The notes beneath the pieces were generated by a model that searched no databases, was not told the origin of the DNA, and saw nothing but the letters and a program-made list of their open reading frames with translations. From Naegleria gruberi (taxonomy: Eukaryota), in assembly GCA_000004985.1 (NCBI GenBank), contig GG738902.1: a stretch of 64,000 bases of DNA; one strand, 5' to 3'. How positions within the stretch are numbered: the first letter of the stretch is position 1; the number at the start of each line of letters is the position of its first letter. The translations under genes and the position numbers were made by a program. This document shows positions 1 through 64,000 of this stretch, piece after piece.

Positions 1-1
1 G

Positions 2-768
2 GAAGGTAAATTTGGAAAGGAAAGAGTTGCTGTATTGAATATGGCTAATCCAAATACACCTGGAGGTGGATACAAGGGAGGATGTGGGTAAGTTTCTTTC
101 AATATTATTTAATCCAAAAATTCATATTGAAACTATATTACAGAGCTCAAGAAGAAAATTTACACAGAAGATCAAACTTGTATCAATGCTTGGACAATTA
201 TGTAGACAAGATTGACAAGACTAGAACATGGAATTATCCAATAGGATATGAAAGTGGAGTCTATAGTCCAGATGTTACATTCTTCAGAGGATGTGAAGCT
301 AAGGGTTATCCACTCCTTTCTGCTCCAAGATTAGTCGATGTCATTACCACTGCTGCAGTTCCAAACTCTCTCAATCATGGTGATGGAGAAATTGATGAGA
401 GAAATATTGGCAGTATTGAGGCCATTTTAAAGATTGCAGTTCAACACGGAGTTAGAAATGTGGTCTTGTCGGCTCTTGGTTGTGGAGCTTTCAGAAACTC
501 TCCAACAGCAATTGCTAAAGTTTTCAAGGAAAAGATTGAAGGTCCACAATTCAAAGGCCACTTTGATAGACTCTACTTTGCAATCATTGAAGATCACAAC
601 TCAAAGAAGGGACATAATCCTGATGGAAATATCAAACCCTTTGTCCAAGTTTTCAATGATTATTTGAAGGATAGAACCGATGTAACAGAACTCACTGACT
701 CACAATTCAATTATGATTATGATAATATGAATGATGTATATCAGCAATACTATGAAGAAAGTAGGTGA
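2..768 (+). CDS. Microbial-type PARG-like macrodomain protein (DUF2263/TIGR02452-like), 5'-partial at the window edge. Exon 2..87, intron 88..143 (GTAAGT...TTACAG, 56 nt), exon 144..768.
   Basis: Frame 2 from position 2 reads EGKFGKERVAVLNMANPNTPGGGYKGGCG. After the intron the frame continues AQEENLHRRSNLY...LSALGCGAF. The N-x-A-N-x3-PGGG ... QEE signature is typical of bacterial-type PARG macrodomains. The ORF-track stop at 89-91 lies inside the predicted intron. Confidence 0.7.
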
Positions 769-1086
769 GAGTATTATCAAATTGTATAATAAATAATCAA
801 TATTAAATCCAATAACTATTAAATAATTGTACTCTCGCTTTCCGATAGCCAAATAAATATTTAATTCACCATATGGTGAGAATGACCGATTTCTTATAAT
901 TGTGTTGGCAGTCCTGAGCCCGAGGACACAAGCAGCAAATTAATTTTTTAAGCTTAACGAAATAGCACCTCCTCAATAAACTTAAAACTTCTCACACCGC
1001 CAAGTGCGCTCTGATTCGGACACCTCAAACACCAATGCTTAATTTCTCATTTTGCATTATGATAACAGAGAAAACAAGATAAAAAA

Positions 1087-2268
1087 ATGGAACAATCGGA
1101 AGTGACCATTGCATACTTTAATAATGGCCTTGATGTGCTGAGTATGTTGAGTAGGTGGCAAGTACCAAGCTCGGAATCTGTCATGATTTTCATGTCAAGT
1201 GTTTTGTTTTGCATTGTGGCGACATTGGTTCTTCCTGGAAAGATGGTTCAGGGAGTTCCATTGAAGGATGGATCGAGGATTACATACAAGATTAATGGAT
1301 TATCGGTTGTGTTGCTTGGAACTTTATTTTATGGATTGTTGTGCTATTTCAATTTCCAAATTGGGAATGAGCTTATTTATTCATTGGTTTGTAAGAGTTT
1401 TGGACAATTGCTGGTTACAAGTTTGGTGTTTAGTTTTCTATTGACCAGTTTCTTAAATTTGAGATGTGTCCTTCAACCAGAGAGAAGTAATTACGTTTAT
1501 CCTAAATGGAATATTATCATGAATTTTTGGTGTGGTGTTGAATTGAATCCACACATTTTTGGATTTGAAATTAAGCAATTTTCGTATAGACCTGCATTCT
1601 TAATGATTGGAATTTTGAATTTAAGTTTTGCTTTCGAACAGTTTCGTCTCTATCAAACACTTTCTCAAAATTTCATAACTTTCCAAATCATTAGTTTCCT
1701 CTACTTGATTGATTGTTTCGTATTTGAAGAAGGACTCATTTTCATGTTTGATATTATTGAGGAAAACTTTGGATTCATGTTAGTTTTTGGTGATTACATG
1801 TGGACTCCATTTATTTTCACACTTCAAAATTTATATTTGATTAATGACTTTAATGTTAATCATTTCCAAACAGTTGCCAATATTTTGATATTCATTGTTG
1901 GTTATATCATCTTTAGAGGAGCCAATAATCAAAAAATTACCTTCCGTCAAGATCCAAAACAAGTTTGGCTTGGACTAATCGAACCTAAAGTATTGGAAAC
2001 TTCTCGTGATAGAAAGCTGCTCATTTCTGGATTCTGGGGAATGGCCAGAAAGATTAATTATTTAGGAGATATCCTAGTGGCCATCTCTCAAAGTTTCCCA
2101 TGTCTTCAATGTGGCCATGTCCTTCCATGGATGTATCCAATTTATTTAACACCACTTTTACTTCACAGAGCCATGAGAGATAATGAAAGATGTAAGGAAA
2201 AGTATGGAAAGTTTTGGGATGAATATTGTTCAAAGGTTAGGTGGGTTATGATTCCTGGAATTTATTAG
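1087..2268 (+). CDS. Sterol reductase family protein (ERG4/ERG24/DHCR7-like)
   Basis: 393-aa multi-TM ORF starting at ATG 1087. The C-terminal motifs LLISGFWGMARKINYLGDIL and LLLHRAMRDNERCKEKYGKFWDEYCSKVRWVMIPGIY match the ERG4/ERG24 sterol reductase signature. The N-terminal LPGK...GVPLKDGSRITYKINGL also fits. Confidence 0.8.
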   Translation: MEQSEVTIAYFNNGLDVLSMLSRWQVPSSESVMIFMSSVLFCIVATLVLPGKMVQGVPLKDGSRITYKINGLSVVLLGTLFYGLLCYFNFQIGNELIYSLVCKSFGQLLVTSLVFSFLLTSFLNLRCVLQPERSNYVYPKWNIIMNFWCGVELNPHIFGFEIKQFSYRPAFLMIGILNLSFAFEQFRLYQTLSQNFITFQIISFLYLIDCFVFEEGLIFMFDIIEENFGFMLVFGDYMWTPFIFTLQNLYLINDFNVNHFQTVANILIFIVGYIIFRGANNQKITFRQDPKQVWLGLIEPKVLETSRDRKLLISGFWGMARKINYLGDILVAISQSFPCLQCGHVLPWMYPIYLTPLLLHRAMRDNERCKEKYGKFWDEYCSKVRWVMIPGIY

Positions 2269-2449
2269 AAATTTTTCGTAGAGATTAGAATAAACTTTCG
2301 AATTTTATGAAATTTAAAGTTTTTGAAAAGAATAATTTCAATGGCTTAATCATGATGTTTCTGATAAATAACTGAATGTAATATTTGTAGATGAAAACAT
2401 AGTCAAATGACGTCAACTGTCATCGATTAATAAAAATCAAATAAAAAAA

Positions 2450-3205
2450 ATGTCATCAGAGTTAATCGTGCCACCAACACCAAGAGGTGCAGCCTCTACA
2501 TCAGAAACAGCTCCAATCACTGAAATTGTAGCATTAAAAATTTCATACGAAATTCCAGAACAAATTTTATCCGAAAATGAACTTGATCAATCACACATTA
2601 GAATAACTTATTGTTTTCCTTCGGATACTTTAGTACAACAAGTTAAAAAACAATTTATTTCTCACTTGTTGGCTAAAGGAGTTGTTAATTTGGAAGTTTC
2701 TAATAAGAATGATGTAGATTCGAATACATTGGATCAGTTTCGTTTACTTGTTACAGGTGGAAAGGAATTATTAGTCGATAAAAAATCACTTCAAGAAAAT
2801 AGAATTGAAAATAATGGCAAACCACTTTCTGTCAATTTAATCAAAATTTCTAATAATCCATCCGAAACTGATGACGAAAATGTTGTAAACCTTTCAGATT
2901 ACGTCGAACGTGAAACTATCAAAATCAAAAAGAAACATGTCGAAGTCAAGCTCAGAATCCAAGAAAAAGTTGGTGATCAAGTTTTAACATGTGACATTTC
3001 CTGTAAAAACAATAAGAAATTTGGAGTCATTTCAAAAATGTATTGTCAACACAGAAATTATAATGCTGAAGATTTTGTGTTTGCAACAAGTGTTAATCAC
3101 GTCTTGTTGAAGAATGAAAAATCACTTTCAAGTATGGGAATGGTTGAGCAAGGAACTGTTTATGTTATTAATGTTTATCATAAGGATTTGGTTAGTTTTA
3201 AATAA
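2450..3205 (+). CDS. Hypothetical protein (251 aa); no recognisable domain.
   Basis: Long ORF with an ATG start, eukaryote-like composition and an A-rich upstream region. Confidence 0.45.
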   Translation: MSSELIVPPTPRGAASTSETAPITEIVALKISYEIPEQILSENELDQSHIRITYCFPSDTLVQQVKKQFISHLLAKGVVNLEVSNKNDVDSNTLDQFRLLVTGGKELLVDKKSLQENRIENNGKPLSVNLIKISNNPSETDDENVVNLSDYVERETIKIKKKHVEVKLRIQEKVGDQVLTCDISCKNNKKFGVISKMYCQHRNYNAEDFVFATSVNHVLLKNEKSLSSMGMVEQGTVYVINVYHKDLVSFK

Positions 3206-3269
3206 AGGAATTTTATGGAAATAAATCTATTGGAAAATTGAATTTTAACTCAAAATAGGAATGATGCAG

Positions 3270-3278
3270 AAAAAAAAA
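3270..3278 (-). terminator. Pol III T-run terminator (T9) 6 nt downstream of the tRNA-Ala 3' end.
   Basis: The plus strand has A9 at 3270-3278. On the minus strand this follows the tRNA as ...CATCTCCACTTACC then TTTTTTTTT. Confidence 0.7.
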
Positions 3279-3284
3279 GGTAAG

Positions 3285-3357
3285 TGGAGATGCGGGGTAT
3301 CGATCCCCGTACCTCTTCCATGCTAAAGAAGCGCTCTACCATGTGAGCTACATCCCC
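3285..3357 (-). tRNA. tRNA-Ala (anticodon AGC), nuclear pol III type, 73 nt, no encoded CCA.
   Basis: The minus strand reads GGGGATGTAGCTCACATGGTAGAGCGCTTCTTTAGCATGGAAGAGGTACGGGGATCGATACCCCGCATCTCCA. Acceptor stem is 7 bp with the G3:U70 Ala identity pair. D-arm is GCTC/GAGC. Anticodon stem is CTTCT/GGAAG with loop TTAGCAT. T-arm is CGGGG/CCCCG. Discriminator is A. Confidence 0.9.
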
Positions 3358-3632
3358 TTACATTCTTTTCGAAAACAAGTCTTAATACAACGTTGAAGAA
3401 CGATTTTTACCAGCTGGCAAGATCAAGAAATTCAAGTGTTATTTCAACAAATTATTAATAATTGAACTTAGCACATAATATTAATTTTCTCTCGGAACAT
3501 ACCTCAATTTCCGAAGTCAGACACCACTCAAAAAAAAAATGCACATCGGAATTTCACTCCCTTACTTAAATCTCACTCTTCTTTTCCGATGCCAATCAAT
3601 GAAAAAAACAAGAAAACATCAATATCTTCCAG

Positions 3633-4145
3633 ATGGCCAAAAACAAGACTGCCAAATCTCAAACTCCTCAAGTGAAACCTCAAATCCAAAAGATTGAAAA
3701 ACAACATCAACAAATCAATAATGATTTGAATAAGCAATTGAAGAAGGAAAATTCCGAAAAGAAGAAGCAACATCAAACTTCCTCAGATGCTGCTTTAAAG
3801 AATCAAGAGAGCAAGCAAGTGTCTTCAACAGGTTCATCTCCAGAAAATATTAAGACAGAAGTTACTCCTTCCAATAATCAGGCAACATCAGATTTGTCTC
3901 CTTCTTCCGAGAGCAAATCAAATGATAAGAGGGAGAAAACAATGGAAAGAATTAGAAAGGTGGTAAAACAATTGAAGGAAGATCAAAAGAAGGAAGAAAA
4001 GAAATCAAAAGTTTTGAAAACTCCACTTATTGAAGAAATTAACGAATCGGAGGAGAAGGAATGTCAATCTTCTGAATCATCTTCAGAGAAGAAAGAAGAA
4101 AACGAACGAAATGACGCAGAAGCAAGTACTGTTGAATGTAAATAA
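3633..4145 (+). CDS. K/E/S-rich low-complexity protein (170 aa), possibly nuclear or nucleolar.
   Basis: ORF with an ATG start. Highly charged and Ser-rich; no known domain. Confidence 0.4.
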   Translation: MAKNKTAKSQTPQVKPQIQKIEKQHQQINNDLNKQLKKENSEKKKQHQTSSDAALKNQESKQVSSTGSSPENIKTEVTPSNNQATSDLSPSSESKSNDKREKTMERIRKVVKQLKEDQKKEEKKSKVLKTPLIEEINESEEKECQSSESSSEKKEENERNDAEASTVECK

Positions 4146-4183
4146 ATATTGAAAAGTTTAGTTTTGGTTTATTGGTGATCAAT

Positions 4184-5551
4184 TTACAGAATAGAGGTAG
4201 TGATTGGTTTGGAAAGATAGGATGACTTCCTTCGGGTAGGAAGTGTTTTGGAAGCTACAGAATTGAGAAGATTATCATTTTCTTGTTGTAGTTTGAGGAT
4301 TGTCTCTTCACGATCTAATCTCATCTTGTCAGCTTCATTAATGTGTGAAAATAGTTCAGAAATAGTTCGTTCTTGTTTTTTGGCAACTGTTTGAAGGTTG
4401 ATACTATTAGATTGTTCTCTCTTGACTTGTTCCTGAAGTTGCTTGATTTTCTGTTCAAGTTGTTGAATGGTATCTCGTTGTTGCTTTATCATTTCATCCT
4501 CTTCTTGTAGTCTCTTTCTATTCTTGTAAGGGGGCAGCCATTTATCGTGTTCAACCTTGAGCATTTCTTGTAAGAGTTTGTGATGCAGTGATGCAATAGA
4601 ATTTTTGGACTCATCTTCCAAAGATTTATCCACACTTTCAATTTCAGTTTCTCGACTTCCAACAATTTTCACTCTCGATTCACTCAAGAGATTGGCAAGC
4701 TTTTCCTTATCGAGACTGTTTTGAGTCTTTCCATCTTTTTCATGGAGCATGGTATTGAATGAAATGACGAGCCTGGATAAGGTTTGAGCTCTATCATGCC
4801 ATCGTTCTGCCCAATCATCAGAAATTTCCTTCTGTTGAGCCAACTCGTGGTTTCTATTCAAAAGAGTGGCATTCTGGGATTCAATTTGTGCTAAACGAGT
4901 TCTCAGCATTTCATTCTCTGTGTGAACATCTTTTGAAATGTCCTTTTGTGCACACAGATTTGCGTGAAGATAATTATTCGTCCTCACTGAATCCACAACT
5001 ATATGTTCATATTGTTTTTTACATTCTTTCTTTGTTTTGTTCAATTTTCCCTTCAAATGATCAATTTTCTGATCCCTCTTAGCTAAACTCAAATGTACAG
5101 AGAGTGGATCCATATCCAAGCATGCCCTTTCATATCTATCCTTCGTCGTTTCATCCAATGAATAATTACTATCAGAGTCTAACGAAGCAATGGAAGACAA
5201 GGAATTTGATCTTTTCAATCTTCCACCATCTCCACTTCCTCTCCTTAAATTACTAGATGATGATGATGAAAATGATGGCAACAAGTGCCTATAATAATAA
5301 TAAGGCATGTAAGGATAATAACGATTCGGAATGGAAAAGGCATCATCAACAGAACCGTGCCAAAGTACTGAAGAGGACGGAGCTGATGGATAATGATCAT
5401 AGGGATCTGCTCCTGCTGGCCAAACACTTGATGAATAGGGTCCTCCCCAACGATGATAATTGACCATTTTTTTTAAATCCTTTTTATTTACGATTTTTTT
5501 ATTACCAACACTTGACTTCATTTTCTGTAATGAATAACAAGCAGCAACCAA
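4184..5551 (-). CDS. Coiled-coil protein (455 aa), Q/E/K-rich heptad regions.
   Basis: Long minus-strand ORF. The central region, about 200 aa, has a coiled-coil-like composition (QQLEQKIKQLQEQVKREQ...). The N-terminus is S/Y/P-rich. Confidence 0.5.
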   Translation of the reverse strand: MVAACYSLQKMKSSVGNKKIVNKKDLKKMVNYHRWGGPYSSSVWPAGADPYDHYPSAPSSSVLWHGSVDDAFSIPNRYYPYMPYYYYRHLLPSFSSSSSSNLRRGSGDGGRLKRSNSLSSIASLDSDSNYSLDETTKDRYERACLDMDPLSVHLSLAKRDQKIDHLKGKLNKTKKECKKQYEHIVVDSVRTNNYLHANLCAQKDISKDVHTENEMLRTRLAQIESQNATLLNRNHELAQQKEISDDWAERWHDRAQTLSRLVISFNTMLHEKDGKTQNSLDKEKLANLLSESRVKIVGSRETEIESVDKSLEDESKNSIASLHHKLLQEMLKVEHDKWLPPYKNRKRLQEEDEMIKQQRDTIQQLEQKIKQLQEQVKREQSNSINLQTVAKKQERTISELFSHINEADKMRLDREETILKLQQENDNLLNSVASKTLPTRRKSSYLSKPITTSIL

Positions 5552-5895
5552 CGCAAGGATGCAAATTCAGTCATTGCTCTTGTTGCTATTCGCATCAATA
5601 TTTACCACTATTTGCCGTGCCGTTATTAAATTGGCTCAAACAAATACTTGAACCAACAAGGCAAATCTTATTACCATGAACCTCAAATCAAGCAACAAGA
5701 TAACACCTCAACAATTTCATTAATACATAACACCAATTCGGCACTTGCTAGCCTTTTATTTTCACTTGTCTTGTTGTCACTTGGAAGGATAAATTGTGGC
5801 ATAAGTTCTTTTAGAGTAATTAGTCAATTAAATTTCAATTGAACTCTTTAGTCTAAGCCCTTGCAATTAATTGATATCAAAAAAAATCTGCAAAG

Positions 5896-8800
5896 ATGCC
5901 ACTACACCAAACTTTCATCTACACTGGGAAGCTACAACCAGACGAAACTAAACATACAACATTTCCAACAACAAGAACAATATCGCGGAATAGTCGAATT
6001 TCTTTCTCTTCATCAACTATAACCACAAATTTAATTATTTCAATTCTACTGCTAGCATTTATCACCTCTCTCATACAATCTCTATATTATCAGATAGTGT
6101 ATTCATCCAACAATGACAACAAACTTTATAGTCACACATTCTTTGTGAATGCTGCCACTACATGCTATGGTGTTGACAGCACGGATCCTAGTGTTTGCTC
6201 GGGTAATGGAAATTGTACCAGTAAGAATAATTGTGAGTGCAATGATGGATTTAGTGGAAACAAATGTCAAACAGAGACGGTGAAATGTTATGGTGTAGTA
6301 GATACTGATCCTACAGTATGTTCAGGTCATGGAAATTGCTCTAGTAAGAATAATTGTCTGTGTGATTCAGGGTACAGTGGTAACAAGTGTCAAACCTTTG
6401 ATGGTACTAGTTCGATATCGTGTTATGGAATCGATTCGACAGATAGTTCAGTTTGTAATTACAATGGTAATTGCACAGCAACGAATAATTGCGTTTGTAA
6501 TCAAGGATATAGTGGAAATCAGTGCCAAACATTGGATAGCTCTTTTAAATGTTATGGAGTTGACTCTACTGACGTTTCTGTTTGTAATGGAAATGGAAAT
6601 TGTACATCAACTAATAATTGTGTCTGCAAATCTGGTTACACTGGGAATCAATGTCAAAATGAAGATAGTTCATTTAAATGCTACGGGGTTGACTCGACAG
6701 ATATCTCTGTTTGTAGCGGAAATGGAAATTGTACAAGCTCAAACAATTGCGAATGCAAATCTGGTTATACTGGTAATCAATGTCAATCAATTGATAGCTC
6801 TTTCAAGTGTTATGGTGTTGATTCGATAGATATCTCTGTTTGCAATGGAAATGGTAATTGCACTAGTTCAAATAATTGTGTTTGTAAATCTGGTTACAGT
6901 GGAAATCAATGTCAAACCTATGATGGCGGTAATAGTGGTTCATTTAAATGCTATGGAGTTGATTCTAGTGATATCTCTGTTTGTAGTGGAAACGGTAACT
7001 GTACTTCTGCTAATAATTGTGAATGTAAGGCAGGTTATAGCGGCAATCAATGCCAAACCTTCTCTACCTCTTTTAAGTGTTATGGTGTTGATTCGACAGA
7101 TAGTTCAGTTTGTAATGGAAATGGCAATTGCACCTCCTCTAATAATTGCGAATGTAAATCTGGATACACAGGAAACCAATGTCAATCAATTGATAGCTCG
7201 TTCAAGTGTTATGGTGTTGATTCGATGGATGTCTCTGTTTGCAATGGAAATGGTAATTGCACTAGTTCAAACAACTGTGTTTGTAAATCTGGTTACAGTG
7301 GGAATCAATGTCAAAACAATGATGGCAGTAGCACCATTAAATGTTATGGTATTGATTCGACTGACCCATCAGTTTGCTCAGGTCATGGTATCTGTTCCTC
7401 AACCAACGACTGCCAATGTGAAAATGGTTACAGTGGAAATAAGTGTCAAACCTTTGCAAACGAAACATCTACTTTCAAATGTTATGGTGTAGATTCTTCG
7501 GATCCTACTGTTTGCTCTGGTAATGGAAACTGTACATCCACCAACAATTGCCAATGCCAATCAGGATTCAGTGGAAATAAGTGTCAAACTACAGTTAATT
7601 ATTGCTTTGGTTATGATGAAAATGATAACAATGTTTGTGGTGGTCCAGATCGAGGAAAATGTACATCTAACGATGTTTGTGAATGTAAGGGAAGCTACGT
7701 TGGTTACGATTGTGGTGCTTTTGTTTCAGACAAATCACTCATCAAAATAACCTCAAAATATTCAAAGATTCTAAGCACCAATACTGACATTAATTTCATA
7801 ACAATTAGTATTCCAAAGCTCACTAACAGCTACAAGGGAATTGAGAATAGACTCAAGAGTACTTTGGTGATTTTCAGCAGTAATGTTACTATTGATTATT
7901 CCACTACTGGAATGATTGAACAGTTTCAATTGTATAAGAACATGACACTTGGCGTCTACTCTCTCAATTTAACCATTGTTGATACTACTTATAACATTCA
8001 AGTTGCTGCTACTGTTGAGAGCTCAATATTTTCTATACTGACTCTTGAACAAACTACTCAAAGTGTGGATACCTTGACAGCAAAAGAAATTGCACAAGTT
8101 ACAAAGCAATTGAACCAAATTACAAACCAACAACAATTTATTTCTACTGTGGTTTCTACTTTGAAAGAGAATGTTAATAATTACACAATTGATGATGGTT
8201 TAGATTTGACTTCGTCACTATTAGATATTTCCAATGTCAAGTTGGATACTAAATCTAAACTGGGAATATCTGAAACCCTAAAATCATATGCTCAAAATAT
8301 GATCGAAAAGTTTGACAATTTCACAACAGAACAAGTCAAACCAGTTGCAATTAACATCGTTTCTGTTGCCTCAAATATTTTAAATCAATCTATATTTACT
8401 GAACCATCATCTAAATTTGTGGTTATCGGTAATTCTATTCAATCCGTTGAAAAGACACTTTCCCTTGTTACGATTGTTAATCCAACAGAAAATTTATCAA
8501 TTGAAACTTCGATGATTAAGGTTCTTCTCATTTCAAAATCAGAATACAAGAATTTACATACTATAGATAAGGATTATACTCTTAATCTTCCAGAATTGGG
8601 GTTTGAATATTCGTTTGGTTTGGTAAAATATGAAAATTACTTGACAGAAGATTTGCAAAACACAAGTTCAATTTCTGACATTTTGCAAGTGAGACCAATG
8701 TTGAATGGTGTTTTTAGCCCTCTCAGACATTTATCCACTCCATTCAATTTGACTTTCTCTATCAAACATTTCGGTGCGCCACCAAGTAATGAAACAGTTG

Positions 8801-10590
8801 CAACTGTGGTTTGCAAATATTGGAACGAAACAACTAATGAATGGTTGAGTGATGGATGTAGCACCACAATCCTTTCGGCTGATCAAGTCTTGTGCTCATG
8901 CTATCACACAACAAAGTTTTCCTCCTTTGTGGATTATTCTAAAGTGAATTTCAGTACCAGAACTATTCAGACATCACTAGCCGTTGCCAACATCATTTTC
9001 AGTTCCTTATTTATTGCTGCAATTCTAGTTATCCTTGTGTTGTTGGTAATTTTCAGAAAATCCCAACCTGTAAAATCAAGATTTATTACTCCCTACTTTG
9101 CATTAACTGCCCTATTGATTGATAATTTGGTTTCTGGTATTATTGCCAAAGGACTTTTACTTGGAAATTACTCATTCAATGTAGTTATCATGACAAGTGT
9201 CTGTGCAGTAATTTCAAGTGCACTATTGGCAAGTGCAGTCTGGTGCTATTTTGTCATGTCCATTCGTTTCATCATCCACAGATACTTTTACGAATACATG
9301 ATGAGAGTGGTTGAGAACAGACAACAAAAGAATGCCGTTTTGGTTAAGATTTTGAACATTTTCAAACAGGATAAGCTTCTCATCTTGTCTAGTTTGATGA
9401 TTGGTTTTGGTTTTGTCTTGTACTTTACCATTTTTATCATTTTGAAGGGAGTGGATGCTTTCTCTGATTCTCAATTCACTTACTCAACAACCATTTCATT
9501 GTTTATTATTTTACTTTTCATGACGGCGATGGTAATTGCTATTTACATTTTAGACTTTTATTTGGACTTTACAAACAAACAATTAAGAGATGAATTAGTT
9601 GACATATCTGATGAAATAATGTTATTAGAAAGTGGAGATTCAAGCTTGAACAATCTCAATTCTAGAAAATCCCTTAAAATTACAAAACCTTTCGTTGATT
9701 TGTTGGAACAATCCCATATTAAGAAGTTTTTCAATTTATTCTACTCAAATGACAAGTTAATGTTCAGACCTGAGGCCATTTTCTTCATGTTAGGTATTTC
9801 ATTCTTTACCATTTCTTACTGCTTGGGATTTGCCAGTGTCCATGACCGTTACGTATCAAATCCAACTTCTACACAAATTCAAACAGTCGACATTCTCGAT
9901 GCAGTTGCATTCCTTTTTGAAGTCTTGATGACCGTTTGTTTGATTACTAGCTTTGGAGGTTTCTCTGTTGGTTGGGCCATTTTCACTGAAACCAGAAAGA
10001 GAAGTTGCTTCAAGGAATCCAGACAAGCTTCTGTCAATGCTGAGAGAATCAAATCTCAAAGACTTGAAAGCTACGAGGATCTTACCAACAGGTTTGATGT
10101 TTACAAGCTCATGAAGAACAAGTACTTGTTAAGACTCTTCCAACAATATGCCAAGTTGGAAATGTCACTAGAAAATTATATTGTTTGGATGCGAATTGAA
10201 CATGCCAGATCTAAATTTGCCAAATTGTGGGTTGATATGGATGGAGAAGCAGCATCTATCGAGGAATGGAATTCACTCTTGGAGGAATTACTTGGATGGC
10301 TAAAGGATCACTTGGATCCAGATGCAGAACTCGCTCTCAATGTCAGCCACCACTCTGTTAAACAATTCATTGCTGCTGTGCATATGCTAGAAAGCAAAAT
10401 TGACACCATTTCAACTAAGAACAGAGATTCCCTATTCAATTTGAAAGAAATGGTTAGACAAGCCATTGATTCATTAATCATCGATGTTCTCTACAATTTA
10501 ACAGACACCTATTCAAGATTTATCATCACGGATGAATACAAAGCTCTCAAAGAAGTAGAATCTGTTACCGAAATGAATACTTTCAAATAA
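5896..10590 (+). CDS. Adhesion-GPCR-like receptor (1564 aa): N-terminal signal/anchor, about 17 tandem EGF-like repeats, GPS/GAIN-like motif, 7TM region, C-terminal RGS domain.
   Basis: EGF units follow CYGVDSTDxSVCSGNGNCTSxNNCxCxxGYSGNxCQ. GPS-like motif is CKYWNETTNEWLSDGCSTTILSADQVLCSCYHTTKFSSF. Seven hydrophobic helices follow. The C-terminal YEDLTNRFDVYKLMKNKYLLRLFQQYAKLEMSLENYIVWMRIEHA ... LTDTYSRFIITDEYKAL resembles the RGS fold (EFSEENLEFW ... DSYPRFLKS). Continuous ORF, no intron seen. Confidence 0.75.
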   Translation: MPLHQTFIYTGKLQPDETKHTTFPTTRTISRNSRISFSSSTITTNLIISILLLAFITSLIQSLYYQIVYSSNNDNKLYSHTFFVNAATTCYGVDSTDPSVCSGNGNCTSKNNCECNDGFSGNKCQTETVKCYGVVDTDPTVCSGHGNCSSKNNCLCDSGYSGNKCQTFDGTSSISCYGIDSTDSSVCNYNGNCTATNNCVCNQGYSGNQCQTLDSSFKCYGVDSTDVSVCNGNGNCTSTNNCVCKSGYTGNQCQNEDSSFKCYGVDSTDISVCSGNGNCTSSNNCECKSGYTGNQCQSIDSSFKCYGVDSIDISVCNGNGNCTSSNNCVCKSGYSGNQCQTYDGGNSGSFKCYGVDSSDISVCSGNGNCTSANNCECKAGYSGNQCQTFSTSFKCYGVDSTDSSVCNGNGNCTSSNNCECKSGYTGNQCQSIDSSFKCYGVDSMDVSVCNGNGNCTSSNNCVCKSGYSGNQCQNNDGSSTIKCYGIDSTDPSVCSGHGICSSTNDCQCENGYSGNKCQTFANETSTFKCYGVDSSDPTVCSGNGNCTSTNNCQCQSGFSGNKCQTTVNYCFGYDENDNNVCGGPDRGKCTSNDVCECKGSYVGYDCGAFVSDKSLIKITSKYSKILSTNTDINFITISIPKLTNSYKGIENRLKSTLVIFSSNVTIDYSTTGMIEQFQLYKNMTLGVYSLNLTIVDTTYNIQVAATVESSIFSILTLEQTTQSVDTLTAKEIAQVTKQLNQITNQQQFISTVVSTLKENVNNYTIDDGLDLTSSLLDISNVKLDTKSKLGISETLKSYAQNMIEKFDNFTTEQVKPVAINIVSVASNILNQSIFTEPSSKFVVIGNSIQSVEKTLSLVTIVNPTENLSIETSMIKVLLISKSEYKNLHTIDKDYTLNLPELGFEYSFGLVKYENYLTEDLQNTSSISDILQVRPMLNGVFSPLRHLSTPFNLTFSIKHFGAPPSNETVATVVCKYWNETTNEWLSDGCSTTILSADQVLCSCYHTTKFSSFVDYSKVNFSTRTIQTSLAVANIIFSSLFIAAILVILVLLVIFRKSQPVKSRFITPYFALTALLIDNLVSGIIAKGLLLGNYSFNVVIMTSVCAVISSALLASAVWCYFVMSIRFIIHRYFYEYMMRVVENRQQKNAVLVKILNIFKQDKLLILSSLMIGFGFVLYFTIFIILKGVDAFSDSQFTYSTTISLFIILLFMTAMVIAIYILDFYLDFTNKQLRDELVDISDEIMLLESGDSSLNNLNSRKSLKITKPFVDLLEQSHIKKFFNLFYSNDKLMFRPEAIFFMLGISFFTISYCLGFASVHDRYVSNPTSTQIQTVDILDAVAFLFEVLMTVCLITSFGGFSVGWAIFTETRKRSCFKESRQASVNAERIKSQRLESYEDLTNRFDVYKLMKNKYLLRLFQQYAKLEMSLENYIVWMRIEHARSKFAKLWVDMDGEAASIEEWNSLLEELLGWLKDHLDPDAELALNVSHHSVKQFIAAVHMLESKIDTISTKNRDSLFNLKEMVRQAIDSLIIDVLYNLTDTYSRFIITDEYKALKEVESVTEMNTFK
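6160..7720 (+). repeat. In-frame tandem array of about 150-bp units encoding the EGF-like repeats; accounts for the overlapping ORF-track artefacts at 6329..6829 and 6845..7492.
   Basis: Near-identical stretches recur every roughly 150 nt, for example tgttatggtgttgattcgacagat... and ggaaatggaaattgtac. Confidence 0.8.
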
Positions 10591-10672
10591 AATTTATTCA
10601 GGAAGCACGTATGATTAAGGCAAAGTTTTATTTAAATCCACGTATACTTTACTTCTTTATAAAATGAGATAA

Positions 10673-11910
10673 TTATCTTTTAATGGGCGGGCGTGTCTGT
10701 AAATCACTGATTGAATAATCCTGGAATATTTTCAACATGCGCTCTCTATTCATCAATTTTGTAGTGTGTGTAATTATTAAATCTCCTCTTTTACAAACGA
10801 ATTCGAATAGATCATCCCCAATATAATCCTCATGAATATAGTGAATGTAAAGAAGAATCTCAGGATACTTTGAAAAAAAGGGTGCAACTTCATAATATTC
10901 ATAACATGTACTCACTGAGACATCATACCGTAAAGTTAATTCCAAATATTTCAATCTTTCGGTTCTAGGAATATAGCGGATACACTTTGGTACAATTGAA
11001 AGAATTTGAGGTAGGAATGTAGCTTGTTCCTTGACAAAGCGAAATGTTGAGGGATCTCTTTTCACACAATTCATTACAATTTCCTGATAATTTTCAATGG
11101 CAGGATCAACATATTGGAGGGTGAGAGGATCCAACTCAAGTGCTGGTATTACAATTTCTGGATTCTTTTTGAAAGCTGCAGTCATAAATTGAAGATTGTG
11201 TGGCAGTTTTCTAATGGCCAATAGAGCCATTTCTAAATCAGATTTGAATTCAAAATAAATGTATCTGAATAAATGTGGATTAATTTCTAGAGCCATCTTG
11301 GTTAATTCTCTATCTTTTCTCAATTCCAATTTGATAAATGAAAAGGAAGCTGGATTTAATCTCATATTAATCAATGATTCTTTTACAATTTGCATATCCT
11401 GAAGAGATTCATCAAATTTTTCAAATGAAACTCCATAATTGAGCATTTCCATCATTAATTCTCTATCATTTCTATAAGAATGATTCGTTGGAAAATGATG
11501 TGCTTCCCTCTTTTTTTATCCAATTTCAGAATTTTCAAAAGATATTCAATCGATGAATCGTGACTCAAGGCATAAATTACAAATTCTCTCATTTTAAACA
11601 ATGATTCATCTAAAAGTTTTGCAATTTTTTGTGGATTTCCTTTTCCACTTTGAATTATTTGCATCATGAGTTCTTTATCTTTTCTAAAAGATTTTGGAAT
11701 TAGCTCAAGACATTCTGGATCAATTTCAAATGCCATTAACATTGATTCTCTTGTTTCTTTCCAATTATCTGGGAAATATGAAAATTTTGGATTGATTTGT
11801 TGTCCACTTTTGGCAGCCATCTTGCCTAATTCAAAATCCTTTTCCAAATTATTGACATTTGGCACATATCCATATTTGCTAGCCACCAATTCAAGAATTT
11901 CTCTATCCAT
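10673..11910 (-). pseudogene. DUF4116-repeat protein gene interrupted by a frameshift near 11455-11520; either a pseudogene or a sequencing indel in a homopolymer.
   Basis: Two abutting ORFs (11455..11910 and 10673..11455) both carry the 24-26-aa repeats (IDPECLELIPKSFRKDKELMMQII and LEINPHLFRYIYFEFKSDLEMALLAI). The downstream frame stays open upstream through ...SYRNDRELMMEMLNYG, which is itself a repeat unit. No GT...AG intron is available there. An A7/T7 run lies at about 11510-11516. Confidence 0.55.
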
Positions 11911-12248
11911 ACACCAATTAGACTCTTTAAATAATGAATACAGACAATCAGAATCTCTATTCGAAGAGAGTTTCTAATAGCTATTCTATGTTCGACCACG
12001 ACACTCAAGTATATCTTGAATTTCCATTTTTTTAGAACATTCAATCAATATTTCTTTATCAACACTGCGCAACCAACCAACTCTTTTCAAATACTCCCAA
12101 TAATTTGTTTCCTTTCTCAACTGGAACAAAAGCACGCTACATGATTAACAGATCGAAGTAAAAACTAGTTTGTTCGTTGCTTAGTTGGTTATTTTCACTT
12201 TTGTATTAAGACTAATATTTAATTGAATAGATTTCTTAATGAATGTTA

Positions 12249-12307
12249 GGGGATGTAGCTCACATGGTAGAGCGCTTCTTTAGCATGGAAGAGGTACGGG
12301 GATCGAT
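12249..12307 (+). pseudogene. Truncated tRNA-Ala(AGC) copy: the 5' 59 nt are identical to the intact gene at 3285..3357, then the sequence diverges and runs straight into a T6 tract.
   Basis: GGGGATGTAGCTCACATGGTAGAGCGCTTCTTTAGCATGGAAGAGGTACGGGGATCGAT matches the intact copy. It is followed by CTTTTTTGTACGC rather than ACCCCGCATCTCCA, so the 3' T-stem and acceptor strand are missing. Upstream flanks share TTGTATTAAGACT...GAATGT(A/T)AG. Confidence 0.75.
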
Positions 12308-12785
12308 CTTTTTTGTACGCTTCTATCTTTTTCAATGGAACAAGTTGAAATTACCTTCAATTATTTAAAATAGAATCTTTTTGTAGTATTATTTGAATAA
12401 CATTCTTAGCTAAGAACCATTAGATGACAAAAAACCAAAAACCGCCCAGCAAAACCGTTACACCATTATAAATGGTTTTTCAAAAAAAAACACCATCAAG
12501 AATTTATTCTCACCTGCAATGAAGTAACAACGACACACAGGTGCTAGTTTCAAATCCACATCAAATTACCTGTCTAGATGCCCTTTGCCAATTCTCTTTT
12601 ACCAAGAGCAAAGTGAAAGTCCCCAAAAGATGTTTCCACCATAATACAAAAACAAGTAACACATATTTTCATATATGAATAATATCTATTGCAAGATATT
12701 ATAATCACCATCAAACTATTTGACAAATAAAATTAGCCGGCTGGTTTGCCATCATAATATCCAAGTTGGATTTCAAACAACAAAA

Positions 12786-15700
12786 ATGTCCAAATTGCTT
12801 CTCCTACTATTACTTTCTCTTTTATTTGCAACAACAACAACACGAATAATCAGTGCCTACATCCTGCTACCACAACAATCAGCATCATCTTCACTTTATA
12901 ATAACCAAGATGATAATTCATCATCAACAACTATAATAACATCATCCTCATCATCATCAAATGTATTACTTTCTGCTACAGCAGCAGTGGTGGTGGAGAG
13001 GAATAAAACATTCTATATCAATGAAGCGAATGGCACACAAAGTGGTGATTGTTCCGAGCCTTCAAAAGCCTGCTCCTCCATCCTCTATTTAACTGGTTTG
13101 ATTTCACGATCGACCGATTATTTAACAAACAAGTTTTTAATCTATCTAATAGGAGATTGTATTAAATATGAACCAATAACATTCAGTACCATGACCTTGA
13201 CGAGTACTTTTATATTTCTCTCATACAATGATTCAAATAATACAAATAATAGTAGTGGCAGTACAGTTAATAGAGTGACATTGGCAAATAAGAGATGGTT
13301 AGCTCAATTTTCAAGTATGGGATTTGAAAATTTAATTGTGGACAAGATGGAAATATTTCCAGGAGATGGATTTTCATTTGTGAATTGTCTGGTTAGAGGG
13401 ATGAGTTTGAAGAGAGGATTTACTTGGATGATTGTGAAGAATACAGTGATTGAGGATTCAATTTTTGGAGATGATAGTGTCACGAGTTATATGAGGAATA
13501 AGGACGATAGACCAGTGATTGAAATTACACAGAGTAGAATTGTTCGTTCAAAGATGAATTTAGAATCAATTACTAATGTTATGAACTGTAATTTTACCGA
13601 ATCTAATATGACGATTAGCAATTCAGTATCTTCAACATTGCAGAATATTGCTGTTAACAATTCTAGAATTTTATTAAGAGTTGTCTTTTATATTAATGTG
13701 AATTATTTTGATTGCTCCAATAGTAGTTCATCATTTGCAATTGATGGAGCCAATGAGGTTAAAATTGTGAGGTTCAATTTTGAGAATTGTAATAATTATG
13801 GAGAAAGTACTCTCTTCTCTACTGTTAGGACTTTAAATATTGATCACATGAATTATATTAGAAATAAGGGTGCACTTACGTTTTTAGGAGTTTACCAAAC
13901 TAATATGGGATCATCTAATTTTATTGAGAATAGAAATGGTGCCATTCAAGTGGAAAATCATGGCGACTCACCAACATATTTTGTCGTGCAAGGTTCCAAG
14001 TTTTTGAGAAATAGCAGATTATCAAATGGTGGAGCTATTTATATGGATTCAGCTTTATCAAATTTCCATACCTATTCTAGTGTATTTGAAGATAATATGG
14101 CATTGAATGGAGGTGCTGTATATGTATTAGCATCCATTAGAAATACCTATACCAATACTGTTTTTAACAGAAATAAGGTTACAGACTGTGCTAAATGCGG
14201 TAATGGTGGAGCTCTTTATTCCAACACAAACTCTCTAGAGTGGAGATCCTCCAATTTTACAAATAATGTAGCCATTAAGGGAGGAGCTGTTTTTATTGAT
14301 AGAGTACCATCTATTACCTTTGAAACTCAGGATATTGTGTTTCAAAATAATGAAGCTCAATTTGGATCAGACTTTTTCTTTGAAAAGTATGAAGTTGACA
14401 AGTTCCCTGTTGATAAATATGCAAACTCTACTGCCAGCTCAATTATGAAGAGTTTCAAAGTACTCATGAATAATATTGAGATAGACTCAGGAAAGAACTT
14501 TGATGTCTATCCAGGTGAAACGATACAATTACAATATTCCTTTGAAGACATATTTGGAAATAGAATTGAATCTTCTCATAATCAACCTGTCATATCCTCT
14601 GATGCAAATATTACTCTATACACAGTTTTTACCTCAAATACGGACTTTAAGTTGCTCTTTGATTTGAATAATAAGGGAGAGATATCTACAACTGTTGAAT
14701 TGGTCATTGCCTATTCAGAATTTACTGTAATTAGTGAATTGCATCTCACCATTGCTCCATGTCCACAGTATCATCGTTTACAACAGGTCAATTTTAATGG
14801 ATACAAATGTGTCAAGCAAGATGTATTGCTTATTATCATTTCCTCTGTACTTTCATTTATTTCCCTGCTTATAATAATACCATTCATTTCATTCATTCTT
14901 TACAGGTTTGCACTCAAAAAGTTGTTTATATTCTACAAGAGAGAACGAGAGGAGAGAAGAATTGAAAAGCAATTGAAAGATTACCTCTTTAGAAATATTA
15001 ATGCCAATGATGAGAAACAAGGTCTCCTCAAATCTTTGACACATTCTAATATGATAATTCCAATCAGTGACATTCAAATTGTTTCCAAAATAGGAGAAGG
15101 ATCGAATGGTGTAGTATATTTGGGGCGATGGAAACAAACTGACGTTGCCCTCAAAAGTATCAAACATGATTCTACCGATATTGATATTGAAAATCAATTA
15201 GAAGAATTTGAACATGAAGCTTCCTTATTAGCAAGCTTACGTCATCCCAATGTCATTTCATTTTATGGTATTAGTTTCGGTCTCAATGTACAATACATGG
15301 TAGTTGAATATTCAGTTAATGGAAGTTTGGACAAGGCAATTCATCAATCCAAGATTAAGAAGAAGGTTCTCAGTTTTAGAGATAAGATTAATATTGTTCT
15401 TGGAATTTCAAAAGGTTTAAATTACTTGCATTCATTGAGACCACAAATGATTGTTCACAGGTATGTATTTGAATAGTCTTATTGAGATTAATACTGAAAT
15501 TATCAAATAATTTTAGAGATTTGAAACCTGGAAATATTCTATTGGATAGTAATTTTGAGCCAAAGGTAACAGATTTTGGAATGAGTCGATTTATTGGAAC
15601 TGAAAATTCATCCATGACCATGAATGTTGGTACATTACGATATTGTGCACCTGAGATATTCAACAATGACAAACACGATGCCAATCACATGGTCGATGTC

Positions 15701-16096
15701 TACTCATTCTCAATGATTATGTATGAATTATTATTTGAGGATGCTCCCTTCTCTGAAAATACTAAAAAGATGAAGAATAGAAGTTCAGGAATCTCTACAT
15801 CTGACTCCTCATCCGTAACAAGTGGAAGTGGTTCAAATAATATTAATGAAATGTACAGTATTCCAGTTCGAGTAGTGAGAGGAGAACGCCCAAGCATTCC
15901 CTTCTCGAATGAAAATGAATTGGAAATGTGGGCTGATGAGTTTATTACTGATAATGCCTCTCTAAACTACAAAGTACAAGCTCTTGAACAATATATTGAA
16001 TTGATGAAACAGTGTTGGGCTCAAGCTCCAAATCAAAGACCATCCTTTGGTCAAATTTCGGAAACCCTTTTGAATATTAGCATTTCTTTCAGATAA
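12786..16096 (+). CDS. Receptor-like TKL protein kinase. Exons 12786..15460 and 15517..16096, intron 15461..15516 (GTATGT...TTTTAG, 56 nt). Signal peptide, beta-helix-like ectodomain, one TM, kinase domain.
   Basis: Starts MSKLLLLLLLSLLFA. The ectodomain has recurring NGGAIY, NGGAVYV, GNGGALYS and KGGAVFID motifs. TM segment is VLLIIISSVLSFISLLIIIPFISFILY. Kinase motifs are IGEGSNGVVYLG...ALK and, across the splice, HR|DLKPGNILL...DFGMSR. The ORF-track stop after HRYVFE lies in the intron. Confidence 0.8.
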
Positions 16097-16428
16097 GCCA
16101 GCTACATGCCAACACAATCTCTCAATGATACAATCAAGCAAATTTTCTTCATAATTTATTGTAAATTATTGTAATCATTAAATTGTTTAGCACTGAGAAT
16201 CTTGTGGATACTTGGGAACGGTTTTCATGTTCCAAAACGAGACGCAAATAACAAAAACGCGAAAAAAAATAATTAGCGAAATTTGGGCGCGGATTTACTT
16301 TTCTTCAGCAAATTTCATCATCAGCACAAAGCAGCAAGCTTATCATCACCATCATCACGGAATAATTATCTTTTCTATTTATTTATTAATCTTCAATATC
16401 TAGATTTTATCTATTTGGAGAGAAGAGA

Positions 16429-17496
16429 ATGAACATTAGAATTCTTGTAACTACTTTAATATCATGTTTAGTAATCTTTCAAGCCACAATTTTATCGGTT
16501 GAGGCTTGTTCTTTCTTGTTGAAGGGAGAACAACAATGTACTCATTGGTCCTATCAGAAAGCTGCTATATGGCAACAGGAATGTCCATTCTCATCATGTG
16601 GAGGAAGATCACAATCACCCATTTCTATTTCACTCTATCAAACGACACTCTATGAGACCTATTTCATGAATGCCAAGGCACAGAGTTTGATCATGTATGA
16701 TTTCTCTACGGATGATAAGAGATTGATTGTGTTTAGGGGAATTGATAACTTTTTTCAACAATTTAGCTTTTCTGTCATTAATAATAATCATACTATTGTG
16801 ATGGAGAGTGTGAATGAGGAGTCAATTTCGATTGAGAGATCATTTTGGATTAGAAATAATACTTGGCAAACGTTTAATTCGATAACAGTGCCATATTATT
16901 TGAAACAATTTCACTTACATTCACCTTCTGAACATTTGGTCAATTCTGAGAGTTTTGATTTGGAGTTACATTTGGTTTTCCAAAGAAATGATCTTCCTTC
17001 AAATACAAGTGAAGCTCTAGTTCCAAAACTTGCTGTTGTTGGAATATTGTACAAGGTTCTTTTGGGAGCTATTGATAATCCACTTGTTGACATTGTCATT
17101 CAAAATGTTTTACAGAAACCAAGAGTTATTGGAAAGCCAATTCCAACCACTGTTACAGGAGGATTATTATTCGACCTAGTTACTGCACGTCAACAATTTG
17201 ATCCACTTTATTCATACTTTGTTTACAATGGAAGTTTAACAACTCCAAATTGTAATGAAAATGTCATGTGGAATTTGATTAATCCAAACATTATGAGTGG
17301 TGGTTATCATTACATTTCCTCCAGACAATTAACAACATTACAACAACTCATGAATCAAAATAAGCCACACATTGCAGAAGGTGCCAACTTGGGAAAAGTT
17401 CAAATTAACACTGGCTCTGCCTATATTGGAAATAATAGACCTTTACAACCTCTGAATGGTAGAACCATCATTAATATTGTAAAGAAATTACTGTAA
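16429..17496 (+). CDS. Secreted alpha-carbonic anhydrase family protein (355 aa).
   Basis: N-terminal signal peptide. QSPISI matches QSPIDI. FHLHSPSEHLVNSESFDLELHLVF matches the zinc-ligand region FHFHWG..SEH..ELHLVH. LTTPNCNENVMWNL matches the LTTPP Thr199 loop. Confidence 0.75.
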   Translation: MNIRILVTTLISCLVIFQATILSVEACSFLLKGEQQCTHWSYQKAAIWQQECPFSSCGGRSQSPISISLYQTTLYETYFMNAKAQSLIMYDFSTDDKRLIVFRGIDNFFQQFSFSVINNNHTIVMESVNEESISIERSFWIRNNTWQTFNSITVPYYLKQFHLHSPSEHLVNSESFDLELHLVFQRNDLPSNTSEALVPKLAVVGILYKVLLGAIDNPLVDIVIQNVLQKPRVIGKPIPTTVTGGLLFDLVTARQQFDPLYSYFVYNGSLTTPNCNENVMWNLINPNIMSGGYHYISSRQLTTLQQLMNQNKPHIAEGANLGKVQINTGSAYIGNNRPLQPLNGRTIINIVKKLL

Positions 17497-17768
17497 ATAA
17501 TTGTACAAAATAAAGATATAATTCCTATGAACAACCTCCTAAATAGAAAGATAAATTGAACATTCAATTTATTATTAATTGTAAAAATAGATCAAGAACC
17601 ACAATATGAAATTCTAGTACATAAAATATCGATTCAAACTCTGTGTGAATTCCATTCATGAATGAGGCATGTAGTGTAATTCTAACATCACGATCAGCTC
17701 ATTTATCTGAAGTGTTGGTGGCGTAACTCCACCCATGCCTTTTTATCTTTCGAATTCTTTTAAAAAAA

Positions 17769-18905
17769 ATGAACGATTTCAACAAGGTACTGACAGTTGT
17801 TTTCATATTGAATTGGTTACTTTTTATTGCATTTTGGAGGAGTTATGCCCCTAATCCACAAGAAAGTTATAACTTGGGTGTTGCCGATAATGAGGGGGTT
17901 GAAGTACCATCTGCACCATTTTATGCCAAAACTGAAGTAATTAGTCCAGAGAAAGTGGACGAAAGAAAAGAAAGTTCTGTAATTGTGAAAGGAGCTTCGG
18001 GATACAAGTGTATTTTGCCACCAACCGAAACTAACAAGCAATTTTTCGCTGTTGGTGAGAATTATTATAGTGGCAGTTCGGAAATGTTGAAATTTATTTG
18101 TGAATATTTAAAGAGACGAAACTTGGTGCAAGAAATTATTCCAAAATCAAGAAAGATGATGAAGAGATTAATATACGAAACTCATTTGATGGAAATGGTG
18201 GGATTGAGAGATGCAGTGATGAAAAGATATGCCAATTCCTTGATTGATAATCAGATATATTTTGGTGGACCACAAATCAAGAAAAATAGACGATTTGTTA
18301 TTCGAATCGGATTAATTCGAAAGGCAATTATCGAATATTGCAAAAGAAAACCGCCTTCTTTCATCAACAATTTGGATACACCACTCAGGGCTGCCTTATT
18401 TAATATTCGAAATGAATTAAGAGGGGATGCACTTTTTCTATTTATCAATTTACACGATCAACAGATATTGAGAGAAATTTCTAGAGAAATTGTTTCGAAT
18501 CTGCCACAATATCTTTCTAATATTGGAAATTCTTCAGATCTTTCAAAAATGATGAAGGAGAAATTAGCAGAAACAGTTTACAAAATGTTACAACGATATG
18601 GAAACAAAGAAATTAGTACTACAATCTCTCTTGAACTGGTAGCCTCAGTATTATCAGAAAACAAAAAACTTTTCAATAACTATGAAAATTGTTTCACCAA
18701 TCATTCAACCAGACCAATGCTTGGATGTTTTGGATTTATCAAGAACATGCCAAAACCACTTTACAATGCAATGATTAAGAAATTATTTGAGAGAAGTGGT
18801 GAAATCCGGATCCTTTGCCACAATCACCAAATAAGTGCAAACGCGAAAGAAAAGTTTGAAAAAATGTTTTCATTAAGATTGGATCGATTTCTGAAGAAAT
18901 TGTAA
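17769..18905 (+). CDS. Hypothetical protein with N-terminal TM anchor (378 aa).
   Basis: ATG start. N-terminal hydrophobic segment LTVVFILNWLLFIAFW. No recognisable domain. Confidence 0.45.
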   Translation: MNDFNKVLTVVFILNWLLFIAFWRSYAPNPQESYNLGVADNEGVEVPSAPFYAKTEVISPEKVDERKESSVIVKGASGYKCILPPTETNKQFFAVGENYYSGSSEMLKFICEYLKRRNLVQEIIPKSRKMMKRLIYETHLMEMVGLRDAVMKRYANSLIDNQIYFGGPQIKKNRRFVIRIGLIRKAIIEYCKRKPPSFINNLDTPLRAALFNIRNELRGDALFLFINLHDQQILREISREIVSNLPQYLSNIGNSSDLSKMMKEKLAETVYKMLQRYGNKEISTTISLELVASVLSENKKLFNNYENCFTNHSTRPMLGCFGFIKNMPKPLYNAMIKKLFERSGEIRILCHNHQISANAKEKFEKMFSLRLDRFLKKL

Positions 18906-19133
18906 ACTAAAGTTTTTTTAAACTATTCACAATAAAACTGATTCAATTGTAGCATTTGAACCAAATACAAGTAAAATGTTAGCTAACATTTGATAAGGTA
19001 GGTTCAATTGACTTTGAAACATTTGACAGTGCTTCCTTTTCGAATATCAAACAAGCAAATTATTATCAAATCACAGAACTTCACAATATAGAGGATTTTG
19101 CTGTTAATAATCAAAATTTGTATTGTACAATGG

Positions 19134-19970
19134 TTATTGAACAAATGGTTCAAAACCAAACTGAGTCATTCCCTTGTGCATAATATTTAATTCTATTGTC
19201 ACCTCTCCTCCAACACTTTCAGTCCTGGTTACCTCTCTTCCTTCACCTTTACAAACCATTGTCGAGTCGAAATATTCTGGGGCCACTCCCTTTACGGAAC
19301 CAATCCATTTCTGTATTAAGGATGTACTTTGAGGTTTAAACAGTTTAACTTTCAGACTGTGTTTTCCAGCTCCGATTGGTACTTGACACCATCCATATCC
19401 GATAATCTTTTGCTTTCCAGTTCCTTCTTGAACAACAAGACACAACTTTGGCCATCCATAAGGATTTGTACTTCTAAAACAAATCTCCAGAGGGAAATTC
19501 CAAATATACTTTGAGTTGAATCCTCTTGGCCTCATTGCAACCTGTGTCACACCACTTTCCAAGCTTACTCCTTCTCCAGTTGTTCTTGCAATTTCCCAAT
19601 CTTGCCCATAAACAAATTGAAAACTACACGAAATATTCATATTGCCAGGAAATTCTGCATGACTTATTACACCATTCACAATCACATAAAACGATGAAGT
19701 GGCATTATTATTTTGAACTGATGTATAATTATTATTCATGGTTGTATTATTGAGGGTGATATTTGTTGTATTCAAATTGATGCTATTCATCGGATCAAGA
19801 TTATTTACACTTGTTGATAAAATACTACTCGCTGAGGTTTCTATAATGTTGTTTGCTGCTTCAATATTTTCCGATATTATTGGCTGTTTATTTGGTCTGC
19901 CGAGCATACCTGCCGTACTTGGTCGTGAACTAACACCTGCTGGCTTTGAGCTTGATGGTCTATTGAGCAT
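19134..19970 (-). CDS. B9-domain protein (B9D1/MKS1-like ciliary transition-zone component) with an N/S/T-rich N-terminal extension. Further upstream exons are possible.
   Basis: FYVIVNGVISHAEFPG...FVYGQDWE...IWNFPLEICFRSTNPYGWPKL...GYGWCQVP..GKH...PEYFDS..V.KGEGREVTRTESVGGEV aligns along its length with B9D1 (VNGQ.ESA.FP; FVYGQDW; VWNFPIDV.FKSTNPYGWPQ; GEGREVTRV). Confidence 0.8.
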   Translation of the reverse strand: MLNRPSSSKPAGVSSRPSTAGMLGRPNKQPIISENIEAANNIIETSASSILSTSVNNLDPMNSINLNTTNITLNNTTMNNNYTSVQNNNATSSFYVIVNGVISHAEFPGNMNISCSFQFVYGQDWEIARTTGEGVSLESGVTQVAMRPRGFNSKYIWNFPLEICFRSTNPYGWPKLCLVVQEGTGKQKIIGYGWCQVPIGAGKHSLKVKLFKPQSTSLIQKWIGSVKGVAPEYFDSTMVCKGEGREVTRTESVGGEVTIELNIMHKGMTQFGFEPFVQ

Positions 19971-20347
19971 TTTTTTTAAGGAATTGTTTGGATTTTGTGT
20001 AGATTTTTGGCGGGAAAGTCTAATAATACAACACTCCTCAAACGTTCTCAGATTCTAGTTTGAAGTAAATGGTTATACCTGTTTGTTTTACAGTCAGAAG
20101 ATTGGATTGTTTGAGAATAGTTGGGAAACATTGGATTCCATCTGCTGTGAAAGATTCTATAAAAGAAATTAAAGTATATCTTTCAAAAGACGAAGTAACT
20201 ATTTTAAGGGAAGGCGAGGTTTACCATTTGTCTAAATAATTATGACAAAGAATGTACGTTGGTTCATATGTACTAAAATGAGCATGCTTTGTGTTTTGAA
20301 AATTAGAACCAATTCCATCCAGTAAATAACAAGTTTGAAACTAAACA

Positions 20348-21763
20348 TTGCAAACAGAGAAAAACAGTAAGGTTAATCCAAATCAAAAAAAAATGTCCGA
20401 AAAACAACCTTCATCAAACTCTTCAAACAACAATAACACAAAGCATGATAGTAATAATAGTAATAATAATAACGACAATGGAATGACCAATAAGATTGGA
20501 CATAAACAATTCATCTTGGAAAAACCCATCGATACAATATTTACAACAAGTAATTCTTCATCAAGAAGTTTCATAACACCACTAACACCAGAACAACAGG
20601 AAAGGTTGAAAATGATCGATCCAAAGCAGGCTATGATGTTGTATTTTGTTACAAGTACATTCTTTTCACGTCTGTTTGCTCATCCATTGGACAGAATTTC
20701 AACCATTCTCCGAACACAACATGTTCTTCCAAATGCGTATGGTACAAGCTTTTATACAAATTTGCCAACAGCAGTATCTTCATCATTGGTACAACCACAG
20801 CAACAGGCTCCTTTTAGAGGTGCCATTGATGCTTTGAAAAAACTTCCAAAGGATAGAACATTGTGGAGAGGATTGGCTCCCGATGTTTATGGGTAGGTTC
20901 CATATAAACTATGGATTTTAATATTTGGATTAACATTTGGAAATTGGATTTTTATTAATCTGGAAATTTATTATTATGGATTTTTTAATATTTAATTAAA
21001 TCAATTTGGATTTATTAATATTTCGGAAAGTCGCTTATGTGCAAAAGTAGTGGAATTACAATTTGCAGATGAAATTAACAACTTTATTCAACCTTGGATG
21101 GGAACTCTTGTAGAACAAGATCCAAACGATCCAAGAAAGAAACTTTTAAATACAAAGGTGTTGGCTACCTCTGTAATATCTGGTGCTGTTGCATCCTTCC
21201 TTATTTCTTATCCATTCAGTGTTGTTTCAACAAGAATGCAATCCAATTTAATTCCACTCCATGAAGTGAAATATAATATGGATTGGCAAATGGTGAACAA
21301 GACCAACTTTTCCAATGTATGGCAATCATTTAAATCAATCTATCAATTTGAAGGAATAAGAGGATTCTATACTGGTTTATCAGCTGCTGTATCTGGTCTT
21401 GCTGTTTATAGAGGCATCTATTTTGCCTTATTCGATTCATTGAGACGATTGGGAATGAGTGACAATTATTCATTGAGTGAGAAATTCTTATATAGTCAAG
21501 GTTGTATATTCACTGCTGGTCTCAGTGCTTATCCTTTCCGTCTCATTGGTGATCGATTGAAAGCTCAAGCTGTCTTTAGAAAATTATACACGGAGGAGGA
21601 AACTCAGCTATTCTATAGAGGAACTTTGGATGCCATGAAAAAGATTTACCAACAAGAGGGAATTAGAGGATATTACAGAGGATTTGTTTTTTCATTGGGC
21701 ACAAGTTATGCAGGTGCCATCTTACTAAGCATGTTTGTTGCCCTTGGATCGAGACAATTTTAA
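20348..21763 (+). CDS. Mitochondrial carrier family protein. Exon 1 ends at 20892; intron 20893..21030 (GTAGGT...GAAAG); exon 2 21031..21763. The true start is probably ATG 20393 (MSEKQPS...).
   Basis: Exon 1 carries an N-rich tract, then HPLDRISTILR...GAIDALKKL...LWRGLAPDVYG. Exon 2 carries LATSVISGAVASFLISYPFSVV, GFYTGLSAAVSG and GIRGYYRGFVFSLGTSYAGAIL, the three carrier repeats. The only in-frame AG acceptor between the in-frame stop at 21017-19 and the downstream ORF is at 21029-30. Confidence 0.65.
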
Positions 21764-21909
21764 CTGTCACCCTTTAGCAAATGTTCCACAAGATCAGTAG
21801 ATAAATAATAATTAATTGTACAAAACAAATTTCATGAATGGATCAACAACAATAACAGTACTGATTAAAATAGTATTAAGGTTAGCAAAAATTTTATTGA
21901 GGGAATAAC

Positions 21910-22896
21910 TTATTCAGTCTTCTTTACATCAGTCTTCTTCCTCTTATAACTTTGAATATAAAAGTTCAAGAACAAGGCCAAGAAGGCAGCAACAGTCAAG
22001 TCAACCAAGAAGAATGGATAATAATTACCAGCACAAGTTTGGTTATCTCCATACTTGAACCACAACCAAACCTTTGGAACAACCAAATCAAAAACAAATT
22101 GAATAATTTGCATTCTGGTAATCCATGGCTTGATAACATTCAAACAACCTGGAGTAAAGATTGGAGAATTCTTAACAGTACAAACATAAAAGTAGAAATA
22201 CATGATAACGTGAACACCAGCATTCAAAGTTGAAGGGAACCACATCATTTGTGACTTTTCCAAAATGACATACCAACACAATAATAAGGTAATCATGTGA
22301 TGGAAGGTATGCAAGAAAGTCAAACTCTTACACTTGATCATTAAAAAGACAGTATCTAACAATTCATAATATTTGGACAAGTAGAAAATGTACAACCAGA
22401 AAGGAACTGCACCCTTTCCCATTCTATTAGGAACATCACAAGTTAAGGCAGAGAGTTTTTCCATAAAGCTAGCTTCTGGAATTTCATTAACAACTTCAAC
22501 AGCTTCACCAACAAATCCCAAAACCATGATCAAACTCAACACACTGAGGAAAATATTGTGGAATTTAATGAACATTTCCAAGAGTGGATGTTTCATTGGT
22601 GTATTATTTCTAACCTTTTTCATATACAGTGGAAGTAAATAAAGAGACAATCCATAACCAACAACAGCTGTTGCTGGATAGATCCAGTGAGATATTGGTG
22701 CTTCATTGTAAATGTACTTGAAATCGTGAATGTACTGGGACATTCCTTCACCATTAGGAATGAATTGTAAAAGTCTATCGATGAACACCATACTGATTCG
22801 AGATGATGATGAATATAAGAGTGGGTGTTGAGTGTGTTGGTTTTTTTCAAAAGTTTGAGCATACAGTCTTTGCACCAACCAGCCTTTATGGTTCAA
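21910..22896 (-). CDS. ELO family fatty-acid elongase.
   Basis: Motifs SKYYELLDTVFLMIKCK (KxxExxDT), FLHTFHHMIT (HxxHH), NAGVHVIMYFYFY (HxxMYxYY) and TRMQIIQFV (TxxQxxQ). Multiple TM helices. Start codon uncertain. Confidence 0.8.
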   Translation of the reverse strand: MNHKGWLVQRLYAQTFEKNQHTQHPLLYSSSSRISMVFIDRLLQFIPNGEGMSQYIHDFKYIYNEAPISHWIYPATAVVGYGLSLYLLPLYMKKVRNNTPMKHPLLEMFIKFHNIFLSVLSLIMVLGFVGEAVEVVNEIPEASFMEKLSALTCDVPNRMGKGAVPFWLYIFYLSKYYELLDTVFLMIKCKSLTFLHTFHHMITLLLCWYVILEKSQMMWFPSTLNAGVHVIMYFYFYVCTVKNSPIFTPGCLNVIKPWITRMQIIQFVFDLVVPKVWLWFKYGDNQTCAGNYYPFFLVDLTVAAFLALFLNFYIQSYKRKKTDVKKTE

Positions 22897-23949
22897 ACAA
22901 CAACAAGATCATCTTCACAGCCTCATTGGAAATTTTCAATAATTGAAACATCATCAACAAGGTGATGCTTGAAGCTGTTGTTTTTTGATTTTTACTCCAA
23001 CAACGGATCCTACAAATTGAAAAGTCCAAAATTGTGCGGTATGAAGCAATTTGTGTTATTAGGAAGTAAATAATATTGATAAGGTGGACGAGAATGGTGG
23101 AGGATCATTGATTGAGGATTATATGATGATTATTTTAATAATTAATATTGATCATCTTGTGTTGAATATTAATGTCGATTTTGTTGAGGTCTGAAGCCTA
23201 ATTGAACCGTAATTAAAATGGATGTTCACCACGCCTGTTGCCGATCCGATTTGTAATACTAGACAAACTCTTATTAAATAAATAGGCATGACCATCATCA
23301 ATGCACAATAATAATTTAATATACGATCGTCATGATGATGATGATGCAACTTTAACGTTGATGATGATGAGCATGGAAGGATGAAAGTTCTCCTGACGCG
23401 TGAATTTCAAAATGTGTATTTACTTTTGAAACTTCGTTAATAATAATAACAGAGAATTAAATAGTGGAATATCAACGGTACTATTATAATCTGTTATTGA
23501 TAATTTATTGTAAGGAAATTGAATTCAAATTGTAAGGTGGAGCAAATTTTCACACAGTACCAACTTGCTTCCATTATCGGTCTATTTTGATTTTGTCCGT
23601 TAGAGTGAAATTCCACCATTTGGAAAATTTTATTATTTGGGATTGTGAAATTTGACAGTGGTCACAGACCTTTTTTGTGGTTGTATAATAACTAGTAATT
23701 TACAGTAATGATAAGGTTGTTTGACTTTGAGGTGGAGTAAGGATGTCCTTCATGAGTGTCCTTACTTGTCGAACAAGGCATTTCGGTCACAAATGATTTT
23801 CAATACCAAGACTGCAAATATTACTTGTGAAAATAAGAAAAGGTGATAGATGTGTTTAGCCTAAAGGTTTAGGTCTGAAAACAGATTAGGATAATTTTCT
23901 TCAATTCGAATTAAAAAAATACCATTGAGATTGACCATCAAACGTCAAT

Positions 23950-25269
23950 ATGACTGAACAACAAACAGTGTTAATTGATGATCTTCAATTAATTTCAAAT
24001 CAATTTCCATGTGGTGATATTCTTTGGGAAATTTTATCATTTTGTAATGATTTTACATTTATTGTAATGAATTGTGCACTAGTTTCCAAACAGTGGTACC
24101 ATGTCATTTTGGAAAGATGTAAACTCTCATTAACCTGCAATTCGGATCAGAAATTGAAGGGAAAATTTCTTGAAAGAGTTTCAAATTTCACAGTTAAAAA
24201 GAATGAAGAAGGAAATTTGTTTAATTGTCAAATTTTTGAATGTTTGAAGAATTTGACAAGAATTGATATCAGTGATAATGAAATTAGCGATGAAAGGGTT
24301 AAGCATTTTGGTAATTTGACTCATTTGACAAATCTTGTAATTAATTGTAACGACATTGGTGTAGAGGGAGCTAAATGTCTTTGTCAACTGAATCAATTAA
24401 CAAGGCTTAATATTGGAAACAACAGTCTTGAGACTGAAGGTGCTAAATACATTAGTGAACTGAAGAATTTGACCAAACTTGATATCGCTCGCAACTGTAT
24501 TGGTGATAGAGGTGCTCAATTTATTACTGAAATGAAACAACTGACTTCTCTAAACCTTAACAGGAATGGAATTGAATATTTAGGAGCAAAATTTATTAGT
24601 GAAATGTATCAATTAACGAGTCTTGATATCAGTAACAATGACATTGGTTCTGAAGGAGCTAAACAAATTAGCAAACTCGACCAATTGACCAAACTATATA
24701 TTTACGATAATAATATTGGTGATGAAGGAGCTATGCACATTAGCGAAATGAAACAACTAACTAATCTCGATATTAGCAGGAATGATATTGACTCAGAAGG
24801 TGCCAAATCCATATGTGAACTCTATCAATTAACAAATCTCAATATTTGTTCGAATTACATTGGTGAAACAGGTGCCAAGCATATCAGTGAAATGAATAAT
24901 TTGACCATTCTTGAAATTGGCAGTAATGAAATTGGATCTGAAGGAGCGTATCATATCAGCAGAATGCACCAATTGACTAGGCTCATGATTTTTGCTAATG
25001 ATATTGGAGAAAAAGGGGCCAAACATGTTTCTGAGATGAAACAATTAACTAAACTCGATATTTATGATAATAATATTGGTGATGAGGGAACTATACACAT
25101 TAGCGAAATGAAACAATTAACCTACCTCGATGTTTCAGCCAATAATATTGGTCACGAAGGTGCTGAATATATTAGGAAATTGAATCGATTGACATTTCTT
25201 AATGTTCACTATAATTCATTCAGTGATAGTGAATCAGAACTTATAGAAAAGGAGTTAATGAAGGATTAA
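23950..25269 (+). CDS. F-box-like / RNI-type leucine-rich-repeat protein (439 aa).
   Basis: The N-terminus, IDDLQLISNQFPCGDILWEILSFC...VSKQWYHVI, is F-box-like. About 13 tandem 24-aa units follow, of the form LTxLxIxxNxIGxEGAKxISEMKQ. Confidence 0.7.
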   Translation: MTEQQTVLIDDLQLISNQFPCGDILWEILSFCNDFTFIVMNCALVSKQWYHVILERCKLSLTCNSDQKLKGKFLERVSNFTVKKNEEGNLFNCQIFECLKNLTRIDISDNEISDERVKHFGNLTHLTNLVINCNDIGVEGAKCLCQLNQLTRLNIGNNSLETEGAKYISELKNLTKLDIARNCIGDRGAQFITEMKQLTSLNLNRNGIEYLGAKFISEMYQLTSLDISNNDIGSEGAKQISKLDQLTKLYIYDNNIGDEGAMHISEMKQLTNLDISRNDIDSEGAKSICELYQLTNLNICSNYIGETGAKHISEMNNLTILEIGSNEIGSEGAYHISRMHQLTRLMIFANDIGEKGAKHVSEMKQLTKLDIYDNNIGDEGTIHISEMKQLTYLDVSANNIGHEGAEYIRKLNRLTFLNVHYNSFSDSESELIEKELMKD

Positions 25270-25485
25270 CATGAATAAAAATTACTAATCTTAATTATTT
25301 ACGGTAATATTGAACAAAGATTGTAAAAGTGTTGTTTAATGTAATTGGAAGGAATGTGGAATTTGAGACGGATTAAGGATAACACCCAAGTCGAAAGTGG
25401 TCGCATTCTTTTCCTTTCACTGAAATTCTTGTTGTCAACTTTTACTGACAAGTGACAGCAACATAATTAAAAAAAATAGCAATAA

Positions 25486-26568
25486 ATGAACAATTACGAT
25501 GTAAGTTTCGTCTACCAACCATCTCATCATCCAACATGATTTCATCATCTCATCCACAGTTCGATTCCATCAACAAGGAAAGCAAAAAACAAGTGTAAGT
25601 TCAAATTTGAATCACAAGTCCAATATAATGTTGAAATAATATTCACAAACAGTGCTTGTCGTATCGTTGTCGGTGTTTGCATCCTTGGTTGCTGTATCTT
25701 TGCTGTCATTGCTGCTGTCGTCTTGGCTGCAGTCTTCTTCCCAAGAAGTCCAAATATTGTTAGTCAGTATGTATATATATATTAGAATCATTCATCATTC
25801 TCATCATCATATTTTGTTGTTGATTGGAATATCATCATCTTTATCGGAATGATATTAGACAATTGTATTTTACTCAATTTTCAGTGGATTTTTGTCCTGC
25901 TCAAAGTAAGAGCAATAATTCGGCATGTTGTGTTGGAAGTTCGTGTACCTTTTCCTATAATAATGCAACATTGGGTATTGCTTCGTATTTTGTGGTGCGA
26001 GCTACGAATGGTAACTTGTTTAATATATCATTGAATGCGTAGGTTTTATGATAATTTGATGATGAAATATTAATTCTTGATGGATGATGATGGTGTGGAT
26101 TTTATGTATTGATGTGATAATTGATGATTTTAGAGTCAAGATTGAAATCATGTATGGATCGGAAGTGATCGGTTCGAGTGCTTCGGAGAGTTATCCTGTT
26201 GGTCCACAAACTACTCAAGGTTTGTACTCATTGAAAATTACTTTATTCCTTAATTAATTAATTAATTCAATTTAAATTTAATAATTTTATTTGAAAATAC
26301 AAATAATAATGTGGAATGAAATGTAGATGTTAATGTACCAATTATATGGAAATCTTCTCTGAGTAGTAATGTAATGAAATCAATCATGTGCCAACTCACA
26401 GGTAATAACAATGCCTTACCTTATACATTCACGTTAAGTATGGGTTCAGTGACTTACTTCCTCAATACATTTGCATTCTCAAGTCAAACAGCAAGTCTTC
26501 AAGCTTCCATAGATGTTTGCTCATCCAATTGTAAAGTACAATACTACTCTTCAATGTGTCCAACCTAA
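25486..26568 (+). CDS. Multi-exon gene or genes for a small Cys-rich membrane or secreted protein; exon structure unresolved.
   Basis: Exon 1 ATG AAC AAT TAC GAT | GTAAGTTTCG...CCACAG (25501..25558). Exon 2 FDSINKESKKQ | GTAAGT...AAACAG. Exon 3 encodes the TM-like ACRIVVGVCILGCCIFAVIAAVVLAAVFF. Further GT...AG-bounded coding blocks run to a stop at 26566-68 (...CSSNCKVQYYSSMCPT). Several donor and acceptor choices are possible. Confidence 0.3.
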
Positions 26569-26986
26569 TGATATAGTCATTCACATGTGGACATGAAATT
26601 TAATAAAAATTCAAGAAAACAATCTTTTTCTCAATGTTGGAATACATGAAAATTAAGAACTTGTAAGTCCCAATTAATGTAAATTCCTTGTCTGATTTGG
26701 CGAGATATGTTACAATGGAAAAATTCATTAAAATTCATCTGCGTCTCACTTTACTGGTCAGAACTTCTCCCGCCAAATCGTAAACGAGTAACCAATCATA
26801 ACTGTTACGCTTGAAAAATTTACTTTAGAAAAAAAAAACTCAATTCTCTCCCCTCTACACTCTTTCAGTTGTTGTTGCAACAAATTTTTATCGTAGTGAG
26901 GGTTTTTATATATTTTGTATAGTTCATCATCCAAATCCAAATCATCATCAACCACCTTACTTACTATATTATTTATTAAATCGAGA

Positions 26987-29900
26987 ATGGGTTGCGGAAA
27001 TTCAAAATCAACACTCGGTGTAGTTGAGACCGTCGAAGAAAAACCAAAACAACAAGCCACTGTCAATAACACCACTAATACTACCACTGCTGTCATGACA
27101 GGAACACTTGAACCAGAGGCACCAAAGAAGAAGGATGGTTTCTGTTACTTCTTTGGTCTTGACAGTCAAACTAAGGAAAACCTCACTGAAGGGAATAAGG
27201 ATATGAAGGAACTACTTGGAGGAAAAGGTGCTAACTTGTGCGAAATGTGCAATTTAGGTATTAATGTTCCTCCTGGATTTACTGTTTCTACAGAAGCCTG
27301 TGAACACTTTAGCCAGCTTCATAACCTTGCTACTTCAGCAGGAGAAGAAGGAGCTGAAAAAAAGAATCTCACTTTACCAGAAAACATTCAAACACAAGTC
27401 GACGAATATCTCAAAAAATTGGAACAAGCAACTGGAAAGAAATTTACCGATTCATATGAAAATGATACAGATAAGGTTCTCTTAATTTCTGTGAGATCAG
27501 GAGCTGCCATTTCAATGCCTGGAATGATGGACACTATTCTTAACCTTGGTATTTGTGACAAGAATATTACTCAACTCGTTAAAAACTTTGGTGGAAATGA
27601 AAAATTCGCTTGGGATTCATATCGTAGTCTCGTTCAAATGTTCGGTGAAGTTGTCATGTCAGTCAAGCCAGAACATTTCGAAGACAATATCAAAAAGCAA
27701 AAGGAAAAGAGAGGTATTACTCATGATTCTGAATTGAATTTGGAAGAAATTCAACAAATCGTTCAAGATCACAAACTTACTATTTTCGAACAAACTGGAG
27801 GTGAAGACTTCCCACAAGATGTTCGTCAACAATTGTACAGAGCTATTATTGCTGTCTTTAACTCATGGCACAATAAGCGTGCTGTGCAATATAGAAAGAT
27901 TCACAACATTACTGGTCTTAAGGGAACTGCTGTAAATATTCAATCCATGGTCTTTGGTAATGTTGATGAACGTTCATGTTCTGGTGTCTGTTTCAGTAGA
28001 AATCCTTCAACAGGTGAAAATCTATTCTATGGTGAATATATGATTCAAGCACAAGGTGAAGCTATTGTTGCTGGTCAAAGAACTCCAGAAAAGATTGAAA
28101 CCTTGGCTACTAACTTCCCAGAATGTAACACTAGTTTGAAGGAAATCAGTACCAAATTGGAAAAGCACTTTAAGGATGTCCAAGATATGGAATTCACAAT
28201 TGAACAAAATACTCTCTATATGTTGCAATGCAGAAATGGTAAAAAGACAATTCAAGCTTCTCTCAAGATTTACTGTGACATGATAGATGAAGGTCTTATC
28301 AATGAAAGAGAAGCCATCTCAAAGATTGATGCTACTCAACTCAACCAAATGCTCCATCCATTCTTGGATGATTCTGAAAAGGCTCATCACGAACCTTTGG
28401 CAACTGGTTTACCAGCAAGTCCTGGTGCTGTAGTTGGTAGAATTGCTTTCACCAGTGAACAAGCCATTAAAATGTCTGAAACCAGAAAGGAAGATGGTGA
28501 TGTCATCTTGGTCAGAGAACAAACAAGCACTGAAGATTTGGCTGGTATGCATGCTTCTCAAGGTTTCTTGACTACTAATGGTGGTCTTACTTCTCATGCT
28601 GCTGTTGTTTCTCGTCAACAAGGTAAATGCTGTGTAAGTGGATGTAGCTTGCTTTATGTCACTAGTGAAGAATCTTGTACAATTAATGGAACCCTCTTTA
28701 ATCAAGGTGATATTATTACTATTGATGGTTCAACTGGTAATGTCTACGGTAAGGCTCTCAAGACAACTAGACCAGGTATTTCTCAACCTGACTTTGTCAG
28801 AATTATGGATATTGAAAAGAAGTACAGAACTATGAGTGTCTATGCTAACGCTGATACATCTGTCGATGCTCATAAGGCTGTTGAATTCGGTGCTGAAGGT
28901 ATTGGATTGTGTAGAACTGAGCACATGTTCTTTGAAAAGACAAGAATAGTTGACATGAGAAGAATGATTGTTGCCTCCACCACAGAAAAGAGACAAGAAG
29001 CTATTAATGTTCTCAAAGATTATCAACGTTCTGATTTCCTTTCCCTCTTCCATGCTATGGAAGGAAAGAAGGTCACTATTAGATTGTTAGATCCTCCACT
29101 TCACGAATTTTTACCAGAAGATCCACAAGAAATTGAAGAATTGGCTTTGGCTCTTGGTGAATCTGTTAAGGATGTTACCCTTACTGTCTCTCAACTCAAG
29201 GAAAAGAATCCAATGTTGGGTCATCGTGGTTGTAGATTGGGTATTACCTTCCCCGAGATTACTCAAATGCAAGTTGAAGCCATTTTTGAAGCTGCTATTG
29301 ATGCTACTCATAAGGGCGAAGTTGTTGTTGATATTATGGTTCCATTAGTTCAATCTGTTCAAGAACTTGTCAACCAAAAGGAAATTATTGAAAAAGTTGC
29401 TTCATCATTGTTTGCCAAGCATGAAGACAGAAAATATCTCATTCATTACAGAGTTGGTTGTATGATTGAAACTCCAAGAGCTGTTTTGATGGCTAAAGAA
29501 CTTGCTGGTGTTGCTGATTTCTTCAGTATTGGAAGTAATGACTTGACTCAAATGACCTTTGGTTTCAGTAGAGACGACAGTGGTAAATTCCTTAAATATT
29601 ATCTCGAACGTGACTTGATTGAAAATGATCCATTCGAAGTTTTGGATACAGAAGGTGTTGGAAAGATTATTCAACTCACTGTCCAAACTGGTAGAGAAGC
29701 AAAGAATGGTTTGACTGTTGGTTTGTGCGGTGAACATGGTGGTGAATCTCACTCTGTTAAATTCTTGTACCAATGCGGTCTTTCATATGTCAGTTGTTCA
29801 CCTTATAGAATTCCAATCGCTAGACTTTCTGCTGCTCAAGAATCTGTCAAGAATTGGAGAAATGTTATTTGTGTTAATGGTGGTCCAGGATCAGGAAAGG

Positions 29901-30412
29901 GCACACAATGTGCCAAACTTGTTGAAAAGTATGGTTTTATCCATTATAGTACAGGTGATTTGTTGAGAGCTGAAGCTGCTAAGGATACAGAACAGGGTAG
30001 AATGATCTCGTCATACATTAAGGAAGGTAAGATTGTGCCTGGTGCTGTTACTCTTGGTTTGTTAAGAAATGCTATTTTGAACCATCCTAAAAAGGATGCT
30101 ACGTTCTTGATCGATGGCTTCCCAAGAGAAATGCAACAAGCTGTTGACTTTGAAGCTCATGTCTGTAAATTCAAGTTTGTCCTCTTCTTTGATTGTCCAG
30201 AAGAAATTTTGGAACAAAGATTGTTAGAAAGAGGTAAGACGAGTGGTAGATCTGATGACAATGCCGAAAGTATTAAGAAGAGATTCAAGACCTATAGCGA
30301 CCAAACAATGCCAGTTATTGGATACTTTAAGAAGACTGATAGAGTCAAGACAATTGATAGTTCAAAGACACAAGAAGAAGTGTTTGCTGAAGTATGCAAA
30401 TTATTTGATTAA
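26987..30412 (+). CDS. Pyruvate,phosphate dikinase fused in-frame to a C-terminal adenylate kinase / UMP-CMP kinase-like domain (from about 29860). N-terminal MGCGNSKS dual-acylation motif.
   Basis: PPDK hallmarks run the length of the protein (LLGGKGANLCEM, GINVPPGFTV, GGLTSHAAVVSRQQGKCCVSG, GAEGIGLCRTEHMFF, SIGSNDLTQMTFG, LCGEHGG, SYVSCSPYRIPIARLSAAQ). There is then no stop before NGGPGSGKGTQC...GDLLRAE...IDGFPRE...RLLERGKTSGRSDDN, which is the P-loop/LID of adenylate kinase. Gly2, Cys3 and Ser6 follow ATG 26987. Confidence 0.85.
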   Translation: MGCGNSKSTLGVVETVEEKPKQQATVNNTTNTTTAVMTGTLEPEAPKKKDGFCYFFGLDSQTKENLTEGNKDMKELLGGKGANLCEMCNLGINVPPGFTVSTEACEHFSQLHNLATSAGEEGAEKKNLTLPENIQTQVDEYLKKLEQATGKKFTDSYENDTDKVLLISVRSGAAISMPGMMDTILNLGICDKNITQLVKNFGGNEKFAWDSYRSLVQMFGEVVMSVKPEHFEDNIKKQKEKRGITHDSELNLEEIQQIVQDHKLTIFEQTGGEDFPQDVRQQLYRAIIAVFNSWHNKRAVQYRKIHNITGLKGTAVNIQSMVFGNVDERSCSGVCFSRNPSTGENLFYGEYMIQAQGEAIVAGQRTPEKIETLATNFPECNTSLKEISTKLEKHFKDVQDMEFTIEQNTLYMLQCRNGKKTIQASLKIYCDMIDEGLINEREAISKIDATQLNQMLHPFLDDSEKAHHEPLATGLPASPGAVVGRIAFTSEQAIKMSETRKEDGDVILVREQTSTEDLAGMHASQGFLTTNGGLTSHAAVVSRQQGKCCVSGCSLLYVTSEESCTINGTLFNQGDIITIDGSTGNVYGKALKTTRPGISQPDFVRIMDIEKKYRTMSVYANADTSVDAHKAVEFGAEGIGLCRTEHMFFEKTRIVDMRRMIVASTTEKRQEAINVLKDYQRSDFLSLFHAMEGKKVTIRLLDPPLHEFLPEDPQEIEELALALGESVKDVTLTVSQLKEKNPMLGHRGCRLGITFPEITQMQVEAIFEAAIDATHKGEVVVDIMVPLVQSVQELVNQKEIIEKVASSLFAKHEDRKYLIHYRVGCMIETPRAVLMAKELAGVADFFSIGSNDLTQMTFGFSRDDSGKFLKYYLERDLIENDPFEVLDTEGVGKIIQLTVQTGREAKNGLTVGLCGEHGGESHSVKFLYQCGLSYVSCSPYRIPIARLSAAQESVKNWRNVICVNGGPGSGKGTQCAKLVEKYGFIHYSTGDLLRAEAAKDTEQGRMISSYIKEGKIVPGAVTLGLLRNAILNHPKKDATFLIDGFPREMQQAVDFEAHVCKFKFVLFFDCPEEILEQRLLERGKTSGRSDDNAESIKKRFKTYSDQTMPVIGYFKKTDRVKTIDSSKTQEEVFAEVCKLFD

Positions 30413-30435
30413 ATGTAAATAAATATATAAATATT

Positions 30436-31353
30436 CTAATTTCCATACGTCTCTGCAAACTTTTGAAGTAAATATTGGTAAGCTGTTTTGTTAACAGATT
30501 CAATAAAAAACTCCTTGTCTGGTTGTCCAAAGAATGCAATACTATACCTATCTGATTCATAATTAGACAGGACAACTTGATGAGGAACACTCTTATATTC
30601 TTGATCAGTCCATTCTTGCATCAAATCTCCACAATTTACAATAATGGCATCTTTAACACAAGGTGCATCAATCATTTCATTAGTGATTCGGTCCAAAACT
30701 TTCAAACCACCTGTACTATCCTGACATAACAATGTTATTGAACCATAGTCAGAGTGAATTCCACATCCATTACTAAATTTTGGAGCACTTGAATCAAGTT
30801 TAGGATAATGTAAATATCTCAAACTATGTTCCATTTCAGAGTGAGCCAGAGCAAAATCATCCGTTTGTTTACTCAATCCTCTCTGTAAATCACCCAATAA
30901 TTCAATCAATAGACCATGCAATTCCAAGAATAGTTTCTTTGAAAATTCCTCAAATCCCTTAACAGAACCATGTTCATCTTCATTAGGAAAATAAACTTTT
31001 CCATAATCTACATCCGACTTGGACATTCGAACATTGTAAGCCTCCTTCAGATCAATGTCCTTTCCATTTAATTTCTCACTATTCGTACTAATGTAACCAC
31101 TTTCTCCCTTCACTGTATGAAGTTCTTGTTTCACTTGTTTCGGCAATTCAAAAAACAGTTTTGAAAATTCAAAAGCTTGATCAATTAATGGAATTAATGG
31201 ATGATCAACAAGATAGAAAAATCCGATACTGTTCAGGGCATGTTTAATTTCGTCCAATCTCGTGTCGCTGTTGTATGAAATGATGGGAATTAAAGTTTCG
31301 TTTGGTTTCATTTTTTTGAGTTTCGTAAGGTAGGTACTTTCCCAAGTCCACAC
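30436..31353 (-). CDS. 2-oxoglutarate/Fe(II)-dependent dioxygenase family protein.
   Basis: GIHSDYGSITLL (HxD), a later His in SVPHQVV, and RYSIAFF (RxS 2OG-binding) at the C-terminus. IPNS/flavonol-synthase-like fold. Confidence 0.65.
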   Translation of the reverse strand: MWTWESTYLTKLKKMKPNETLIPIISYNSDTRLDEIKHALNSIGFFYLVDHPLIPLIDQAFEFSKLFFELPKQVKQELHTVKGESGYISTNSEKLNGKDIDLKEAYNVRMSKSDVDYGKVYFPNEDEHGSVKGFEEFSKKLFLELHGLLIELLGDLQRGLSKQTDDFALAHSEMEHSLRYLHYPKLDSSAPKFSNGCGIHSDYGSITLLCQDSTGGLKVLDRITNEMIDAPCVKDAIIVNCGDLMQEWTDQEYKSVPHQVVLSNYESDRYSIAFFGQPDKEFFIESVNKTAYQYLLQKFAETYGN

Positions 31354-31597
31354 ATAACTTGGTTAAAATTCACAGATTTCTTCAATAAATCTTTATTAGA
31401 AAGTTCCTTTCCTCAACATTTTCATCCAATTATTGAAGGGAAGATTTGGCGCCAAAAAATTTCCGGATATTGTAAACTGGTTCTGCTGGTTGCAAAGCAT
31501 TTTTCCAGCAAAACAAAAGTTTGTGTTTTCTACCAACTGACAAACCTATTTAAGACGAAACCAATTCGAAACACCACTAAACAAAAACAACAAAAAA

Positions 31598-32821
31598 ATG
31601 CCAAAACGTGATTCAGCAAGCAACAAAGAACAAGTAGTAGAAAACTCAACCGCCACAACTTCAAGACCACCCAACAAGAAACGCAAATCTTCAAGTCAAC
31701 CAACTTGTGCTGCTTTGGATTATTCGATTGAAGAATTGAGAAAACTCATCAATATTACATTATTCACCAGAAGAATGGACAATGATGAGAATGAAAAGAA
31801 TGCAAAGGATTGGAAACAATGGAATGAATGCAAAGATGCAGAACTCAATCTATTCGAAAGTAATTCTCGTCTCGTACGAAAGGTTTCTCATATTACGGAT
31901 TTTGATTTGAGTGAACAATCTGCTTCTAAAATACGTTTAGGCATTCGAGTTGATAACAAAACAAACATGGATCTGGAAATGCAAGTTTTCATTGATGAAA
32001 AAAAGATGAAATCGAGATGTTGTGAGAGAAATGCCGAAACTTTTATCATTTCCGAAAGGTCAAATCCCCAAACAGTTCATCCATTCATCCTTAAGAAACA
32101 TGAACAAGCTGAGGACGAAACTGAAATTGATAAGGAAGTTCTCAAAAAATTGGGAAGTGTCAAGTTTAAATTTTTCAAAACTAAAGTGACTCGAAAGAAT
32201 TCCATTTCAATTAATCGTCATTTTGAAATCGATAATGAAAATATCAAAATTAAGAGTAGCATGTTGAAGGAAGCTCCAATGTCACTTGGTTTGGGGGAGG
32301 GAATCAAGTCAGAGGTTAAAAGGGGAAGAACGTTAAGTTCATTGAAGGATTTAGTTTTGGAATGTGAAATTAAGTATACTAATCAAATAGGATATTTATT
32401 GGAATTGAGGAAGAATGGTATTGAATTGGAACCTGCAAATAATAGAGTTCAAGCTACTTCTTCTTCTGCAGATTCAAGTCTTGATGTTATTGAACTATCA
32501 GATAGTGAAGAAGAAACTAATTTGCCTCCAATTGGAAATTCAACCTCAACTCCATTGTTAAAAGTCTATGAAAATATCACTGAAACGATTCAAGATATTT
32601 CTAAAATGGAAGTTGAGGACTTGTTAAAGTTCATTAAGCGTACAGATGAAAAGTTATTTAATGTAGCCGAAACCCTTTTCAAAGAACATGAAATTAATGG
32701 ACGTGCCTTTTTGAGTCTCCCCTCCTCTACAAGCAGTATGCTCGCTTTAGGATTAAAAATTGGATCCCGAGCTAAAATAGAACAAATTATTAAGCAAATT
32801 CAACACAATCCACAAAATTGA
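31598..32821 (+). CDS. Nuclear-type protein with basic NLS and a C-terminal SAM-like domain (407 aa).
   Basis: PNKKRKSSS near the N-terminus. The C-terminus, EVEDLLKFIKRTDEKLFNVAETLFKEHEINGRAFLSLP...LGLKIGSRAKIEQII, resembles a SAM domain. Confidence 0.45.
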   Translation: MPKRDSASNKEQVVENSTATTSRPPNKKRKSSSQPTCAALDYSIEELRKLINITLFTRRMDNDENEKNAKDWKQWNECKDAELNLFESNSRLVRKVSHITDFDLSEQSASKIRLGIRVDNKTNMDLEMQVFIDEKKMKSRCCERNAETFIISERSNPQTVHPFILKKHEQAEDETEIDKEVLKKLGSVKFKFFKTKVTRKNSISINRHFEIDNENIKIKSSMLKEAPMSLGLGEGIKSEVKRGRTLSSLKDLVLECEIKYTNQIGYLLELRKNGIELEPANNRVQATSSSADSSLDVIELSDSEEETNLPPIGNSTSTPLLKVYENITETIQDISKMEVEDLLKFIKRTDEKLFNVAETLFKEHEINGRAFLSLPSSTSSMLALGLKIGSRAKIEQIIKQIQHNPQN

Positions 32822-32839
32822 AAATAAATATATCTATAT

Positions 32840-33880
32840 TTATTCATGCCAAGTTACATTGGGTCTCCATTTGAGGTAGACATTTTGATGATAATCCTGT
32901 GAAGCTTGTTGAGATAGCTCAACATGTTGATAATCACTCATGAAACTCGTTTGTGCAACTCTTTGAAATGGTTGAATTTTGTTCACACGTTTATGTCTGT
33001 ACGATGAATGAACACAGGATAAATAATCCTCCCACATTGCCTTTTCCTTTTCATTGAGTTGAACAGAGTTTGAATTGAGTAGTATTTGAGAGAGTCCATG
33101 AATTTGAATTCCTGGTTGATAATCAGTATCGTCAAAGAGTGTGCATTCTCTATAATTGAGAATTTGCTGACCATTGAATCCATCATTGTCGAATTTAAAA
33201 GGTGTTCCATCATCTCTGAACATGATGAATGTAAATTTGTGATTGAGTGGTGCAATTAAGTCTCGTTTCAACATATTTCCCAATCCCCATCCTTTGAATT
33301 TCATTTTCATGAATTGGAGTTGGCTTATGGTTAGTGATTCTTCTAGAAATGATAGAGGATTTTGGCAGTCTCTCTTTCTAATATTCAATCCGAAACAGAA
33401 CAGAAATTTGAAATGGAAATGTTCTTTCCAACTCATTGATTTAATTTCTGGAGAGGCAAACTTTTCCAATATTGATTCGATATCATTCTTTTTTGCTGCT
33501 GATGAGCCACATAAATAGTCCAGTTTATGCAACATTCGGTCAATCTCTGAAAAATCAACAAATTGTTTCGGTGCAGTTGACTGAACTGGTTGTTGTTCAT
33601 CATCATCAATAGGACGATAATAAATCTCCCCTTCAGTGCCATTTCCCAACACTTCTCTATAGTATAGTTTTGCAAATTTTTCACTTTCAATGAATTTCCG
33701 CCAACTTTTGCAAACTATTCTTGGATCGAAAAAGAGGAAAGCAGGTGGAAGAAACAATAAAATTTCATAGAGAATTGGTTCATGATCAAACCAGCAATAG
33801 TGCTGGGCAGCAGTATCAACAACGCGTTGATAGGTCATTTTTTTTGGAAACTCCTTTCGTCTGATTTTGGTACGAATCAT
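32840..33880 (-). CDS. Hypothetical protein with N-terminal F-box-like motif (346 aa).
   Basis: HEPILYEILLFLPPAFLFFDPRIVCKSWRKFI fits the F-box consensus. The remainder is uncharacterised. Confidence 0.45.
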   Translation of the reverse strand: MIRTKIRRKEFPKKMTYQRVVDTAAQHYCWFDHEPILYEILLFLPPAFLFFDPRIVCKSWRKFIESEKFAKLYYREVLGNGTEGEIYYRPIDDDEQQPVQSTAPKQFVDFSEIDRMLHKLDYLCGSSAAKKNDIESILEKFASPEIKSMSWKEHFHFKFLFCFGLNIRKRDCQNPLSFLEESLTISQLQFMKMKFKGWGLGNMLKRDLIAPLNHKFTFIMFRDDGTPFKFDNDGFNGQQILNYRECTLFDDTDYQPGIQIHGLSQILLNSNSVQLNEKEKAMWEDYLSCVHSSYRHKRVNKIQPFQRVAQTSFMSDYQHVELSQQASQDYHQNVYLKWRPNVTWHE

Positions 33881-35457
33881 TAAATTAATTGTGTAAAGTT
33901 AATTATTTATTAATTATTCATCATGTTGAATTTAGTATAATATTGCACATGGTAAAAAAGTGATGAAATTTTCATGTAAGAAACTGACTCGTAGCTCTCT
34001 TCTAAAGAGGAAATTTCCCTTTCTGTATAATTATTCGATTTGATAATTCGTCCTAGAAGGAACTTTCTATTCGAAACAAGTGATCAAAACAAACACCATC
34101 TGCAGCTATCGTGCCACCAGTTCACAACTCAAACTGTCAATTCAACAACTGAAATAACAATCATCCTATCCAACAAGCAACCAATTCACAGCAATAAAAA
34201 CAAATTCTTCTCCTTTGTGTGTTAACATATGTGAAAATTATGAATCAATTATATTGACCAAACTCCATTATCAAAGTATCAGATGATATTCAAACCTCTG
34301 TGTTTTCATAGTTTTCGTTGTGTCTTTTGAAAACCATGTTAAACTCTAAAAATAAACACCAAAAAAAAATTGTTATTCACATTTTCACGCGCACTGCTGC
34401 TGAACACACAACAATTTTTGAATCCCTTTGAGAGTTGTTGAAACTTGCAAGTTGATTTTTGAAAAGTTTGAACACTGTGTGCACTGTTCAGCATATATAG
34501 TACCAATATATTGACACATTTGTTGGTCCGGAAAAATCATTTCATCATTGTATTGATCAATTTTTAGATCATCATCACGGAGAGAGCAAAATATCATATC
34601 TCAAGTTGAAAATCATCAACCAAGTTTGCGTAAGTTTAAGGCTTTTCCAAATCGTGTATATTTATTGATAATCTATGATAATCTGCTTTTTCAAAATCAA
34701 ATCATATTATAATAATATCAAACATATGTTGCTGATGATTAACAACAATAATAATAACAATATTTGAAATTCTACTTATATTTAACCTCTCTATATGTGT
34801 GTATTCCTCTATAACGCGGATCATATTGTTGTTGTGATGATATATATCTTGTTGTTTGTGTTGTGTGCACAATGTTCTATTTCATACTAAATTGTACTAA
34901 ATAATCAATTTCTCCTACTTTCTATCCATACACAATTATTACCTAAACTATATAAATTCAATATATAACCATTATAATAATACTATTTCTACTAATTTTA
35001 CTACTTTATTATACGAACAATACGAATAATAACAATGGACCACCCGTGAATATTTACCTCATCCTCTCAACTAATATTTGGCTATCAAAAAACATCTAAA
35101 ATTTCCTCATCATTATCATTTTAAAAAAAAACGGATCAATCAGAACTTCTCCCTGTCATTCAATAATTTGATAGTTGTTGTTGTTGTTTGAAGATAAAGC
35201 TTTTGCTAATAGAATCTCTAGTTGTATATAGTTAGTTCGTTTCAAGGATTTGTGGATTAACAACACAAAGAACGAGTTGAAAAAACTGTTTTATAGTAAT
35301 CGTACAGAAGAATTGAATTGTAACTTGTTGAATATAACAAGAACAATAACATATTCTTACAATATATAATTTATAACAAGAACAACATTTGAGGATCAAA
35401 TTGTTACTTTGCGAGAATAACTTGTTTTTACTACTCTAATTAAAACAAGAGAATATA

Positions 35458-37509
35458 ATGTTGACCAATCATGGAAAATCCGATAATTCATCTTCAGATG
35501 TTCTGACGATAGGTAATAATAACAACATGTATATCCATTCTGGAGGAGATGATTATTATTTACCTCCATCAGCTGAAAGAGATGACTCTTCAGTTCATTC
35601 TGGATCGGAGAGGAATGATTCATCCATGTTGGGTAGTATACCTGAAGATATCGATGATGATAATCTTGGTATCAAGGAATATGGAAGTTTTGCACCACAG
35701 TCAAAACAAGATTTCTCCTCTCCAGTATCTTTGAGACCTCCAGTTAGATTCCCTACACCTACTGTCCCTCTGCCACCTTCTCGTCCACCAACTCTCCAAT
35801 CTCTCTCTAACCCAAGACCTTCACTCCCACCATCTGTTGCTAATACTACTAATGCAATTTCAACACCATCCCAACAATATCCATCAAGTCCTTCCAATAC
35901 ATTCCAAGAATTCGTATCAGGTGAAGAATACAAGAGACCTGTTATTCTTTCTCCATATGATGATTCACATTTCCATCTTGTTGATGAAAAGAGCCGAGTT
36001 AAACAATCGTCGCCTCCTAAAAAAGCAACCACTTCAACAAGTACCACATCAAAGACAACCAATTCAAGTACTACTAGTAACAGTATTAATTCTACAAATC
36101 ATACATCTGCTGCTGTTACTTCAGTTAAATCATCTAATGGAACAACAACAACATTTGAGCCAAAAAACAATCAAGTAGGTCTAAAGACACTGCTGGCTCA
36201 AAAACAACAACAAATGCAACAACAAAAAGAAGACAAAATGGAAACTGATGAAAAAACAAAGGAAGATAAGAAGGAAGAAAAGGTCAAGGAAGAAAAGCCT
36301 AAAAAAACCACTAAGACATCAAAGAAAAAATCTAAGAAGGATTCAGATTCAGAATCGGAATATGTGGATGAATCGGAATCAGATGAATCAGATAAAAAAC
36401 CATCTAAAAAGACTAAAAAGAAGGAAAAGATTAAGAAACCAACCAAACCAAAAACAACCAAAAAGGAAACTAAAAAAGAGGAAGAGAAAAAGGAAACTAA
36501 AAAGGAAACTAAAAAGGAAACCAAAAAGGAAACCAGATCAAGTAAGAAGGATATTACTATTCCAAGTCCTAAGCGAACACTAGATCCGAGTGGTTCAGAG
36601 AATGAAACCAACGGAGGTGATGAGCCAAAATCTAAAAAGAATAAGATTACATCATCAATAATTGATGAACCAATTACTGCTACTATTACTACTAAACCTA
36701 GTGTGGAGACAATTAGTGCTCCTGTTGTAAAAACTACAAGTCAAATTGTTAAAGAGAAATTAGAGGCCAGAAAGTCTCAAACCAGACCAAACGAAGATCC
36801 TCCAAAGAAGAAATCTGAAACAAAACAAACTCTTGCCAAGAAACAAAAACATACTGCTGATGATAAGATGAAACAAAAGAAGAGTTCAGAGGCAATTTCG
36901 TACTATCTGAGAGCAGGTATCTTGTTTAGTGAAGGTGCTCACTTTTCAAAGGAAGCTTATTTGATTTCATCCAAGGAAAACAAACAAACTTATTTCTTTG
37001 ATGCAGTCAATTTACTACAACAAACTGTTGCCTACTTGAAACAAATTGCTAAAATGGCTCTTCAACATGGTGAAATTCAAAAGGCTGCTCTCACTCATCT
37101 GCTGTTATTCACAACTGTGAAAGTGTGGTTCAAGCTGAAATCAGAAACAATTGTAAAGTATAAGAATTATTTAATGGCAAAAGTTAATGAATTGGGAGGA
37201 GCCTCAACAGGCAATAGTCAATCAACTTCTCCAGCTGTGACATCCCCTCAATCAGTCTCGACTCCTTCACCAATTCATAGCTCCATGAATGCTACAGAAG
37301 GTATTCAGAAAAAGGAAGTGGAAAAACTTTGTAAAGAATTAGACGTTGTTTCCCAACTTGCTGAACAAGAAGATAATTTAAATCTTCAACTCAAGAACTT
37401 TGCTGTATACAGAGAAGATTCCGAACTAATGATTCGTGTCTATCAGGGAGATCTCATGTTTGTCACAATGTTCATTGAAGAAGAATTGATAAAACTAGAT
37501 GTGTTTTAA
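35458..37509 (+). CDS. S/T/P/K/E-rich low-complexity protein (683 aa) with a structured C-terminal region.
   Basis: Long ORF with an ATG start, poly-Ser/Thr, a KKETKKE repeat block and a helical C-terminus. Confidence 0.5.
   Translation: MLTNHGKSDNSSSDVLTIGNNNNMYIHSGGDDYYLPPSAERDDSSVHSGSERNDSSMLGSIPEDIDDDNLGIKEYGSFAPQSKQDFSSPVSLRPPVRFPTPTVPLPPSRPPTLQSLSNPRPSLPPSVANTTNAISTPSQQYPSSPSNTFQEFVSGEEYKRPVILSPYDDSHFHLVDEKSRVKQSSPPKKATTSTSTTSKTTNSSTTSNSINSTNHTSAAVTSVKSSNGTTTTFEPKNNQVGLKTLLAQKQQQMQQQKEDKMETDEKTKEDKKEEKVKEEKPKKTTKTSKKKSKKDSDSESEYVDESESDESDKKPSKKTKKKEKIKKPTKPKTTKKETKKEEEKKETKKETKKETKKETRSSKKDITIPSPKRTLDPSGSENETNGGDEPKSKKNKITSSIIDEPITATITTKPSVETISAPVVKTTSQIVKEKLEARKSQTRPNEDPPKKKSETKQTLAKKQKHTADDKMKQKKSSEAISYYLRAGILFSEGAHFSKEAYLISSKENKQTYFFDAVNLLQQTVAYLKQIAKMALQHGEIQKAALTHLLLFTTVKVWFKLKSETIVKYKNYLMAKVNELGGASTGNSQSTSPAVTSPQSVSTPSPIHSSMNATEGIQKKEVEKLCKELDVVSQLAEQEDNLNLQLKNFAVYREDSELMIRVYQGDLMFVTMFIEEELIKLDVF
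36487..36535 (+). repeat. 15-bp in-frame tandem repeat (aaaaaggaaac[tc]aaa), about four copies, encoding KKETK repeats.
   Basis: Direct read of 36481-36540. Confidence 0.7.
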
Positions 37510-37626
37510 CAATCCAATAACAATACATTCAATAACTTATTTAAATGCAACAATAAATATATAAGATGATTTATTATTATTATGTTGACATTCAATTTAA
37601 TAATAAATCAAGGTTTGCTTTCTCTA

Positions 37627-38310
37627 TTAATGAGCTAAACACTTCTCCAAAGTTGGACAATAACTTGGAACCTTGAAAACATCAGCATCTACCTTCTCTG
37701 TTTGATCATAATATACAACTTGCTCATTACCAGTGAATGTAAAAGTATTCACATTCAAAATCCAACATTTTCCACTCTCAATTCGCTCATCATTAAAAAC
37801 CCAATATTCAGCATCTTGTCCATACTTGTTAACAGCTTCAATTCTATTGGCATTATATTGACCAATCTTTCCCTTTGTAATCTTTCCACTCTTTGGAACA
37901 CAAGATGGTTGCCACTTGCTTGGATCTGTATTCACTTTCACACATGAACAAATACCTTCGAATGGCACACGATATTCTACACTAATTGTTTCACTAACTT
38001 TGAAATCCCACAATGTGAATGAGTAAACCTTACCAGAGATTGAAAATGAACCGGATTGTCTGATCTTTCCAAGATTGTAATCACCAAAGAAGGAAGAAGA
38101 ACCTTCAGAAAGAGCCAAAGTTTGGTTGACATCATTTATGGCCACAATGTTGAAGGATGAGTTGTAGGAGTGGACATTTGGTAAGCAACAATAGTTGTTG
38201 TTGCCTTGTTGGTCCATTTGACTTTCCAATAGTTTGAAAGAATCGAATGCAGTCAAAAAAGAAACAAGAGTCAAGATGATGAATGAAACAGCAAGAGCTT
38301 GTACGTGCAT
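37627..38310 (-). CDS. Secreted ependymin-related (EPDR/MERP-like) protein.
   Basis: Signal peptide MHVQALAVSFIILTLVSFLTA. The mature region begins CCLPNVHSYNSS (compare CCAPKQWEG of EPDR1) and ends VFKVPSYCPTLEKC (compare VFTPPSTCQ). Conserved Cys spacing, about 200 aa. Confidence 0.55.
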   Translation of the reverse strand: MHVQALAVSFIILTLVSFLTAFDSFKLLESQMDQQGNNNYCCLPNVHSYNSSFNIVAINDVNQTLALSEGSSSFFGDYNLGKIRQSGSFSISGKVYSFTLWDFKVSETISVEYRVPFEGICSCVKVNTDPSKWQPSCVPKSGKITKGKIGQYNANRIEAVNKYGQDAEYWVFNDERIESGKCWILNVNTFTFTGNEQVVYYDQTEKVDADVFKVPSYCPTLEKCLAH

Positions 38311-38441
38311 TTTTTTCTAGTCAACTGAAATATAACGACCACTCCCAATCAGCACAACACACCATCAAATTACAATCTAATAAAATTAGATGAAAGCTCA
38401 ACAAATAATTTTACAAAACACAAAACAATTAATTAAAAAAA

Positions 38442-39026
38442 ATGCCAAAACGTAAAGCTGCTGCCCCATCATCCACACAAACTCTAGAACCGTCATCAAA
38501 TAAAAAGAAAAAATCGGAAGAGAAGGTTGAATTGCTGAATAAAATATTGAATGCACTCGAGGAAAATAATGCATTACAAAAAGCCTTGCTCCGACATCTA
38601 GGAGGAAAAGTTCCTGCTCTTCCTTCATCATCAACAGCCAATTCAAATTCAACAAATAGGACTGCAGCAGTTAATTCAGTTTGTGAAAGTAGTGAAAGTA
38701 GTGATGAAGATGAAATAGTTAGTGATGATGTTGCAATATCATCAAAACGTTCGACTATTAAAACAACTTGTCCATGGACAGGTTCAAATCTGCAAGAACC
38801 TGTTCAATCTAAGAAATGTAAACACGTATATGAAAAGGCAGTGGCTTTCGCAAAATTGAGAACTGGAGGGGGTTATTTTGAATGTCCTATTATTGGTTGT
38901 AAGGAATGCAGAATTACTATAGTAGACCTTGTGGAAAGTCCATCCCTTGCTTTACAAATCAGAAAGGAAATTAAGAGAAAAGAAGAAGAAAAGAGAAAAA
39001 AGGCAGAAAGTTCTGAGGATTGTTGA
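38442..39026 (+). CDS. NSE2/MMS21-like SP-RING protein (SMC5/6 SUMO-ligase subunit homologue).
   Basis: TCPWTGSNLQEPVQSKKCKHVYEKAVAFAKL...YFECPIIGCKE matches the NSMCE2 SP-RING (CPIT...PV..K.CGHTYE..AI...CP..GC). Confidence 0.65.
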   Translation: MPKRKAAAPSSTQTLEPSSNKKKKSEEKVELLNKILNALEENNALQKALLRHLGGKVPALPSSSTANSNSTNRTAAVNSVCESSESSDEDEIVSDDVAISSKRSTIKTTCPWTGSNLQEPVQSKKCKHVYEKAVAFAKLRTGGGYFECPIIGCKECRITIVDLVESPSLALQIRKEIKRKEEEKRKKAESSEDC

Positions 39027-39179
39027 ATTTTAAAATCCACAACCTATATTTTAATTCGTGAAACTGAAAGAAGATTGAGGATTAATTGAGGAATTGGTGA
39101 ATACAAAATATTTATTCAAGGGAATTGTGGAATTTTATTTAAAAGGATATTCAACTTGACAATTAGTTTGTGGAATCAT

Positions 39180-40016
39180 TTAATTAAGTTGGGAAGCAAG
39201 CATGGTATCTTTCAATTCGAGGGCCTTTTTCTTATTGAGAGATTTTACCAAATAATTTCCACATACCACCAAGTTATCTAAATCTCTAATCCATTGAGTG
39301 TTTCTCAACAGTTGGTACGAGGAATCAGTGAGTAAATTTCCTTGCAAATTTAACCTCTTGACATGCTCGAATTTGTTTGACTCACAGAGAATTTTCAAAC
39401 CCTCATCACCAATAAAGGTATTCACCAATTCGAGACGTTTCAAATTTACAAGATATGGAGATTGAACGAGTGATTTAACACTTTTAGGACCGAAATCTGG
39501 ATTATTGTGAATAATTAGAGTTTCGAGAGTTAAAAGTTTCGAACAATTTGCTAGCATCCCAAACGAGTCTGGACTAATATTCGAGCAAAACAGTTCTAAT
39601 TCTTTCACATTTGTTAGGAATGGGCTTTCAACAAGGGCTACTATTGCCGCATCATCAAAATCCATTCTGCCAAATCTGAGACTTGTGATATTTCTGCACT
39701 TTTCTGAATTCAAAAAGTGTTGCAACACTTCTAACGTTAATCCACTCGAGGACTGAATTTCCAATCTATTGAAATCTTGTGTTAAAAGAAGAGGTAGATG
39801 ATTCTCTTGATTGATAATTAGTGAGAGGTCAACTTTAACTTTCTTCTCACAGGAATTTAATTTCTTAATCCTTGGTAAAGAAGGTGGCGATGAAGGACAT
39901 GATGATGTCGAAGATGAAGCAATGGATACGTTATCTGGTTGTGTGGCTTGATCAGTTTCCTTCTTTACACTTTTGTTCAATTTTCTTGGTTTCTTGCTGG
40001 TGAGTTGTTTTGGCAT
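39180..40016 (-). CDS. Leucine-rich-repeat (RNI-like) protein (278 aa).
   Basis: Repeated L..L.L..N.I...G...L units throughout; S-rich N-terminus. Confidence 0.5.
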   Translation of the reverse strand: MPKQLTSKKPRKLNKSVKKETDQATQPDNVSIASSSTSSCPSSPPSLPRIKKLNSCEKKVKVDLSLIINQENHLPLLLTQDFNRLEIQSSSGLTLEVLQHFLNSEKCRNITSLRFGRMDFDDAAIVALVESPFLTNVKELELFCSNISPDSFGMLANCSKLLTLETLIIHNNPDFGPKSVKSLVQSPYLVNLKRLELVNTFIGDEGLKILCESNKFEHVKRLNLQGNLLTDSSYQLLRNTQWIRDLDNLVVCGNYLVKSLNKKKALELKDTMLASQLN

Positions 40017-40752
40017 TTTTTTTATGAGTGGAAAAATTATTTTTAGATTTGAAGTGTTGCTTTTAACAAGCTGCTAACGAAAATTTATGTTTTTTCGAGC
40101 TAAACACATCAATCAAAAAATTCAATTTGAATAAAACATTGTTTTACAGTTATTTTCAATGTTTCTTTAAACAAGAATATTCTTGTCTATTTGATCTGTT
40201 AGTACTATTATGAAATAACTTAAAATTTAACTCTCGGAACTTCAACATGTCTTCCTAACGAATTCGTGTGGTGAACATTCCGAAACTTTCCTTTACACAA
40301 AACAACATGTTATTCAAGACAGAAAGTTCTTGTATTCCAATGTGTTCTTAAATACATTGCAAAGAAGATTTACATTCATGAGAAGAAAGCAACTACAATG
40401 AACGTTGGAAGGATTTCAATGATATACAGTTCAATTAAGCTTCAATTAACTTTAAAATAGATTCTAATAACATTGAAAACTATCTTGTAACAAAGATACC
40501 CAAATTAGAGTTTGACCTCCAGGAAATTATTTCCAAACAACTGCAATAATATTGAAAAATGGTTCAAAAGAATCAGATTATAATAATTTTCTCTCTGTTA
40601 TCCAAGCTTGAGGTGTTTTAAATTACTCCTTGCGGCATTTCAACAACTGACCTTGCCTTACAACTCCATCTCCGTCTCCTTCTATCATTCGCATAATTGG
40701 CTTCTAAACTGAGTCAAGTCAACTATGCCAAAAAAATCCATCAAAAAAAAAA

Positions 40753-41385
40753 TTGAGAATGAACAAACGCTTAACACTTTTATCTTTGTTCTTGCTATGC
40801 TTGTTAATAAGCATGTCACTTGTTCAACATGTCAACTCTTCTCGACCAAACTGTGCTGAGCCTCTCAACACACAAAACTCTGGTTCTTCAGATTCGTTTG
40901 GAAGGAAAACTCTTCAAGCAGCTGATCAAGATGTCAAGTTGTTGAACAATAAAGAGGGCATAACCTCTCTTCTCATTGATAGTATGGCCAGAAATGCAAT
41001 GGCTCAATTATCTCCAAGTGTTTTCAATGGTGTTCTAGGCCCAACCAATAAGTACATTCCACTTGTTACATTTGAAGCACATGCAAATGCCAAATGTTAT
41101 GCATGTCAAGTGGATTGTTTGAAAAAGTGGAAAGGATTAACGGAGAGAGCTCTTTTCAAATCATGTAAATATAGATATTTCTATTATGGATGTGATAGAC
41201 CATGTTATGGAAGTCATACTGCTTCACAGAAGGATACTGCTGATATGATTGCTATTTGTTATGTTAGGAATAATTGCAGATTTGGAAATGTATTGCTTGA
41301 TTATGCTAAAAAGTATAAGAAGAAGGCAATGAGTTCTATTGTGTGGGATATTGGAACAGCTGCTCAAAATACTAGAGCTGATTAG
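40753..41385 (+). CDS. Secreted Cys-rich hypothetical protein (210 aa).
   Basis: Signal peptide MRMNKRLTLLSLFLLCLLISMSLVQHVNS, followed by multiple Cys. Confidence 0.45.
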   Translation: MRMNKRLTLLSLFLLCLLISMSLVQHVNSSRPNCAEPLNTQNSGSSDSFGRKTLQAADQDVKLLNNKEGITSLLIDSMARNAMAQLSPSVFNGVLGPTNKYIPLVTFEAHANAKCYACQVDCLKKWKGLTERALFKSCKYRYFYYGCDRPCYGSHTASQKDTADMIAICYVRNNCRFGNVLLDYAKKYKKKAMSSIVWDIGTAAQNTRAD

Positions 41386-41575
41386 TTTTGATATTCTTTG
41401 ATTTCGAATAAATAGTTGGAAATGAATTTATTCTAATCTCTGTTCTGATACACGAATTATTTCGGTCAAATATTGAGAGTATAGGTGTGATAGTAGTTGA
41501 TTCTTTTCAAATATTGTTCATAATCCTTAAAGAAAATAGGAAACTGTTCCATGTAAAATTGTAATTGTTTCAAAA

Positions 41576-43992
41576 TTACTCAAACTCCCTTGTAAATATT
41601 CCAGAAAGATCTTGTTCTGATAAAAAGGAACTACTCTCCCAAAATAGTGGATTCTCAAATCCTGTAATACCAACAGACGAGTAGTCTTCTGGTTGAGTAG
41701 GTGTAACTTCAATATTCAGTTGTGTATTTAGTGGAATGTCAATAGGAGTAGGTTGTACACTCACAACACGTCTAACTCTTATCAGAGACAAGTATTGTTC
41801 CATGTCTGCAAGAAGGTCCTTAAAGAAAAGCTCAACAAACTTGTATCGTTTTTTCATCAAATTAAAAGCTCTCATATCCTTCTCAAGAATATCGAAATAA
41901 TCAATTCCGTTATATCTGAAATCTGTACTTTGGCTTGAAATTAGTGTTTTGACAATTTGTAAATGCACATTGGTTGCCTTGGCTACACAGACAAGAGTTT
42001 CTATAGGGAAGAGTGGAAACCAAGCATGTTGCGTTATTTCTGTAATTTCCAAAGCTGCCTTCTCCATAATATCCCTAACAGTTGGATTGTGTGATTTAGA
42101 TAGAATTGAAATTCTCAGTGAGTTTGCAATTAGAGTAAATATTGGATCAACTAGTTCTTCATACTCAGGTCCTACAATTCACTTGTTCAGATATTTGTTT
42201 TATAATGAAACTTACCATATGAAAAACATGCAAGAGCAGGACTCTTTGTTGGAGTGTCTATCAATCCTTTGGCCACCTTTTTGATATTCTCCACACACAT
42301 TTGGACAACACTCCAAATTTCAAAACAATTTTCACTATTAACTTCTCTAGTCACTACACCGATCCATTCCTCTGGAAATTTATCCATTGTAAAGAAGCTA
42401 TAAATATCAGGCAATCTTCTGAGGAATTCTTTCAAGTCCAAACGATTCAAATCATCTCCCAATACATTGTTAAAATAAAATACAAGATTTTCCAAATTTC
42501 TCTCACAGTCTGTCATAGTAGCTCTCTTCTCCTCGCCACTGAGTTGCGTCTTGACATAGTACTGGAGAATTTGCATGTAGAATTTTGCATTTTCGTATCT
42601 TCCAACCCAGCCTTCATACGAGGCCAAATTACCATAAGTTGCTGCAATATGATAGCTTTGAATTTGGTCAAACATTTTAGAAAGTGCCTTTTTGGCTCTT
42701 TGAGCTGTCTTTTCTGCTAGCTCAGCGAGTCCATATCTACATTCACACAATGCTCTCACCGATAAGAAGAGAGGGAACATTTCCTTCTTGTTGCTCTTTT
42801 CTCCTTCGATATCATTTGGTGTTGTAATGTAATTTTCCAATTCTTCCTTGCTCACCAATGGACATCCATCACATGCAATATCAAAATAAAAGTCAATCAC
42901 ATTTCTCTTACTGAGATGACCAACTTCTTCCACATTATCACTATCGGAATCACTATTTTTTTCTGCAATATTATTGTTGGTGGTTGAATGGTATGGTTTG
43001 AATTTTGGATCATTCGAAACTACACCATCCTTTGGTTTGAATGAGGTAACTCCTTTCTTTTTCTTTCTCTTCTTTTTTTCCTCAGTTCCCTTGATTGCAT
43101 TCCTCTTTGATTCTCTATAAATACATTCCACAGATCGTTGTGTACATGCTGTACAACATGGCAATTTCTTATCTGTAATATTATGGTGAATTTTAAAATC
43201 AACAAATAATAAAATACCTACCACTATTAAGGATTTAAAATTAAAATGTTATTTAGATTATTTACATACCATTTTCTATTAAATAGTTAATAATATGAAG
43301 ATTAAAAACACATACCGATGCTGCTTTCTACAAGGCTCACAGGCAATTGGAAAGAATTCAGTATTATCGTCTGTTGCAGCTGTTTGATTTGGTGAGCCAG
43401 TCTTTTCGTTACCTTCTGAACCATTACTACTGCTACTACTCGATTGGCCATTAATAACATTAGTTGATAAATTAATATTTTGATTTGGAATAAATCCTCT
43501 ATTATTATTTACAAAATTCAAATATTCTTGTTGTCTTTGTTGGAAAAGCAATCCGAAACTGTTTGGATTCATTCCTCCCAATAATTGTTGCTGCATTAAT
43601 ATTTGTTGAAGACTTGGATTGTGATTATTCATCATTAATTGTTGATTTACAGGATTCATTGCAGGTTGTTGATTATTTACAGAAGAAATCGATGGATCTT
43701 GAACAGTTTCCCAACCAGAAGCAGAATTTCCTAAAGACTTTCCGAGTGATGATAAAAATCCACCATTATTTCCACTACTTGTATTATCATTACCTAAATT
43801 TGAAAGGAAATTCATTGATGATCCACTATTACTATTATTCATCATCATCATATTATTCATCAATACATTATTCATCATCAACTGGTGCTGAGACGTTGCC
43901 GAATAGCTTTGATTATTACTATTCATTTCAAACGTTTGTTTGGTGTTGTTATTTGTTGGTTCCGAGTTGTCTTGATGATTTAACGGACGCAT
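41576..43992 (-). CDS. Zn(II)2Cys6 (Gal4-type) transcription-factor-like protein. Minus-strand exons 43992..43316, 43275..43270 (6 nt), 43223..43222 (2 nt), 43172..42216 and 42171..41576. Introns are 40, 46, 49 and 44 nt.
   Basis: The spliced junction reads ...ACEPCRKQH R|K C|DKKLPCCTACTQRSVECIY, giving CX2CX6CX6CX2CX6C. Donors are GTATGT, GTATGT, GTAGGT and GTAAGT; acceptors are TAATAG, TAATAG, TTACAG and TTGTAG. The C-terminal half (LQIVKTL...GIDYFDILEKD) is paralogous to the gene at 44562..47128. Confidence 0.7.
43222..43223 (-). other. 2-nt microexon (TG) completing a Cys codon within the Zn2Cys6 gene.
   Basis: Flanked by CCTTAATAG| and |GTAGGTATTTT. A paralogous TG microexon is present at 45316..45317. 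Confidence 0.6.
43270..43275 (-). other. 6-nt microexon (AAAATG) within the Zn2Cys6 gene.
   Basis: Flanked by TTTAATAG| and |GTATGTAAA. Needed to complete the codons CGA-AAA-TG. Confidence 0.55.
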
Positions 43993-44561
43993 TTTTTTCT
44001 TTTAGAATTTAAAATTTCCCGCTACAAAAATGTTAAACACTTCAAAATTGGAATTAAAATTTTGTAATATTGTACCAAATAAATATGTTTAATCAAATTC
44101 CATTCTTGTAATTCATATCCTTTTGTTGTACAGCTTCACCAAGTCAACCAATAGACAATATTTGAACGATTCCACTTATTTTTTTCTATCAGGAAAATGC
44201 TTGAACAGAATCCTCAAATAATGATGAAGGAATGAGATCATAAATGAGTTTGAAGAATTGTCTTTCCACTCAGTATCATCATGTTATCAATACTGAGATC
44301 AACATGCTTAGTAGAGGTGGAGAATAATAAAATTGAAATACCAGCAGCACTTTGGAGGACCTCCATTCGATTCTTGCTCCAATCGTGCTCTTTTTTGTCT
44401 CTTGTTCTCAATTATCAATGTGCGCTCAATTTCCGACGCAAGAATCAAAAAAAAAAAAGACGTTTTCCGTTCGCTCGTCCGTGATGCTTTAGAAACAAGC
44501 AACAGATAACAACACTGTAAAAAAGAAGAATTTGTGGCGTTTTGAGAAAGAGAAGGAAAGA

Positions 44562-47128
44562 ATGAATTCGTCATCAACATCACCACAACAGGCTCCTCCT
44601 CAAGGCTTTGGAAGTTTTCCTTCCTCCCCTAACAATAACATGTATACACAGCCTCAGCAACAACAATATTCTTCCTATAATAATAGTTTAAATAGTAGTA
44701 ATAGTACTAATAACAACATGATGATGATGAATAGTGTCCACCATCATCAGCCTCTTCCTTCATCTCCTTATAATCAACATCATCATGTGGCATCTCAATC
44801 AAACACCTCACAACAGCAACAGTATTATGATAATAACAATAATTATCAGGAATATAATAGACCACCGAATAATAATAACATGAATCATTCATCATCGATG
44901 AATAATGGTACGATGATTTCACTTCCTAGTCAAAATTCCTCCTATCAGACGTCACCATCACAATATGGCAACAGTAATAACAATAACTTTATTTATAATA
45001 TTCCACCACCATCCACACCACAGCAACCACCACCTCAACAAAATTATCATAATGGAATGCAAGGAATGAGTAGTAGTTCATATCAATTTGCGAATAGTAA
45101 TGGAATGCACAATAGAATGAATAATCAAAATGTGTCACCACCCATGAATCAACAACAAAATCTCGAATCAAGTCCAGAAGAAAATTCGTCATCACCAAAT
45201 GCTGAGCAATTGGGAAATTCGGATTTTCATCCCATCGCCTGTATAAATTGCAGAAAGCAACACAAACAATGGTAAGTTTAGTTATATTTGGAATTAAATC
45301 GATAACATTTTATAGTGGTAAGTATTAAATAAGAGAAATTGATTATTTAATGTTTCGGATATATAATTTAAACCTATCAGATAAGAAATTACCAAGTTGT
45401 CAACGATGTATTTCGAAAGGTATAACTTGTGAATATAAAACGCCTAGAAGAATGAGATATCCAAATCAGTCGAAACAAAAACAACAGCAACAGTCAACTG
45501 AGGAACAGCAACAATCAGAACCAAAGAAGAAGAAAAAGAAAACCGACTCGAAAGATAACCTAACACCAAAATCAAACTCTCCTCTCGATCCAGAAAATGT
45601 TTGTGCTCCAAATACAACTCTCACTAGCAGATTCCCTCAAACTCTCTCAAAAAAGAATATTATTGATATTTATTATAGCATGATATGCGATCACTTTATA
45701 TTTATTGAAAAACCAGTATTGGAAAAGTATATTCTTTCCAAGAGTAATAGTGAAGATGTGGATGATTCAGAATTACCACTCAAGAAGGAAATGCAGACAT
45801 TCTTCTTCTCTGTGACAGCACTAGTGGAACAACGTATGGGAATGGGAGATTTATCTGAAAAATCAGCAAAGAAGGCTAGAGATTGTCTTTCTAAACTTTT
45901 TGATGAAATGAATAACTTTGTAGTTGCCTGTTCGTATGCAAATTTGGGATCATATGAGATTGGATCAGGACGAGTCAAACTATCCAGGTTCTATTTCCAT
46001 AATGCCAAGTTTTACTTTGAAAGTTTGGACGATTCTGAAAAGTCAAGGTTATCAGAGCATGAAAAGGCTCTCCAAAAATACTTGACATCAGTGGAAATTG
46101 TAAATGCAGATAATGATCTAGGAATTTCAGCCATGATACATGACATGCCAAAAGTTTTTCATTTCACCACAGGACATCACTTACCTCAAGAAATTGTTAA
46201 AGCAACTCAACAAGAGGTCAGTCCTTCGAATTGTTTGGACTATCTCAAGATTGTGGAAATGATTGCCTCGTACTTGAACAAGTATTTCAGAGGTATGGCC
46301 ACTAAAACTAGAGGAGAAAAGGAAATGGAAATGTATGACAAGGGTAGTAATCTCTGCCAAGGTTTACTAATGAACGGATTACGTGTAGGTGTCTTGACTA
46401 AGGCAGGGTATGGCAAGGATCTTATTGAAGAGTCTTCTTTGAGAATTACGTATGCGTCCGAGAGTGAATTTTTTCCATTCCTTCCTGTTATTGTAATTCC
46501 ACACGTTGCTCTCGCTGCCCGTATTCACTTACAAATTGTAAAAAAGATTGAAAATGGTACCAGACAAAATCATCAGAAAGGGCTCACTTTCCAAAATACC
46601 GTTGGACCTATTGATTATTTTGATATTCTGGCAAAAGATTACAGATCACTCATTATTCTCTCTAAAAGATTTAAGAGAGTGTCGGTATGTTACGGTTCTC
46701 TCCTTGATGAAATTAAAGAGATTTTAGGTAGGAGAGTTGAAGCTCAGCAAAACAACGACACCACCTCGACAAATAACTCTAATACTGTTACTACCCCAAT
46801 TGCAGATGATGCACTCTTACAGCCACTTTCCTTAGACTCTTCCAGCCTGCCTCCACTGTCCTTCCTTCTAGGTTCTATGAATGATAATCCTTCACTACCT
46901 CAATCTTCAAGCTCTCAAAAATCAACCCTTGATGGATATGCTTCCAACAATTTACAACAAAGCATTTTCAATTCAATAATTCAATCTCCAATCAAATCAC
47001 CCTCACAACAACAAGAGTTGTACTTTGCTGATCCATTCTTTACACACGAAGATTTACAACAAATATTTTCTCCACATACGTATGGCGATTTTGAGGATGT
47101 ATCAGAATATAGTTTTAATGTGAAATAA
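44562..47128 (+). CDS. Zn(II)2Cys6 transcription-factor-like paralogue. Exons 44562..45271, 45316..45317 (2-nt microexon) and 45381..47128.
   Basis: Exon 1 ends ...FHPIACINCRKQHKQ + tg. Intron 1 is 45272..45315 (GTAAGT...TTTTATAG). Microexon is TG. Intron 2 is 45318..45380 (GTAAGT...CTATCAG). Exon 3 starts ATAAGAAATTACCAAGTTGT. The spliced protein reads ACINCRKQHKQCDKKLPSCQRCISKGITCEY. The N-terminus is N/Q-rich; the C-terminus is homologous to the minus-strand paralogue. Confidence 0.7.
45316..45317 (+). other. 2-nt microexon (TG).
   Basis: TTTTATAG|TG|GTAAGTATTAAAT. Without it the zinc-cluster frame cannot be joined. Confidence 0.6.
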
Positions 47129-47154
47129 ATTAGTTCCTTTCCCATATAATATCT

Positions 47155-47493
47155 CTATTGTTCTTCCACGTATTTGGCTACATATTCAGGATAGCATGGC
47201 AATCTATCTCCTAGCATAACGTGGTGATTACCAGTTTGAGTTTCAGCTGTTGGTTCAAAGACTGGTTCCAAAGGCTTTTCCACAAATACTTCGTGATCTT
47301 TCTTAACTGGTAATTCTTCCTTCTTTTCTTCAACAACTGGTGTTTCTGTAATTGTTTCTTCCTTCTTTTCTTCAACTGGTGCTTCTACAACTTGAGTAGT
47401 TTCCACAGAAATTGGTGGTACTTGTTCAATTGAACAAATAAATGGAATTGTTTCTTGAATTAACTTTTTACAATTTTCAACTTGATAATTCAA
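47155..47493 (-). CDS. Acidic E/P/V-rich ORF (112 aa). Either a separate small gene or a C-terminal extension of the upstream ankyrin/coiled-coil gene via an unresolved frameshift or splice.
   Basis: It overlaps the stop of 47477..48148 by 17 nt in a different frame. No canonical intron or single-base homopolymer change joins them. Confidence 0.25.
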   Translation of the reverse strand: MNYQVENCKKLIQETIPFICSIEQVPPISVETTQVVEAPVEEKKEETITETPVVEEKKEELPVKKDHEVFVEKPLEPVFEPTAETQTGNHHVMLGDRLPCYPEYVAKYVEEQ

Positions 47494-49381
47494 TCAGGTA
47501 AATTCCAATTTGAACTTTTTTAGGAATAAATTGTTGTAATTCAACAGTTTCGTTTCCAAGGCTCTCCATGATTTTTCTTAATAATTCATAAATTTCAATA
47601 ATTTCACTTAATTCATCCTTATTTAACAATTGAATGTCAGTTAAATATTCTTGATTCAAATATGTTTTGATAAATTCATCCAATACTATTAACTTCTCTT
47701 CCAATTCTTGAATATATTTGGTCAATTTCATTAAAAAATTCTCCGATTTAATGCTTTCTACCATACAAGTCATGTTTAACTTTAGTTCATCAACTTGTGA
47801 ACTTTCTTGTTCAAGTTTCAATTCATTAGCATGTTCAAAACAATTCTTTAACTTTTCACAAATTTCCAAATATTCTTTTTGAAATTCATTTTCTAATACA
47901 GTACATAAAACCTTAATTGCATTGATTTGTGAATTGGATTGAGTTTCTTCTTGTCTTTCAATATTTGTTTCTTGTGTTTCGTCTTGTTCTTTAATATTTT
48001 CGTCTTGTTTTTCGAGAGTTTCTTGATTTTCATCATGTTTTTCCTCTTGTTGTTCGAGAGTTTCTTGGTTTTCATCATGTTTTTCAAGTGGTTCTTGTTT
48101 TTCAAGAATTTCTTTCTTAATTTTATCTTTTTCAACTTTTTCATTCAATTCCTTCTTAATTTTGGAAATTTCCTTTCCGTTGACTTTCCATAAATTGTTA
48201 ATTTTAATATTTGGTGATTGAAGTAATAATTTAACAATTTCTAAACGTCCTTTTTCACATGCAATATGTAATGGAGACTAATAAATATTTAAAAATGTTG
48301 TAATTATTATTACTTACTTCCTATTATGGTAATGTTTAAAATAAGTATTAAATACAAACCATCTAAATAATAATGTAAAATATTTTAAATATTTAATTCT
48401 TACATGCTACGAGGAAATAATTAATAAATTAATTATTAATTTACATACTTCCTAAAATAGATAAATAATTTAATTGGTTAATTACTCACTTTCTAATAAC
48501 AAAGTTGGCAAATTAATTTCAATATTTAATAATACTAACTTCCTATTAAAAAAATTAATATTAAATATTAAAAATACTAACAATCTAAAAAAATGTAAAT
48601 ATTTAAAATTGTTTAAAAACTTACAACTCTCTAAAACAAATATACACGTAATTTAATTAGTAGAGACTTACTTGCTAATAAAAATATTAATTTAAGATTA
48701 TATTACTTAAATTACATACTTCCTAATAAGGAACTTGTTCATAAATAAAGAATTTAATACTTACTCCCTAATAATATTAACATTAAATAGTTATAAGTGA
48801 AATACTAACTTTCTAATAAATTATTTTATAAATAACTAAGTATTAAATACTTACATGCTAATAAAATGCTAATTTAATACAAAATTACCAAATTTAGAAT
48901 ACTTACATACTAAAAATAGTATTATTTTTATATTTTTTAATATTAAATTACTTACAGTCTGAAAATATTATTATTACAATGCTAGCAACACTTACAAACT
49001 AATAGCATTAAATATAAATAATTAATTATTCAATTCCTTACATACTAATTAATTATTTAGTATTTTACAATATTTCCTTAAATACTTACTTTCTACAATC
49101 ATACCCATTTAGATCTTATTAAACAATTGATATTCTACTCACATACTACTCAATTTTAAATATTTATAATGTTAATATTAAATAGTACTTACTCCCTTAT
49201 TCACATCAAGTCCTCCACAATTCAACAATAACTTGACAATTTCCAAATGTCCCCTCTCACAAGCCATGTACAACAATGTCTTATTCCGATCAGATTCATT
49301 TACCTTCGTTGGCTTGAAATACTTTTTAAACTCGGCAACGTTTCCACTATTTGCAGCATCTACAAGATGAGGAGAGAGCAT
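47477..49381 (-). CDS. Ankyrin-repeat plus acidic coiled-coil protein. First exon 49381..49193, a 915-nt microexon/mini-intron array at 49192..48278, and a downstream exon 48277..47477.
   Basis: Upstream exon reads ...TLLYMACERGHLEIVKLLLNCGGLDVNKG. Downstream exon reads SPLHIACEKGRLEIVKLLLQSPNIKINNLWKVNGKEISKIKKELNEKVEKDK..., in frame with ORF 47477..48148, then an E/K-rich helix. Confidence 0.65.
48278..49192 (-). other. Array of 20 tandem mini-introns (about 37-50 nt) separated by 19 microexons of 3 nt (one alternatively 6 nt).
   Basis: The minus strand reads GGA|GTAAGTAC...GAGTAG|TAT|GTGAGTAG...TTGTAG|AAA|GTAAGTAT...TAATTAG|TAT|GTAAGG...TATTAG|TTT|GTAAGTG...TTTTCAG|ACT|GTAAGTAA...TTTTTAG|TAT|GTAAGTAT...TTATTAG|CAT|GTAAGTAT...TTATTAG|AAA|GTTAGTAT...TTATTAG|GGA|GTAAGTAT...TTATTAG|GAA|GTATGTAA...TTATTAG|CAA|GTAAGTCT...TTTTAG|AGA|GTTGTAAGT...TTTTTAG|ATT|GTTAGTAT...TTAATAG|GAA|GTTAGTAT...TTATTAG|AAA|GTGAGTAA...TTTTAG|GAA|GTATGTAA...CTCGTAG|CAT|GTAAGA...TTATTTAG|ATG|GTTTGTAT...CATAATAG|GAA|GTAAGTAA...TTATTAG|TCTCCA. 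None of the 3-nt units is a stop codon. Confidence 0.7.
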
Positions 49382-49532
49382 TTTGATGTTTGGTGTTGTT
49401 TTGTTTTTTTTGAATGAAATTTTCTTTTTATCACCATATTAAGGCCTTAATGAAAGTTCATTATGGTTTGGGAACTTGTAATTTCTAGAAGTTGCGTTTG
49501 GAGTTTAATTAGAATGTTTAAAAATTGAAGTA

Positions 49533-51506
49533 TTAATCAGAATCACCAGAATATGATTCATAATCATCGGTTGAAATCATTTCTTGTTCGCGTGGTAAAC
49601 CATTAATGTAATCGGCATAATCTACTCGCAAATATTTGACTAAATGGAAAAATTGAGATCGTAGCATGGTGTTACCTTGAACGAACTCTCGTGCTTCGAT
49701 TTCTACACTATTACAGTTAATTTCTAGTAAACGGATAGCTAGCTCAATTATTCCTGTTTGTATCAGGGCAAGATTCCTCTTATTTTCAATGTCAAAATTA
49801 AGAACTTTCAGTGTTTTAGTTTTGGCTAAAGTAAAGTTGACTGCCTTATCAATATCCAATAGAGCTATTAAACCTGCAAAAATGTAAATGGAACGTTTCT
49901 CCAACATTGCTCGCATTAAAATTTCTACTAGCTTTTCAAGATTAGGTGGCTTAATTCCTTTCACAATATAGTCACAAACTAAATTGATGAGGCAGTTATT
50001 ATTTAGTGGAATCCAAGAGTTTTTGATAGCCAAGCTATAAATAAATTCCATATTTGATACCGCATTGCTTATAGGTTCAATAGCGTCATACATTTGATAT
50101 GAAACAAGTACTCTTGCTGGTCCAGTTAGTTCATTATTTGATCTGAAATAGAAGAGTAATAAATCCGAAATGACTTTCCTTATGTTATCATCCAAAAGTT
50201 GTTTCTCTGAAAGCAGTTGGTGTATGCGTAAACATAGAACCAATCGACCAGCCATTGTTTCTGGAAGTACGGTTTTCCAAGTTATAAATCCAGGTATTAA
50301 AGATTTAACAGCTAGCACCATCCTTTCCGTCATTCCTAATATTATTAAAATGGTTTCTATGAATTTGAAATACTCAGATTCAAGTGGATATTTTACAATA
50401 TTAGAAATTATACTTGTCAATTCGTCATCCTTAATCATCTTGTTAGTTAATTCCATTGTAGCACACAAAAAATTAAGAAATGGTTCAACATCCTCAGGTG
50501 TTTCCACTTTAAATTCAATCGTACCGTTGTAAATTACTTCCAAACATGACTGATCGAGCATAATTTGGTCCAAATGATATGGTAAACCTAGTAATAAAAT
50601 TTTTCTAATGGAATATGGAGCATTTTCGAGAATCTCTTTGATATAGAAATTTCCGAATGTTTCATCGCTGAAAAGGGCACATTTCATGGCTATTTCTCGT
50701 AAATCTAACAACTCTGTAGCATCCCCAATAATTCTAAAATAATGTGCAATGAATGCACTAAATTTGAGTTTTTCAACAACTTTCAAAGCTTTTCTTAATC
50801 TTTGATTGTGTTCTTCATTTCGTTCCAAATCACTAATAGCATCAAACTCTTGATTTAGAAAAGCAAATGTTGGAAACGGACAACTATGAGCATAGATTCG
50901 GAGTATGTCTATTAAATTCTCATCTGGTTCTACGTCAATTCTTTCATATAATAGTTGGAATAAGTTTTGCAACATTGGTTCATTTTTGGTTGTACGAACA
51001 ATTCTAAGGTCTGCATACTTTGAAAGTAATTTTTTTTCTCTTGTTGTCCATTTTGGACACATTGCCTTGTCATTCCAATATTTTTCATTATAATGTGACA
51101 AGAAATCAATTAACTTGATGTAAAAAACATGAGAAAGAGTAGCACCTTCAGTATTCATACACGCCCAGACAGCATGAAAATACCAATACGGTACCACATG
51201 TTCATACTTAGTATTTGGAAACAGAAAATTGTCCCTTGTCTCCTTATAGTCATCCAAAAATCGATAAACCAACTGGCCAGCACCACCAAGGTTGATCACT
51301 TTAAATAAATTTGTAATATCATCATCGTCACTCCAAGAAATTTCCGTAAATGTTTCTTCATCTTCCATCATGTCATTTTGAACAATATCACACAACAGTT
51401 CATAGCTTGTGTAAATGTCTCCCCCAGGCAGCTCATCGGACAGTTGTGACTTGTGCAAATGTTCCTTCAGAGCATCACGGTTAGGTCCATCACGAAGTTT
51501 GAACAT
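49533..51506 (-). CDS. Hypothetical protein (657 aa), helical; no recognised domain.
   Basis: Uninterrupted ORF with an ATG start and a D/E-rich C-terminus. Confidence 0.5.
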   Translation of the reverse strand: MFKLRDGPNRDALKEHLHKSQLSDELPGGDIYTSYELLCDIVQNDMMEDEETFTEISWSDDDDITNLFKVINLGGAGQLVYRFLDDYKETRDNFLFPNTKYEHVVPYWYFHAVWACMNTEGATLSHVFYIKLIDFLSHYNEKYWNDKAMCPKWTTREKKLLSKYADLRIVRTTKNEPMLQNLFQLLYERIDVEPDENLIDILRIYAHSCPFPTFAFLNQEFDAISDLERNEEHNQRLRKALKVVEKLKFSAFIAHYFRIIGDATELLDLREIAMKCALFSDETFGNFYIKEILENAPYSIRKILLLGLPYHLDQIMLDQSCLEVIYNGTIEFKVETPEDVEPFLNFLCATMELTNKMIKDDELTSIISNIVKYPLESEYFKFIETILIILGMTERMVLAVKSLIPGFITWKTVLPETMAGRLVLCLRIHQLLSEKQLLDDNIRKVISDLLLFYFRSNNELTGPARVLVSYQMYDAIEPISNAVSNMEFIYSLAIKNSWIPLNNNCLINLVCDYIVKGIKPPNLEKLVEILMRAMLEKRSIYIFAGLIALLDIDKAVNFTLAKTKTLKVLNFDIENKRNLALIQTGIIELAIRLLEINCNSVEIEAREFVQGNTMLRSQFFHLVKYLRVDYADYINGLPREQEMISTDDYESYSGDSD

Positions 51507-52162
51507 TTTTTTTCTTATTAAAATTAGTTAAATATTATTAAATAAATAAGTTTGGAGCTATTTGGTTTTTTGGTGACAATATAATGTTACGCCACCGAAG
51601 CTCCAACTCAGAAAAATTTTCAAAATTCAAAGTAAAATTGTGTTTGTGTTATTAGAGTGTTAATAATTAAATACTGTCGGTTTCAATCCCTTATCGTTTA
51701 CGCAGACTTTTTATTGATGGTGCGATTTTATTATTGGTAAACAACTCAAGCAGGAACTATTCTAATCATTCAAAAAATTATTCATATTGGTGTGGGTGTA
51801 ATTAAGTTGGGGGGGCTACGTGCAGTTAAGAACAACTAGATCTGATGCTCTATTCAGTCTGTGTAATGTTACTTTTGGTTGCAACGAAGGAATGGAATTT
51901 TCTAATTATTTTGAATGTATCTGTCTAGAATCCAAAGTGAAACCTTTTCCAAGATTAAATAAAACAACTTTGGATTATTTAATAACAATTATTCCTTCGT
52001 CCCAATTAATATCAATCTCAAAAAGAGGAAAATCCAATGTATTACTGTATATCATCAAGTTGTGTCAATCATCCCACCTTTATTTATTGAGATAATCAGC
52101 TGGCTTCCAGTTTTTCTAAAATGCACTAATATGGCAATGCTTATTTTGACTTTTCAAAAAAA

Positions 52163-52564
52163 ATGACCAAAAATTGTAAAAGAAAAGGAGTTATTATTGA
52201 TGAATTAACGTATGAAGGATCATCAAAACCAAAGGATTTCTGTTGTGTTTGTAAATCCAAACATGATACAGTTATTTGGAAGAAGGGTTCCTTTACACTC
52301 ACTCCTTTAGCATTAAAGATGGCTTCACTTATGAAAAATTGTGTCATTGATGGCAATTTATGTGGAAATGTTTGTTGTAATGCAGCGTATGTGGAAATAT
52401 GTAATTATTACAAGTCTCCAATAGGGAAAGGAAAGGCAGATTCACTAAAAACCATCAAGGATCCCATCTGGAAAACTGATAACAAAATTCGAAAACCGAA
52501 ATTCGAAATTGTTAAATCGCAAAGAACACTTGTACCAATTTTACTTTACTATTTTATTCAATGA
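52163..52564 (+). CDS. Small Cys-rich hypothetical ORF (133 aa); weak.
   Basis: ORF only. It could instead belong to the 5' region of the downstream gene. Confidence 0.2.
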   Translation: MTKNCKRKGVIIDELTYEGSSKPKDFCCVCKSKHDTVIWKKGSFTLTPLALKMASLMKNCVIDGNLCGNVCCNAAYVEICNYYKSPIGKGKADSLKTIKDPIWKTDNKIRKPKFEIVKSQRTLVPILLYYFIQ

Positions 52565-52847
52565 ATAAGGGATGAAAAACATTCATTAGAAGAAGATAGA
52601 TTCCCAGTAATATATTCTCTCTCTGTACAATTTATTATTTCAATATCTGTCAAGTTAATTGAGATAGAAGGTTTTTCATTAGCTCATACCAAAATAGCTG
52701 GAGTTGAACTTCCTTGAAAAAGAAGTCTGGAAATTCCAGGAAAGAATTTGGAACAAAAATCTTTCCTAGAAAATCCAGAGAAAAATCTTTCCGGCTACAT
52801 TACCAAAAGGGTCAATCATCTCTCTACCAGCAGCCAATTCGAATCCT

Positions 52848-55004
52848 TTGACCAAACTATTCAATAATATTGAGGAACAATTTAGTAGTAAACAACTCTC
52901 CAAAAGAGAACAACGAAAAACATCTCAACTCAACGTTAATGATCCTAAATTTTGTGAGTTGGATATTGAAATCGTTCTTAAGTGTTTTCCAGAAATTAAA
53001 CCTGCAAGCTTTATTTTAGAAACCATATTACAGGAACAAAATGAGTATCCTCTTGATGTACGTTATATGGTAGCATTAGCAGTGGCCAAATATGATGTTG
53101 GAACTCAAAATATTTATGATATTGTCAAATTAGTTGGTAATTTGCCAGAGTTTGGTAATTTAAAATTACGCGATGCCATGAATTCTGACACAGTAATAAG
53201 ATGTATTGTTGAGATTGGATTATGTGTTAAAGTTGCACTTTCTTTAATCCTAAGTGAATCTTTGGATTTGTTGTGGTCTTGTGATGAAACAGAGGATCAT
53301 TATAGAAGATTTCTTGCCATTACAGCACATGGAATGTTGAAAGACAAACCCTGGCATTTTGTTCTTGGTTTATCCGAAATTAGTGATCATGCCAGCGTAA
53401 ATATTGGTTGCAAATCTGGAATATTGACACAATTCAATAATCAAAGAAGACTGGATTATAAAGAAACTGATCCTTATGGTGTCACAGTATTGGAAGATTG
53501 TATATTTTTGAGTTGTGCTGATCATACGGTTGCTTTAGCGGCTAAAAGAGCTCACAAGCAAATGGCAGAGATATGCAAGGAGTTTAAAGTATATGATCCA
53601 ACAAAAATTCCTCCGTGCTATCTTAGTATTATTCATTACATTACTTCCGTGATATCATCTAAGTTCAGAACTACTTCCAAAAACAAATATCTTGCATTCG
53701 AAAGTAAGTGGAAATTAAAAAGTAGACCAATGGTCTGTGTAGATGAAATAAGATATTGCTCAGTTGATATTGTAGCAAACTTGATTGTTGAGAGATTATA
53801 TTTTTTTAAAAGTATTAGAAGATACATCACTGACAAAAAGTTGTATGAGGTATTGATGTTATTGGATAGAAAAGAAATAGTGATGATGTTGTGTGTTAGT
53901 TCTTGCATGTGGACATCTCTTTACTCCAAATATATGAAGAGTGGTTCCATTATTTCCTCTTCCAGTTATTATTTGGAATATTTGGAAAAGCTTACAGCTA
54001 TCATTTCAAATCCAAATAATTATTCCTATATATTGAATGTAACTTTTGAAATAACACCAGAGTTATTTCGGGAATATTATAACTCAACTAAATCCTTAAC
54101 TTTGAATATTCCTTCACTAATATCAGGTCAAATAGAATATGAAAATAATATCTTGCCACTCAATCAATTTGAAGAGCAAATTGGTAAAAGCCTTGTTCAA
54201 AATAGAGCTATAGAACAAGACAAAGTTGCAGTTCTGATATTAGAAGAGTCGTCAGAAGATAATATAGAGCATGTAGATATTAGTTGCATTGGTAATGTTC
54301 AAGAAAACCTATTTATGAGGTTCGGTGAAGCAATCATCTCTGGAAATGTTACTTCCTTAGTGGATTATATTACCAAAAATAATTATGCTACAGAAAAGTT
54401 GTACTCAGATTTCATTACAGCAACAAATAGATTGTGTGAAAGAACATTCTCCACTGTGAAATATGCTCTTGATGATAATTCTAGAACCAGAGCACTGGTA
54501 ATCGAGTCAATAATATTAGTCAGGCAATTTCCATTAGACTTGAATGTCAGTAGCTTTTCTCCATTATTTGAATTCAAAAAGAAAGCTAGAGTATTGCTAG
54601 ATTCACAACAAACAAGAAAAGAGATCGCCTCGGAGAAGGTGGTCATTGAATTAAAACAGGCTGAAGAAGAATCCCAAAAAGTAGCAAAGAAGCACTCTCA
54701 ACAGTTAGAAGGAGAGTTGACAGATCAATTATTGAGAGTATGTGGAATAACATTAGATACCAATCTCAAACCTTATACTAACAAATGGTACGCATTGGTA
54801 GTAGATAAAATTAAAAAACACTACAATGGAAAGAAGAAGAAGAAATGGAGGAAAACTTTTCGGAAAAAGAGTGATTATGTACAATTTTTGGCACAAATTG
54901 CACTTGAAGAGGAGAATAGATTGTGGAGAGAAGGGTTGCCATCATCACAGTCTGATTACTCACAACAAAATGCGTTCACAATCGAGGAACCAAGTACACA
55001 ATGA
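52848..55004 (+). CDS. Hypothetical protein (at least 718 aa). The annotated start is a TTG, so the true start is upstream or in another exon.
   Basis: The long ORF is open upstream to 52698 with no in-frame ATG before it. The C-terminus is K-rich. Confidence 0.45.
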   Translation: MTKLFNNIEEQFSSKQLSKREQRKTSQLNVNDPKFCELDIEIVLKCFPEIKPASFILETILQEQNEYPLDVRYMVALAVAKYDVGTQNIYDIVKLVGNLPEFGNLKLRDAMNSDTVIRCIVEIGLCVKVALSLILSESLDLLWSCDETEDHYRRFLAITAHGMLKDKPWHFVLGLSEISDHASVNIGCKSGILTQFNNQRRLDYKETDPYGVTVLEDCIFLSCADHTVALAAKRAHKQMAEICKEFKVYDPTKIPPCYLSIIHYITSVISSKFRTTSKNKYLAFESKWKLKSRPMVCVDEIRYCSVDIVANLIVERLYFFKSIRRYITDKKLYEVLMLLDRKEIVMMLCVSSCMWTSLYSKYMKSGSIISSSSYYLEYLEKLTAIISNPNNYSYILNVTFEITPELFREYYNSTKSLTLNIPSLISGQIEYENNILPLNQFEEQIGKSLVQNRAIEQDKVAVLILEESSEDNIEHVDISCIGNVQENLFMRFGEAIISGNVTSLVDYITKNNYATEKLYSDFITATNRLCERTFSTVKYALDDNSRTRALVIESIILVRQFPLDLNVSSFSPLFEFKKKARVLLDSQQTRKEIASEKVVIELKQAEEESQKVAKKHSQQLEGELTDQLLRVCGITLDTNLKPYTNKWYALVVDKIKKHYNGKKKKKWRKTFRKKSDYVQFLAQIALEEENRLWREGLPSSQSDYSQQNAFTIEEPSTQ

Positions 55005-55092
55005 TGTTTTTGTTTTTTTTTAATAAAATTTTACAACAAAAATGCGCACCAATCAAATTACTGGCGTAACATTAGTGACAATACTTTACGTT

Positions 55093-55989
55093 TTATAACA
55101 AATCTATTGAAGATACCAGTGAATTGTACATGAATAAAAACATTTCATCACTCAGTTTGGAGGAATCAGCACCAAATTCACTGAGTGTTTTCAGGGCAAT
55201 ATTGTGTTTGGTTTTGATTAATGATGCTGAAAGTTTTACAGAGAGAGGAATTAATATTTCTCTCAGTTTGGCAACATTTGAATCTGAAATATTATTCTTC
55301 ATCCAATATAATGCAAATTCCAATAATTTCATCTCACCAAACACAACCTTTTGATCCTGATATTCCTCAATAAAACCAAGCATCATACTCTCATCAAAAT
55401 AATTAATATACATTGATAACTTCCAGGAACTTGTAAACTTGGTTTTTAATCTGGTTTCCATCTCTGGGATTGCAAAAGTTTTAGCCAAATAGTACAATTT
55501 GAAAAAGTGTTGCACATAATCACCATCTACCAACTTGTCAAGAAGAAAGTTTGTCAATTTAGGAATTCCCATCAAAATTGAAAGCCTAATCGCATCAATA
55601 ACATTATCCAAAGAATGATCGAGCAAATGGTCCCTCTCCTCTGCTTCGTACAAATAGAGCATTACATATTCAAAAGCCTCTCTATTATACACTTTGAGAT
55701 CAACTTGAATTGTTTTTGATTGATTTTCATCGGAGGTGATGATCATTGCATCGGAATGTTCTTCCTTCTTTTCATCATCATGATTAGTTGTTATATTATT
55801 ATTATTATTACTAGTAATATTAGAATTATTTGTTGATGATTGTTGCGTTAACTTTTCTAAAAAGTAAAGAGAAGAGACAATTATTGAAGAGTGAGCATAA
55901 TATTTGATCGGATCAGATAAAAGTTGTGGAAAGAGTAATACTACGTTATGATCACTTTCATTATTGAATTTCAACTCTTGTGAAGACAT
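55093..55989 (-). CDS. BTB/POZ-domain protein with an N-rich insert (298 aa).
   Basis: HNVVLLFPQLLSDPIKYYAHSSIIVSSLYFLEKL fits the BTB core (vVLlv...f.AHs.ILaarSpYF). A later IDAIRLSILMGIPKL helix follows. Confidence 0.5.
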   Translation of the reverse strand: MSSQELKFNNESDHNVVLLFPQLLSDPIKYYAHSSIIVSSLYFLEKLTQQSSTNNSNITSNNNNNITTNHDDEKKEEHSDAMIITSDENQSKTIQVDLKVYNREAFEYVMLYLYEAEERDHLLDHSLDNVIDAIRLSILMGIPKLTNFLLDKLVDGDYVQHFFKLYYLAKTFAIPEMETRLKTKFTSSWKLSMYINYFDESMMLGFIEEYQDQKVVFGEMKLLEFALYWMKNNISDSNVAKLREILIPLSVKLSASLIKTKHNIALKTLSEFGADSSKLSDEMFLFMYNSLVSSIDLL

Positions 55990-56075
55990 TTTTTTTAATT
56001 AAAATTATTATCCGTATTATTTTAATAATTAATGAAAATGTTAATTGTAAAGTATTTAAAAATATTTAAAAAAAA

Positions 56076-57596
56076 ATGAGCGGTCAATCTGTGGTGATTA
56101 CTCTGGTTGATCATCCTCAACAGGACCATCAATATTTATTTAATCTTCTCTTTCAAAAGATGCAACACCAAATCAAAGGCTTTGTCCGTTGGTTTGAAAG
56201 GCGGGAAAATATTTTAAATGAAATTCGAGTAAATAATAATAATCGTGATGATGATCATGATGAATATTTCATTCCGAAACCCTTCTCTGTATGGATTGAA
56301 AAGGAGGAAAATTTAAAGAAAGAAATGGGTTTTTTACCAATTGAATTTTCGTTGGATAATGCAAGTCTGGTGGCTTATACGATTGTTGCAACTCTTTTCT
56401 CATTGTCGTCCAATATGTTTGAAATTGTCGTATTCAACAAGAATGAATGTACTAGTGAGAGGAGTGAAGGATTTCTTCTCACGAGCCTACTTTTAGATCA
56501 AAATGAGGAGGAGTTTATTGAAAGTTTTCCCAATGAATTGATTGGTTCGAAAGAATTTATGAAGAAAGCTGTCGAAATGTGTGGAACTATTGTTAGGTGT
56601 GAGTGTTTGAATAAGGAGTTTTTGCAGGATCGTGATTTTGTGTTAAGGGCTGTGAATAATGCACCAATTTCCCTCTTGGAAGAGATTCCACTTCAATATA
56701 GAAATGATGATGAGATTGTTTTTAAGAGTTGTTCATTCATCCCAGCATGGGATGCAGAATTAATGTCAGATCGTTTAAAGAGCGACAAATCTTTCCTTTT
56801 AAAGGTGATTGAGAACGATCCTCCCATCTTTAAGTGTATTAGTCCAGAACTAAAAACCGATACAGATTTCATTATGGAATGCCTTGATAGGGCTGGCACT
56901 ACGCTATTTGATTACATTCCCGACTGGATTTTAGAATCAATCGTTAAGGATATCAATATATTGAAATCAGTTTCCTCCAAACGATTTATAAGGGATTATT
57001 TTGCACGAGCTGCCTCTAAATTCCTCCCCCATGAAGTAATTATTGAACTTTCCAATGACAGAGAGTTTGCCTATCAATGCATTAAGAATCAATCAACAGC
57101 TGCTTCATTCTTCTCACCAGATATTAGAAAAGAAATAGAATTTATCAAACTATCCAAGAATTTGAACATTGCCCCAGATAAGACAGTATTAGATCGTGAA
57201 TTCCTGAAAGAAATGTATAGCTTGGACATTCAAAATTTCCACTACATGCCAGACGAGCTCAAGAATAACAAAACCTTTGTTTTGGAGTTGATGGAAATCA
57301 ATGGATTAGGTTTGGAATTTCTCTCTTCTTCCCTAAGAACTGATCATGACATTATCCAACGAGCAATTCAACAAAATGGTTCCTCCCTCAATGTTGCCCT
57401 AACTAAAGAAAGACGAAACAAGAAACTTCAAGAAATGGCAACCGAAACTAGTGGCTATTTCGAATATTTACATGCTGACAACATGAAATTCTGGAAACAC
57501 TTTAATTTAAGATTGGAGAAGGAGTACTTTGGATTTGACATTCCCAAACGTTTTTGTTCAGTAGCAGCGTTACACAAAAAGTACCAACTTGATTGA
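56076..57596 (+). CDS. DUF4116-repeat protein (506 aa), paralogous family to 10673..11910.
   Basis: Repeated about 25-aa units: FLQDRDFVLRAVNNAPISLLEEIP, LKSDKSFLLKVIENDPPIFKCISPELKTDTDFIMECL and LKNNKTFVLELMEINGLGLEFLSSSLRTDHDIIQRAIQQNGSSL. Confidence 0.65.
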   Translation: MSGQSVVITLVDHPQQDHQYLFNLLFQKMQHQIKGFVRWFERRENILNEIRVNNNNRDDDHDEYFIPKPFSVWIEKEENLKKEMGFLPIEFSLDNASLVAYTIVATLFSLSSNMFEIVVFNKNECTSERSEGFLLTSLLLDQNEEEFIESFPNELIGSKEFMKKAVEMCGTIVRCECLNKEFLQDRDFVLRAVNNAPISLLEEIPLQYRNDDEIVFKSCSFIPAWDAELMSDRLKSDKSFLLKVIENDPPIFKCISPELKTDTDFIMECLDRAGTTLFDYIPDWILESIVKDINILKSVSSKRFIRDYFARAASKFLPHEVIIELSNDREFAYQCIKNQSTAASFFSPDIRKEIEFIKLSKNLNIAPDKTVLDREFLKEMYSLDIQNFHYMPDELKNNKTFVLELMEINGLGLEFLSSSLRTDHDIIQRAIQQNGSSLNVALTKERRNKKLQEMATETSGYFEYLHADNMKFWKHFNLRLEKEYFGFDIPKRFCSVAALHKKYQLD

Positions 57597-57749
57597 ATCA
57601 TCGAGTACGAAACTTCCTTACCAATGCTTATGTGCGAAGATAGAGCTCTATTGATCAGATTCAGTTCCCGTTAAAGACTCAATTATTACTTTTACGTCAT
57701 TTGTCAGATATCTCTGTTCTCCCAAGAAATTGAAAAAAAAAACATTCAA

Positions 57750-58832
57750 ATGGAAGAGTGTAACATCATCATTGAACCTTTTGCCTATGGCCTCGATAAC
57801 AGCTCTGCTTTATCTACAACAACTAGAAATGTTCATTATTTTTCTCTGAGCGCCTACGGTGTGACCATGTTGATGGCCATAGCACTGTTATTATTTATGG
57901 CAGTGTTACTTGTTAGGAAAGGTCATTCTATGGTTTCGAACAAAAAGTTGCTGTACCTCTTGACCATCTTTTTGAATATTATTCAGGTTGTGGCCATAAT
58001 GTCAGGAGTTGGACATTCGGTGAGCAAGTTGACAAATGCTGCAGAGGTGGTTGGTCAGGCCTTTTTCATGATTCACTACGAGACGATTATTATAACATTA
58101 TTCTTATCAATTATTTGCCAGAGTATGACAACAAAGGTTTTCTATACTGTTTATTTTGTTGGAAAGAGAAGAACAAAGCTCCAGACCTTTCTTAAACATT
58201 ATGCAATTATCAATGCAATTATTTGGACTATTTTGGTTTCCTTGTTAGTGATAACAATCTTTTTCACCTTGATGGCATACTACTTTCCTGGTGTGAATCA
58301 GGAAATTGCCAAAGATGCTGCTGTTGATAGGTTTTATGTTGATGCTGCTGTTGGTTGTTTTTACATTATTTCTGTAACTGTCACAGGAAGTGTCAATATT
58401 GCTTTGGTTGTTTATCTTATCAGATCAATCAGGGAGTCAGCTGCTAGATGTGGGCTTAAACCAAGTGAAGAACAGAACACTGCATCTAAAAAATTAATTG
58501 CTATCAGTATTAGTCAATTATTTCTTGGAATTGGAATGGGATTAACAACATTTTTATTCATTTTAGGATTATTGGATTATATTGCATTTGCAGTTGCAAG
58601 TCACTTGCAAAGAATACTGGTATTCGTTTATTCTTTGTTGGTAGTTTTCACTTTTGGGCCTCTGGATGATTTGAATAAGCACCTTTCCTCAAATTCTCAA
58701 CTTAAAACCATTGCTTCTCCAACTTCTCCACAAAGAGCAAAAACCAAATCAGAATCACCAGAAACTGAATTGAAAGGATTTGATATTGCATCACCCTCAA
58801 TCAACCATTCAAATGTTGTTAGTAGTGTTTAA
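57750..58832 (+). CDS. Seven-transmembrane receptor-like protein (360 aa).
   Basis: Seven hydrophobic helices with short loops and a C-terminal S/T-rich tail. No family-specific motif recognised. Confidence 0.5.
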   Translation: MEECNIIIEPFAYGLDNSSALSTTTRNVHYFSLSAYGVTMLMAIALLLFMAVLLVRKGHSMVSNKKLLYLLTIFLNIIQVVAIMSGVGHSVSKLTNAAEVVGQAFFMIHYETIIITLFLSIICQSMTTKVFYTVYFVGKRRTKLQTFLKHYAIINAIIWTILVSLLVITIFFTLMAYYFPGVNQEIAKDAAVDRFYVDAAVGCFYIISVTVTGSVNIALVVYLIRSIRESAARCGLKPSEEQNTASKKLIAISISQLFLGIGMGLTTFLFILGLLDYIAFAVASHLQRILVFVYSLLVVFTFGPLDDLNKHLSSNSQLKTIASPTSPQRAKTKSESPETELKGFDIASPSINHSNVVSSV

Positions 58833-58862
58833 TCAATTTTGGAAACTATGAAACTTCCTTTA

Positions 58863-61800
58863 TTAATCAGCTAATTGCCTATTAGATGGTTTGATTTTAG
58901 TGGAAATTTCCCACAAATCTTCATCTGAATGATGAATAAGACGAGGCAATTCCTCAGTAAAGACGAATTGAAGATAGGCCAATTCTTGGAAGTCATAATT
59001 GAGACACAATTGTTGTAGGGAAGCAACACGCTCCAATGTCTTGAGGAGAATTCTCATCATCTTGTAATTAATTACCTTCTTGTTTGGACTTTTTGGATGG
59101 TCTAACAGTGGTTTGTTACCTTCCTTTGTGAATAAAACTTGACTTTGAAAGCTTCCTAAATATGGAACACATGGTAATTGTTTTTCTGACAAACTGTCAT
59201 ACATGGCAGCAATTTCCTTCGAATTGATAACCTTCTTTTGACAATCTTCCAATTCTTGATAAAGTTTGTGAACTTCCTTATTGTCTTCATAAAGCTCCTT
59301 GATTCTATAGACAGAGGTGGATCTGAGAGCTCCTAACAATGCCATAAATCCGAAAAAGTTGTTTTGTTGATAGCATGACTGAGCTGAACACAAGACTTTT
59401 GTGAAAACCTTCTTTCTATCTCTGTCATTTGTTTGAACAAGTACCATTTCGTTCGCCCAATGTTGAACCAGTTTGAAATGCTCTTGCATGAATAGAATAT
59501 TACTGCTGTACTTTTCTCTAATTTCCTTATCCTTGCTTTCAATATAGTAAAATTCGTAAGGTTTGATTTTGAGGAAGAATTTAGCCTCCAATAGAGTAAG
59601 TTGATGAGCAATCTCGTTGGAAGGCCAAGCTACAATATCAAAAGTAATTTTGAACGGATTGGTAATACGTTGAGTAGTAAAGTACAATTCTCTATCGTGA
59701 TTCCACTTTGACATTGGAATTTGTGGAGTGGATACCATTTGAAGTGTCAATCCTTTTGGAAGAATGAGTGTCTTGTCTGTTGATTGATCTCCATCTTGTC
59801 CAGGGCTTGTAATGTTACAACGAGAGCCTGAAGATGCCTGAATGGACAAGACATTCAATAAGAGGGCATTTTGAATCTTGGCAATACTGGAACTGCTACT
59901 ATCTGACATGTGTTCAATTTCCCGCATGAAATTAATACTCTTTGCAATACTTAAATTGTTAAAAGCATAAAAACCATCCTTGATTAATCTGGCTGCTGTT
60001 CTTTCTAAATTAATCTTGGCAATAAACAAATTGTCCTTCTTGGAGGAGTCCATCTTTGATTGTTGATTCAAGTGTTTGTACTTGGAAATGAGAATATCAA
60101 TAATGTGCTCTGGAGAACTAAATAAATTATATGTCAAGTAGAACATTTGAGAAAAGTTTTCAGTATTTTCAATATCATTCTCTGGATTAAATCCTAAAAT
60201 CTTATTAATGGATGCTTCCAATGTTGCTGCCTTGAGAGATTTAGATTCCAAATCGACAATGTAGTCCTCAGGTTCGGCTTCATTAATATTGCTAATGGAA
60301 GATGCCTCTATTCTACTCAAATATTCACTCAATAAAATATCACTACAGTTAGCACAGTGTGCTCTGAACACATCTGTATCATAGTCCAAGTCGTTTGCAT
60401 CTGGACAAAAGACCAACAAGCTGTGAGATTTTTCCATGAACATTAATAAAGCAATGAGTAATCTAAACTTGTTTTCCTTCTTTAAGAATTTCATAGACAA
60501 GTCTCTTGAATTACTAATTTCATGAACACTGATTCTCTCAGCAAAGTTGGTAATAAGCTCTGTCATGACACTTTTAACCATTATAAAGCAAGTATTACCA
60601 TCATGTCTTAAAAGTGAGTGAATGACTGTGTGTCGAATGAGTTGAATTAGTTTGTATAATAGTGCCTCAACAGTATCATCATCTGCTGCACTATCTGAAA
60701 CATTTTCCAAAACAGAAATCAAGTGCTTGGTCATACCTCCTTCCTTTCCTATAAATAAGTTAAAGATTAAATAGACCACAATTTGATAAGATTTGCTAAC
60801 AAAGTCAAGCTTTTTGGATTGTTGTTCAGATCTCTCTTTTGAAATACCTCTGAATGAAAGTACAACATTCTTGAAAAACTTTAAAACGTAAAATATAATA
60901 CTAATGTCATTCAGATCGTTAGCAAAATAGAGGGTCTTTTTCTTCCACCACTCAATCAAGGTATCTCTATTACAATTTCTCATGGTCCACAACATGATAG
61001 TACTCAGAATAATATTAATTTCGTTGAATTGTTTGAGTTTGAGCAAAAGTTCTTCTCCTTTGGTAAAGAAGTTGTCAACTAATGAATTAAATAAAATTCC
61101 AATGACTCGCTCACGTTGTTCCCTCGATTGATATCTTTCATCATAATCAATCTTGATGAAAAGATCAAGGAAATATTTGGCTGTCTTGAAAATTATCTTT
61201 TCATTGCCAGCCTCAATTGATTCCAAGAAGAAAGTAATGAGCTTGCTTACGAATGCGTTTTCCTTTCCAGCAGTGTCCAAATCCCAAATAGAGTGATAAT
61301 CTGTAATAATAGCCAAAGATTCACTCAATAATCTAGAAGCAGTATCCTTGGAAGTGCATCGATTTACCTTTTTACAATAAAAATCAAAAACACCAGCCGA
61401 TTCAGAATACCCCAAAAATGGAATTAAATCTCTGATAAATAGAGCAATATTTCTGTTACAGTAAACTACCAAATTATTGTTAGCTGCATTGTTGGTACCT
61501 AACAGTTTTTCCATTCCTTCAAAAAGTAATTGGATAAGACTCTTTGAAAGTTGAATAAGATCTGCCTCTTCATAATTTTTAACACCTTTGGATTGTGCAA
61601 CAAGGAGACTCTTAATAGCCATATCGAAAATAAACCAAGAATATCTGCATGACTCTGATTCAACACTGATATCGTCTTGTTGCTTTTGCTCCTTGCTATG
61701 CATGTAGAGAATGAATAAACTCAACAATTTGCAATGTAAAGTTTCATAATTAAATACATATTTCACATATCCAGAGAAAAATCTATTACCACGAGAGCTA

Positions 61801-64000
61801 TTTCCACACAAGTCATGGAAGTGGTTCATACAAGTTACCAAGGCATCAAATGTTCTCACCTGAAGGTCTGATCTAATCTTCTCATGAGTAGCTATATCCT
61901 TGACGAATTGGTCACTATCGGAATAGTTCAGAATTTCTAGAAGAATATCAAATATCAAGTACATGTATGGCATACACAAGCTGAAATCTATCAATACAAT
62001 CTTGTTGTATAAGTGATAAACAATATATTCTAGAATGGCTGATTTTTGAAGAGATGTACTCTTTGTAAATGCATTATAAGCAGCAAATAATAATTGCAAT
62101 CTTTCATCGGGTGGTTGAATAGTAGAGACAAGATTTGCATCAATTTTGAGTTTGGCTTTTTCAGTAAGTTTGTTAGACATCAAGTCCTTCTCACTGGCTG
62201 ACAAGTAACCAGGATTTAGTTTTGAATAAATCATCAATGTCTCATTAGTAACACTTTGTCTAATTGCCATATAATTCACAAGTAAATCACCAAATATTGT
62301 CTTATCTGCTTCATAGACAGAATTCTTTGCTGCCAATGGTAAGAAGGCATAACCAAGAATGTTTCTATTAGAAGAACCGAAATGAGCATTTCTAATATCT
62401 AGGGAGTCCATATATTTTTGAACTTTACCTTTAGAATCCTCAACATCAATACTGTAGAATGTAAATAACAAGTGATGGCCTGCAGTAATGTTTTCAGAGG
62501 TGAGTCCCAACAAGTCAACCTTAATTTCATCAACAAAGTGTACATTTTTCTTTGTATTGTTGGCGAGACTGGAGAATTGATATCTTTGTAGTTTGTTATT
62601 GTATTTTCCAATCAATCGTTTCAACATTTTGCTCTCAGTATTGGTAGTAGAGATAAAATCTTCTGGAGATGGCTTAGAGAGATCATTTTCTCTTACAGCC
62701 ACTTCAATTAGTAAATGTTTACATGATTTAACTCCTCCCAACCGAGCAAACTTTAAATGAATGTACATCATGTTCTTATAGACCATATTTGGATATCTTG
62801 ATTTTGTCCAAGGAATTTCTTCAATAATATCTTCATTCATTTCCTCTTCTAGCATTAAATTGGATTTGTTTCTTCTCTTTTGTGATTCTGTACTTCTACG
62901 GTGAGGTGAATCTGGACGGAATGGGTCTGTCCTCTCTTCATCCCAGAAATCCAATGAGAATGTATCATCCTCAATGTAACTAGATTGTTTAGTGAGAGTT
63001 GAACGAGAGAATGAACTCTTCCAATCCTTTTCCAATCTCGACTCGATAGTAACTTTACCTTTGATATGGTAAGCTTGAAGTCCGTTGTGTGAACTCTGAG
63101 GATCCAAATGTTTCAATAGAGTGATAATGTTAAATGTTTCAATATTGGCATCCACAATGATTGGATAAAACCTTTCCAAAACAATCTTATTAAAATTCAA
63201 ATCAATCTTGGTGTCATCAATATTTTCCGAGAAGAAGGATGAGCTCATTGAGTTTGAGGCTGTATTGCTGAAACTATTATTTAAACTTGTACCTTTCTTT
63301 TGTGCGAAAAGTTTACAAAATCCTAGCAAGAAGGACTGTTCAAAGTGAGCTAAAGTTTTCCTTCTCTCATCATTAGTATTATTCTTCCTGTCCTTTGAAG
63401 AACCTCCAAGTTCTTCTGCGGCCTCTTGTACTGTACTATGGGGAGCAATTCGTCTCACAACAAGAACACAATAAACTTGATCATGTGGATAACTAACATG
63501 GAAAGTTTTTTCTTGCACAATTGTTGGAGGCATTCTCAAATGTTCTTGTGCAGATGGAGGAAGAGTTGAAAGTTGAGCCTCCGTGAGGAAATTAAAATAC
63601 CAGTCCTCACTAATCTTCCTCTCAGTCTTGCAATCATACAACGAAAGGGAGAATGTGAATAATTCTCTCGAATCAACCATCAATGAAAAATCAGACACAG
63701 ACAGAGTAATAGTAATCTTGCTCTTGACAGGAAACTCGAGAGATGGCAATGTCCTATGGCACAGAATTAAATCCAAAGGTTTGTACTCATAGTATGGTTT
63801 GAGAAGCATCATTAACCTCTCTTCCAGAATTTCATTCTTGATATTCATGTCAGCAGCTGTTGGAGCACTACTCAAGATTGCATTTCCAAATTTGGCAGAC
63901 AATCTTCTATTTCCGTTAACTGAATATGTGAGCTCGTTGATAAATGTAACCATTTCATCATTTAAATTTTCCTTGGTAAGATCCTCCAATTTTCTTTCCT
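58863..64000 (-). CDS. Large RasGEF (CDC25-homology) protein, 5'-partial; the N-terminus probably lies beyond the window end.
   Basis: The C-terminal region carries IAHQLTLLEAKFFLKIKPYEF...NFFGFMALLGALRSTSVYRIKELY...LPCVPYLGSFQSQVLFTKEGN, the RasGEF catalytic domain. A REM-like segment lies upstream. The reading frame is open to position 64000, and the listed start is a TTG. Confidence 0.7.
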   Translation of the reverse strand, partial: ERKLEDLTKENLNDEMVTFINELTYSVNGNRRLSAKFGNAILSSAPTAADMNIKNEILEERLMMLLKPYYEYKPLDLILCHRTLPSLEFPVKSKITITLSVSDFSLMVDSRELFTFSLSLYDCKTERKISEDWYFNFLTEAQLSTLPPSAQEHLRMPPTIVQEKTFHVSYPHDQVYCVLVVRRIAPHSTVQEAAEELGGSSKDRKNNTNDERRKTLAHFEQSFLLGFCKLFAQKKGTSLNNSFSNTASNSMSSSFFSENIDDTKIDLNFNKIVLERFYPIIVDANIETFNIITLLKHLDPQSSHNGLQAYHIKGKVTIESRLEKDWKSSFSRSTLTKQSSYIEDDTFSLDFWDEERTDPFRPDSPHRRSTESQKRRNKSNLMLEEEMNEDIIEEIPWTKSRYPNMVYKNMMYIHLKFARLGGVKSCKHLLIEVAVRENDLSKPSPEDFISTTNTESKMLKRLIGKYNNKLQRYQFSSLANNTKKNVHFVDEIKVDLLGLTSENITAGHHLLFTFYSIDVEDSKGKVQKYMDSLDIRNAHFGSSNRNILGYAFLPLAAKNSVYEADKTIFGDLLVNYMAIRQSVTNETLMIYSKLNPGYLSASEKDLMSNKLTEKAKLKIDANLVSTIQPPDERLQLLFAAYNAFTKSTSLQKSAILEYIVYHLYNKIVLIDFSLCMPYMYLIFDILLEILNYSDSDQFVKDIATHEKIRSDLQVRTFDALVTCMNHFHDLCGNSSRGNRFFSGYVKYVFNYETLHCKLLSLFILYMHSKEQKQQDDISVESESCRYSWFIFDMAIKSLLVAQSKGVKNYEEADLIQLSKSLIQLLFEGMEKLLGTNNAANNNLVVYCNRNIALFIRDLIPFLGYSESAGVFDFYCKKVNRCTSKDTASRLLSESLAIITDYHSIWDLDTAGKENAFVSKLITFFLESIEAGNEKIIFKTAKYFLDLFIKIDYDERYQSREQRERVIGILFNSLVDNFFTKGEELLLKLKQFNEINIILSTIMLWTMRNCNRDTLIEWWKKKTLYFANDLNDISIIFYVLKFFKNVVLSFRGISKERSEQQSKKLDFVSKSYQIVVYLIFNLFIGKEGGMTKHLISVLENVSDSAADDDTVEALLYKLIQLIRHTVIHSLLRHDGNTCFIMVKSVMTELITNFAERISVHEISNSRDLSMKFLKKENKFRLLIALLMFMEKSHSLLVFCPDANDLDYDTDVFRAHCANCSDILLSEYLSRIEASSISNINEAEPEDYIVDLESKSLKAATLEASINKILGFNPENDIENTENFSQMFYLTYNLFSSPEHIIDILISKYKHLNQQSKMDSSKKDNLFIAKINLERTAARLIKDGFYAFNNLSIAKSINFMREIEHMSDSSSSSIAKIQNALLLNVLSIQASSGSRCNITSPGQDGDQSTDKTLILPKGLTLQMVSTPQIPMSKWNHDRELYFTTQRITNPFKITFDIVAWPSNEIAHQLTLLEAKFFLKIKPYEFYYIESKDKEIREKYSSNILFMQEHFKLVQHWANEMVLVQTNDRDRKKVFTKVLCSAQSCYQQNNFFGFMALLGALRSTSVYRIKELYEDNKEVHKLYQELEDCQKKVINSKEIAAMYDSLSEKQLPCVPYLGSFQSQVLFTKEGNKPLLDHPKSPNKKVINYKMMRILLKTLERVASLQQLCLNYDFQELAYLQFVFTEELPRLIHHSDEDLWEISTKIKPSNRQLAD

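Follow-up and report, generated by a model that had tools for sequence, protein, structure and literature searches.

A 3'-truncated, inverted copy of a tRNA-Ala(AGC) gene in Naegleria gruberi, probably a dead tRNA paralogue

In eukaryotic nuclear genomes, tRNA pseudogenes and truncated tDNAs are highly similar to a functional tRNA gene, form no cloverleaf, score below the detection threshold and lie in intergenic DNA. In tRNA-derived SINEs and small RNAs (ID, BC1 RNA; B2, MIR), a tRNA 5' module with pol III boxes is followed by non-tRNA sequence and a T-run, and the rodent ID/BC1 elements derive from tRNA-Ala. Extra-TFIIIC (ETC) sites and the partial tDNAs that serve as chromatin boundaries in yeasts are tDNA remnants, the ETC sites having a B box that is both strong and extended. 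Multi-kb blocks with a tRNA gene at one end and a partial tRNA at the other are found with prokaryotic genomic islands and tRNA-targeted retroelements (Dictyostelium TRE/DGLT-A, yeast Ty3). Integrase-type insertions leave the tRNA 3' part as a direct repeat, next to the integrase gene, and the tRNA genes beside which TRE and Ty3 insert are not duplicated. The 5' portion of a tRNA also occurs separately in split tRNA genes (Nanoarchaeum equitans, Caldivirga), in which a separate gene with a complementary leader supplies the corresponding 3' half, and in tRNA halves (tiRNAs), which result when the mature tRNA is cut in its anticodon loop, not from a truncated gene. For the 41-Mb genome of N. gruberi, 924 tRNAscan hits were reported, including 41 pseudogenes (PMC2888827 supplement 2).

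The DNA analyzed here was a 64,000-nt stretch of N. gruberi contig GG738902.1 (hereinafter referred to as the window), and the coordinates of the features discussed are listed in Table 1. The ERG4 ORF of the window was 100% identical to the N. gruberi protein at NCBI, which identifies the DNA as nuclear sequence of this species. ARAGORN identified one tRNA in the window, a tRNA-Ala(AGC) at 3284-3357 on the minus strand. The Rfam tRNA model (RF00005) placed the same gene at 3285-3357 with 53.6 bits against a gathering cut-off of 29 bits, and its minimum-free-energy fold (-30.8 kcal/mol) was the cloverleaf; the gene therefore has both the full cloverleaf and the above-threshold score expected of a functional tRNA. 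Direct reading of the sequence also revealed the G3:U70 pair, which is the identity pair of alanine tRNAs. The T9 run behind the gene, its presumed pol III terminator, belongs to a small set, with only 12 T-runs of at least 9 nt present on both strands of the window.

Table 1. Features of the intact tRNA-Ala(AGC) gene and its truncated copy in the window.
Feature	Position	Strand	Details
Presumed pol III terminator of the intact gene (T9 run)	3270-3278	-	6 nt (CTTACC) past the 3' end
Intact tRNA-Ala(AGC) gene	3285-3357	-	73 nt; G3:U70 pair; T-loop ATCGATA
5' flank of the intact gene, homologous to the flank of the copy	3358-3397	-	GAATGTAA at -8 to -1; TTGTATTAAGACT at -33 to -21
5' flank of the copy	12194-12248	+	TTCACTTTTGTATTAAGACT (17/20), 15-nt extra segment, 14/20 proximal part ending GAATGTTA
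3'-truncated tRNA-Ala(AGC) copy, positions 1-59	12249-12307	+	59/59 identity
Junction, C then T6	12308-12314	+	T6 at 12309-12314; probably the copy's own pol III terminator
Second T-run, TCTATCTTTTT	12322-12332	+	Near repeat of the junction TCGATCTTTTT 19 nt upstream
Sequence downstream of the truncated copy		+	GTACGCTTCTATC...

The first-pass annotation had described an inverted copy of the 59-nt 5' part of this gene about 9 kb away, with T-runs behind both copies, and our analysis confirmed this description. The two sequences, 8.9 kb apart and in opposite orientation, were identical over tRNA positions 1 to 59, and the match broke off sharply between positions 59 and 60, inside the T-loop (position 60 is A in the intact gene and C, 12308, in the copy). 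For comparison, the number of chance matches expected in the window for a 27-mer of the tRNA was 0. The copy had also been said to pass straight into T6; the T6 is there, but a single C separates it from the tRNA part. The acceptor 5' strand, the D-arm with the A box, the anticodon arm, the variable loop, the T-stem 5' strand and six of the seven T-loop bases were retained in the copy, and the last 14 bases (positions 60-73), comprising the T-stem 3' strand and the acceptor 3' strand with U70, were gone. Because of these losses, a product of the copy would be unable to fold as a tRNA, to be processed or to be charged, and whatever pol III still transcribed from it would be no more than a short, unstable by-product.

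Whether the copy could be completed to a tRNA by an alternative 3' half had been raised as well, and the answer was negative: on the Rfam tRNA model it (12249-12315) scored 22 bits, below the 29-bit cut-off, with the acceptor stem unpaired, and ARAGORN made no call for it. No alternative 3' half of the kind belonging to an intron-interrupted or split gene was found near the copy in the window. The tRNA-Ala 3' piece ACCCCGCATCTCCA occurred in the 64 kb only within the intact gene; with 3 mismatches allowed there were 2 matches against 1.35 expected, which is at chance level. The two loci were the only ones in the 64 kb, as no further copy of the tRNA or of its truncated form was detected. The truncated form might have additional copies elsewhere in the N. 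gruberi genome. In a metagenome scan, the tRNA segment from position 32 to 59 (anticodon loop to T-loop) gave 0 matches, and no Naegleria sequence was among the returns of the scan. The copy sits in an 810-bp region between opposite-strand ORFs whose 5' ends face each other; these flanking ORFs were divergent DUF4116 and receptor-kinase genes.

Thus, as in the tRNA pseudogenes and truncated tDNAs of other eukaryotic nuclei, an intergenic, sub-threshold sequence without a cloverleaf is clearly homologous to a genuine tRNA gene of its own genome (59/59) and has lost elements needed for folding, processing and charging (positions 60-73). It differs from typical tRNA pseudogenes in being cleanly truncated, not eroded by point mutations, and in lying only 9 kb from its intact paralogue with a 5' flank in common. 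Since it would be missed at tRNAscan-type thresholds, the copy is probably not among the 41 pseudogenes counted in N. gruberi.

The homology extended into the upstream DNA. Two upstream motifs had been noted at both copies, and both were found to be real, except that the G closing one of them (GAATGT[A/T]AG) is nucleotide 1 of the tRNA; the remaining GAATGT[A/T]A immediately precedes each copy. With up to one mismatch allowed, the other motif, TTGTATTAAGACT, was found at only two sites in the window, 3378-3390 (minus strand) and 12201-12213 (plus strand). Overall, the flanks were identical at 31 of 40 positions with one 15-nt indel (about 22% divergence). The identity of the distal 20 nt (17/20) was reached only by the query itself and its true partner, and that of the proximal 20 nt (14/20) was equalled by only 32 of the 127,962 20-mers of the window. 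The similarity extended for about 55 nt ahead of the tRNA and ended at about -60. As upstream DNA lies outside the pol III transcript, this shared and diverged flank points to a DNA-mediated duplication of a small unit, and the two loci are best regarded not as retrocopies but as paralogues that a small inverted duplication created at the DNA level. The shared motifs could instead be promoter elements common to the whole gene family. In the intact gene, TTGTATTAAGACT contains TATTAA at about -30 to -25 and is a candidate upstream pol III promoter element; in the copy, the 15-nt indel has moved the TATA-like motif from about -30 to about -45.

On the 3' side, a T6 starting 0-2 nt from a random position was found at 0.3% of positions, so chance does not account for the T-run that immediately follows the break. 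Removal of ACCCCGCATCTCCACTTAC from the intact gene yielded GATCGAT/CTTTTTT..., the same sequence as in the copy. In the simplest explanation of the lesion, about 19 bp were deleted, and the T-loop was thereby joined to the pol III terminator of the gene itself. No microhomology was visible at the inferred deletion junction. In an ungapped alignment, the second T-run, TCTATCTTTTT, was in register with the terminator of the intact gene, which makes it an alternative candidate for the original terminator of the copy; since the register is exact, replacement of a 19-nt block fits equally well as a deletion. The 3' flanks of the two copies were not significantly similar (p about 0.2), so that the deletion model depends mainly on the position of the T-run.

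Taken together, we consider it likely that 12249-12307 is an ordinary 3'-truncated tRNA pseudogene, that is, a dead paralogue of the intact tRNA-Ala(AGC) gene (3285-3357). In the course of events that we infer, a small DNA-level duplication, spanning the tRNA gene with some 60 nt of its 5' flank and probably the terminator as well, would have produced a second, inverted tRNA-Ala gene 8.9 kb away. Both genes would have been kept in working order, their flanks drifting to about 22% divergence and acquiring the 15-nt indel, and the second copy would later have lost tRNA positions 60-73, either, by the simplest route, because some 19 bp between the T-loop and its own T-run terminator were deleted, or because a 19-nt block was replaced. 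The zero substitutions in 59 nt are compatible with a truncation in roughly the last 38% of the time since the duplication, and selection on the fragment is therefore not needed to explain them. Gene conversion, or selection acting on the fragment, would likewise be consistent with 59 perfectly identical nt beside flanks diverged by about 22%.

The block between the copies bears on the first-pass proposal of a tRNA-targeted insertion, in which a 9-kb element would have inserted here and have the partial tRNA at its end; a related possibility is that the copy is a tRNA-derived retroposon (SINE). tRNA genes are known integration targets, and a tRNA gene with a partial tRNA at the end of a multi-kb block resembles genomic islands and tRNA-targeted retroelements, just as a tRNA 5' module followed by a T-run resembles ID and BC1 down to the tRNA-Ala origin. 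The genes of the 8.9-kb block, however, encoded an EGF-GPS-7TM protein, DUF4116 proteins and ORFs without a Pfam match. Pfam assigned EGF, GPS, weak RGS and DUF4116 domains or nothing to the block, and no integrase, transposase or reverse transcriptase in the main scan (E ≤0.001); a more permissive scan (E ≤1) of the three ORFs at the flanks and of the C-terminal portion of the large ORF likewise revealed no mobile-element domain. The block had no terminal repeats beyond the tDNA unit of about 100 nt and no other repeats, and its GC content was uniform (0.33-0.36) without a composition shift. The 9-kb block is ordinary host DNA, not a mobile insert. Moreover, the repeated tRNA part is an inverted 5' part and not the 3' direct repeat of an integrase footprint, and the diverged 5' flank that the copies have in common is a sign of tRNA gene duplication and not of a target-site scar. 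Against a SINE, the copy lacks a tRNA-unrelated body, a poly(A), A-rich or LINE-like tail, a flanking target-site duplication and additional copies in the 64 kb, and homology that includes some 55 nt of untranscribed upstream DNA indicates an origin at the DNA level, unlike that of a retrocopy. The only direct repeat flanking the copy (12219-12238 and 12389-12408, 80% identity) has its first member inside the homologous 5' flank, so that the unit is not bracketed as it would be by a target-site duplication. A mobile-element or SINE origin is accordingly very improbable. The same flank argues against a chimeric join inside a repeated tRNA in the draft assembly, which tRNA-Ala, as a multi-copy family in a genome with about 900 tDNAs, might invite: a 73-nt repeat is far shorter than the sequencing reads, and a random chimera would hardly supply the copy with its own diverged homologous flank and a terminator-like T-run at the junction. 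We regard such an artefact as extremely improbable.

The sharp end of the homology at 59/60 also allows for a larger rearrangement (inversion, translocation or large deletion) whose breakpoint cut an intact second tRNA-Ala in the T-loop, in which case the sequence to the right of 12307 would have come from another place, with the 3' piece either gone or located beyond the window. The inverted orientation of the copies is a geometry that permits inversions, the 3' flanks lack significant similarity, and synteny is absent here beyond ERG4 in comparison with N. lovaniensis, Willaertia and two environmental relatives (contigs). Yet unrelated joined sequence would place a T6 within 1 nt of the break with a chance of only 0.3%, and the in-register second T-run suggests that the downstream DNA is still part of the original tRNA locus; further, no orphan 3' piece was found in the 64 kb and no repeat or duplication boundary near the break. 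Such a rearrangement is therefore unlikely. More improbable again is that the fragment is a retained pol III/TFIIIC element, either specifying a putative RNA of about 65 nt that resembles a tRNA 5' part and ends at T6, or acting as a possible ETC-like TFIIIC boundary between the divergent genes. The first of these roles corresponds to the pol III-transcribed tRNA-half-like unit of the first-pass annotation, which may be possible in principle: of the A box, B box and terminator of at least four T that make up a type 2 pol III unit, the A box (TAGCTCACATGG) is intact, nine of 11 B-box positions are kept, and the T6 comes directly afterwards. Either role would explain the contrast between 59 identical nt and flanks diverged by about 22%, which is, however, explicable without selection. 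As a tDNA remnant with most of a B box, located between opposite-strand ORFs with facing 5' ends, the copy resembles the yeast ETC sites and boundary tDNAs, but the ETC sites have a strong extended B box, and that of the copy (GGATCGATCTT versus GGATCGATACC in the gene) has lost its last two C (C61/C62). In addition, the TATA-like motif has shifted by 15 nt, the RNA predicted for the fragment shows no more structure than its shuffled counterparts (z = -1.29), its tail hairpin does not surpass those of shuffled or random tails, and a second example was not found in the window. The copy differs from split tRNA genes in that no 3' half gene with complementary leaders was found in the window, and from tRNA halves in that it is encoded and broken at 59/60 in the T-loop instead of the anticodon loop. 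Hence the features described in the first pass hold up, whereas neither of the two readings placed on them is favoured, and its interpretation is partly supported overall.

As a dead paralogue, the copy would be one more decayed member of a tRNA gene family that, given a protist genome of 41 Mb, is unusually large. Its origin suggests that tRNA genes of Naegleria can duplicate as very small DNA units, consisting of the gene and about 60 nt of 5' flank. As clean truncations of this kind score below the thresholds of standard tRNA finders, published pseudogene counts are probably too low. If the fragment were transcribed or bound by TFIIIC, it would represent a rare exapted tDNA remnant in a protist.

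The partial tRNA sequence at 12249-12307 (+) most likely represents a 3'-truncated tRNA-Ala(AGC) pseudogene, a local paralogue in inverted orientation relative to the intact gene, which was probably disabled by a deletion of approximately 19 bp sparing the terminator. ARAGORN detected one tRNA in the 64-kb window, tRNA-Ala(AGC) at 3284-3357 (-), and the same gene was located by Rfam at 3285-3357 with 53.6 bits. Its cloverleaf was the minimum-free-energy fold, the G3:U70 pair was present, and the gene was followed by CTTACC and then T9 (3270-3278). As reported in the first-pass annotation, and at the coordinates given there, positions 1-59 of this tRNA are duplicated in the second copy (59/59 identical), but the copy does not run directly into T6, as a single C intervenes. 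Both copies carried the previously noted upstream motifs TTGTATTAAGACT and GAATGTAA. The former was present at only two places in the window, even with one mismatch allowed, both at the tRNA copies, and the other motif, GAATGT[A/T]A, directly adjoined nucleotide 1 in each.

When applied permissively, the Rfam model for tRNA assigned the copy (12249-12315) 22 bits, short of the gathering score of 29 bits, and in this alignment the acceptor stem was unpaired (GGGGAUG opposite UCUUUUUU). The missing 3' piece, ACCCCGCATCTCCA, had no other occurrence in the window, where two matches with three mismatches were at chance level (1.35 expected). On these grounds, the possibility that the copy forms a full tRNA by means of another 3' half was rejected. 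No further tRNA-like matches were obtained when the entire window was scanned permissively with Rfam, and no other partial tRNAs or repeats were found in the 64 kb.

The break was located within the T-loop, where the gene reads GATCGAT-A-CCCCG... and the copy reads GATCGAT-C-TTTTTT-GTACGC... (junction sequence, GGTACGGGGATCGATCTTTTTTGTACGC). Because T6 starts 0-2 nt from only 0.3% of random positions, its occurrence at the break is not attributable to chance. Removal of 19 nt, ACCCCGCATCTCCACTTAC, from the architecture of the intact gene yields GATCGAT/CTTTTTTTTT, and the copy has GATCGAT/CTTTTTT; one small deletion (about 19 bp) joining the T-loop to the terminator of the same gene would explain this. 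The junction (TCGATCTTTTT, 12303-12313, +) was found to have a near direct repeat 19 nt further downstream (TCTATCTTTTT, 12322-12332, +). The spacing of this repeat equals the missing tRNA 3' part plus the trailer of the intact gene, which is either a mutational trace or a coincidence. In an ungapped alignment, the second T-run, contained in this repeat, was exactly in register with the terminator of the intact gene, and therefore a 19-nt block could alternatively have been replaced without a change in length. Under deletion and block replacement alike, the lesion is local, and the DNA downstream of the break is probably still part of the old tRNA locus.

Homology of the two copies extended into the 5' flanks up to about -60, comprising a distal block (17/20), a 15-nt extra segment in the copy, and a proximal block (14/20), or 31/40 in total. 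When compared with all 20-mers of the window, 17/20 was reached for the distal block only by the query itself and its true partner, and 14/20 for the proximal block by only 32 of 127,962. Since a pol III transcript excludes DNA 20-55 nt upstream, the copy is a DNA-level duplication of a small unit and not a product of retroposition. No other repeat was found around either locus. The copies point their 5' ends towards one another across 8.9 kb of unrelated DNA, and on this basis a fold-back or template-switch origin at the palindrome GATCGATC was not supported. The complete identity of the ERG4/ERG24 ORF to its N. gruberi counterpart marks the window as nuclear DNA of this species. In the 41-Mb genome of N. 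gruberi, 924 tRNAscan-SE hits have been reported, consisting of 883 tRNA genes and 41 pseudogenes (PMC2888827, supplement 2). As these approximately 900 tDNAs are divided among some 46 anticodon families, chance is unlikely to place another sequence derived from tRNA-Ala(AGC) within 9 kb; judged from these background figures, such proximity favours local duplication.

The flank distance of 0.225 corresponded to approximately 0.13 substitutions per site per lineage (Jukes-Cantor), and about 7.9 substitutions would be expected in an unconstrained 59-nt sequence since the duplication. At the 5% level, zero substitutions could still be reconciled with constraint having been lost in the last 38% or so of the time since duplication, and the perfect identity does not necessarily imply function. 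In the simplest history, the copy would have spent a long spell as a working gene before being truncated fairly recently. The 59/59 identity is also consistent with gene conversion from other tRNA-Ala genes.

Protein-coding features in and around the block between the two tRNA-Ala copies.
Feature	Coordinates	Strand	Remarks
ERG4/ERG24 ORF	1087-2268		100% identical to NCBI Naegleria gruberi protein
ORFs without Pfam match	3633-4145 and 4184-5551		
1564-aa EGF/GPS protein ORF	5896-10590	+	EGF repeats, DUF7949 domain, GPS motif, weak RGS match
DUF4116 ORFs	10673-11455 and 11455-11910	-	Abutting, different frames
Receptor-like protein kinase gene	12787-16096	+	ATG at 12787

The EGF/GPS ORF contained 11-12 tandem 129-nt EGF-coding repeats (6155-7700) and a GPS (GPCR proteolysis site) motif (E = 3.7e-8). 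Its earlier label, EGF-7TM-RGS, was borne out only in part, as the RGS match was weak (E = 0.0022, below Pfam's cut-off). The domain architecture of this ORF is adhesion-GPCR-like, here in a heterolobosean. The two DUF4116 ORFs could be tandem paralogues, or else parts of a single gene interrupted by an intron or a frameshift. The kinase gene had a hydrophobic N-terminus resembling a signal peptide, and its two ORFs (to 15476; from 15482) were joined by an intron of about 56 nt (GT..AG) within the catalytic-loop motif HR/DLKPGN. A homology search with the kinase ORF returned N. lovaniensis kinases at 30% identity only, and the N. gruberi protein itself was not returned. The GC content of the window was approximately 33% throughout, with a minimum of 0.25 at 48001-50000 (about 0.33 elsewhere), a mostly inter-ORF region.

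Synteny with the window was limited to ERG4 at the ERG4-orthologue loci of N. lovaniensis, Willaertia magna, and two environmental relatives, and no tRNA-Ala was found at these four loci. N. clarki (PMC11702301) is a close relative of N. gruberi. One of the environmental contigs (L004), whose ERG4 orthologue shared 72% identity with that of N. gruberi, carried tRNA-Ile(AAT) upstream of ERG4 (L004:73-145). The upstream motifs of the N. gruberi copies were absent from this gene and from Willaertia tRNA genes. In metagenome scans, a 28-mer spanning the segment between anticodon loop and T-loop had no hits, and the 5'-end 27-mer gave 22 loci, all tRNA-Ala(TGC/CGC) with anticodon stems unlike that of the Naegleria gene; none of the 22 shared the upstream motifs. 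The metagenome tRNA-Ala loci show that tRNA gene copies often have common 5' flanks. Two identical tRNA-Ala(CGC) genes with identical 5' flanks were located 1,245 nt apart on one unrelated AT-rich eukaryotic contig (L014:820-2091). On another (L009), a tRNA-Ala anticodon-arm fragment immediately followed an intact tRNA-Ala gene (1041-1067, minus strand), indicating that tRNA fragments can adjoin intact genes. A further tRNA-Ala(CGC) (L020:3722-3760) was interrupted at the usual site of tRNA introns, following position 37.

The break could also be the breakpoint of a larger rearrangement. The 3' flanks of the two copies had no significant similarity (p about 0.2), which would fit such a breakpoint, but the second T-run of the copy, in register with the terminator of the intact gene, speaks against it; we regard this explanation as unlikely. 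A tRNA-targeted insertion bracketing the 9-kb block, as initially proposed, found no support: Pfam searches of 3358-12248 revealed no integrase, transposase, or reverse transcriptase, and neither a composition shift nor terminal repeats besides the tDNA unit were detected across it. When an integrase-type element inserts into a tRNA gene, the 3' part of the tRNA is left as a direct repeat, and retroelements that target tRNA genes in Dictyostelium and yeast are not known to duplicate them. Here the 5' part is repeated, in inverted orientation, which matches neither pattern and lends no support to an insertion footprint. An A6 on the opposite strand, considered as the poly(A) tail of a retro-insertion, was rejected because the run was too short and was accompanied by neither a 3' remnant nor a target-site duplication. 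We consider a SINE or the footprint of a mobile element highly improbable, given the absence of enzyme genes from the block and the upstream homology, which points away from retroposition. An assembly artefact is even less probable.

The copy might instead be a retained pol III/TFIIIC element. Its A box is intact, 9/11 positions of the B box are kept (C61 and C62 lost), and T6 follows. In addition, it lies about 480 nt upstream of the kinase ATG, in an 810-bp gap to the oppositely oriented DUF4116 gene; this placement between oppositely oriented genes is geometrically reminiscent of yeast ETC (extra-TFIIIC) sites. However, the predicted 64-nt RNA did not exceed shuffled sequences in stability (z = -1.29). 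A special tail hairpin (GAAG-GUACGG / UUGUAC-CUUC) was rejected, as 28-37% of shuffled and 8-25% of random window tails folded equally well, and retention as such an element appears quite doubtful. The 13-mer TTGTATTAAGACT (3378-3390, -; 12201-12213, +) includes a TATA-like TATTAA at about -30 to -25 in the intact gene versus about -45 in the copy, owing to the 15-nt indel. The position in the intact gene is that of TATA-like upstream pol III elements in some eukaryotes. The 13-mer could be a Naegleria tRNA promoter element, and weak transcription of the truncated copy is plausible; a function of the copy is unsupported. The duplication noticed in the first-pass annotation is real, and its explanation is ordinary.

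What the first reader, a model, noticed from the sequence alone, without database searches (positions are those of the whole stretch)
5896..10590. Single ORF fusing EGF-repeat ectodomain, GPS motif, 7TM core and a C-terminal RGS domain
The architecture is that of an adhesion-class GPCR: a tandem EGF array, then a GPS-like motif (C.W..W..GC....C.C.HTT.F) immediately before TM1. The cytoplasmic tail then carries a recognisable RGS fold (EMSLENYIVWMRIE ... TYSRFIITDEYKAL).
Receptor and G-alpha GTPase accelerator in one polypeptide is known for plant-type 7TM-RGS proteins. I am not aware of it combined with an adhesion-GPCR ectodomain, so it would be a self-limiting G-protein signalling module.
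Basis: partly seen in the sequence, partly recalled or inferred. Interest (0 to 1): 0.8.

Follow-up and report, generated by a model that had tools for sequence, protein, structure and literature searches.

The report
Naegleria EGF–GPS–7TM–RGS surface receptor
The ORF is a real Naegleria gruberi surface receptor that joins an adhesion-GPCR-like ectodomain (12 EGF repeats and a GPS cleavage motif) to a seven-helix membrane core and a cytoplasmic RGS domain, but the same architecture was already described and partly tested in its sister species N. fowleri in 2022.

Summary
Window 5896-10590 (+) is one uninterrupted 1564-codon ORF. It is identical to the N. gruberi 'predicted protein' XP_002671840 / D2VVT5.

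It encodes, in order:
- an N-terminal hydrophobic anchor;
- 12 six-cysteine EGF units;
- a GAIN-like region ending in a significant GPS motif (H-T|T);
- an RGS box. It falls just under Pfam's cut-off alone, but its family profile hits RGS10/5/18/2/4 structures at E down to 1e-13.

All RGS4-type Galpha-contact residues are conserved.

The fusion is conserved end to end in at least 90 clusters (50% identity) from the named sources N. gruberi, N. lovaniensis, N. fowleri and Willaertia, plus unnamed metagenome sequences.

The novelty claim fails. Bosch, Jeck and Siderovski (JBC 2022) reported 28 '7TM RGS' proteins in N. fowleri. Several have GPS motifs and EGF or lectin ectodomains, and their RGS boxes accelerate GTP hydrolysis on Galpha subunits, some of them self-activating. 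One family hit here is their Nf 7TM RGS1.

One nuance: the 7TM core is not detectably secretin/adhesion-type (7tm_2). Only the GPS, tethered-agonist-like (Stachel) strand and TM1 resemble adhesion GPCRs.

Most likely function: a GAP regulated by a ligand or by adhesion. Verdict: new member of a known kind.

The parts
5896..10590 (+). Single-exon gene for a 1564-aa EGF-GPS-7TM-RGS receptor (N. gruberi NAEGRDRAFT_73134)
   Evidence: ORF listing. Exact match to XP_002671840.1 / D2VVT5. It is the only match in the window to the family HMMs.
6019..6081 (+). N-terminal hydrophobic segment (aa about 42-62), read as a signal anchor or uncleaved signal peptide that places the ectodomain outside the cell
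   Evidence: Kyte-Doolittle peak of 2.28 at aa 42-60. Cleavage was not tested.
6163..7731 (+). Array of 12 six-cysteine EGF-like units (aa 90-612)
   Evidence: Pfam EGF_2 E 5.6e-53 with 12 stretches, plus EGF_Teneurin and DUF7949. 12 C[YF]G-initiated units holding 72 Cys. DNA tandem repeat with period about 129 nt.
7993..8931 (+). GAIN-like region (aa about 700-1012): a helix-prone stretch followed by a beta-rich stretch that ends in the GPS motif
   Evidence: The family profile A2 hits only adhesion-GPCR GAIN domains in the PDB (ADGRF1 8.6e-12, ADGRG1 7.8e-8, G3, G6, BAI3, CELSR1, L3). hhalign against the regions upstream of GPS in genuine adhesion GPCRs gives probability 98.7, E 2.4e-16, but the alignment is confident only in the last 90 or so columns. 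No structural model was made of this region.
8809..8931 (+). GPS motif (aa 972-1012) with C, W, W, G-C, C-x-C and the putative cleavage triplet H1004-T1005|T1006 (nt 8905-8913)
   Evidence: Pfam GPS 35.2 bits against a cut-off of 22.5. GPS found in 30 of 30 family members. C, W, GC, CxC, HTT, F and F are invariant columns. The canonical cleavage motif is H-X-S/T (abstract of PMC13062082).
8911..8937 (+). Tethered-agonist-like (Stachel-like) strand TKFSSFVDY (aa 1006-1014), directly after the putative cleavage site
   Evidence: F at +3 and F at +6 are invariant in the family (F69 and F72). It aligns to the 'HlT~FAVlm' consensus of genuine adhesion GPCRs. It is modelled as the last beta-strand, residues 69-77 of the model.
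8962..9984 (+). Seven-transmembrane core (aa about 1023-1363) with a roughly 60-aa third intracellular loop (aa about 1227-1287). TM7 continues as a long cytoplasmic helix to about aa 1386.
10093..10563 (+). C-terminal RGS box (aa about 1400-1556). Predicted Galpha-contact residues are E1422, S1424, E1426, N1427, N1482, D1537, T1538, R1541 and F1542.
   Evidence: Pfam RGS 22.0 bits, E 2.2e-4, covering 3-114 of 117. RGS found in 29 of 30 family members, best E 1.5e-11. The family profile hits RGS10/5/18/2/3/16/8/4/7 structures at E down to 1.4e-13. Foldseek TM-score 0.64-0.72, normalised to the target, to the RGS1/8/9/16/18 chains. Residue mapping to RGS4.

Best explanation
The gene encodes a cell-surface member of the heterolobosean '7TM RGS' receptor family.

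Shown here:
- A hydrophobic N-terminal anchor is followed by 12 EGF-like repeats and a GAIN-like region. That region ends in a GPS motif with an intact H-T|T triplet and a conserved hydrophobic strand like the adhesion-GPCR tethered agonist (Stachel).
- A seven-helix core with a GPCR fold follows at once.
- TM7 runs on as a long helix into a C-terminal RGS box. This box keeps every residue that RGS4-type domains use to contact the Galpha switch regions.

Inferred:
- The RGS box sits at the inner membrane face and accelerates GTP hydrolysis on one or more Naegleria Galpha subunits. In N. fowleri several Galpha subunits exchange nucleotide faster than they hydrolyse GTP ('self-activating'). Signal strength is therefore set at the GAP step, as with plant AtRGS1.
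- Engagement of the EGF/GAIN ectodomain changes the conformation, clustering or surface residence of the 7TM core. The trigger could be a ligand, a surface or prey contact, or force that removes the N-terminal fragment and frees the tethered strand. This change alters the RGS box's access to Galpha-GTP.

In short, it is a GAP regulated by a ligand or by adhesion, rather than a classical exchange-factor receptor.
For: - The ORF is continuous and identical to the public gene model.
- EGF, GPS and RGS profile hits.
- The family profile gives full-length RGS matches to about 30 solved RGS domains, E down to 1.4e-13.
- RGS fold in the model: Foldseek probability 1.0, TM-score 0.64-0.72 normalised to the target.
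- Invariant family columns E483, E487, N488, N543, N595, D598, T599, R602 and F603 map to RGS4 E83, E87, N88, N128, N158, D163, S164, R167 and F168. RGS4 numbering is from my knowledge of the 1AGR complex.
- Topology is consistent. The K/R-rich loop 'RKSQPVKSR' after TM1 is conserved, and the tail is cytoplasmic.
- Exhaustive HMMER search: 204 relatives at E<=1e-3, 90 at E<=1e-10, many collinear from the GAIN-like region to the RGS box. The GPS and RGS motifs sit at a conserved spacing.
- Named sources are N. gruberi, N. lovaniensis, N. fowleri and Willaertia magna.
- Hit P0026/P0153 carries the peptides encoded by the cloning primers of Nf 7TM RGS1. P0046 and P0048 end in the C-terminal peptides of Nf 7TM RGS2/3 and RGS4.
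- Published biochemistry: the RGS boxes of Nf 7TM RGS2, 3 and 4 act as GAPs on Nf Galpha2, 3, 5 and 7. The activity is lost with the switch-I Gly-to-Ser mutation. Galpha5 and Galpha7 are self-activating. The genes are transcribed (PMC9283941).
Against: - No experiment exists on this protein.
- Its RGS box is only about 21-22% identical to those of the relatives of Nf 7TM RGS1 and RGS4. Alone it scores just under Pfam's gathering threshold. It also carries an insertion of about 10 residues relative to the family consensus.
- Nothing shows that the ectodomain regulates the GAP. The N. fowleri authors state that this remains to be determined.
- Cleavage at H-T|T is untested. The usual residue before the cut is Leu.
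- No N. gruberi Galpha kinetics are available.
Confidence: 0.72

Rival explanations
1. Bifunctional, self-limiting receptor. The 7TM core is a true GPCR that acts as an exchange factor when the tethered strand is exposed. The fused RGS box then switches the same Galpha off quickly, giving brief, spatially confined pulses.
For: The 7TM core has a full GPCR fold. GPS and the tethered-agonist-like F+3/F+6 pattern are invariant across the family, which suggests selection for a tethered-ligand mechanism. GPS through TM1 aligns to adhesion GPCRs. Not all N. fowleri Galpha subunits self-activate (abstract), so some would need an exchange factor.
Against: No 7TM-RGS protein has been shown to have exchange activity. 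From my own knowledge, AtRGS1 is regarded as a GAP only. The 7TM core lacks any detectable 7tm_2 signature. The Naegleria Galpha partners that were tested include self-activating ones that need no exchange factor.
Confidence: 0.2
2. The RGS-like tail is a non-catalytic scaffold, like the RGS-homology domains of GRKs or Axin. It would tether Galpha or other partners without accelerating hydrolysis.
For: The single-sequence Pfam score is below the gathering cut-off. The RGS box is divergent, at 21-22% identity to the relatives of the assayed N. fowleri proteins. Some RGS domains are known to have lost GAP activity (de Mendoza et al. 2014).
Against: All RGS4-type contact residues are present and invariant in the family: the E-x-S-x-E-N loop, the Asn128 equivalent and D-T-x-x-R-F. 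The PDB matches are to catalytic R4, R7 and RZ RGS domains at E down to 1e-13, while Axin scores only E about 0.09.
Confidence: 0.06
3. Annotation or assembly artefact: two adjacent genes, a GPS receptor and an RGS protein, read through as one ORF.
For: No transcript data could be examined here.
Against: The frame runs 4,695 nt without a stop in a genome of about 34% G+C. 29 of 30 relatives from four genera have GPS and RGS in the same order and at the same spacing. The N. fowleri RGS fragments are numbered within long polypeptides, for example 2293-2459.
Confidence: 0.02

Closest known systems
Naegleria fowleri 7TM RGS proteins (Nf 7TM RGS1-4; Bosch, Jeck and Siderovski, J Biol Chem 2022, PMC9283941)
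   Same: Same superfamily and same architecture: EGF-like or lectin ectodomain, GPS motif, 7TM, C-terminal RGS box. Nf 7TM RGS1 (primer peptides NKDMSI and NVVYLC*) is hit P0026/P0153, E 1.2e-36 to this protein across GPS, 7TM and RGS. Representatives ending in the RGS2/3 and RGS4 C-terminal peptides are also hits.
   Different: Different species and a different subfamily. RGS-box identity is only about 21-22% to the relatives of Nf 7TM RGS1 and RGS4. The closest relatives are uncharacterised proteins: N. lovaniensis C9374_008645 (46% in the RGS box, 50% over GPS to the end), N. lovaniensis C9374_009399, N. fowleri FDP41_001840 and the N. gruberi paralogue NAEGRDRAFT_49726. This ectodomain is a pure 12-EGF array with no lectin domain.
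Plant AtRGS1-type 7TM-RGS proteins
   Same: Seven TM helices followed by a cytoplasmic RGS box. The proposed logic is the same: a membrane GAP holds a self-activating Galpha in check and is regulated from outside the cell.
   Different: From my own knowledge, AtRGS1 has only a short N-terminus with no EGF, GAIN or GPS ectodomain. Whether the two 7TM cores are homologous was not tested here.
Metazoan adhesion GPCRs (class B2; e.g. CD97/ADGRE5, latrophilins, ADGRF1, CELSR)
   Same: An EGF-repeat ectodomain; a GPS motif with the canonical Cys/Trp pattern and an H-X-T triplet directly before TM1; a hydrophobic pattern like the tethered agonist. The profile matches adhesion GPCR structures across GPS, the tethered strand and TM1 at E down to 2.5e-8 and their GAIN domains at 8.6e-12. 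The top Foldseek hit is inactive CD97.
GPR158/GPR179-RGS7 complexes (class C orphan receptors that recruit an RGS protein)
   Different: In those complexes the RGS is a separate polypeptide recruited non-covalently. Here it is fused. There is no specific sequence relationship.

Membership tests
Naegleria / heterolobosean 7TM RGS family (Bosch et al. 2022) | Sequence homology across 7TM plus RGS to the published Nf 7TM RGS proteins | tested here: met
   P0026/P0153 is Nf 7TM RGS1 by its primer-encoded peptides. It scores E 1.2e-36 over query positions 285-932. P0046 and P0048, which carry the RGS2/3 and RGS4 C-terminal peptides, score E about 1e-29 nearly end to end.
Naegleria / heterolobosean 7TM RGS family (Bosch et al. 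2022) | Seven TM helices immediately N-terminal to a C-terminal RGS box | tested here: met
   Hydropathy. AlphaFold model with pLDDT 80.5 showing seven TM helices followed by the RGS helices.
Naegleria / heterolobosean 7TM RGS family (Bosch et al. 2022) | GAP activity of the RGS box on Naegleria Galpha subunits | not testable with these tools
   Only inferred, from conserved contact residues and from assays on N. fowleri paralogues.
RGS domain (Pfam PF00615) | Significant profile match over the whole domain | tested here: met
   Alone: 22.0 bits against a gathering score of 23.9, E 2.2e-4, covering 3-114 of 117. This is marginal. The family profile hits solved RGS domains at E down to 1.4e-13, and 29 of 30 relatives hit PF00615.
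RGS domain (Pfam PF00615) | All-helical RGS fold | tested here: met
   Foldseek matches to RGS1, RGS8, RGS9, RGS16 and RGS18 chains with TM-score 0.64-0.72 normalised to the target, probability 1.0.
RGS domain (Pfam PF00615) | Galpha switch-contact residues (RGS4 E83/S85/E87/N88, N128, D163/S164/R167) | tested here: met
   E1422/S1424/E1426/N1427, N1482 and D1537/T1538/R1541. These columns are invariant or nearly invariant in 30 relatives.
Adhesion GPCR (class B2) | GPS motif with conserved Cys/Trp and an H-X-S/T cleavage triplet directly before TM1 | tested here: met
   PF01825 35.2 bits against a cut-off of 22.5. Present in 30 of 30 relatives. C, W, GC, CxC and HTT are invariant. About 17 residues separate the triplet from TM1.
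Adhesion GPCR (class B2) | Complete GAIN domain of about 320 aa (helical subdomain A plus beta-sandwich subdomain B) | tested here: inconclusive
   All PDB hits of the upstream profile are adhesion-GPCR GAIN domains, but the strong signal is limited to the last 60-110 residues. The longer ADGRL3 alignments score only E 0.045-0.24. hhalign spans 258 columns but is confident in only about 90. Pfam GAIN did not hit.
Adhesion GPCR (class B2) | Secretin-like 7TM domain (Pfam 7tm_2, PF00002) | tested here: not met
Adhesion GPCR (class B2) | Autoproteolysis and activation by the tethered agonist | not testable with these tools
   The sequence prerequisites are present: H1004, the T1006 nucleophile, and hydrophobic residues at +3, +6 and +7.
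Plant-type 7TM-RGS (AtRGS1) | Homology of the 7TM core to the AtRGS1 7TM | not tested
The afdb50 library was not available.

The most novel reading that the evidence does not exclude
The GAIN/GPS module with its tethered strand is here joined to a 7TM core that is not of the secretin/adhesion type, and its output is a fused GAP. On this reading the heterolobosean proteins would be a third membrane-protein class that uses GAIN, after adhesion GPCRs and PKD1-like proteins. They would work as 'inverse adhesion GPCRs': mechanical or ligand-induced exposure of the tethered strand would switch a GAP on or off towards self-activating Galpha, rather than switching on an exchange factor.
Probability: 0.25. 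Interest if true: 0.65.

Novelty: new member of a known kind. Interest (0 to 1): 0.3.

Why it matters
The protein is a clean, intron-free example from a non-pathogenic, culturable amoeba of an architecture so far studied only as isolated RGS boxes from N. fowleri. It could serve to test whether an adhesion-GPCR-type ectodomain with a tethered peptide can regulate a GAP, and so how G-protein signalling runs without exchange-factor receptors. The finding that only GPS, the tethered strand and TM1 look like adhesion GPCRs, while the 7TM core does not, bears on how portable the GAIN module has been in evolution. The existence of the fusion itself is not a discovery, because it is published.

Tried and rejected
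- The search for homologous proteins returned nothing for aa 940-1564. With the 30-sequence profile it returned only 3 hits. The word index fills its 8000-candidate limit for this low-complexity protein. The exhaustive HMMER search was needed instead.
- The look-up of encoding contigs found no record. The listing of cluster members gave the identity.
- Single-sequence AlphaFold gave pLDDT 43 and was unusable. That used one of the two structure jobs, so the GAIN-like region could not be modelled.
- Fold search against afdb50 was unavailable, so no comparison with AtRGS1-like models was possible.
- Anantharaman et al. 2011 (PMC3396428) and Bradford et al. 2013 (PMC4871593) might mention Naegleria 7TM-RGS proteins earlier, but neither is held.
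- Weak Pfam hits (Bacteriocin_IId in TM7, hAT-like RNase-H, CelTOS, DUF5071) fall below their cut-offs and were rejected as chance or composition matches.
- The alternative-frame ORFs 6329-6829 and 6845-7492 inside the EGF array are by-products of the repeat, not genes.
- A second family member in the window was looked for and not found.
Full report
**What is there**

Window 5896-10590 (+) is one uninterrupted ORF of 1564 codons, in DNA of about 34-36% G+C. The stop-to-stop frame starts at 5875, so the first ATG is the only possible start in this exon. The translation is identical, end to end, to Naegleria gruberi XP_002671840.1 / EFC39096.1 / UniProt D2VVT5 (NAEGRDRAFT_73134). That entry is annotated only as 'predicted protein' and lies on a 306-kb scaffold. 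The window is therefore N. gruberi nuclear DNA, and the public gene model is the same single exon.

**Domain by domain**

- **N-terminus.** A hydrophobic segment at aa about 42-62 can act as a signal anchor.
- **EGF array.** Residues 90-612 hold 12 units, each starting C[YF]G and holding six cysteines, 72 Cys in all. Pfam EGF_2 scores E 5.6e-53 with 12 stretches. At the DNA level this is a tandem array with a period of about 129 nt.
- **GPS.** Scanned as a sub-region, aa 972-1009 match Pfam GPS at 35.2 bits against a cut-off of 22.5, E 1.8e-8. The motif carries the canonical C-W-W-GC-CxC pattern and the triplet H1004-T1005-T1006. This fits the H-X-S/T cleavage consensus (abstract of PMC13062082).
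- **7TM.** Seven hydrophobic segments follow between aa 1023 and 1363.
- **RGS.** The tail matches Pfam RGS over nearly the whole profile (3-114 of 117). The score is 22.0 bits, E 2.2e-4, just under the 23.9-bit gathering score. The three best single-sequence PDB hits are RGS5, RGS3 and a Drosophila RGS, all weak.

**Relatives settle the marginal calls**

An exhaustive HMMER search with aa 621-1564 against 1.84 billion representative proteins found 204 relatives at E<=1e-3, 90 at E<=1e-10 and 41 at E<=1e-30. Many align collinearly from the GAIN-like region to the C-terminus. Most of the top 90 contain CxCxH[T]T, then about 400 residues, then E[FM]SxEN, then about 100 residues, then DT[YF]SRF.

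Named sources are N. gruberi paralogues, N. lovaniensis, N. fowleri and Willaertia magna, plus unnamed metagenome contigs.

I aligned 30 relatives from 60 residues before the GPS cysteine pair to the end (alignment A1).
- Invariant GPS columns: C, W, G-C, C-x-C, H-T-T, F(+3) and F(+6).
- Invariant RGS columns: E483, E487, N488, N543, N595, D598, T599, R602 and F603.
- Every member hits Pfam GPS, and 29 of 30 hit Pfam RGS, best E 1.5e-11.

The A1 profile matches about 30 solved RGS domains over the whole box: RGS10 at 1.4e-13, then RGS5, 18, 2, 3, 16, 8, 14, 1, 7, 4, 17, 6, 12 and GAIP. Axin scores only E about 0.09.

I aligned RGS4 to the family HMM. The mapping for this protein is as follows:
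- E1422, S1424, E1426, N1427 correspond to RGS4 E83, S85, E87, N88.
- N1482 corresponds to N128.
- D1537, T1538, R1541, F1542 correspond to D163, S164, R167, F168.

These are the residues that contact the Galpha switch regions in the RGS4-Gi-alpha-1 complex (my knowledge of 1AGR). This protein has an insertion of about 10 residues relative to the family consensus. That may contribute to its low single-sequence Pfam score.

**Structure**

A single-sequence AlphaFold run was useless, with pLDDT 43. With the 30-sequence alignment, the model of aa 940-1564 has mean pLDDT 80.5 and pTM 0.74. It shows:
- the last beta-strands of a GAIN-B-like sheet, including the strand right after H-T|T;
- seven long TM helices, with TM7 continuing as a helix of about 60 residues;
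- a helical C-terminal domain.

The best Foldseek hit in the PDB is inactive CD97/ADGRE5 (E 8.3e-4). RGS1, RGS8, RGS9, RGS16 and RGS18 chains follow, with TM-scores of 0.64-0.72 normalised to the target and probability 1.0.

**How far is it an adhesion GPCR?**

The ectodomain side fits.
- The A1 profile matches ADGRF1, G6, L3, G3, G2, CELSR1, latrophilin-1, E5 and D1 across GPS, the tethered strand and TM1, at E down to 2.5e-8.
- A separate profile of the 385 residues upstream of GPS (alignment A2, 18 sequences) hits only adhesion-GPCR GAIN domains: ADGRF1 8.6e-12, ADGRG1 7.8e-8, then G3, G6, BAI3, CELSR1 and L3.
- The strong signal covers only the last 60-110 residues. Longer ADGRL3 alignments score E 0.045-0.24. 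hhalign against the upstream regions of genuine adhesion GPCRs spans 258 columns (probability 98.7, E 2.4e-16) but is confident in only about 90. A complete GAIN fold is therefore likely but not shown.

The membrane core does not fit.
- No family member hits Pfam 7tm_2.
- The more distant hits that match only the GPS region are genuine GPS+7tm_2 receptors.
- hhalign of the 7TM profile of this family against six of them finds nothing: probability 0.26%, E 0.24, covering 38 columns of TM1.

The 7TM core is either an extremely diverged class B domain or a different GPCR-fold family that acquired a GAIN/GPS module.

The strand after the putative cut, TKFSSFVDY, keeps hydrophobic residues at +3, +6 and +7. 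It aligns to the 'T-x-F-A-V-L-M' consensus of the adhesion receptors. A tethered-ligand mechanism is therefore plausible.

**What is already known**

Bosch, Jeck and Siderovski (J Biol Chem 2022, PMC9283941) report the following.
- N. fowleri expresses 28 seven-transmembrane proteins with C-terminal RGS domains.
- Several (Nf 7TM RGS1-4) have EGF-like repeats and lectin or carbohydrate-binding domains in the ectodomain.
- The isolated RGS boxes of Nf 7TM RGS2, 3 and 4 accelerate GTP hydrolysis on Nf Galpha2, 3, 5 and 7. Activity is lost with the switch-I Gly-to-Ser 'RGS-insensitive' mutation.
- Binding is selective for the transition-state form of Galpha.
- Galpha5 and Galpha7 are self-activating.

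The cloning primers in their Table S1 translate to NKDMSI and NVVYLC* for Nf 7TM RGS1. Both peptides occur, 180 residues apart and at the C-terminus, in hit P0026/P0153 (N. fowleri FDP41_005437). That hit scores E 1.2e-36 to this protein. Representatives ending in the C-terminal peptides of RGS2/3 (QVNLL, P0046) and RGS4 (VVYGI, P0048) are also near full-length hits.

De Mendoza et al. 2014 counted 229 RGS proteins in N. gruberi. They also noted 7TM-RGS architectures in many non-metazoan lineages.

The kind is published, and this N. gruberi gene is an uncharacterised member of it.

It belongs to a different subfamily from the assayed proteins. RGS-box identity is about 21-22% to the relatives of Nf 7TM RGS1 and RGS4. 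It rises to 46% to N. lovaniensis C9374_008645 and 36% to the N. gruberi paralogue NAEGRDRAFT_49726.

**Mechanism**

Shown: the domain order, the topology-compatible layout, an intact RGS contact surface, an intact GPS triplet and conservation of the fusion.

Inferred: the RGS box is a membrane-tethered GAP for Naegleria Galpha subunits. Because some of those subunits self-activate, the GAP step sets signalling, as with plant AtRGS1. Ectodomain engagement, or loss of the N-terminal fragment, modulates that GAP through the 7TM core. I give this about 0.72.

The family keeps a tethered-agonist-like strand and a full GPCR fold, and not all Naegleria Galpha subunits self-activate. However, no 7TM-RGS protein has been shown to have exchange activity.

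A non-catalytic RGS scaffold (about 0.06) and a gene-fusion artefact (about 0.02) are unlikely, for the reasons given under rival explanations.

**Surroundings**

The family HMMs find no second member in the 64-kb window. Neighbouring genes are unrelated: a coiled-coil protein on the minus strand upstream, DUF4116 repeat proteins downstream and a transmembrane kinase.

**Verdict**

The gene is a new member of a known kind, of modest interest. The residual interest lies in the open question of whether a GAIN module with a tethered peptide can gate a GAP, and in the non-class-B nature of the 7TM core.

Noticed in passing
window 26915-30412 (+): One 1165-aa ORF combines a complete pyruvate phosphate dikinase (PPDK_N, PEP-utilizers, PEP-utilizers_C) with a C-terminal adenylate kinase domain (ADK, E 1.7e-48, aa 988-1141). 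PPDK produces or consumes AMP, so a fused adenylate kinase could couple its AMP to the ADP/ATP pool.
   Followed up: no
window 58863-63989 (-): A 1707-aa ORF carries a DOCK-type C2 domain (E 1.4e-21) and a C-terminal RasGEF domain (E 3.5e-34) in one frame. This is an unusual pairing of Rho-GEF-family and Ras-GEF modules. The ORF starts with TTG near the window edge, so the gene may continue beyond it.
   Followed up: no
window 12720-15476 (+): A 918-aa ORF has a large Asn/Ser-rich ectodomain, one TM helix and a protein kinase domain. The kinase domain stops at profile position about 127 of 258 where the ORF ends, so an intron probably follows. A distant GPS-region hit from the family search, P0121, combines Chlam_PMP repeats, a GPS motif and a kinase. 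GPS is therefore also used in single-pass receptor kinases somewhere, source unknown.
   Followed up: partly
window 10673-11455 (-), 11455-11910 (-), 56076-57596 (+): The ORFs at 10673-11455 and 56076-57596 are DUF4116 repeat proteins (E 4.6e-22 and 2.2e-43). The first starts 83 nt downstream of the receptor gene on the opposite strand. A third ORF at 11455-11910 abuts the first on the same strand but was not scanned.
   Followed up: no
window 3284-3357 (-): tRNA-Ala (anticodon AGC), the only tRNA found in the window.
   Followed up: no
window 48001-50000: G+C drops to 0.251 against about 0.33 elsewhere in the window. The cause was not examined.
   Followed up: no
window 6329-6829 and 6845-7492 (+, other frame): Two long alternative-frame ORFs (166 and 215 aa) lie inside the EGF repeat array. 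They are most likely stop-free by-products of the repeated codons, not genes.
   Followed up: partly
window 8081-8130 (+): A short, imperfect 20-21-nt tandem repeat of about 2.2 copies lies inside the GAIN-like coding region. It falls in the Gln/Asn-rich stretch around 'KQLNQITNQQQ'.
   Followed up: no

Follow-up and report, generated by a model that had tools for sequence, protein, structure and literature searches.

The B9-domain gene described here is very probably the B9D1 gene of Naegleria gruberi, encoding a putative member of the MKS1-B9D2-B9D1 subcomplex in the MKS module of the ciliary transition zone. It lies in the window, the whole 64,000-nucleotide stretch of DNA that was analyzed, and its open reading frame (ORF) corresponds to NAEGRDRAFT_52666 (EFC39164, XP_002671908, UniProt D2VVU0, JGI ID 52666) of N. 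gruberi NEG-M, which UniRef labels 'B9 domain-containing protein 1'. Naegleria B9D1 is already annotated and named, so the B9 gene itself is a known gene and offers nothing new; the reference list of PMC4819266 places publication of the N. gruberi genome in 2010. The coordinates of the B9 gene and of the other features discussed are given in Table 1.

Table 1. Features of the window, with positions counted from its first letter.
Feature	Position	Strand	Description
ERG4/ERG24 sterol reductase	1087-2268	+	E=1.6e-87; exact match EFC39093
B9D1 orthologue CDS	19134..19970	-	single exon, ATG start, 278 aa + stop
B9-C2 domain, residues 96-264	19179..19685	-	Pfam PF07162, predicted C2-like beta-sandwich
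N-terminal extension, residues 1-93	19692..19970	-	Ser/Asn/Thr-rich, low-complexity, predicted disordered
Met22 ATG	19905..19907	-	start in GenBank model (257 aa)
Met1 ATG	19968-19970	-	upstream start, 278-aa ORF
ELO (GNS1/SUR4) fatty-acid elongase	21910-22896	-	E=4.5e-57
PPDK + C-terminal adenylate kinase	ORF 26915-30412, first ATG 26987	+	1141 aa; exact match EFC39103
NSE2/MMS21-type SP-RING protein (zf-Nse)	38442-39026	+	E=7.8e-14; exact match EFC39106
Zn2Cys6 gene A	42187..43992	-	556 aa as modelled; Zn_clus 31.7 bits after splicing
Gene A exons	43992-43316, 43275-43270, 43223-43222, 43172-42187	-	second exon 6 nt (AAAATG), third exon 2 nt (TG)
Gene A introns		-	40, 46, 49 nt
Zn2Cys6 gene B	44562..47128	+	819 aa as modelled; Zn_clus 38.2 bits after splicing
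Gene B exons	44562-45271, 45316-45317, 45381-47128	+	second exon 2 nt (TG)
Gene B introns		+	44, 63 nt

The initial annotation, made from the sequence alone, had proposed protein comparison as a check on the source organism, and this comparison placed the B9 gene and other ORFs in N. gruberi, an amoeboflagellate. Nine ORFs of the window were exact matches to annotated N. gruberi NEG-M proteins encoded on one 305,921-bp scaffold; besides B9, these were EFC39093, EFC39098 (carbonic anhydrase), EFC39099, EFC39103, EFC39104, EFC39106, EFC39170, and EFC39171. N. gruberi belongs to the Heterolobosea within the Discoba (Eukaryota), and Naegleria and fungi are about as distant as eukaryotes get. The earlier description of an AT-rich flagellated unicellular eukaryote fits both the GC content of the window (33.5%) and the amoeboflagellate to which the ORFs belong, but its further suggestion that this was a zoosporic fungus or some other relative of fungi among the protists, which it put forward as inference only, was wrong. 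That the window derives from such an organism, with its Zn2Cys6 factors as a sign of fungal ancestry, is extremely improbable. Two genes do encode clusters of the Pfam class 'Fungal Zn(2)-Cys(6)', an ERG4/ERG24 sterol reductase is present, and the base composition and small introns would suit some early-branching fungi. A fungal origin was nevertheless rejected on the exact matches to N. gruberi proteins, and the next-best B9 matches were also from heteroloboseans. The heterolobosean-wide conservation of these genes likewise argues against a fungal contaminant scaffold. The initial annotation was misled by the Zn2Cys6 cluster.

ORFs of at least 150 aa occupied 78% of the window. Its intergenic DNA had been called extremely AT-rich, which was accurate for a stretch at about 48.3-49.1 kb with 15-17% GC, the sole stretch so low; overall, GC was 29.4% outside the large ORFs and 34.7% inside them. 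The earlier calls of a sterol reductase, an ELO elongase, a PPDK, and an NSE2 protein were all confirmed (Table 1). The PPDK ORF also carries a fused C-terminal adenylate kinase domain that had not been pointed out before, and no description of a PPDK-adenylate kinase fusion in Naegleria was found in the literature searched.

The Pfam B9-C2 profile (PF07162) matched the B9 ORF with E=6.7e-43 and a score of 147 bits, where the gathering cutoff is 27 bits, and profile positions 1-166 of 166 were covered. The B9-C2 assignment is therefore secure at profile level, the level that had been set beforehand as the test of a 'clear B9 domain'. Because the domain is unbroken, the coding region of the B9 gene has no intron. 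The closest database relative (P0001, the GenBank protein of NAEGRDRAFT_52666) was 100% identical to the window ORF over its 257 aa. A scan for bacterial-type promoters and terminators near the gene returned 9 sites against 6.0 +/- 2.6 expected, which is chance level, and such a scan has no meaning for a eukaryotic gene.

The GenBank model and the window ORF differ in their start codons. In alignment A1, which was built from the first database matches, conservation of the N-terminus M[LI]NRPSS.K...RP[ST] extended to the orthologues from N. fowleri and N. lovaniensis and to P0004, and a near-identical protein of 279 aa from a separate assembly (P0022) uses the same Met1 as its start. The upstream ATG at Met1 is therefore likelier to be the true start than that at Met22, and the GenBank B9D1 model probably begins 21 codons too late. 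The 93-residue N-terminal extension was found, with variable length, in the Naegleria and Willaertia orthologues of this alignment, and a Ser/Asn/Thr-rich extension was missing in Acrasis and in the more distant B9D1 proteins.

B9 domains occur in three paralogues. B9D1 is known as MKS9 in human and MKSR-1 in C. elegans, and B9D2 as human MKS10 or Stumpy; in MKS1, which is longer, the B9 domain is located close to the C-terminus. After the N. gruberi protein itself, the next-best B9 matches came from N. fowleri, N. lovaniensis, Willaertia magna, and Acrasis kona. A profile search with alignment A1 recovered 21 proteins, and all named ones were B9D1, including those of Plasmodiophora, the brittle star Amphiura, Monodelphis (opossum), and a dolichopodid fly, and KEGG K16744; neither B9D2 nor MKS1 was among the 21, and MKS1 came up in none of the searches made. 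In BLASTP, the Naegleria ORF scored 117 bits against Monodelphis B9D1 (37% identity, E=4e-37) and 57 bits against human B9D2 (NP_085055.2; 29% identity, E=9e-15, partial alignment), and mammalian B9D1 and B9D2 scored 65 bits against each other. The Naegleria ORF is thus nearer to animal B9D1 than animal B9D1 is to animal B9D2, as would be expected if it were an orthologue. Two motifs common to the Naegleria ORF and B9D1, STNPYGWP and GEGREVTR, were invariant or nearly so in alignment A1. On these sequence comparisons, the B9 gene of the window is a B9D1 orthologue, which narrows the earlier reading of a B9D1/MKS1-type domain to the B9D1 type.

There is only a very small chance that the Naegleria protein is instead the B9D2 or the MKS1 paralogue, or a lone B9 protein that is undifferentiated. 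One Pfam model matches all three paralogues, our pairwise comparisons covered B9D1 and B9D2, and the N-terminal extension may loosely resemble the longer N-terminus of MKS1; B9D2 and MKS1 belong to the same Pfam family as the Naegleria ORF and presumably have a C2-like fold in common with it. Against this, the profile search recovered only proteins named B9D1, the B9D1 score was about twice the B9D2 score and also exceeded the B9D1-B9D2 score within mammals, the extension is disordered and of low complexity with no conserved domain, and a separate MKS1 has been reported in Naegleria (PMC4819266). As a B9D1, the Naegleria protein resembles the animal proteins in being small, with a lone B9-C2 domain that spans the full Pfam profile and no other domains. 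It differs from the animal proteins recovered (183-224 aa), which are without the 93-residue disordered tail, and its host organism builds flagella transiently and de novo.

An AlphaFold2 model computed on alignment A1 had a mean pLDDT of 64 and a pTM of 0.55, which is moderate confidence overall. Residues 8-89 had pLDDT below 50 and were regarded as disordered, and residues 94-266 formed a beta-sandwich with two short helices. Foldseek comparison of the model with the PDB gave only C2 domains as top matches, from Trichomonas C2 proteins, p120RasGAP, PI3K, myoferlin, dysferlin, and the centriolar protein CEP120 (E about 2e-4 to 1e-3, target TM-scores 0.5-0.6, identity 7-14%). Sequence searches of the PDB with protein and profile queries matched no chain and found no B9 structure. 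The fold of Naegleria B9D1 is thus predicted to be a C2-like beta-sandwich, and its resemblance to classical C2 domains (CEP120, the C2A domains of dysferlin and myoferlin, PI3K C2, and Trichomonas) is at the level of the fold and not of family membership. The C2-only matches agree with the proposal of Zhang and Aravind that B9 is a divergent C2 domain with predicted membrane association (PMC3495828).

PMC7550698 describes MKS1, B9D2, and B9D1 as a trimeric B9 complex required for the diffusion barrier to ciliary membrane proteins. B9D1 is also among six core transition-zone proteins; in every supergroup, ciliated lineages possess this core, and non-ciliated lineages are without it (PMC4092220). 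The initial annotation took the B9 domain to imply a cilium or flagellum with a transition zone, and the transition zone of Naegleria flagella is indeed conserved and contains Y-shaped links (PMC4819266). Basal-body genes and the MKS genes MKS1 and MKS3 are induced as Naegleria amoebae differentiate (PMC4819266). A later Naegleria preprint (PMC10802493) does not mention the B9 gene or JGI ID 52666, and Naegleria entries were not found in the supplementary texts of Barker et al. 2014.

Naegleria amoebae are without centrioles and cilia. From what is known of the family and of Naegleria, we infer that B9D1 would be made during differentiation and would join B9D2 and MKS1 in a membrane gate; its place in the complex, its localization to the transition zone, its barrier function, and its induction are read across from this literature. 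The putative C2-like beta-sandwich (residues about 94-266) would dock with B9D2 and, through B9D2, with MKS1. Together with membrane partners (TMEM67/MKS3, tectonic, and CC2D2A), B9D1 would be situated in the Y-link region, which lies between the axonemal doublets and the flagellar membrane, and there it would contribute to a diffusion barrier that keeps the composition of the flagellar membrane apart from that of the cell body. The protein would be required only for the de novo assembly of two basal bodies and flagella by amoebae, and the gene would therefore be expected to be switched on in differentiation. The disordered 93-residue tail, specific to Naegleria and Willaertia, could provide a lineage-specific added function.

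A true B9D1 orthologue might also have acquired a different role in amoebae, unrelated to flagella, such as a role at membranes or in centrosome-independent trafficking. Cilia are absent for most of the life of Naegleria, new interactions could be mediated by the disordered tail of this lineage, and Toxoplasma keeps B9D1 alone, for which Barker et al. speculate on an adapted function (PMC4092220). We consider such repurposing unlikely to a high degree, as only ciliated organisms have transition-zone proteins (PMC4092220), and flagellum-forming heteroloboseans, Naegleria and Willaertia among them, show high conservation of the B9 domain. Moreover, Y-links are present in Naegleria, and other genes of the MKS module are induced there in differentiation (PMC4819266). 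A function of B9D1 at the flagellar transition zone is the reading that we prefer.

The initial annotation also reported two Gal4-type Zn2Cys6 factors. These are real, but their clusters pass the Pfam Zn_clus profile only after splicing. The motif was defined as C-x2-C-x6-C-x5-12-C-x2-C-x6-9-C together with a Zn_clus score above the cutoff of 21 bits. A regular expression for the six cysteines, applied to the unspliced six-frame translation of the window, found no complete motif in any frame; this was a false negative, because introns split the cluster. Two ORFs contained the second half-clusters KKLPSCQRCISKGITCEY and KKLPCCTACTQRSVECIY, and the ORFs upstream of them ended in the first half-clusters CINCRKQHKQ and CEPCRKQHR. 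Joining the halves through five introns in total, with donors GTAAGT, GTATGT, or GTAGGT and acceptors TAG or CAG, gave the spliced products CINCRKQHKQCDKKLPSCQRCISKGITC and CEPCRKQHRKCDKKLPCCTACTQRSVEC, both of which pass Zn_clus. The mini-introns with GTAAGT or GTATGT donors that had been noticed earlier measured 40-63 nt, and the N-rich low-complexity proteins were borne out by the first exons of the Zn2Cys6 genes, with 18.6-19% Asn.

In the resulting models, both genes contain an exon of two nucleotides, TG. With exon boundaries marked by slashes, the modelled junctions read ...CATCG/AAAATG/TG/ATAAGAAATTGCC... in gene A and ...CACAAACAATG/TG/ATAAGAAATTACC... in gene B. Leaving out the TG exon deprives the zinc cluster of the codon for its third cysteine and breaks the reading frame. 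Splice models that avoid the 2-nt exon, by using one intron only, by moving the donor or acceptor, or by read-through, were rejected because they met stop codons or lost Cys3. The spliced peptide of gene A, CEPCRKQHRKCDKKLPCC..., agrees with the family consensus and with an N. fowleri gene that has no intron in the cluster. The GenBank model of gene B (P0048, 558 aa) begins downstream of the zinc cluster. We consider it likely, though far from assured, that genes A and B need a constitutive 2-nt exon between tiny introns and that existing annotations remove or damage the DNA-binding domain of some family members.

Good support for the 2-nt exon comes from comparison of sequences across species, and not from transcripts. 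N. fowleri has an orthologue of gene B (P0049, at locus L001) in which a 12-nt exon, CAATGCGATAAG, encoding QCDK, lies between two introns. With this exon, P0049 gives CINCRKMHKQCDKKLPSC, the same as the N. gruberi gene B model, with the stretch HKQCDKKLPSC; the N. fowleri annotation omits the exon, and Cys3 is lost. The adjoining Zn_clus gene of N. fowleri has its cluster in a single exon (CINCRKQHRKCSKHLPSC...ECVYRESKR), which agrees with spliced gene A. Part or all of the DNA-binding domain is thus probably missing from the N. gruberi and N. fowleri models of this gene because annotators were unable to place the 2-nt and 12-nt exons; damaged domains were checked in the DNA in two cases, and 13 more are suspected.

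Two metagenomic relatives (L002 and L003) have a single intron, at tgY g/GTAWGT...AG/ac aag aaa. From this lone intron it follows that a phase-1 intron in the Asp codon is probably ancestral, and in genes A and B of N. gruberi a further intron would lie 2 nt upstream. Within the 21-nt stretch cat-NNN-NNN-tgY-gat-aag-aaa (numbered 1-21), introns were found after nt 5, 6, 11, 13, and 18, and these five positions are spread over different Naegleria paralogues and species. Recent gene conversion between genes A and B was rejected as an explanation of their common structure, because the introns flanking the 2-nt exon were no more alike than expected from shuffled controls (z ranged from -1.5 to +1.3).

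To what extent the Zn2Cys6 family is fungal was judged from its members. When the last exon of gene B served as the query, an exhaustive HMMER search gave 126 cluster representatives. The complete cluster motif was present in 50 of them, with the consensus [FH]PIAC..CR..H[KR][KR]CD[KR]KLPSC..C..RG..C.Y, which is the form of the spliced A and B peptides, and 13 family gene models start abruptly at the second half of the cluster. Among the 79 members scanned, 40 matched Zn_clus and none matched the Fungal_trans middle-homology region (PF04082 or PF11951), which was also not found in genes A and B. Ten members sampled over the range of E-values were from N. gruberi, N. fowleri, N. lovaniensis, or Willaertia, or were environmental sequences. 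Genes A and B share with fungal Gal4-type factors a C-x2-C-x6-C-x6-C-x2-C-x6-C cluster that passes Zn_clus. Unlike these factors, they lack Fungal_trans, have the cluster split by introns, and carry a C-terminal domain whose relatives are only Naegleria, Willaertia, and environmental sequences. On this sequence evidence, they belong to a heterolobosean-only family whose likeness to fungal factors is confined to the DNA-binding cluster. The absence of the middle-homology domain, and the fact that all sampled named members are from Naegleria or Willaertia, also argue against a fungal source of the window, as does the occurrence of Zn clusters outside fungi, where Shelest (2017) described them as patchy and of unresolved origin (PMC5415576). 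UniRef labels several family members 'Zn(2)-C6 fungal-type domain-containing protein', and Zn2Cys6 proteins of Naegleria are therefore already on database record; no paper combining 'Naegleria' and 'Zn2Cys6' was found in the literature searched.

A 1-nt exon has been reported in Arabidopsis, and the shortest constitutive exon known earlier was 6 nt (PMC4674806). Naegleria was not mentioned in the microexon and recursive-splicing literature that we searched. If true, the 2-nt exon would rank with the shortest known exons that are constitutive, and would be an example of near-recursive splicing in nature; if transcripts confirm it, it would be relevant to the limits of splicing and to intron gain or sliding. 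The window also shows that a flagellated protist can be inferred in raw sequence from a B9 domain, and that Zn2Cys6 clusters are an unsafe marker of fungal ancestry. Naegleria B9D1 fits the established picture in which the MKS module of the ciliary gate goes back to the last eukaryotic common ancestor.

The B9D1 gene (NAEGRDRAFT_52666) was examined for its start codon. When translation was taken from the upstream ATG at 19968-19970, the first ~20 residues of the protein were conserved in other Naegleria species. Sequence comparison thus supports this ATG as the probable start in preference to the annotated one. Coordinates of most features are listed in the table.

Features of the window and of related loci (L001, N. 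fowleri; L002 and L003, metagenomic relatives of the Zn2Cys6 family)
Feature	Position	Strand	Remark
tRNA-Ala(AGC), single gene	3284-3357	-	ARAGORN and Rfam
EGF-repeat protein, 1564 aa	5896-10590	+	
DUF4116 repeats, three ORFs	10673-11910; 56076-57596	-; +	
Protein kinase domain, over two adjoining ORFs	12720-16096	+	Pkinase profile
B9D1 N-terminal segment	19905-19970	-	annotated start, Met22
Pyruvate phosphate dikinase (PPDK) + adenylate kinase	26987-30412	+	single ORF
Predicted 2-nt exon (TG) + 6-nt exon region, gene A	43173-43315	-	flanked by introns
Predicted 2-nt exon (TG) region, gene B	45272-45380	+	flanked by introns
21-nt stretch, N. gruberi	43321-43164 (gene A); 45261-45389 (gene B)		
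21-nt stretch, other loci	L001 4701-4794; L002 1170-1230; L003 1480-1530		
Model-error site, gene B	45350-47128	+	
Model-error site, N. fowleri orthologue	L001 4690-4975		
DOCK-type C2 (PF14429) + RasGEF (PF00617) protein, very large	58863-63989	-	runs past window end

The 1165-aa PPDK ORF carried a C-terminal ADK domain (residues 988-1141, E=1.7e-48), and the database label of the fusion protein, EFC39103, is PPDK alone. The fusion is biochemically sensible because AMP is made or used by PPDK; a literature search found no description of it. The protein begins with MGCGNSK, which we take to resemble a myristoylation/palmitoylation motif.

Among the remaining genes, the DUF4116 and EGF-repeat genes may represent lineage-expanded repeat families. 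Pkinase profile positions 2-122 stopped at 15476 and positions 121-259 started at 15482, which points to either a short intron or a change of frame where the two ORFs meet. The pairing of DOCK-type C2 and RasGEF is also annotated in N. fowleri (2443 aa, L001 1-286) near the Zn2Cys6 genes, and local synteny is therefore partly conserved. ARAGORN and Rfam detected no RNA gene in the window besides tRNA-Ala. The highest AT content by far anywhere in the window was found at ~48300-49100, where GC was only 15-20% over roughly 0.8-1.3 kb between two minus-strand ORFs. Imperfect tandem repeats of 18-42 nt were located just upstream, at 47939-48114, within ORF 47477-48148 (-).

A 2-nt exon, TG, appears necessary in both Zn2Cys6 genes, A and B, for the zinc cluster to have its third cysteine (Cys3) and its Asp. 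In the predicted gene models this exon sits between two introns of 44-63 nt, and gene A has a further predicted 6-nt exon, AAAATG. Comparison with orthologues and family members backed the peptides expected from this splicing.

The GenBank model of gene B (P0048, 558 aa) starts 3' of the zinc cluster and is without the DNA-binding domain, while that of its N. fowleri orthologue (FDP41_010721, P0049) leaves out a 12-nt exon, CAATGCGATAAG, with loss of Cys3. Because 13 other family models begin at the second half-cluster, mis-annotation appears widespread. Within the 21-nt stretch cat-NNN-NNN-tgY-gat-aag-aaa, introns occurred at five positions (after nt 5, 6, 11, 13 and 18) among Naegleria paralogues and species, and one N. 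fowleri gene had no intron there. The stretch is a possible hotspot at which introns are gained or slide.

Follow-up and report, generated by a model that had tools for sequence, protein, structure and literature searches.

A pyruvate,phosphate dikinase fused to a nucleoside monophosphate kinase behind a predicted dual-acylation signal in Naegleria

Gene structure and reading frame

We analyzed a stretch of 64,000 nucleotides from Naegleria gruberi (GCA_000004985.1 GG738902.1), referred to here as the window. On its + strand, positions 26987 (ATG) to 30412 (TAA) hold an uninterrupted open reading frame (ORF) of 1141 amino acids, in which a pyruvate,phosphate dikinase (PPDK) is fused to a nucleoside monophosphate (NMP) kinase. 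The product matches N. gruberi XP_002671847.1 / EFC39103.1 / UniProt D2VVU5 at 100% identity, and the gene model is already in the databases, with the annotation “pyruvate phosphate dikinase.” From the N terminus, the protein consists of the motif MGCGNSKST (9 residues), a disordered tether of ~45 residues, a complete PPDK, ~3 connecting residues, and a short-LID NMP kinase of 183 residues. The features, in window coordinates, are as follows.

26987..30412, + strand: whole intronless coding sequence of the PPDK-NMP kinase fusion, 1141 codons plus TAA (XP_002671847.1)
26987..27013 (aa 1-9), + strand: MGCGNSKST, predicted N-myristoylation (Gly2) and S-palmitoylation (Cys3) signal (pattern match, conservation)
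27014..27151 (aa 10-55), + strand: disordered, fast-evolving tether (AF2, ortholog comparison)
27152..28486, + strand: PPDK nucleotide-binding (ATP-grasp) domain, including GGKGANL at aa 78-84 (PF01326)
28499..28738, + strand: swivelling phosphohistidine domain, with catalytic His537 in TSHAAVV at nt 28589-28609 (PF00391)
28799..29842, + strand: PEP/pyruvate-binding TIM barrel, with RTEHMF, RLLDPPLHEF, MIETPRA, GSNDLTQ, and GLCGEHGG (PF02896)
29843..29860, + strand: domain junction, ...AAQESVKN / WRN... (AF2 secondary structure)
29861..30409, + strand: short-LID NMP kinase of the AK1/URA6/UMP-CMP kinase class (PF00406)
29879-29905, + strand: kinase P-loop GGPGSGKGT, aa 965-973
29948-29968, + strand: kinase motif STGDLLR, aa 988-994
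30113-30139, + strand: kinase motif DGFPREMQQ, aa 1043-1051
30230-30262, + strand: kinase LID RGKTSGRSDDN, aa 1082-1092

Upstream, the reading frame is closed by a TGA at 26897, and ATG is absent in all frames between 26716 and 26986 (270 nt upstream of the ORF), which makes Gly residue 2 of the protein. In comparison with the orthologs described below, conservation starts exactly at the ATG, the DNA before it being unconserved. An earlier note on this DNA had claimed that the PPDK reads through into the kinase without a stop or candidate intron; this agrees with the single continuous ORF, which is collinear with the orthologs, and the strings it had singled out (GGPGSGKGT, RGKTSGRSDDN, and MGCGNSKST) were all found. 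No gap appeared in N. gruberi at the intron sites of N. fowleri and N. lovaniensis in an alignment that included 37 other PPDKs. With 1141 codons in DNA of 34-38% GC and domain E-values to 1e-79, the ORF is not a chance product.

The PPDK part

Judged by its sequence, the N-terminal enzyme is a complete PPDK (EC 2.7.9.1) with intact catalytic motifs. The Pfam domains PPDK_N (PF01326; aa 75-371, E 2e-51), PEP-utilizers (PF00391; aa 505-584, E 2e-19), and PEP-utilizers_C (PF02896; aa 605-952, E 6e-79) all scored above their gathering scores, giving the canonical three-domain architecture. Against the PPDK equivalog TIGR01828, this part reached 1151.9 bits (cut-off, 843.45), while it stayed far under the cut-offs of the PEP synthase models. 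The nucleotide-site motifs are invariant across 40 PPDKs, and so are T535, S536, and H537 in the swivelling domain and R643, R699, E828, D852, and C914 in the barrel. We take the catalytic His (TSH), the Cys proton donor (GLCGEHGG), and the PEP/Mg ligands to have the roles assigned to them in PPDK structural work. The fusion shares the three-domain plan and every catalytic residue with canonical PPDK, being 64-66% identical to unfused heterolobosean paralogs (N. gruberi, 915 aa; Willaertia magna, 912 aa) and about 52-55% identical to prokaryotic PPDKs. The acylation signal with its tether and the C-terminal NMP kinase are its own and occur in no other PPDK found.

Class and specificity of the kinase domain

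The domain searches proposed beforehand (PEP-utilizers/PPDK and ADK PF00406) found all of these families, and the kinase module, put at roughly 185 aa, measures 183 residues, with the PF00406 match at aa 964-1117 (E 1.7e-48). The motifs of the ADK fold (P-loop GxPGxGKGT, NMP-site Arg in GDLLR and DGFPR, and LID Arg/Asp cluster) are present and conserved in the three Naegleria species; AF2 confidence for the domain is 55-83. The domain passed TIGR01359 of the UMP-CMP kinase family (228.4 bits; cut-off, 207.6), a subfamily-level and not an equivalog model, so that the pass leaves the acceptor nucleotide unfixed. Against the AK1 equivalog TIGR01360 it scored 209.5 bits, below the cut-off of 284.1, and AK1 ortholog status was rejected on that score. 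The hedged wording of the earlier note, “adenylate-kinase or UMP-CMP-kinase-like,” was thus the correct one.

The best PDB matches were URA6, Dictyostelium UMP/CMP kinase, CMPK1, and AK1. Yeast URA6 is the closest solved homolog (213 bits, 58% identity), and identity to human AK1 is 46%. The P-loop, NMP-binding, and LID motifs are shared with these short-LID kinases of the URA6 and AK1 types (PDB 1UKY, 1QF9, 1TEV, and 1Z83), from which the domain differs in being joined to PPDK. Two lines of evidence make AMP a plausible acceptor. URA6 phosphorylates AMP efficiently, as well as CMP and UMP (PMC13397275), and the fused copies have AK1-like residues at two positions. They carry Thr or Ser at the position of the AK1 “STGD” motif where three solved UMP/CMP kinases have Ala; in N. 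gruberi, Thr989 corresponds to a Thr at the same aligned position of AK1, URA6 having Ala there. Gln1051 (in DGFPREMQQ) is as in AK1, the Dictyostelium and human UMP/CMP kinases having Asn.

Neighbor-joining trees placed the kinase in a heterolobosean clade (100% bootstrap; 97.5% for the environmental sequence P0185 with the fused domains), the nearest characterized relative being a uridylate kinase. The paralogs (W. magna P0188, N. lovaniensis P0196, P0185, and others) are 63-73% identical to it over ungapped columns and bear other N-terminal modules in place of PPDK, namely, a ~55-residue Dpy-30/RIIa-like helix or, in P0185, a ~210-residue region without assignment. The best, though weak, PDB matches of the helix were the axonemal Dpy-30/RIIa-type proteins FAP385, AK8, EFCAB10, and NME5. 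At the “STGD” position, the Dpy-30/RIIa-tagged and environmental paralogs have Ala, except for P0185 (Ser).

Conservation of the fusion within Naegleria

The same fusion is present in syntenic orthologs of N. fowleri and N. lovaniensis, with a conserved upstream order of Mito_carr(+), ELO(-), one gene, and the fusion, so that the survey of related genomes suggested by the earlier note showed a shared PPDK-kinase gene. No other PPDK-kinase fusion turned up when 1.84 billion representative proteins were searched exhaustively, and Naegleria was the only genus in which we found this architecture; no animal PPDK was returned by the searches. The amino acid identity of the orthologs to N. gruberi is 73-81%, equal for PPDK and kinase. 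Comparison of N. fowleri with N. lovaniensis gave dN/dS values of 0.034 (PPDK) and 0.037 (kinase domain). Both enzymes are under strong purifying selection, which spans the junction between them.

At this junction, AF2 ends the last PPDK helix (H939-955) shortly before kinase strand 1 (E959-964), leaving a connector of ~3 residues. In N. fowleri (L001, 10934-12994) and N. lovaniensis (L003, 6885-8945), a single exon contains the junction. A stop or frameshift here, or a lost P-loop or LID, had been named in advance as grounds for refutation; none of these occurs in either species, both of which keep P-loop and LID intact. In the orthologs, a 21-nt micro-exon bordered by GT..AG carries the preserved P-loop. 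We also observed a misannotation of XP_044567465.1, the reference protein of N. fowleri: its model seems to lack the P-loop because the annotation skipped this micro-exon.

Predicted N-terminal acylation signal and tether

The N-terminal MGCGNSKST matches the myristoylation pattern G-{EDRKHPFYW}-x(2)-[STAGCN]-{P}, with Cys3, Ser6, and Lys7 present. N. fowleri and N. lovaniensis share all nine residues, and the codons show 2-3 synonymous changes and 0 non-synonymous ones. The claim of an acylation-type start (MGCGNSKS) therefore stood, since the motif fits the pattern with Cys3 and is invariant in three species beside a linker that is 23% identical. From motif and conservation, we infer a signal for N-myristoylation of Gly2 and palmitoylation of Cys3. 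The tether that follows is 23-24% identical to those of the N. fowleri and N. lovaniensis orthologs, evolves with an omega of 0.14 (N. fowleri versus N. lovaniensis), and is missing from the other aligned PPDKs. AF2 gave pLDDT values of <50 for aa 1-47 and predicted no secondary structure there, and the fusion protein has no transmembrane segment. The first 25 residues contain 3 K/R versus 3 D/E; a Lys-rich patch as required by a trypanosome rule of uncertain relevance to Naegleria (6-7 positively charged residues among the first ~25) is absent. The default expectation for a dual-acylation tag is the plasma membrane, including the flagellar membrane when flagella are present.

A proposed membrane-tethered bifunctional enzyme

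We consider that the protein is probably a membrane-tethered bifunctional enzyme catalyzing PEP + PPi + 2 ADP <-> pyruvate + Pi + 2 ATP, with lipidation, the AMP acceptor, the direction of flux, and the choice of membrane as presumptive elements. After removal of Met1, Gly2 would be N-myristoylated and Cys3 palmitoylated, and through these lipids the flexible tether of ~45 residues would be held at the cytoplasmic side of a membrane. The C-terminal helix of PPDK would lead almost directly into an active NMP kinase (2 ADP <-> ATP + AMP). In the glycolytic direction, the kinase would make the AMP needed by PPDK from local ADP, giving two ATP per PEP, and in reverse it would clear the AMP product. 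The gain would come from co-localization and from a constant 1:1 stoichiometry where ATP turnover is high, with no physical tunnel. The earlier note had proposed that AMP is channelled; direct channelling is unlikely, since the ~3-residue connector ties the kinase to the PEP-binding domain, whereas AMP/ATP binding is assigned (Pfam) to PPDK_N at the N terminus, and any benefit would come from proximity.

PPDK and adenylate kinase form a pair in the PPi-dependent glycolysis of anaerobic protists and in the chloroplasts of C4 plants. Such unfused pairs have the same net chemistry, with AMP as the shared intermediate, but they are separate soluble proteins, whereas Naegleria has one polypeptide with a membrane tag. 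As for acylated kinases, mammalian AK1-beta is myristoylated. Adenylate kinase links AMP-forming and AMP-using reactions (PMC12965863). The flagellar arginine kinase AK3 of Trypanosoma brucei has a calflagin-like dual-acylation N terminus (PMC4517888), and Plasmodium falciparum adenylate kinase 2 is N-acylated (PMC4912828); in these, acylation at Gly2, with or without Cys, puts an ATP-buffering enzyme on a membrane (PMC4517888, PMC4912828, PMC4409355). Unlike the Naegleria protein, neither these two nor AK1-beta is fused to a glycolytic ATP-generating enzyme, and AK3 has the Lys-rich patch that the fusion is without.

Alternative explanations

The C-terminal domain might instead be a pyrimidine (UMP/CMP) kinase, the ATP from PPDK serving UDP/CDP synthesis, for example in membrane-proximal sugar-nucleotide or phospholipid (CDP-) metabolism, with no AMP cycling. 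This would fit the family scores (TIGR01359 passed, 228 versus 208; TIGR01360 failed, 209.5 versus 284), the uridylate and UMP/CMP kinases among the top PDB matches, and the UniRef name of the N. lovaniensis ortholog, “UMP-CMP kinase.” However, URA6, the best match, works equally well on AMP (PMC13397275). The fused clade, moreover, has the Thr/Ser of AK1 for Ala and an AK1-type Gln, not Asn, and PPDK chemistry has no stoichiometric link to UMP/CMP, while AMP is a PPDK substrate; we regard a pyrimidine kinase as unlikely. A modest chance is left to the same bifunctional enzyme working in the gluconeogenic direction (pyruvate + 2 ATP + Pi -> PEP + 2 ADP + PPi), with the kinase pulling the reaction by AMP removal, as stromal adenylate kinase does for PPDK of C4 plants. 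PPDK is reversible and a gluconeogenic role has been proposed in plants (PMC12965863; PMC4403315), and a review gives fatty acids as the preferred fuel of N. gruberi (PMC7729029), which would therefore need gluconeogenesis; the second, unfused PPDK paralog could then serve glycolysis. Yet Naegleria has a PPi-dependent phosphofructokinase (reference cited in PMC7729029), so that PPi is consumed in glycolysis and a PPi-producing PPDK would need a sink, and the membrane tether is easier to explain by local ATP supply than by PEP synthesis; the sequence holds nothing that discriminates direction.

As to location, the fusion could, in line with the flagellum suggested by the earlier note, be a flagellar-membrane energy module, made during the amoeba-to-flagellate transformation and supplying ATP for dynein and IFT over the length of the flagellum. 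In trypanosomes, dual acylation directs calflagins and AK3 to the membrane of the flagellum (PMC4517888, PMC5617996), a review citing Fritz-Laylin and Cande 2010 reports glycolytic enzymes as grouped with flagellum-associated genes in Naegleria differentiation (PMC7729029), and close kinase paralogs carry the helix that weakly resembles axonemal Dpy-30/RIIa-type proteins. We find this placement doubtful, though, as trypanosome targeting needs a Lys-rich patch beside acylation (PMC4517888), against 3 K/R versus 3 D/E here, and Naegleria lives mostly as an amoeba, the plasma membrane being the default prediction from such a tag. It is decidedly unlikely that the motif is unused (unlipidated, or bypassed by a downstream Met start) and the fusion cytosolic. 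Many MG- proteins are not NMT substrates and the linker has a second in-frame Met (...TTAVMTG...), but that Met is not kept in N. fowleri or N. lovaniensis, no competing ATG lies upstream, conservation begins at the ATG exactly, and 9/9 residues are kept through synonymous changes only, next to a linker of 23% identity. Finally, merged gene models are generally frequent, and nothing more favors an assembly or annotation artefact joining two adjacent genes; the chance of one is negligible given a continuous ORF with ~3 residues between the domains, a junction within one exon and free of stops or frameshifts in two other independently sequenced genomes, and purifying selection across it.

Significance

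Beyond the proposed tethered bifunctional enzyme, the fusion might act as a self-contained membrane-anchored “AMP + PPi recycler,” an idea that we put forward as improbable. Membrane reactions that turn ATP into AMP + PPi, among them adenylyl cyclase followed by phosphodiesterase and the fatty-acyl-CoA synthetases of this lipid-burning amoeba, supply precisely the pair of co-substrates that PPDK uses. If so, PEP would be a diffusible energy carrier and ATP would be restored on site, at the plasma or flagellar membrane, in a PEP-based analog of the shuttles that run on creatine phosphate and arginine phosphate. To our knowledge, no PEP-based membrane AMP + PPi recycler has been described.

A partnership of PPDK and adenylate kinase in PPi-dependent glycolysis, which would raise the yield from one to two ATP per PEP, is a long-held idea. 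A natural fusion under strong purifying selection provides “Rosetta-stone” evidence that the PPDK-kinase pairing is physiologically real, and it offers a single recombinant protein for measuring their coupling. From the conserved lipid-anchor signal, a spatially organized energy metabolism seems likely in this amoeboflagellate, at the cortex, feeding structures, or flagella, in an arrangement comparable to that of the arginine and adenylate kinases of the trypanosome flagellum. Naegleria includes the brain-eating pathogen N. fowleri, and since the fusion was found only in this genus and the searches returned no PPDK from animals, it is conceivable as a selective target or marker.

Gene structure and domain content

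The open reading frame examined here translates into a protein identical (100% over 1,141 aa) to N. gruberi XP_002671847.1 (EFC39103.1; UniProt D2VVU5), a gene model that has been public since the deposition of the genome with "pyruvate phosphate dikinase" as its sole annotation. Every sequence string cited in an earlier note on this DNA was found in its place in the window translation. Translation and a Pfam domain search also bore out the uninterrupted reading frame joining pyruvate,phosphate dikinase (PPDK) to an adenylate-kinase-type domain that the note had described.

26987-30412, + strand, fusion open reading frame (ATG, 26987; TAA, 30410-30412), translated without interruption
aa 75-371, PPDK_N (Pfam)
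aa 505-584, PEP-utilizers, the mobile His domain (Pfam)
aa 605-952, PEP-utilizers_C (Pfam)
aa 964-1117, ADK, PF00406 (Pfam, E 1.7e-48)
30436-31353, - strand, open reading frame of a 2OG-Fe(II) oxygenase gene

An in-frame TGA is located at 26897, 90 nt 5' of the start codon, and the stretch 26716-26986 is free of ATG codons in every frame, so that MGCGNSKS... is the expected N-terminus of the product. At the opposite end, just 23 nt separate the fusion stop codon from that of the convergent oxygenase gene, and the 3' UTRs of the two genes must therefore overlap. The G+C content of the window is 32 to 38%, apart from one 2-kb bin (48001-50000) at 25%.

The PPDK part scored 1,152 bits against the curated equivalog TIGR01828 (cut-off, 843), and its phosphohistidine His537, Cys914, and the PEP/Mg ligands are invariant columns across 40 PPDKs. 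In a neighbor-joining (NJ) tree, the fused PPDKs formed one clade (100% bootstrap), with the unfused Naegleria and Willaertia PPDKs as the sister clade. The topology tentatively suggests that the PPDK duplication is older than the Naegleria/Willaertia split, in a tree where the NJ method, the lack of support for the unfused clade and possible rate effects limit the timing. A fused copy is not annotated in Willaertia. The listed named best PPDK matches from outside Heterolobosea (P0008-P0120, 49 to 54% identity) were all prokaryotic and none eukaryotic (Woesearchaeota, Nanoarchaeota, and other archaea, candidate-phyla bacteria such as Levybacteria and Patescibacteria, and Thermobrachium), a hint that Heterolobosea acquired their PPDK from prokaryotes by gene transfer.

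A fusion restricted to Naegleria

In a search of 5.8 billion protein clusters, the full query was covered by Naegleria proteins only, and the matches ranked after these, from N. gruberi (915 aa), Willaertia magna (912 aa), and N. lovaniensis (887 aa), were PPDKs without the fusion. An exhaustive phmmer search with aa 605-1141 against 1.84 billion representatives gave the same picture among the best 150 matches: one alignment running over both PEP and kinase domains was obtained for the Naegleria cluster only, the rest being multi-kinase-domain proteins or plain PPDKs. This query, with its longer PPDK part, took over from a junction-spanning one of 282 aa that was uninformative for fusions, as tandem-kinase proteins filled its best 120 matches and its own protein was absent. 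Five ambiguous long or two-stretch matches were considered as further fusions and rejected by Pfam as plain PPDKs or multi-kinase proteins. The survey of relatives that the earlier note had proposed thus finds the fusion in N. fowleri and N. lovaniensis and, among the matches listed, restricted to Naegleria.

Many proteins, at the least, carry 2 to 7 tandem kinase domains of the AK1 (adenylate kinase 1)/URA6 (yeast uridylate kinase) type, such as P0244 (1,503 aa, seven kinase stretches); those named among the homologs belong to green algae, molluscs, and nematodes. Another homolog, P0346 (1,001 aa), has two such domains plus a 5'-nucleotidase C-terminal domain.

Orthologs, exon structure, and selection

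The same architecture was present in N. fowleri (P0002, 74% identity) and N. lovaniensis (P0241, 1,139 aa, labeled "UMP-CMP kinase"). Upstream of the fusion, the three species have a common gene order of mitochondrial carrier (+), ELO fatty-acid elongase (-), and one more gene (+), so that the fusion genes are positional orthologs. In N. gruberi, the third of these genes encodes an LRR protein; no Pfam match is recorded for it in the other two species. Downstream, the neighbor differs, being the 2OG oxygenase in N. gruberi versus a SNAP-family gene in N. fowleri and N. lovaniensis.

N. gruberi window, upstream block 21050-25269, fusion gene 26987-30412
N. fowleri locus L001 (VFQX01000007.1), upstream block 3996-9450, span compared with the fusion gene 10001-13780
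N. lovaniensis locus L003, upstream block 1067-5733, span compared with the fusion gene 6001-9668

Across these spans, the N. gruberi gene is intronless, and N. fowleri and N. lovaniensis have four introns each at identical positions (54 to 114 nt, all GT..AG), which indicates either that N. gruberi lost them or that the lineage of the other two gained them. The PPDK-kinase junction falls within a single 2,061-nt exon (L001 10934-12994; L003 6885-8945).

The N. fowleri protein model (XP_044567465.1/KAF0982752.1) seems to be without a P-loop, reading VVFV-------LGTQC in the alignment, and a dead kinase domain in this species was considered. However, the N. fowleri DNA holds a 21-nt micro-exon (L001 13075-13095, GAGGTCCTGGTTCAGGAAAAG) with canonical GT..AG splice sites on both sides, which encodes the P-loop GPGSGKG and whose inclusion gives back VVFVLGGPGSGKGTQC. 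The N. lovaniensis counterpart (L003 9020-9040) has one synonymous difference and is included in the gene model. The N. fowleri reference model skips the micro-exon and for this reason has no P-loop, so the dead-kinase reading was dropped. Neither a stop or frameshift at the junction nor a loss of the P-loop or LID was found, the junction lying in one exon and the P-loop being encoded in both N. fowleri and N. lovaniensis.

Since synonymous sites are saturated between N. gruberi and N. fowleri (pS 0.69 to 0.76), the dN/dS values for that pair were set aside and N. fowleri was compared with N. lovaniensis (Nei-Gojobori). The values, 0.034 (PPDK part) and 0.037 (kinase domain), reveal equally strong purifying selection on both halves; against N. 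gruberi, amino-acid identity is 73 to 81% throughout the enzyme domains.

Class and acceptor of the kinase domain

The C-terminal domain retains its P-loop, NMP-site, and LID motifs intact. Among solved structures, it matches yeast URA6 best (213 bits), followed by the UMP/CMP kinase of Dictyostelium (190 bits) and the human enzymes CMPK1 (179 bits) and AK1 (176 bits). It passes the TIGR01359 UMP-CMP kinase family (228 bits; cut-off, 208) and does not reach the cut-off of 284 for the AK1 equivalog (209.5 bits), so the AK1-ortholog label was withheld. The earlier note had left the module as "adenylate-kinase or UMP-CMP-kinase-like"; by the curated models, together with the PF00406 match, it classifies as a URA6-like short-LID NMP kinase and not as an AK1 ortholog. 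URA6 has comparably high activity on AMP, CMP, and UMP (PMC13397275), and placement in the UMP-CMP kinase family therefore leaves AMP possible as an acceptor.

The domain sits in a heterolobosean-specific clade (100% bootstrap) with URA6 as the nearest outgroup. Within it, the fused domains group (97.5% bootstrap) with their closest paralog (73% identity), the 393-aa environmental protein P0185 encoded at 17-1198 of contig L002 (ENA ERZ27315067 k141_1759587), in which a region of ca. 210 residues without Pfam match precedes the kinase domain. The S-x-G-D motif has Thr/Ser in the fused domains and P0185 and Thr in AK1; Ala occupies this position in all other heterolobosean paralogs and in three solved UMP/CMP kinases. 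We take Thr39 of AK1 to be an AMP-site residue whose change to Ala moves specificity towards CMP/UMP. The Gln of DGFPRExxQ is found in all heterolobosean members, as in AK1, and is Asn in the Dictyostelium and human UMP/CMP kinases. The fused domain is likely to be AMP competent.

Stand-alone kinase paralogs (63 to 71% identical) bear an N-terminal helix of ca. 55 residues and no PPDK: P0188 (Willaertia magna), P0196 (N. lovaniensis), P0227, P0229, P0231, P0236, and P0238. The helix has weak PDB matches (E 0.05 to 0.5), consistently to docking domains of the Dpy-30/RIIa type and mostly in axonemal proteins (FAP385, AK8, EFCAB10, NME5, and Sdc1). These paralogs may be axoneme-docked nucleotide kinases.

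Acylation motif and tether

The nonapeptide MGCGNSKST (aa 1-9) is invariant in the three Naegleria species, with two or three synonymous changes and no nonsynonymous ones, and the DNA 5' of the ATG is unrelated between them. It matches the PROSITE-type N-myristoylation pattern, with Ser6, Lys7, and Cys3 present. Ser6 and Lys7 are favored for N-myristoylation, and Cys3 is the classic palmitoylation position. The Gly2/Cys3 signal pointed out in the earlier note stands as a predicted signal. In the following ca. 45 residues, the tether, N. gruberi shares only 23 to 24% identity with the other two species, and omega is 0.14 between N. fowleri and N. lovaniensis, even though these are close species. 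An AlphaFold2 model predicted aa 1-47 to be unstructured (pLDDT <50). The extension is absent from all other PPDKs in the alignments, and the whole protein is free of hydrophobic segments (19-residue Kyte-Doolittle means of at most 1.2). An invariant acylation motif followed by a freely evolving disordered tether and then the enzyme is what would be expected of a lipid anchor, and we infer lipidation from this arrangement.

Proposed mechanism, membrane, and direction

The kinase domain would run 2 ADP <-> ATP + AMP, giving PEP + PPi + 2 ADP <-> pyruvate + Pi + 2 ATP as the summed reaction of the fusion. That adenylate kinase ties AMP-forming and AMP-using reactions to ADP is textbook biochemistry (PMC12965863). 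The earlier note had proposed that AMP is channeled through PPDK. In the AlphaFold2 model (mean pLDDT 78.7, pTM 0.72), the final PPDK helix extends to residue 955 and the kinase opens with a strand from residue 959, leaving a connector of ca. 3 residues that joins the kinase to the PEP-binding barrel. The PPDK nucleotide-binding domain is at the opposite end of the chain, so that a physical AMP tunnel appears unlikely from this model. The input alignment (A3) left out kinase-only sequences, leaving three aligned sequences and a modest pLDDT for the kinase domain; a mixed alignment (A2) of kinase-only sequences and PPDKs was discarded because the short sequences were misaligned. The benefit would lie in co-localization and fixed stoichiometry, with no tunnel.

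The putative lipid anchor would keep these two steps of ATP regeneration at a membrane of high ATP turnover, for which the earlier note had suggested the flagellum. The B9 gene that it named exists (19134-19970, - strand; B9-C2 domain PF07162, E 7e-43) and belongs to a family annotated as ciliary basal body-associated. Precedents for lipid-anchored kinases are the Trypanosoma brucei flagellar arginine kinase AK3, with an N-terminus of the calflagin-like dual-acylation type (PMC4517888), and the N-acylated Plasmodium falciparum adenylate kinase 2 (PMC4912828, PMC4409355). In trypanosomes, acylation directs proteins to the flagellum only together with a Lys-rich patch (PMC4517888). The first 25 residues of the fusion, with 3 basic and 3 acidic, fail this rule, which may not apply in Naegleria. 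The phosphofructokinase of Naegleria is PPi dependent and AMP sensitive, which makes PPi and AMP central currencies of Naegleria glycolysis. A serious rival to ATP regeneration is that the fusion works in the gluconeogenic direction, in a role like that in C4 plants.

The full-text papers retrieved do not describe the tripartite architecture, and they and the protein searches above gave no second example; an earlier mention in other papers may exist. Each part and the functional pairing were already known, and what appears to be new is the tripartite combination and its restriction to Naegleria. The gene brings in no new principle; it is a clear-cut fusion of the Rosetta-stone type, and its putative targeting signal is conserved.
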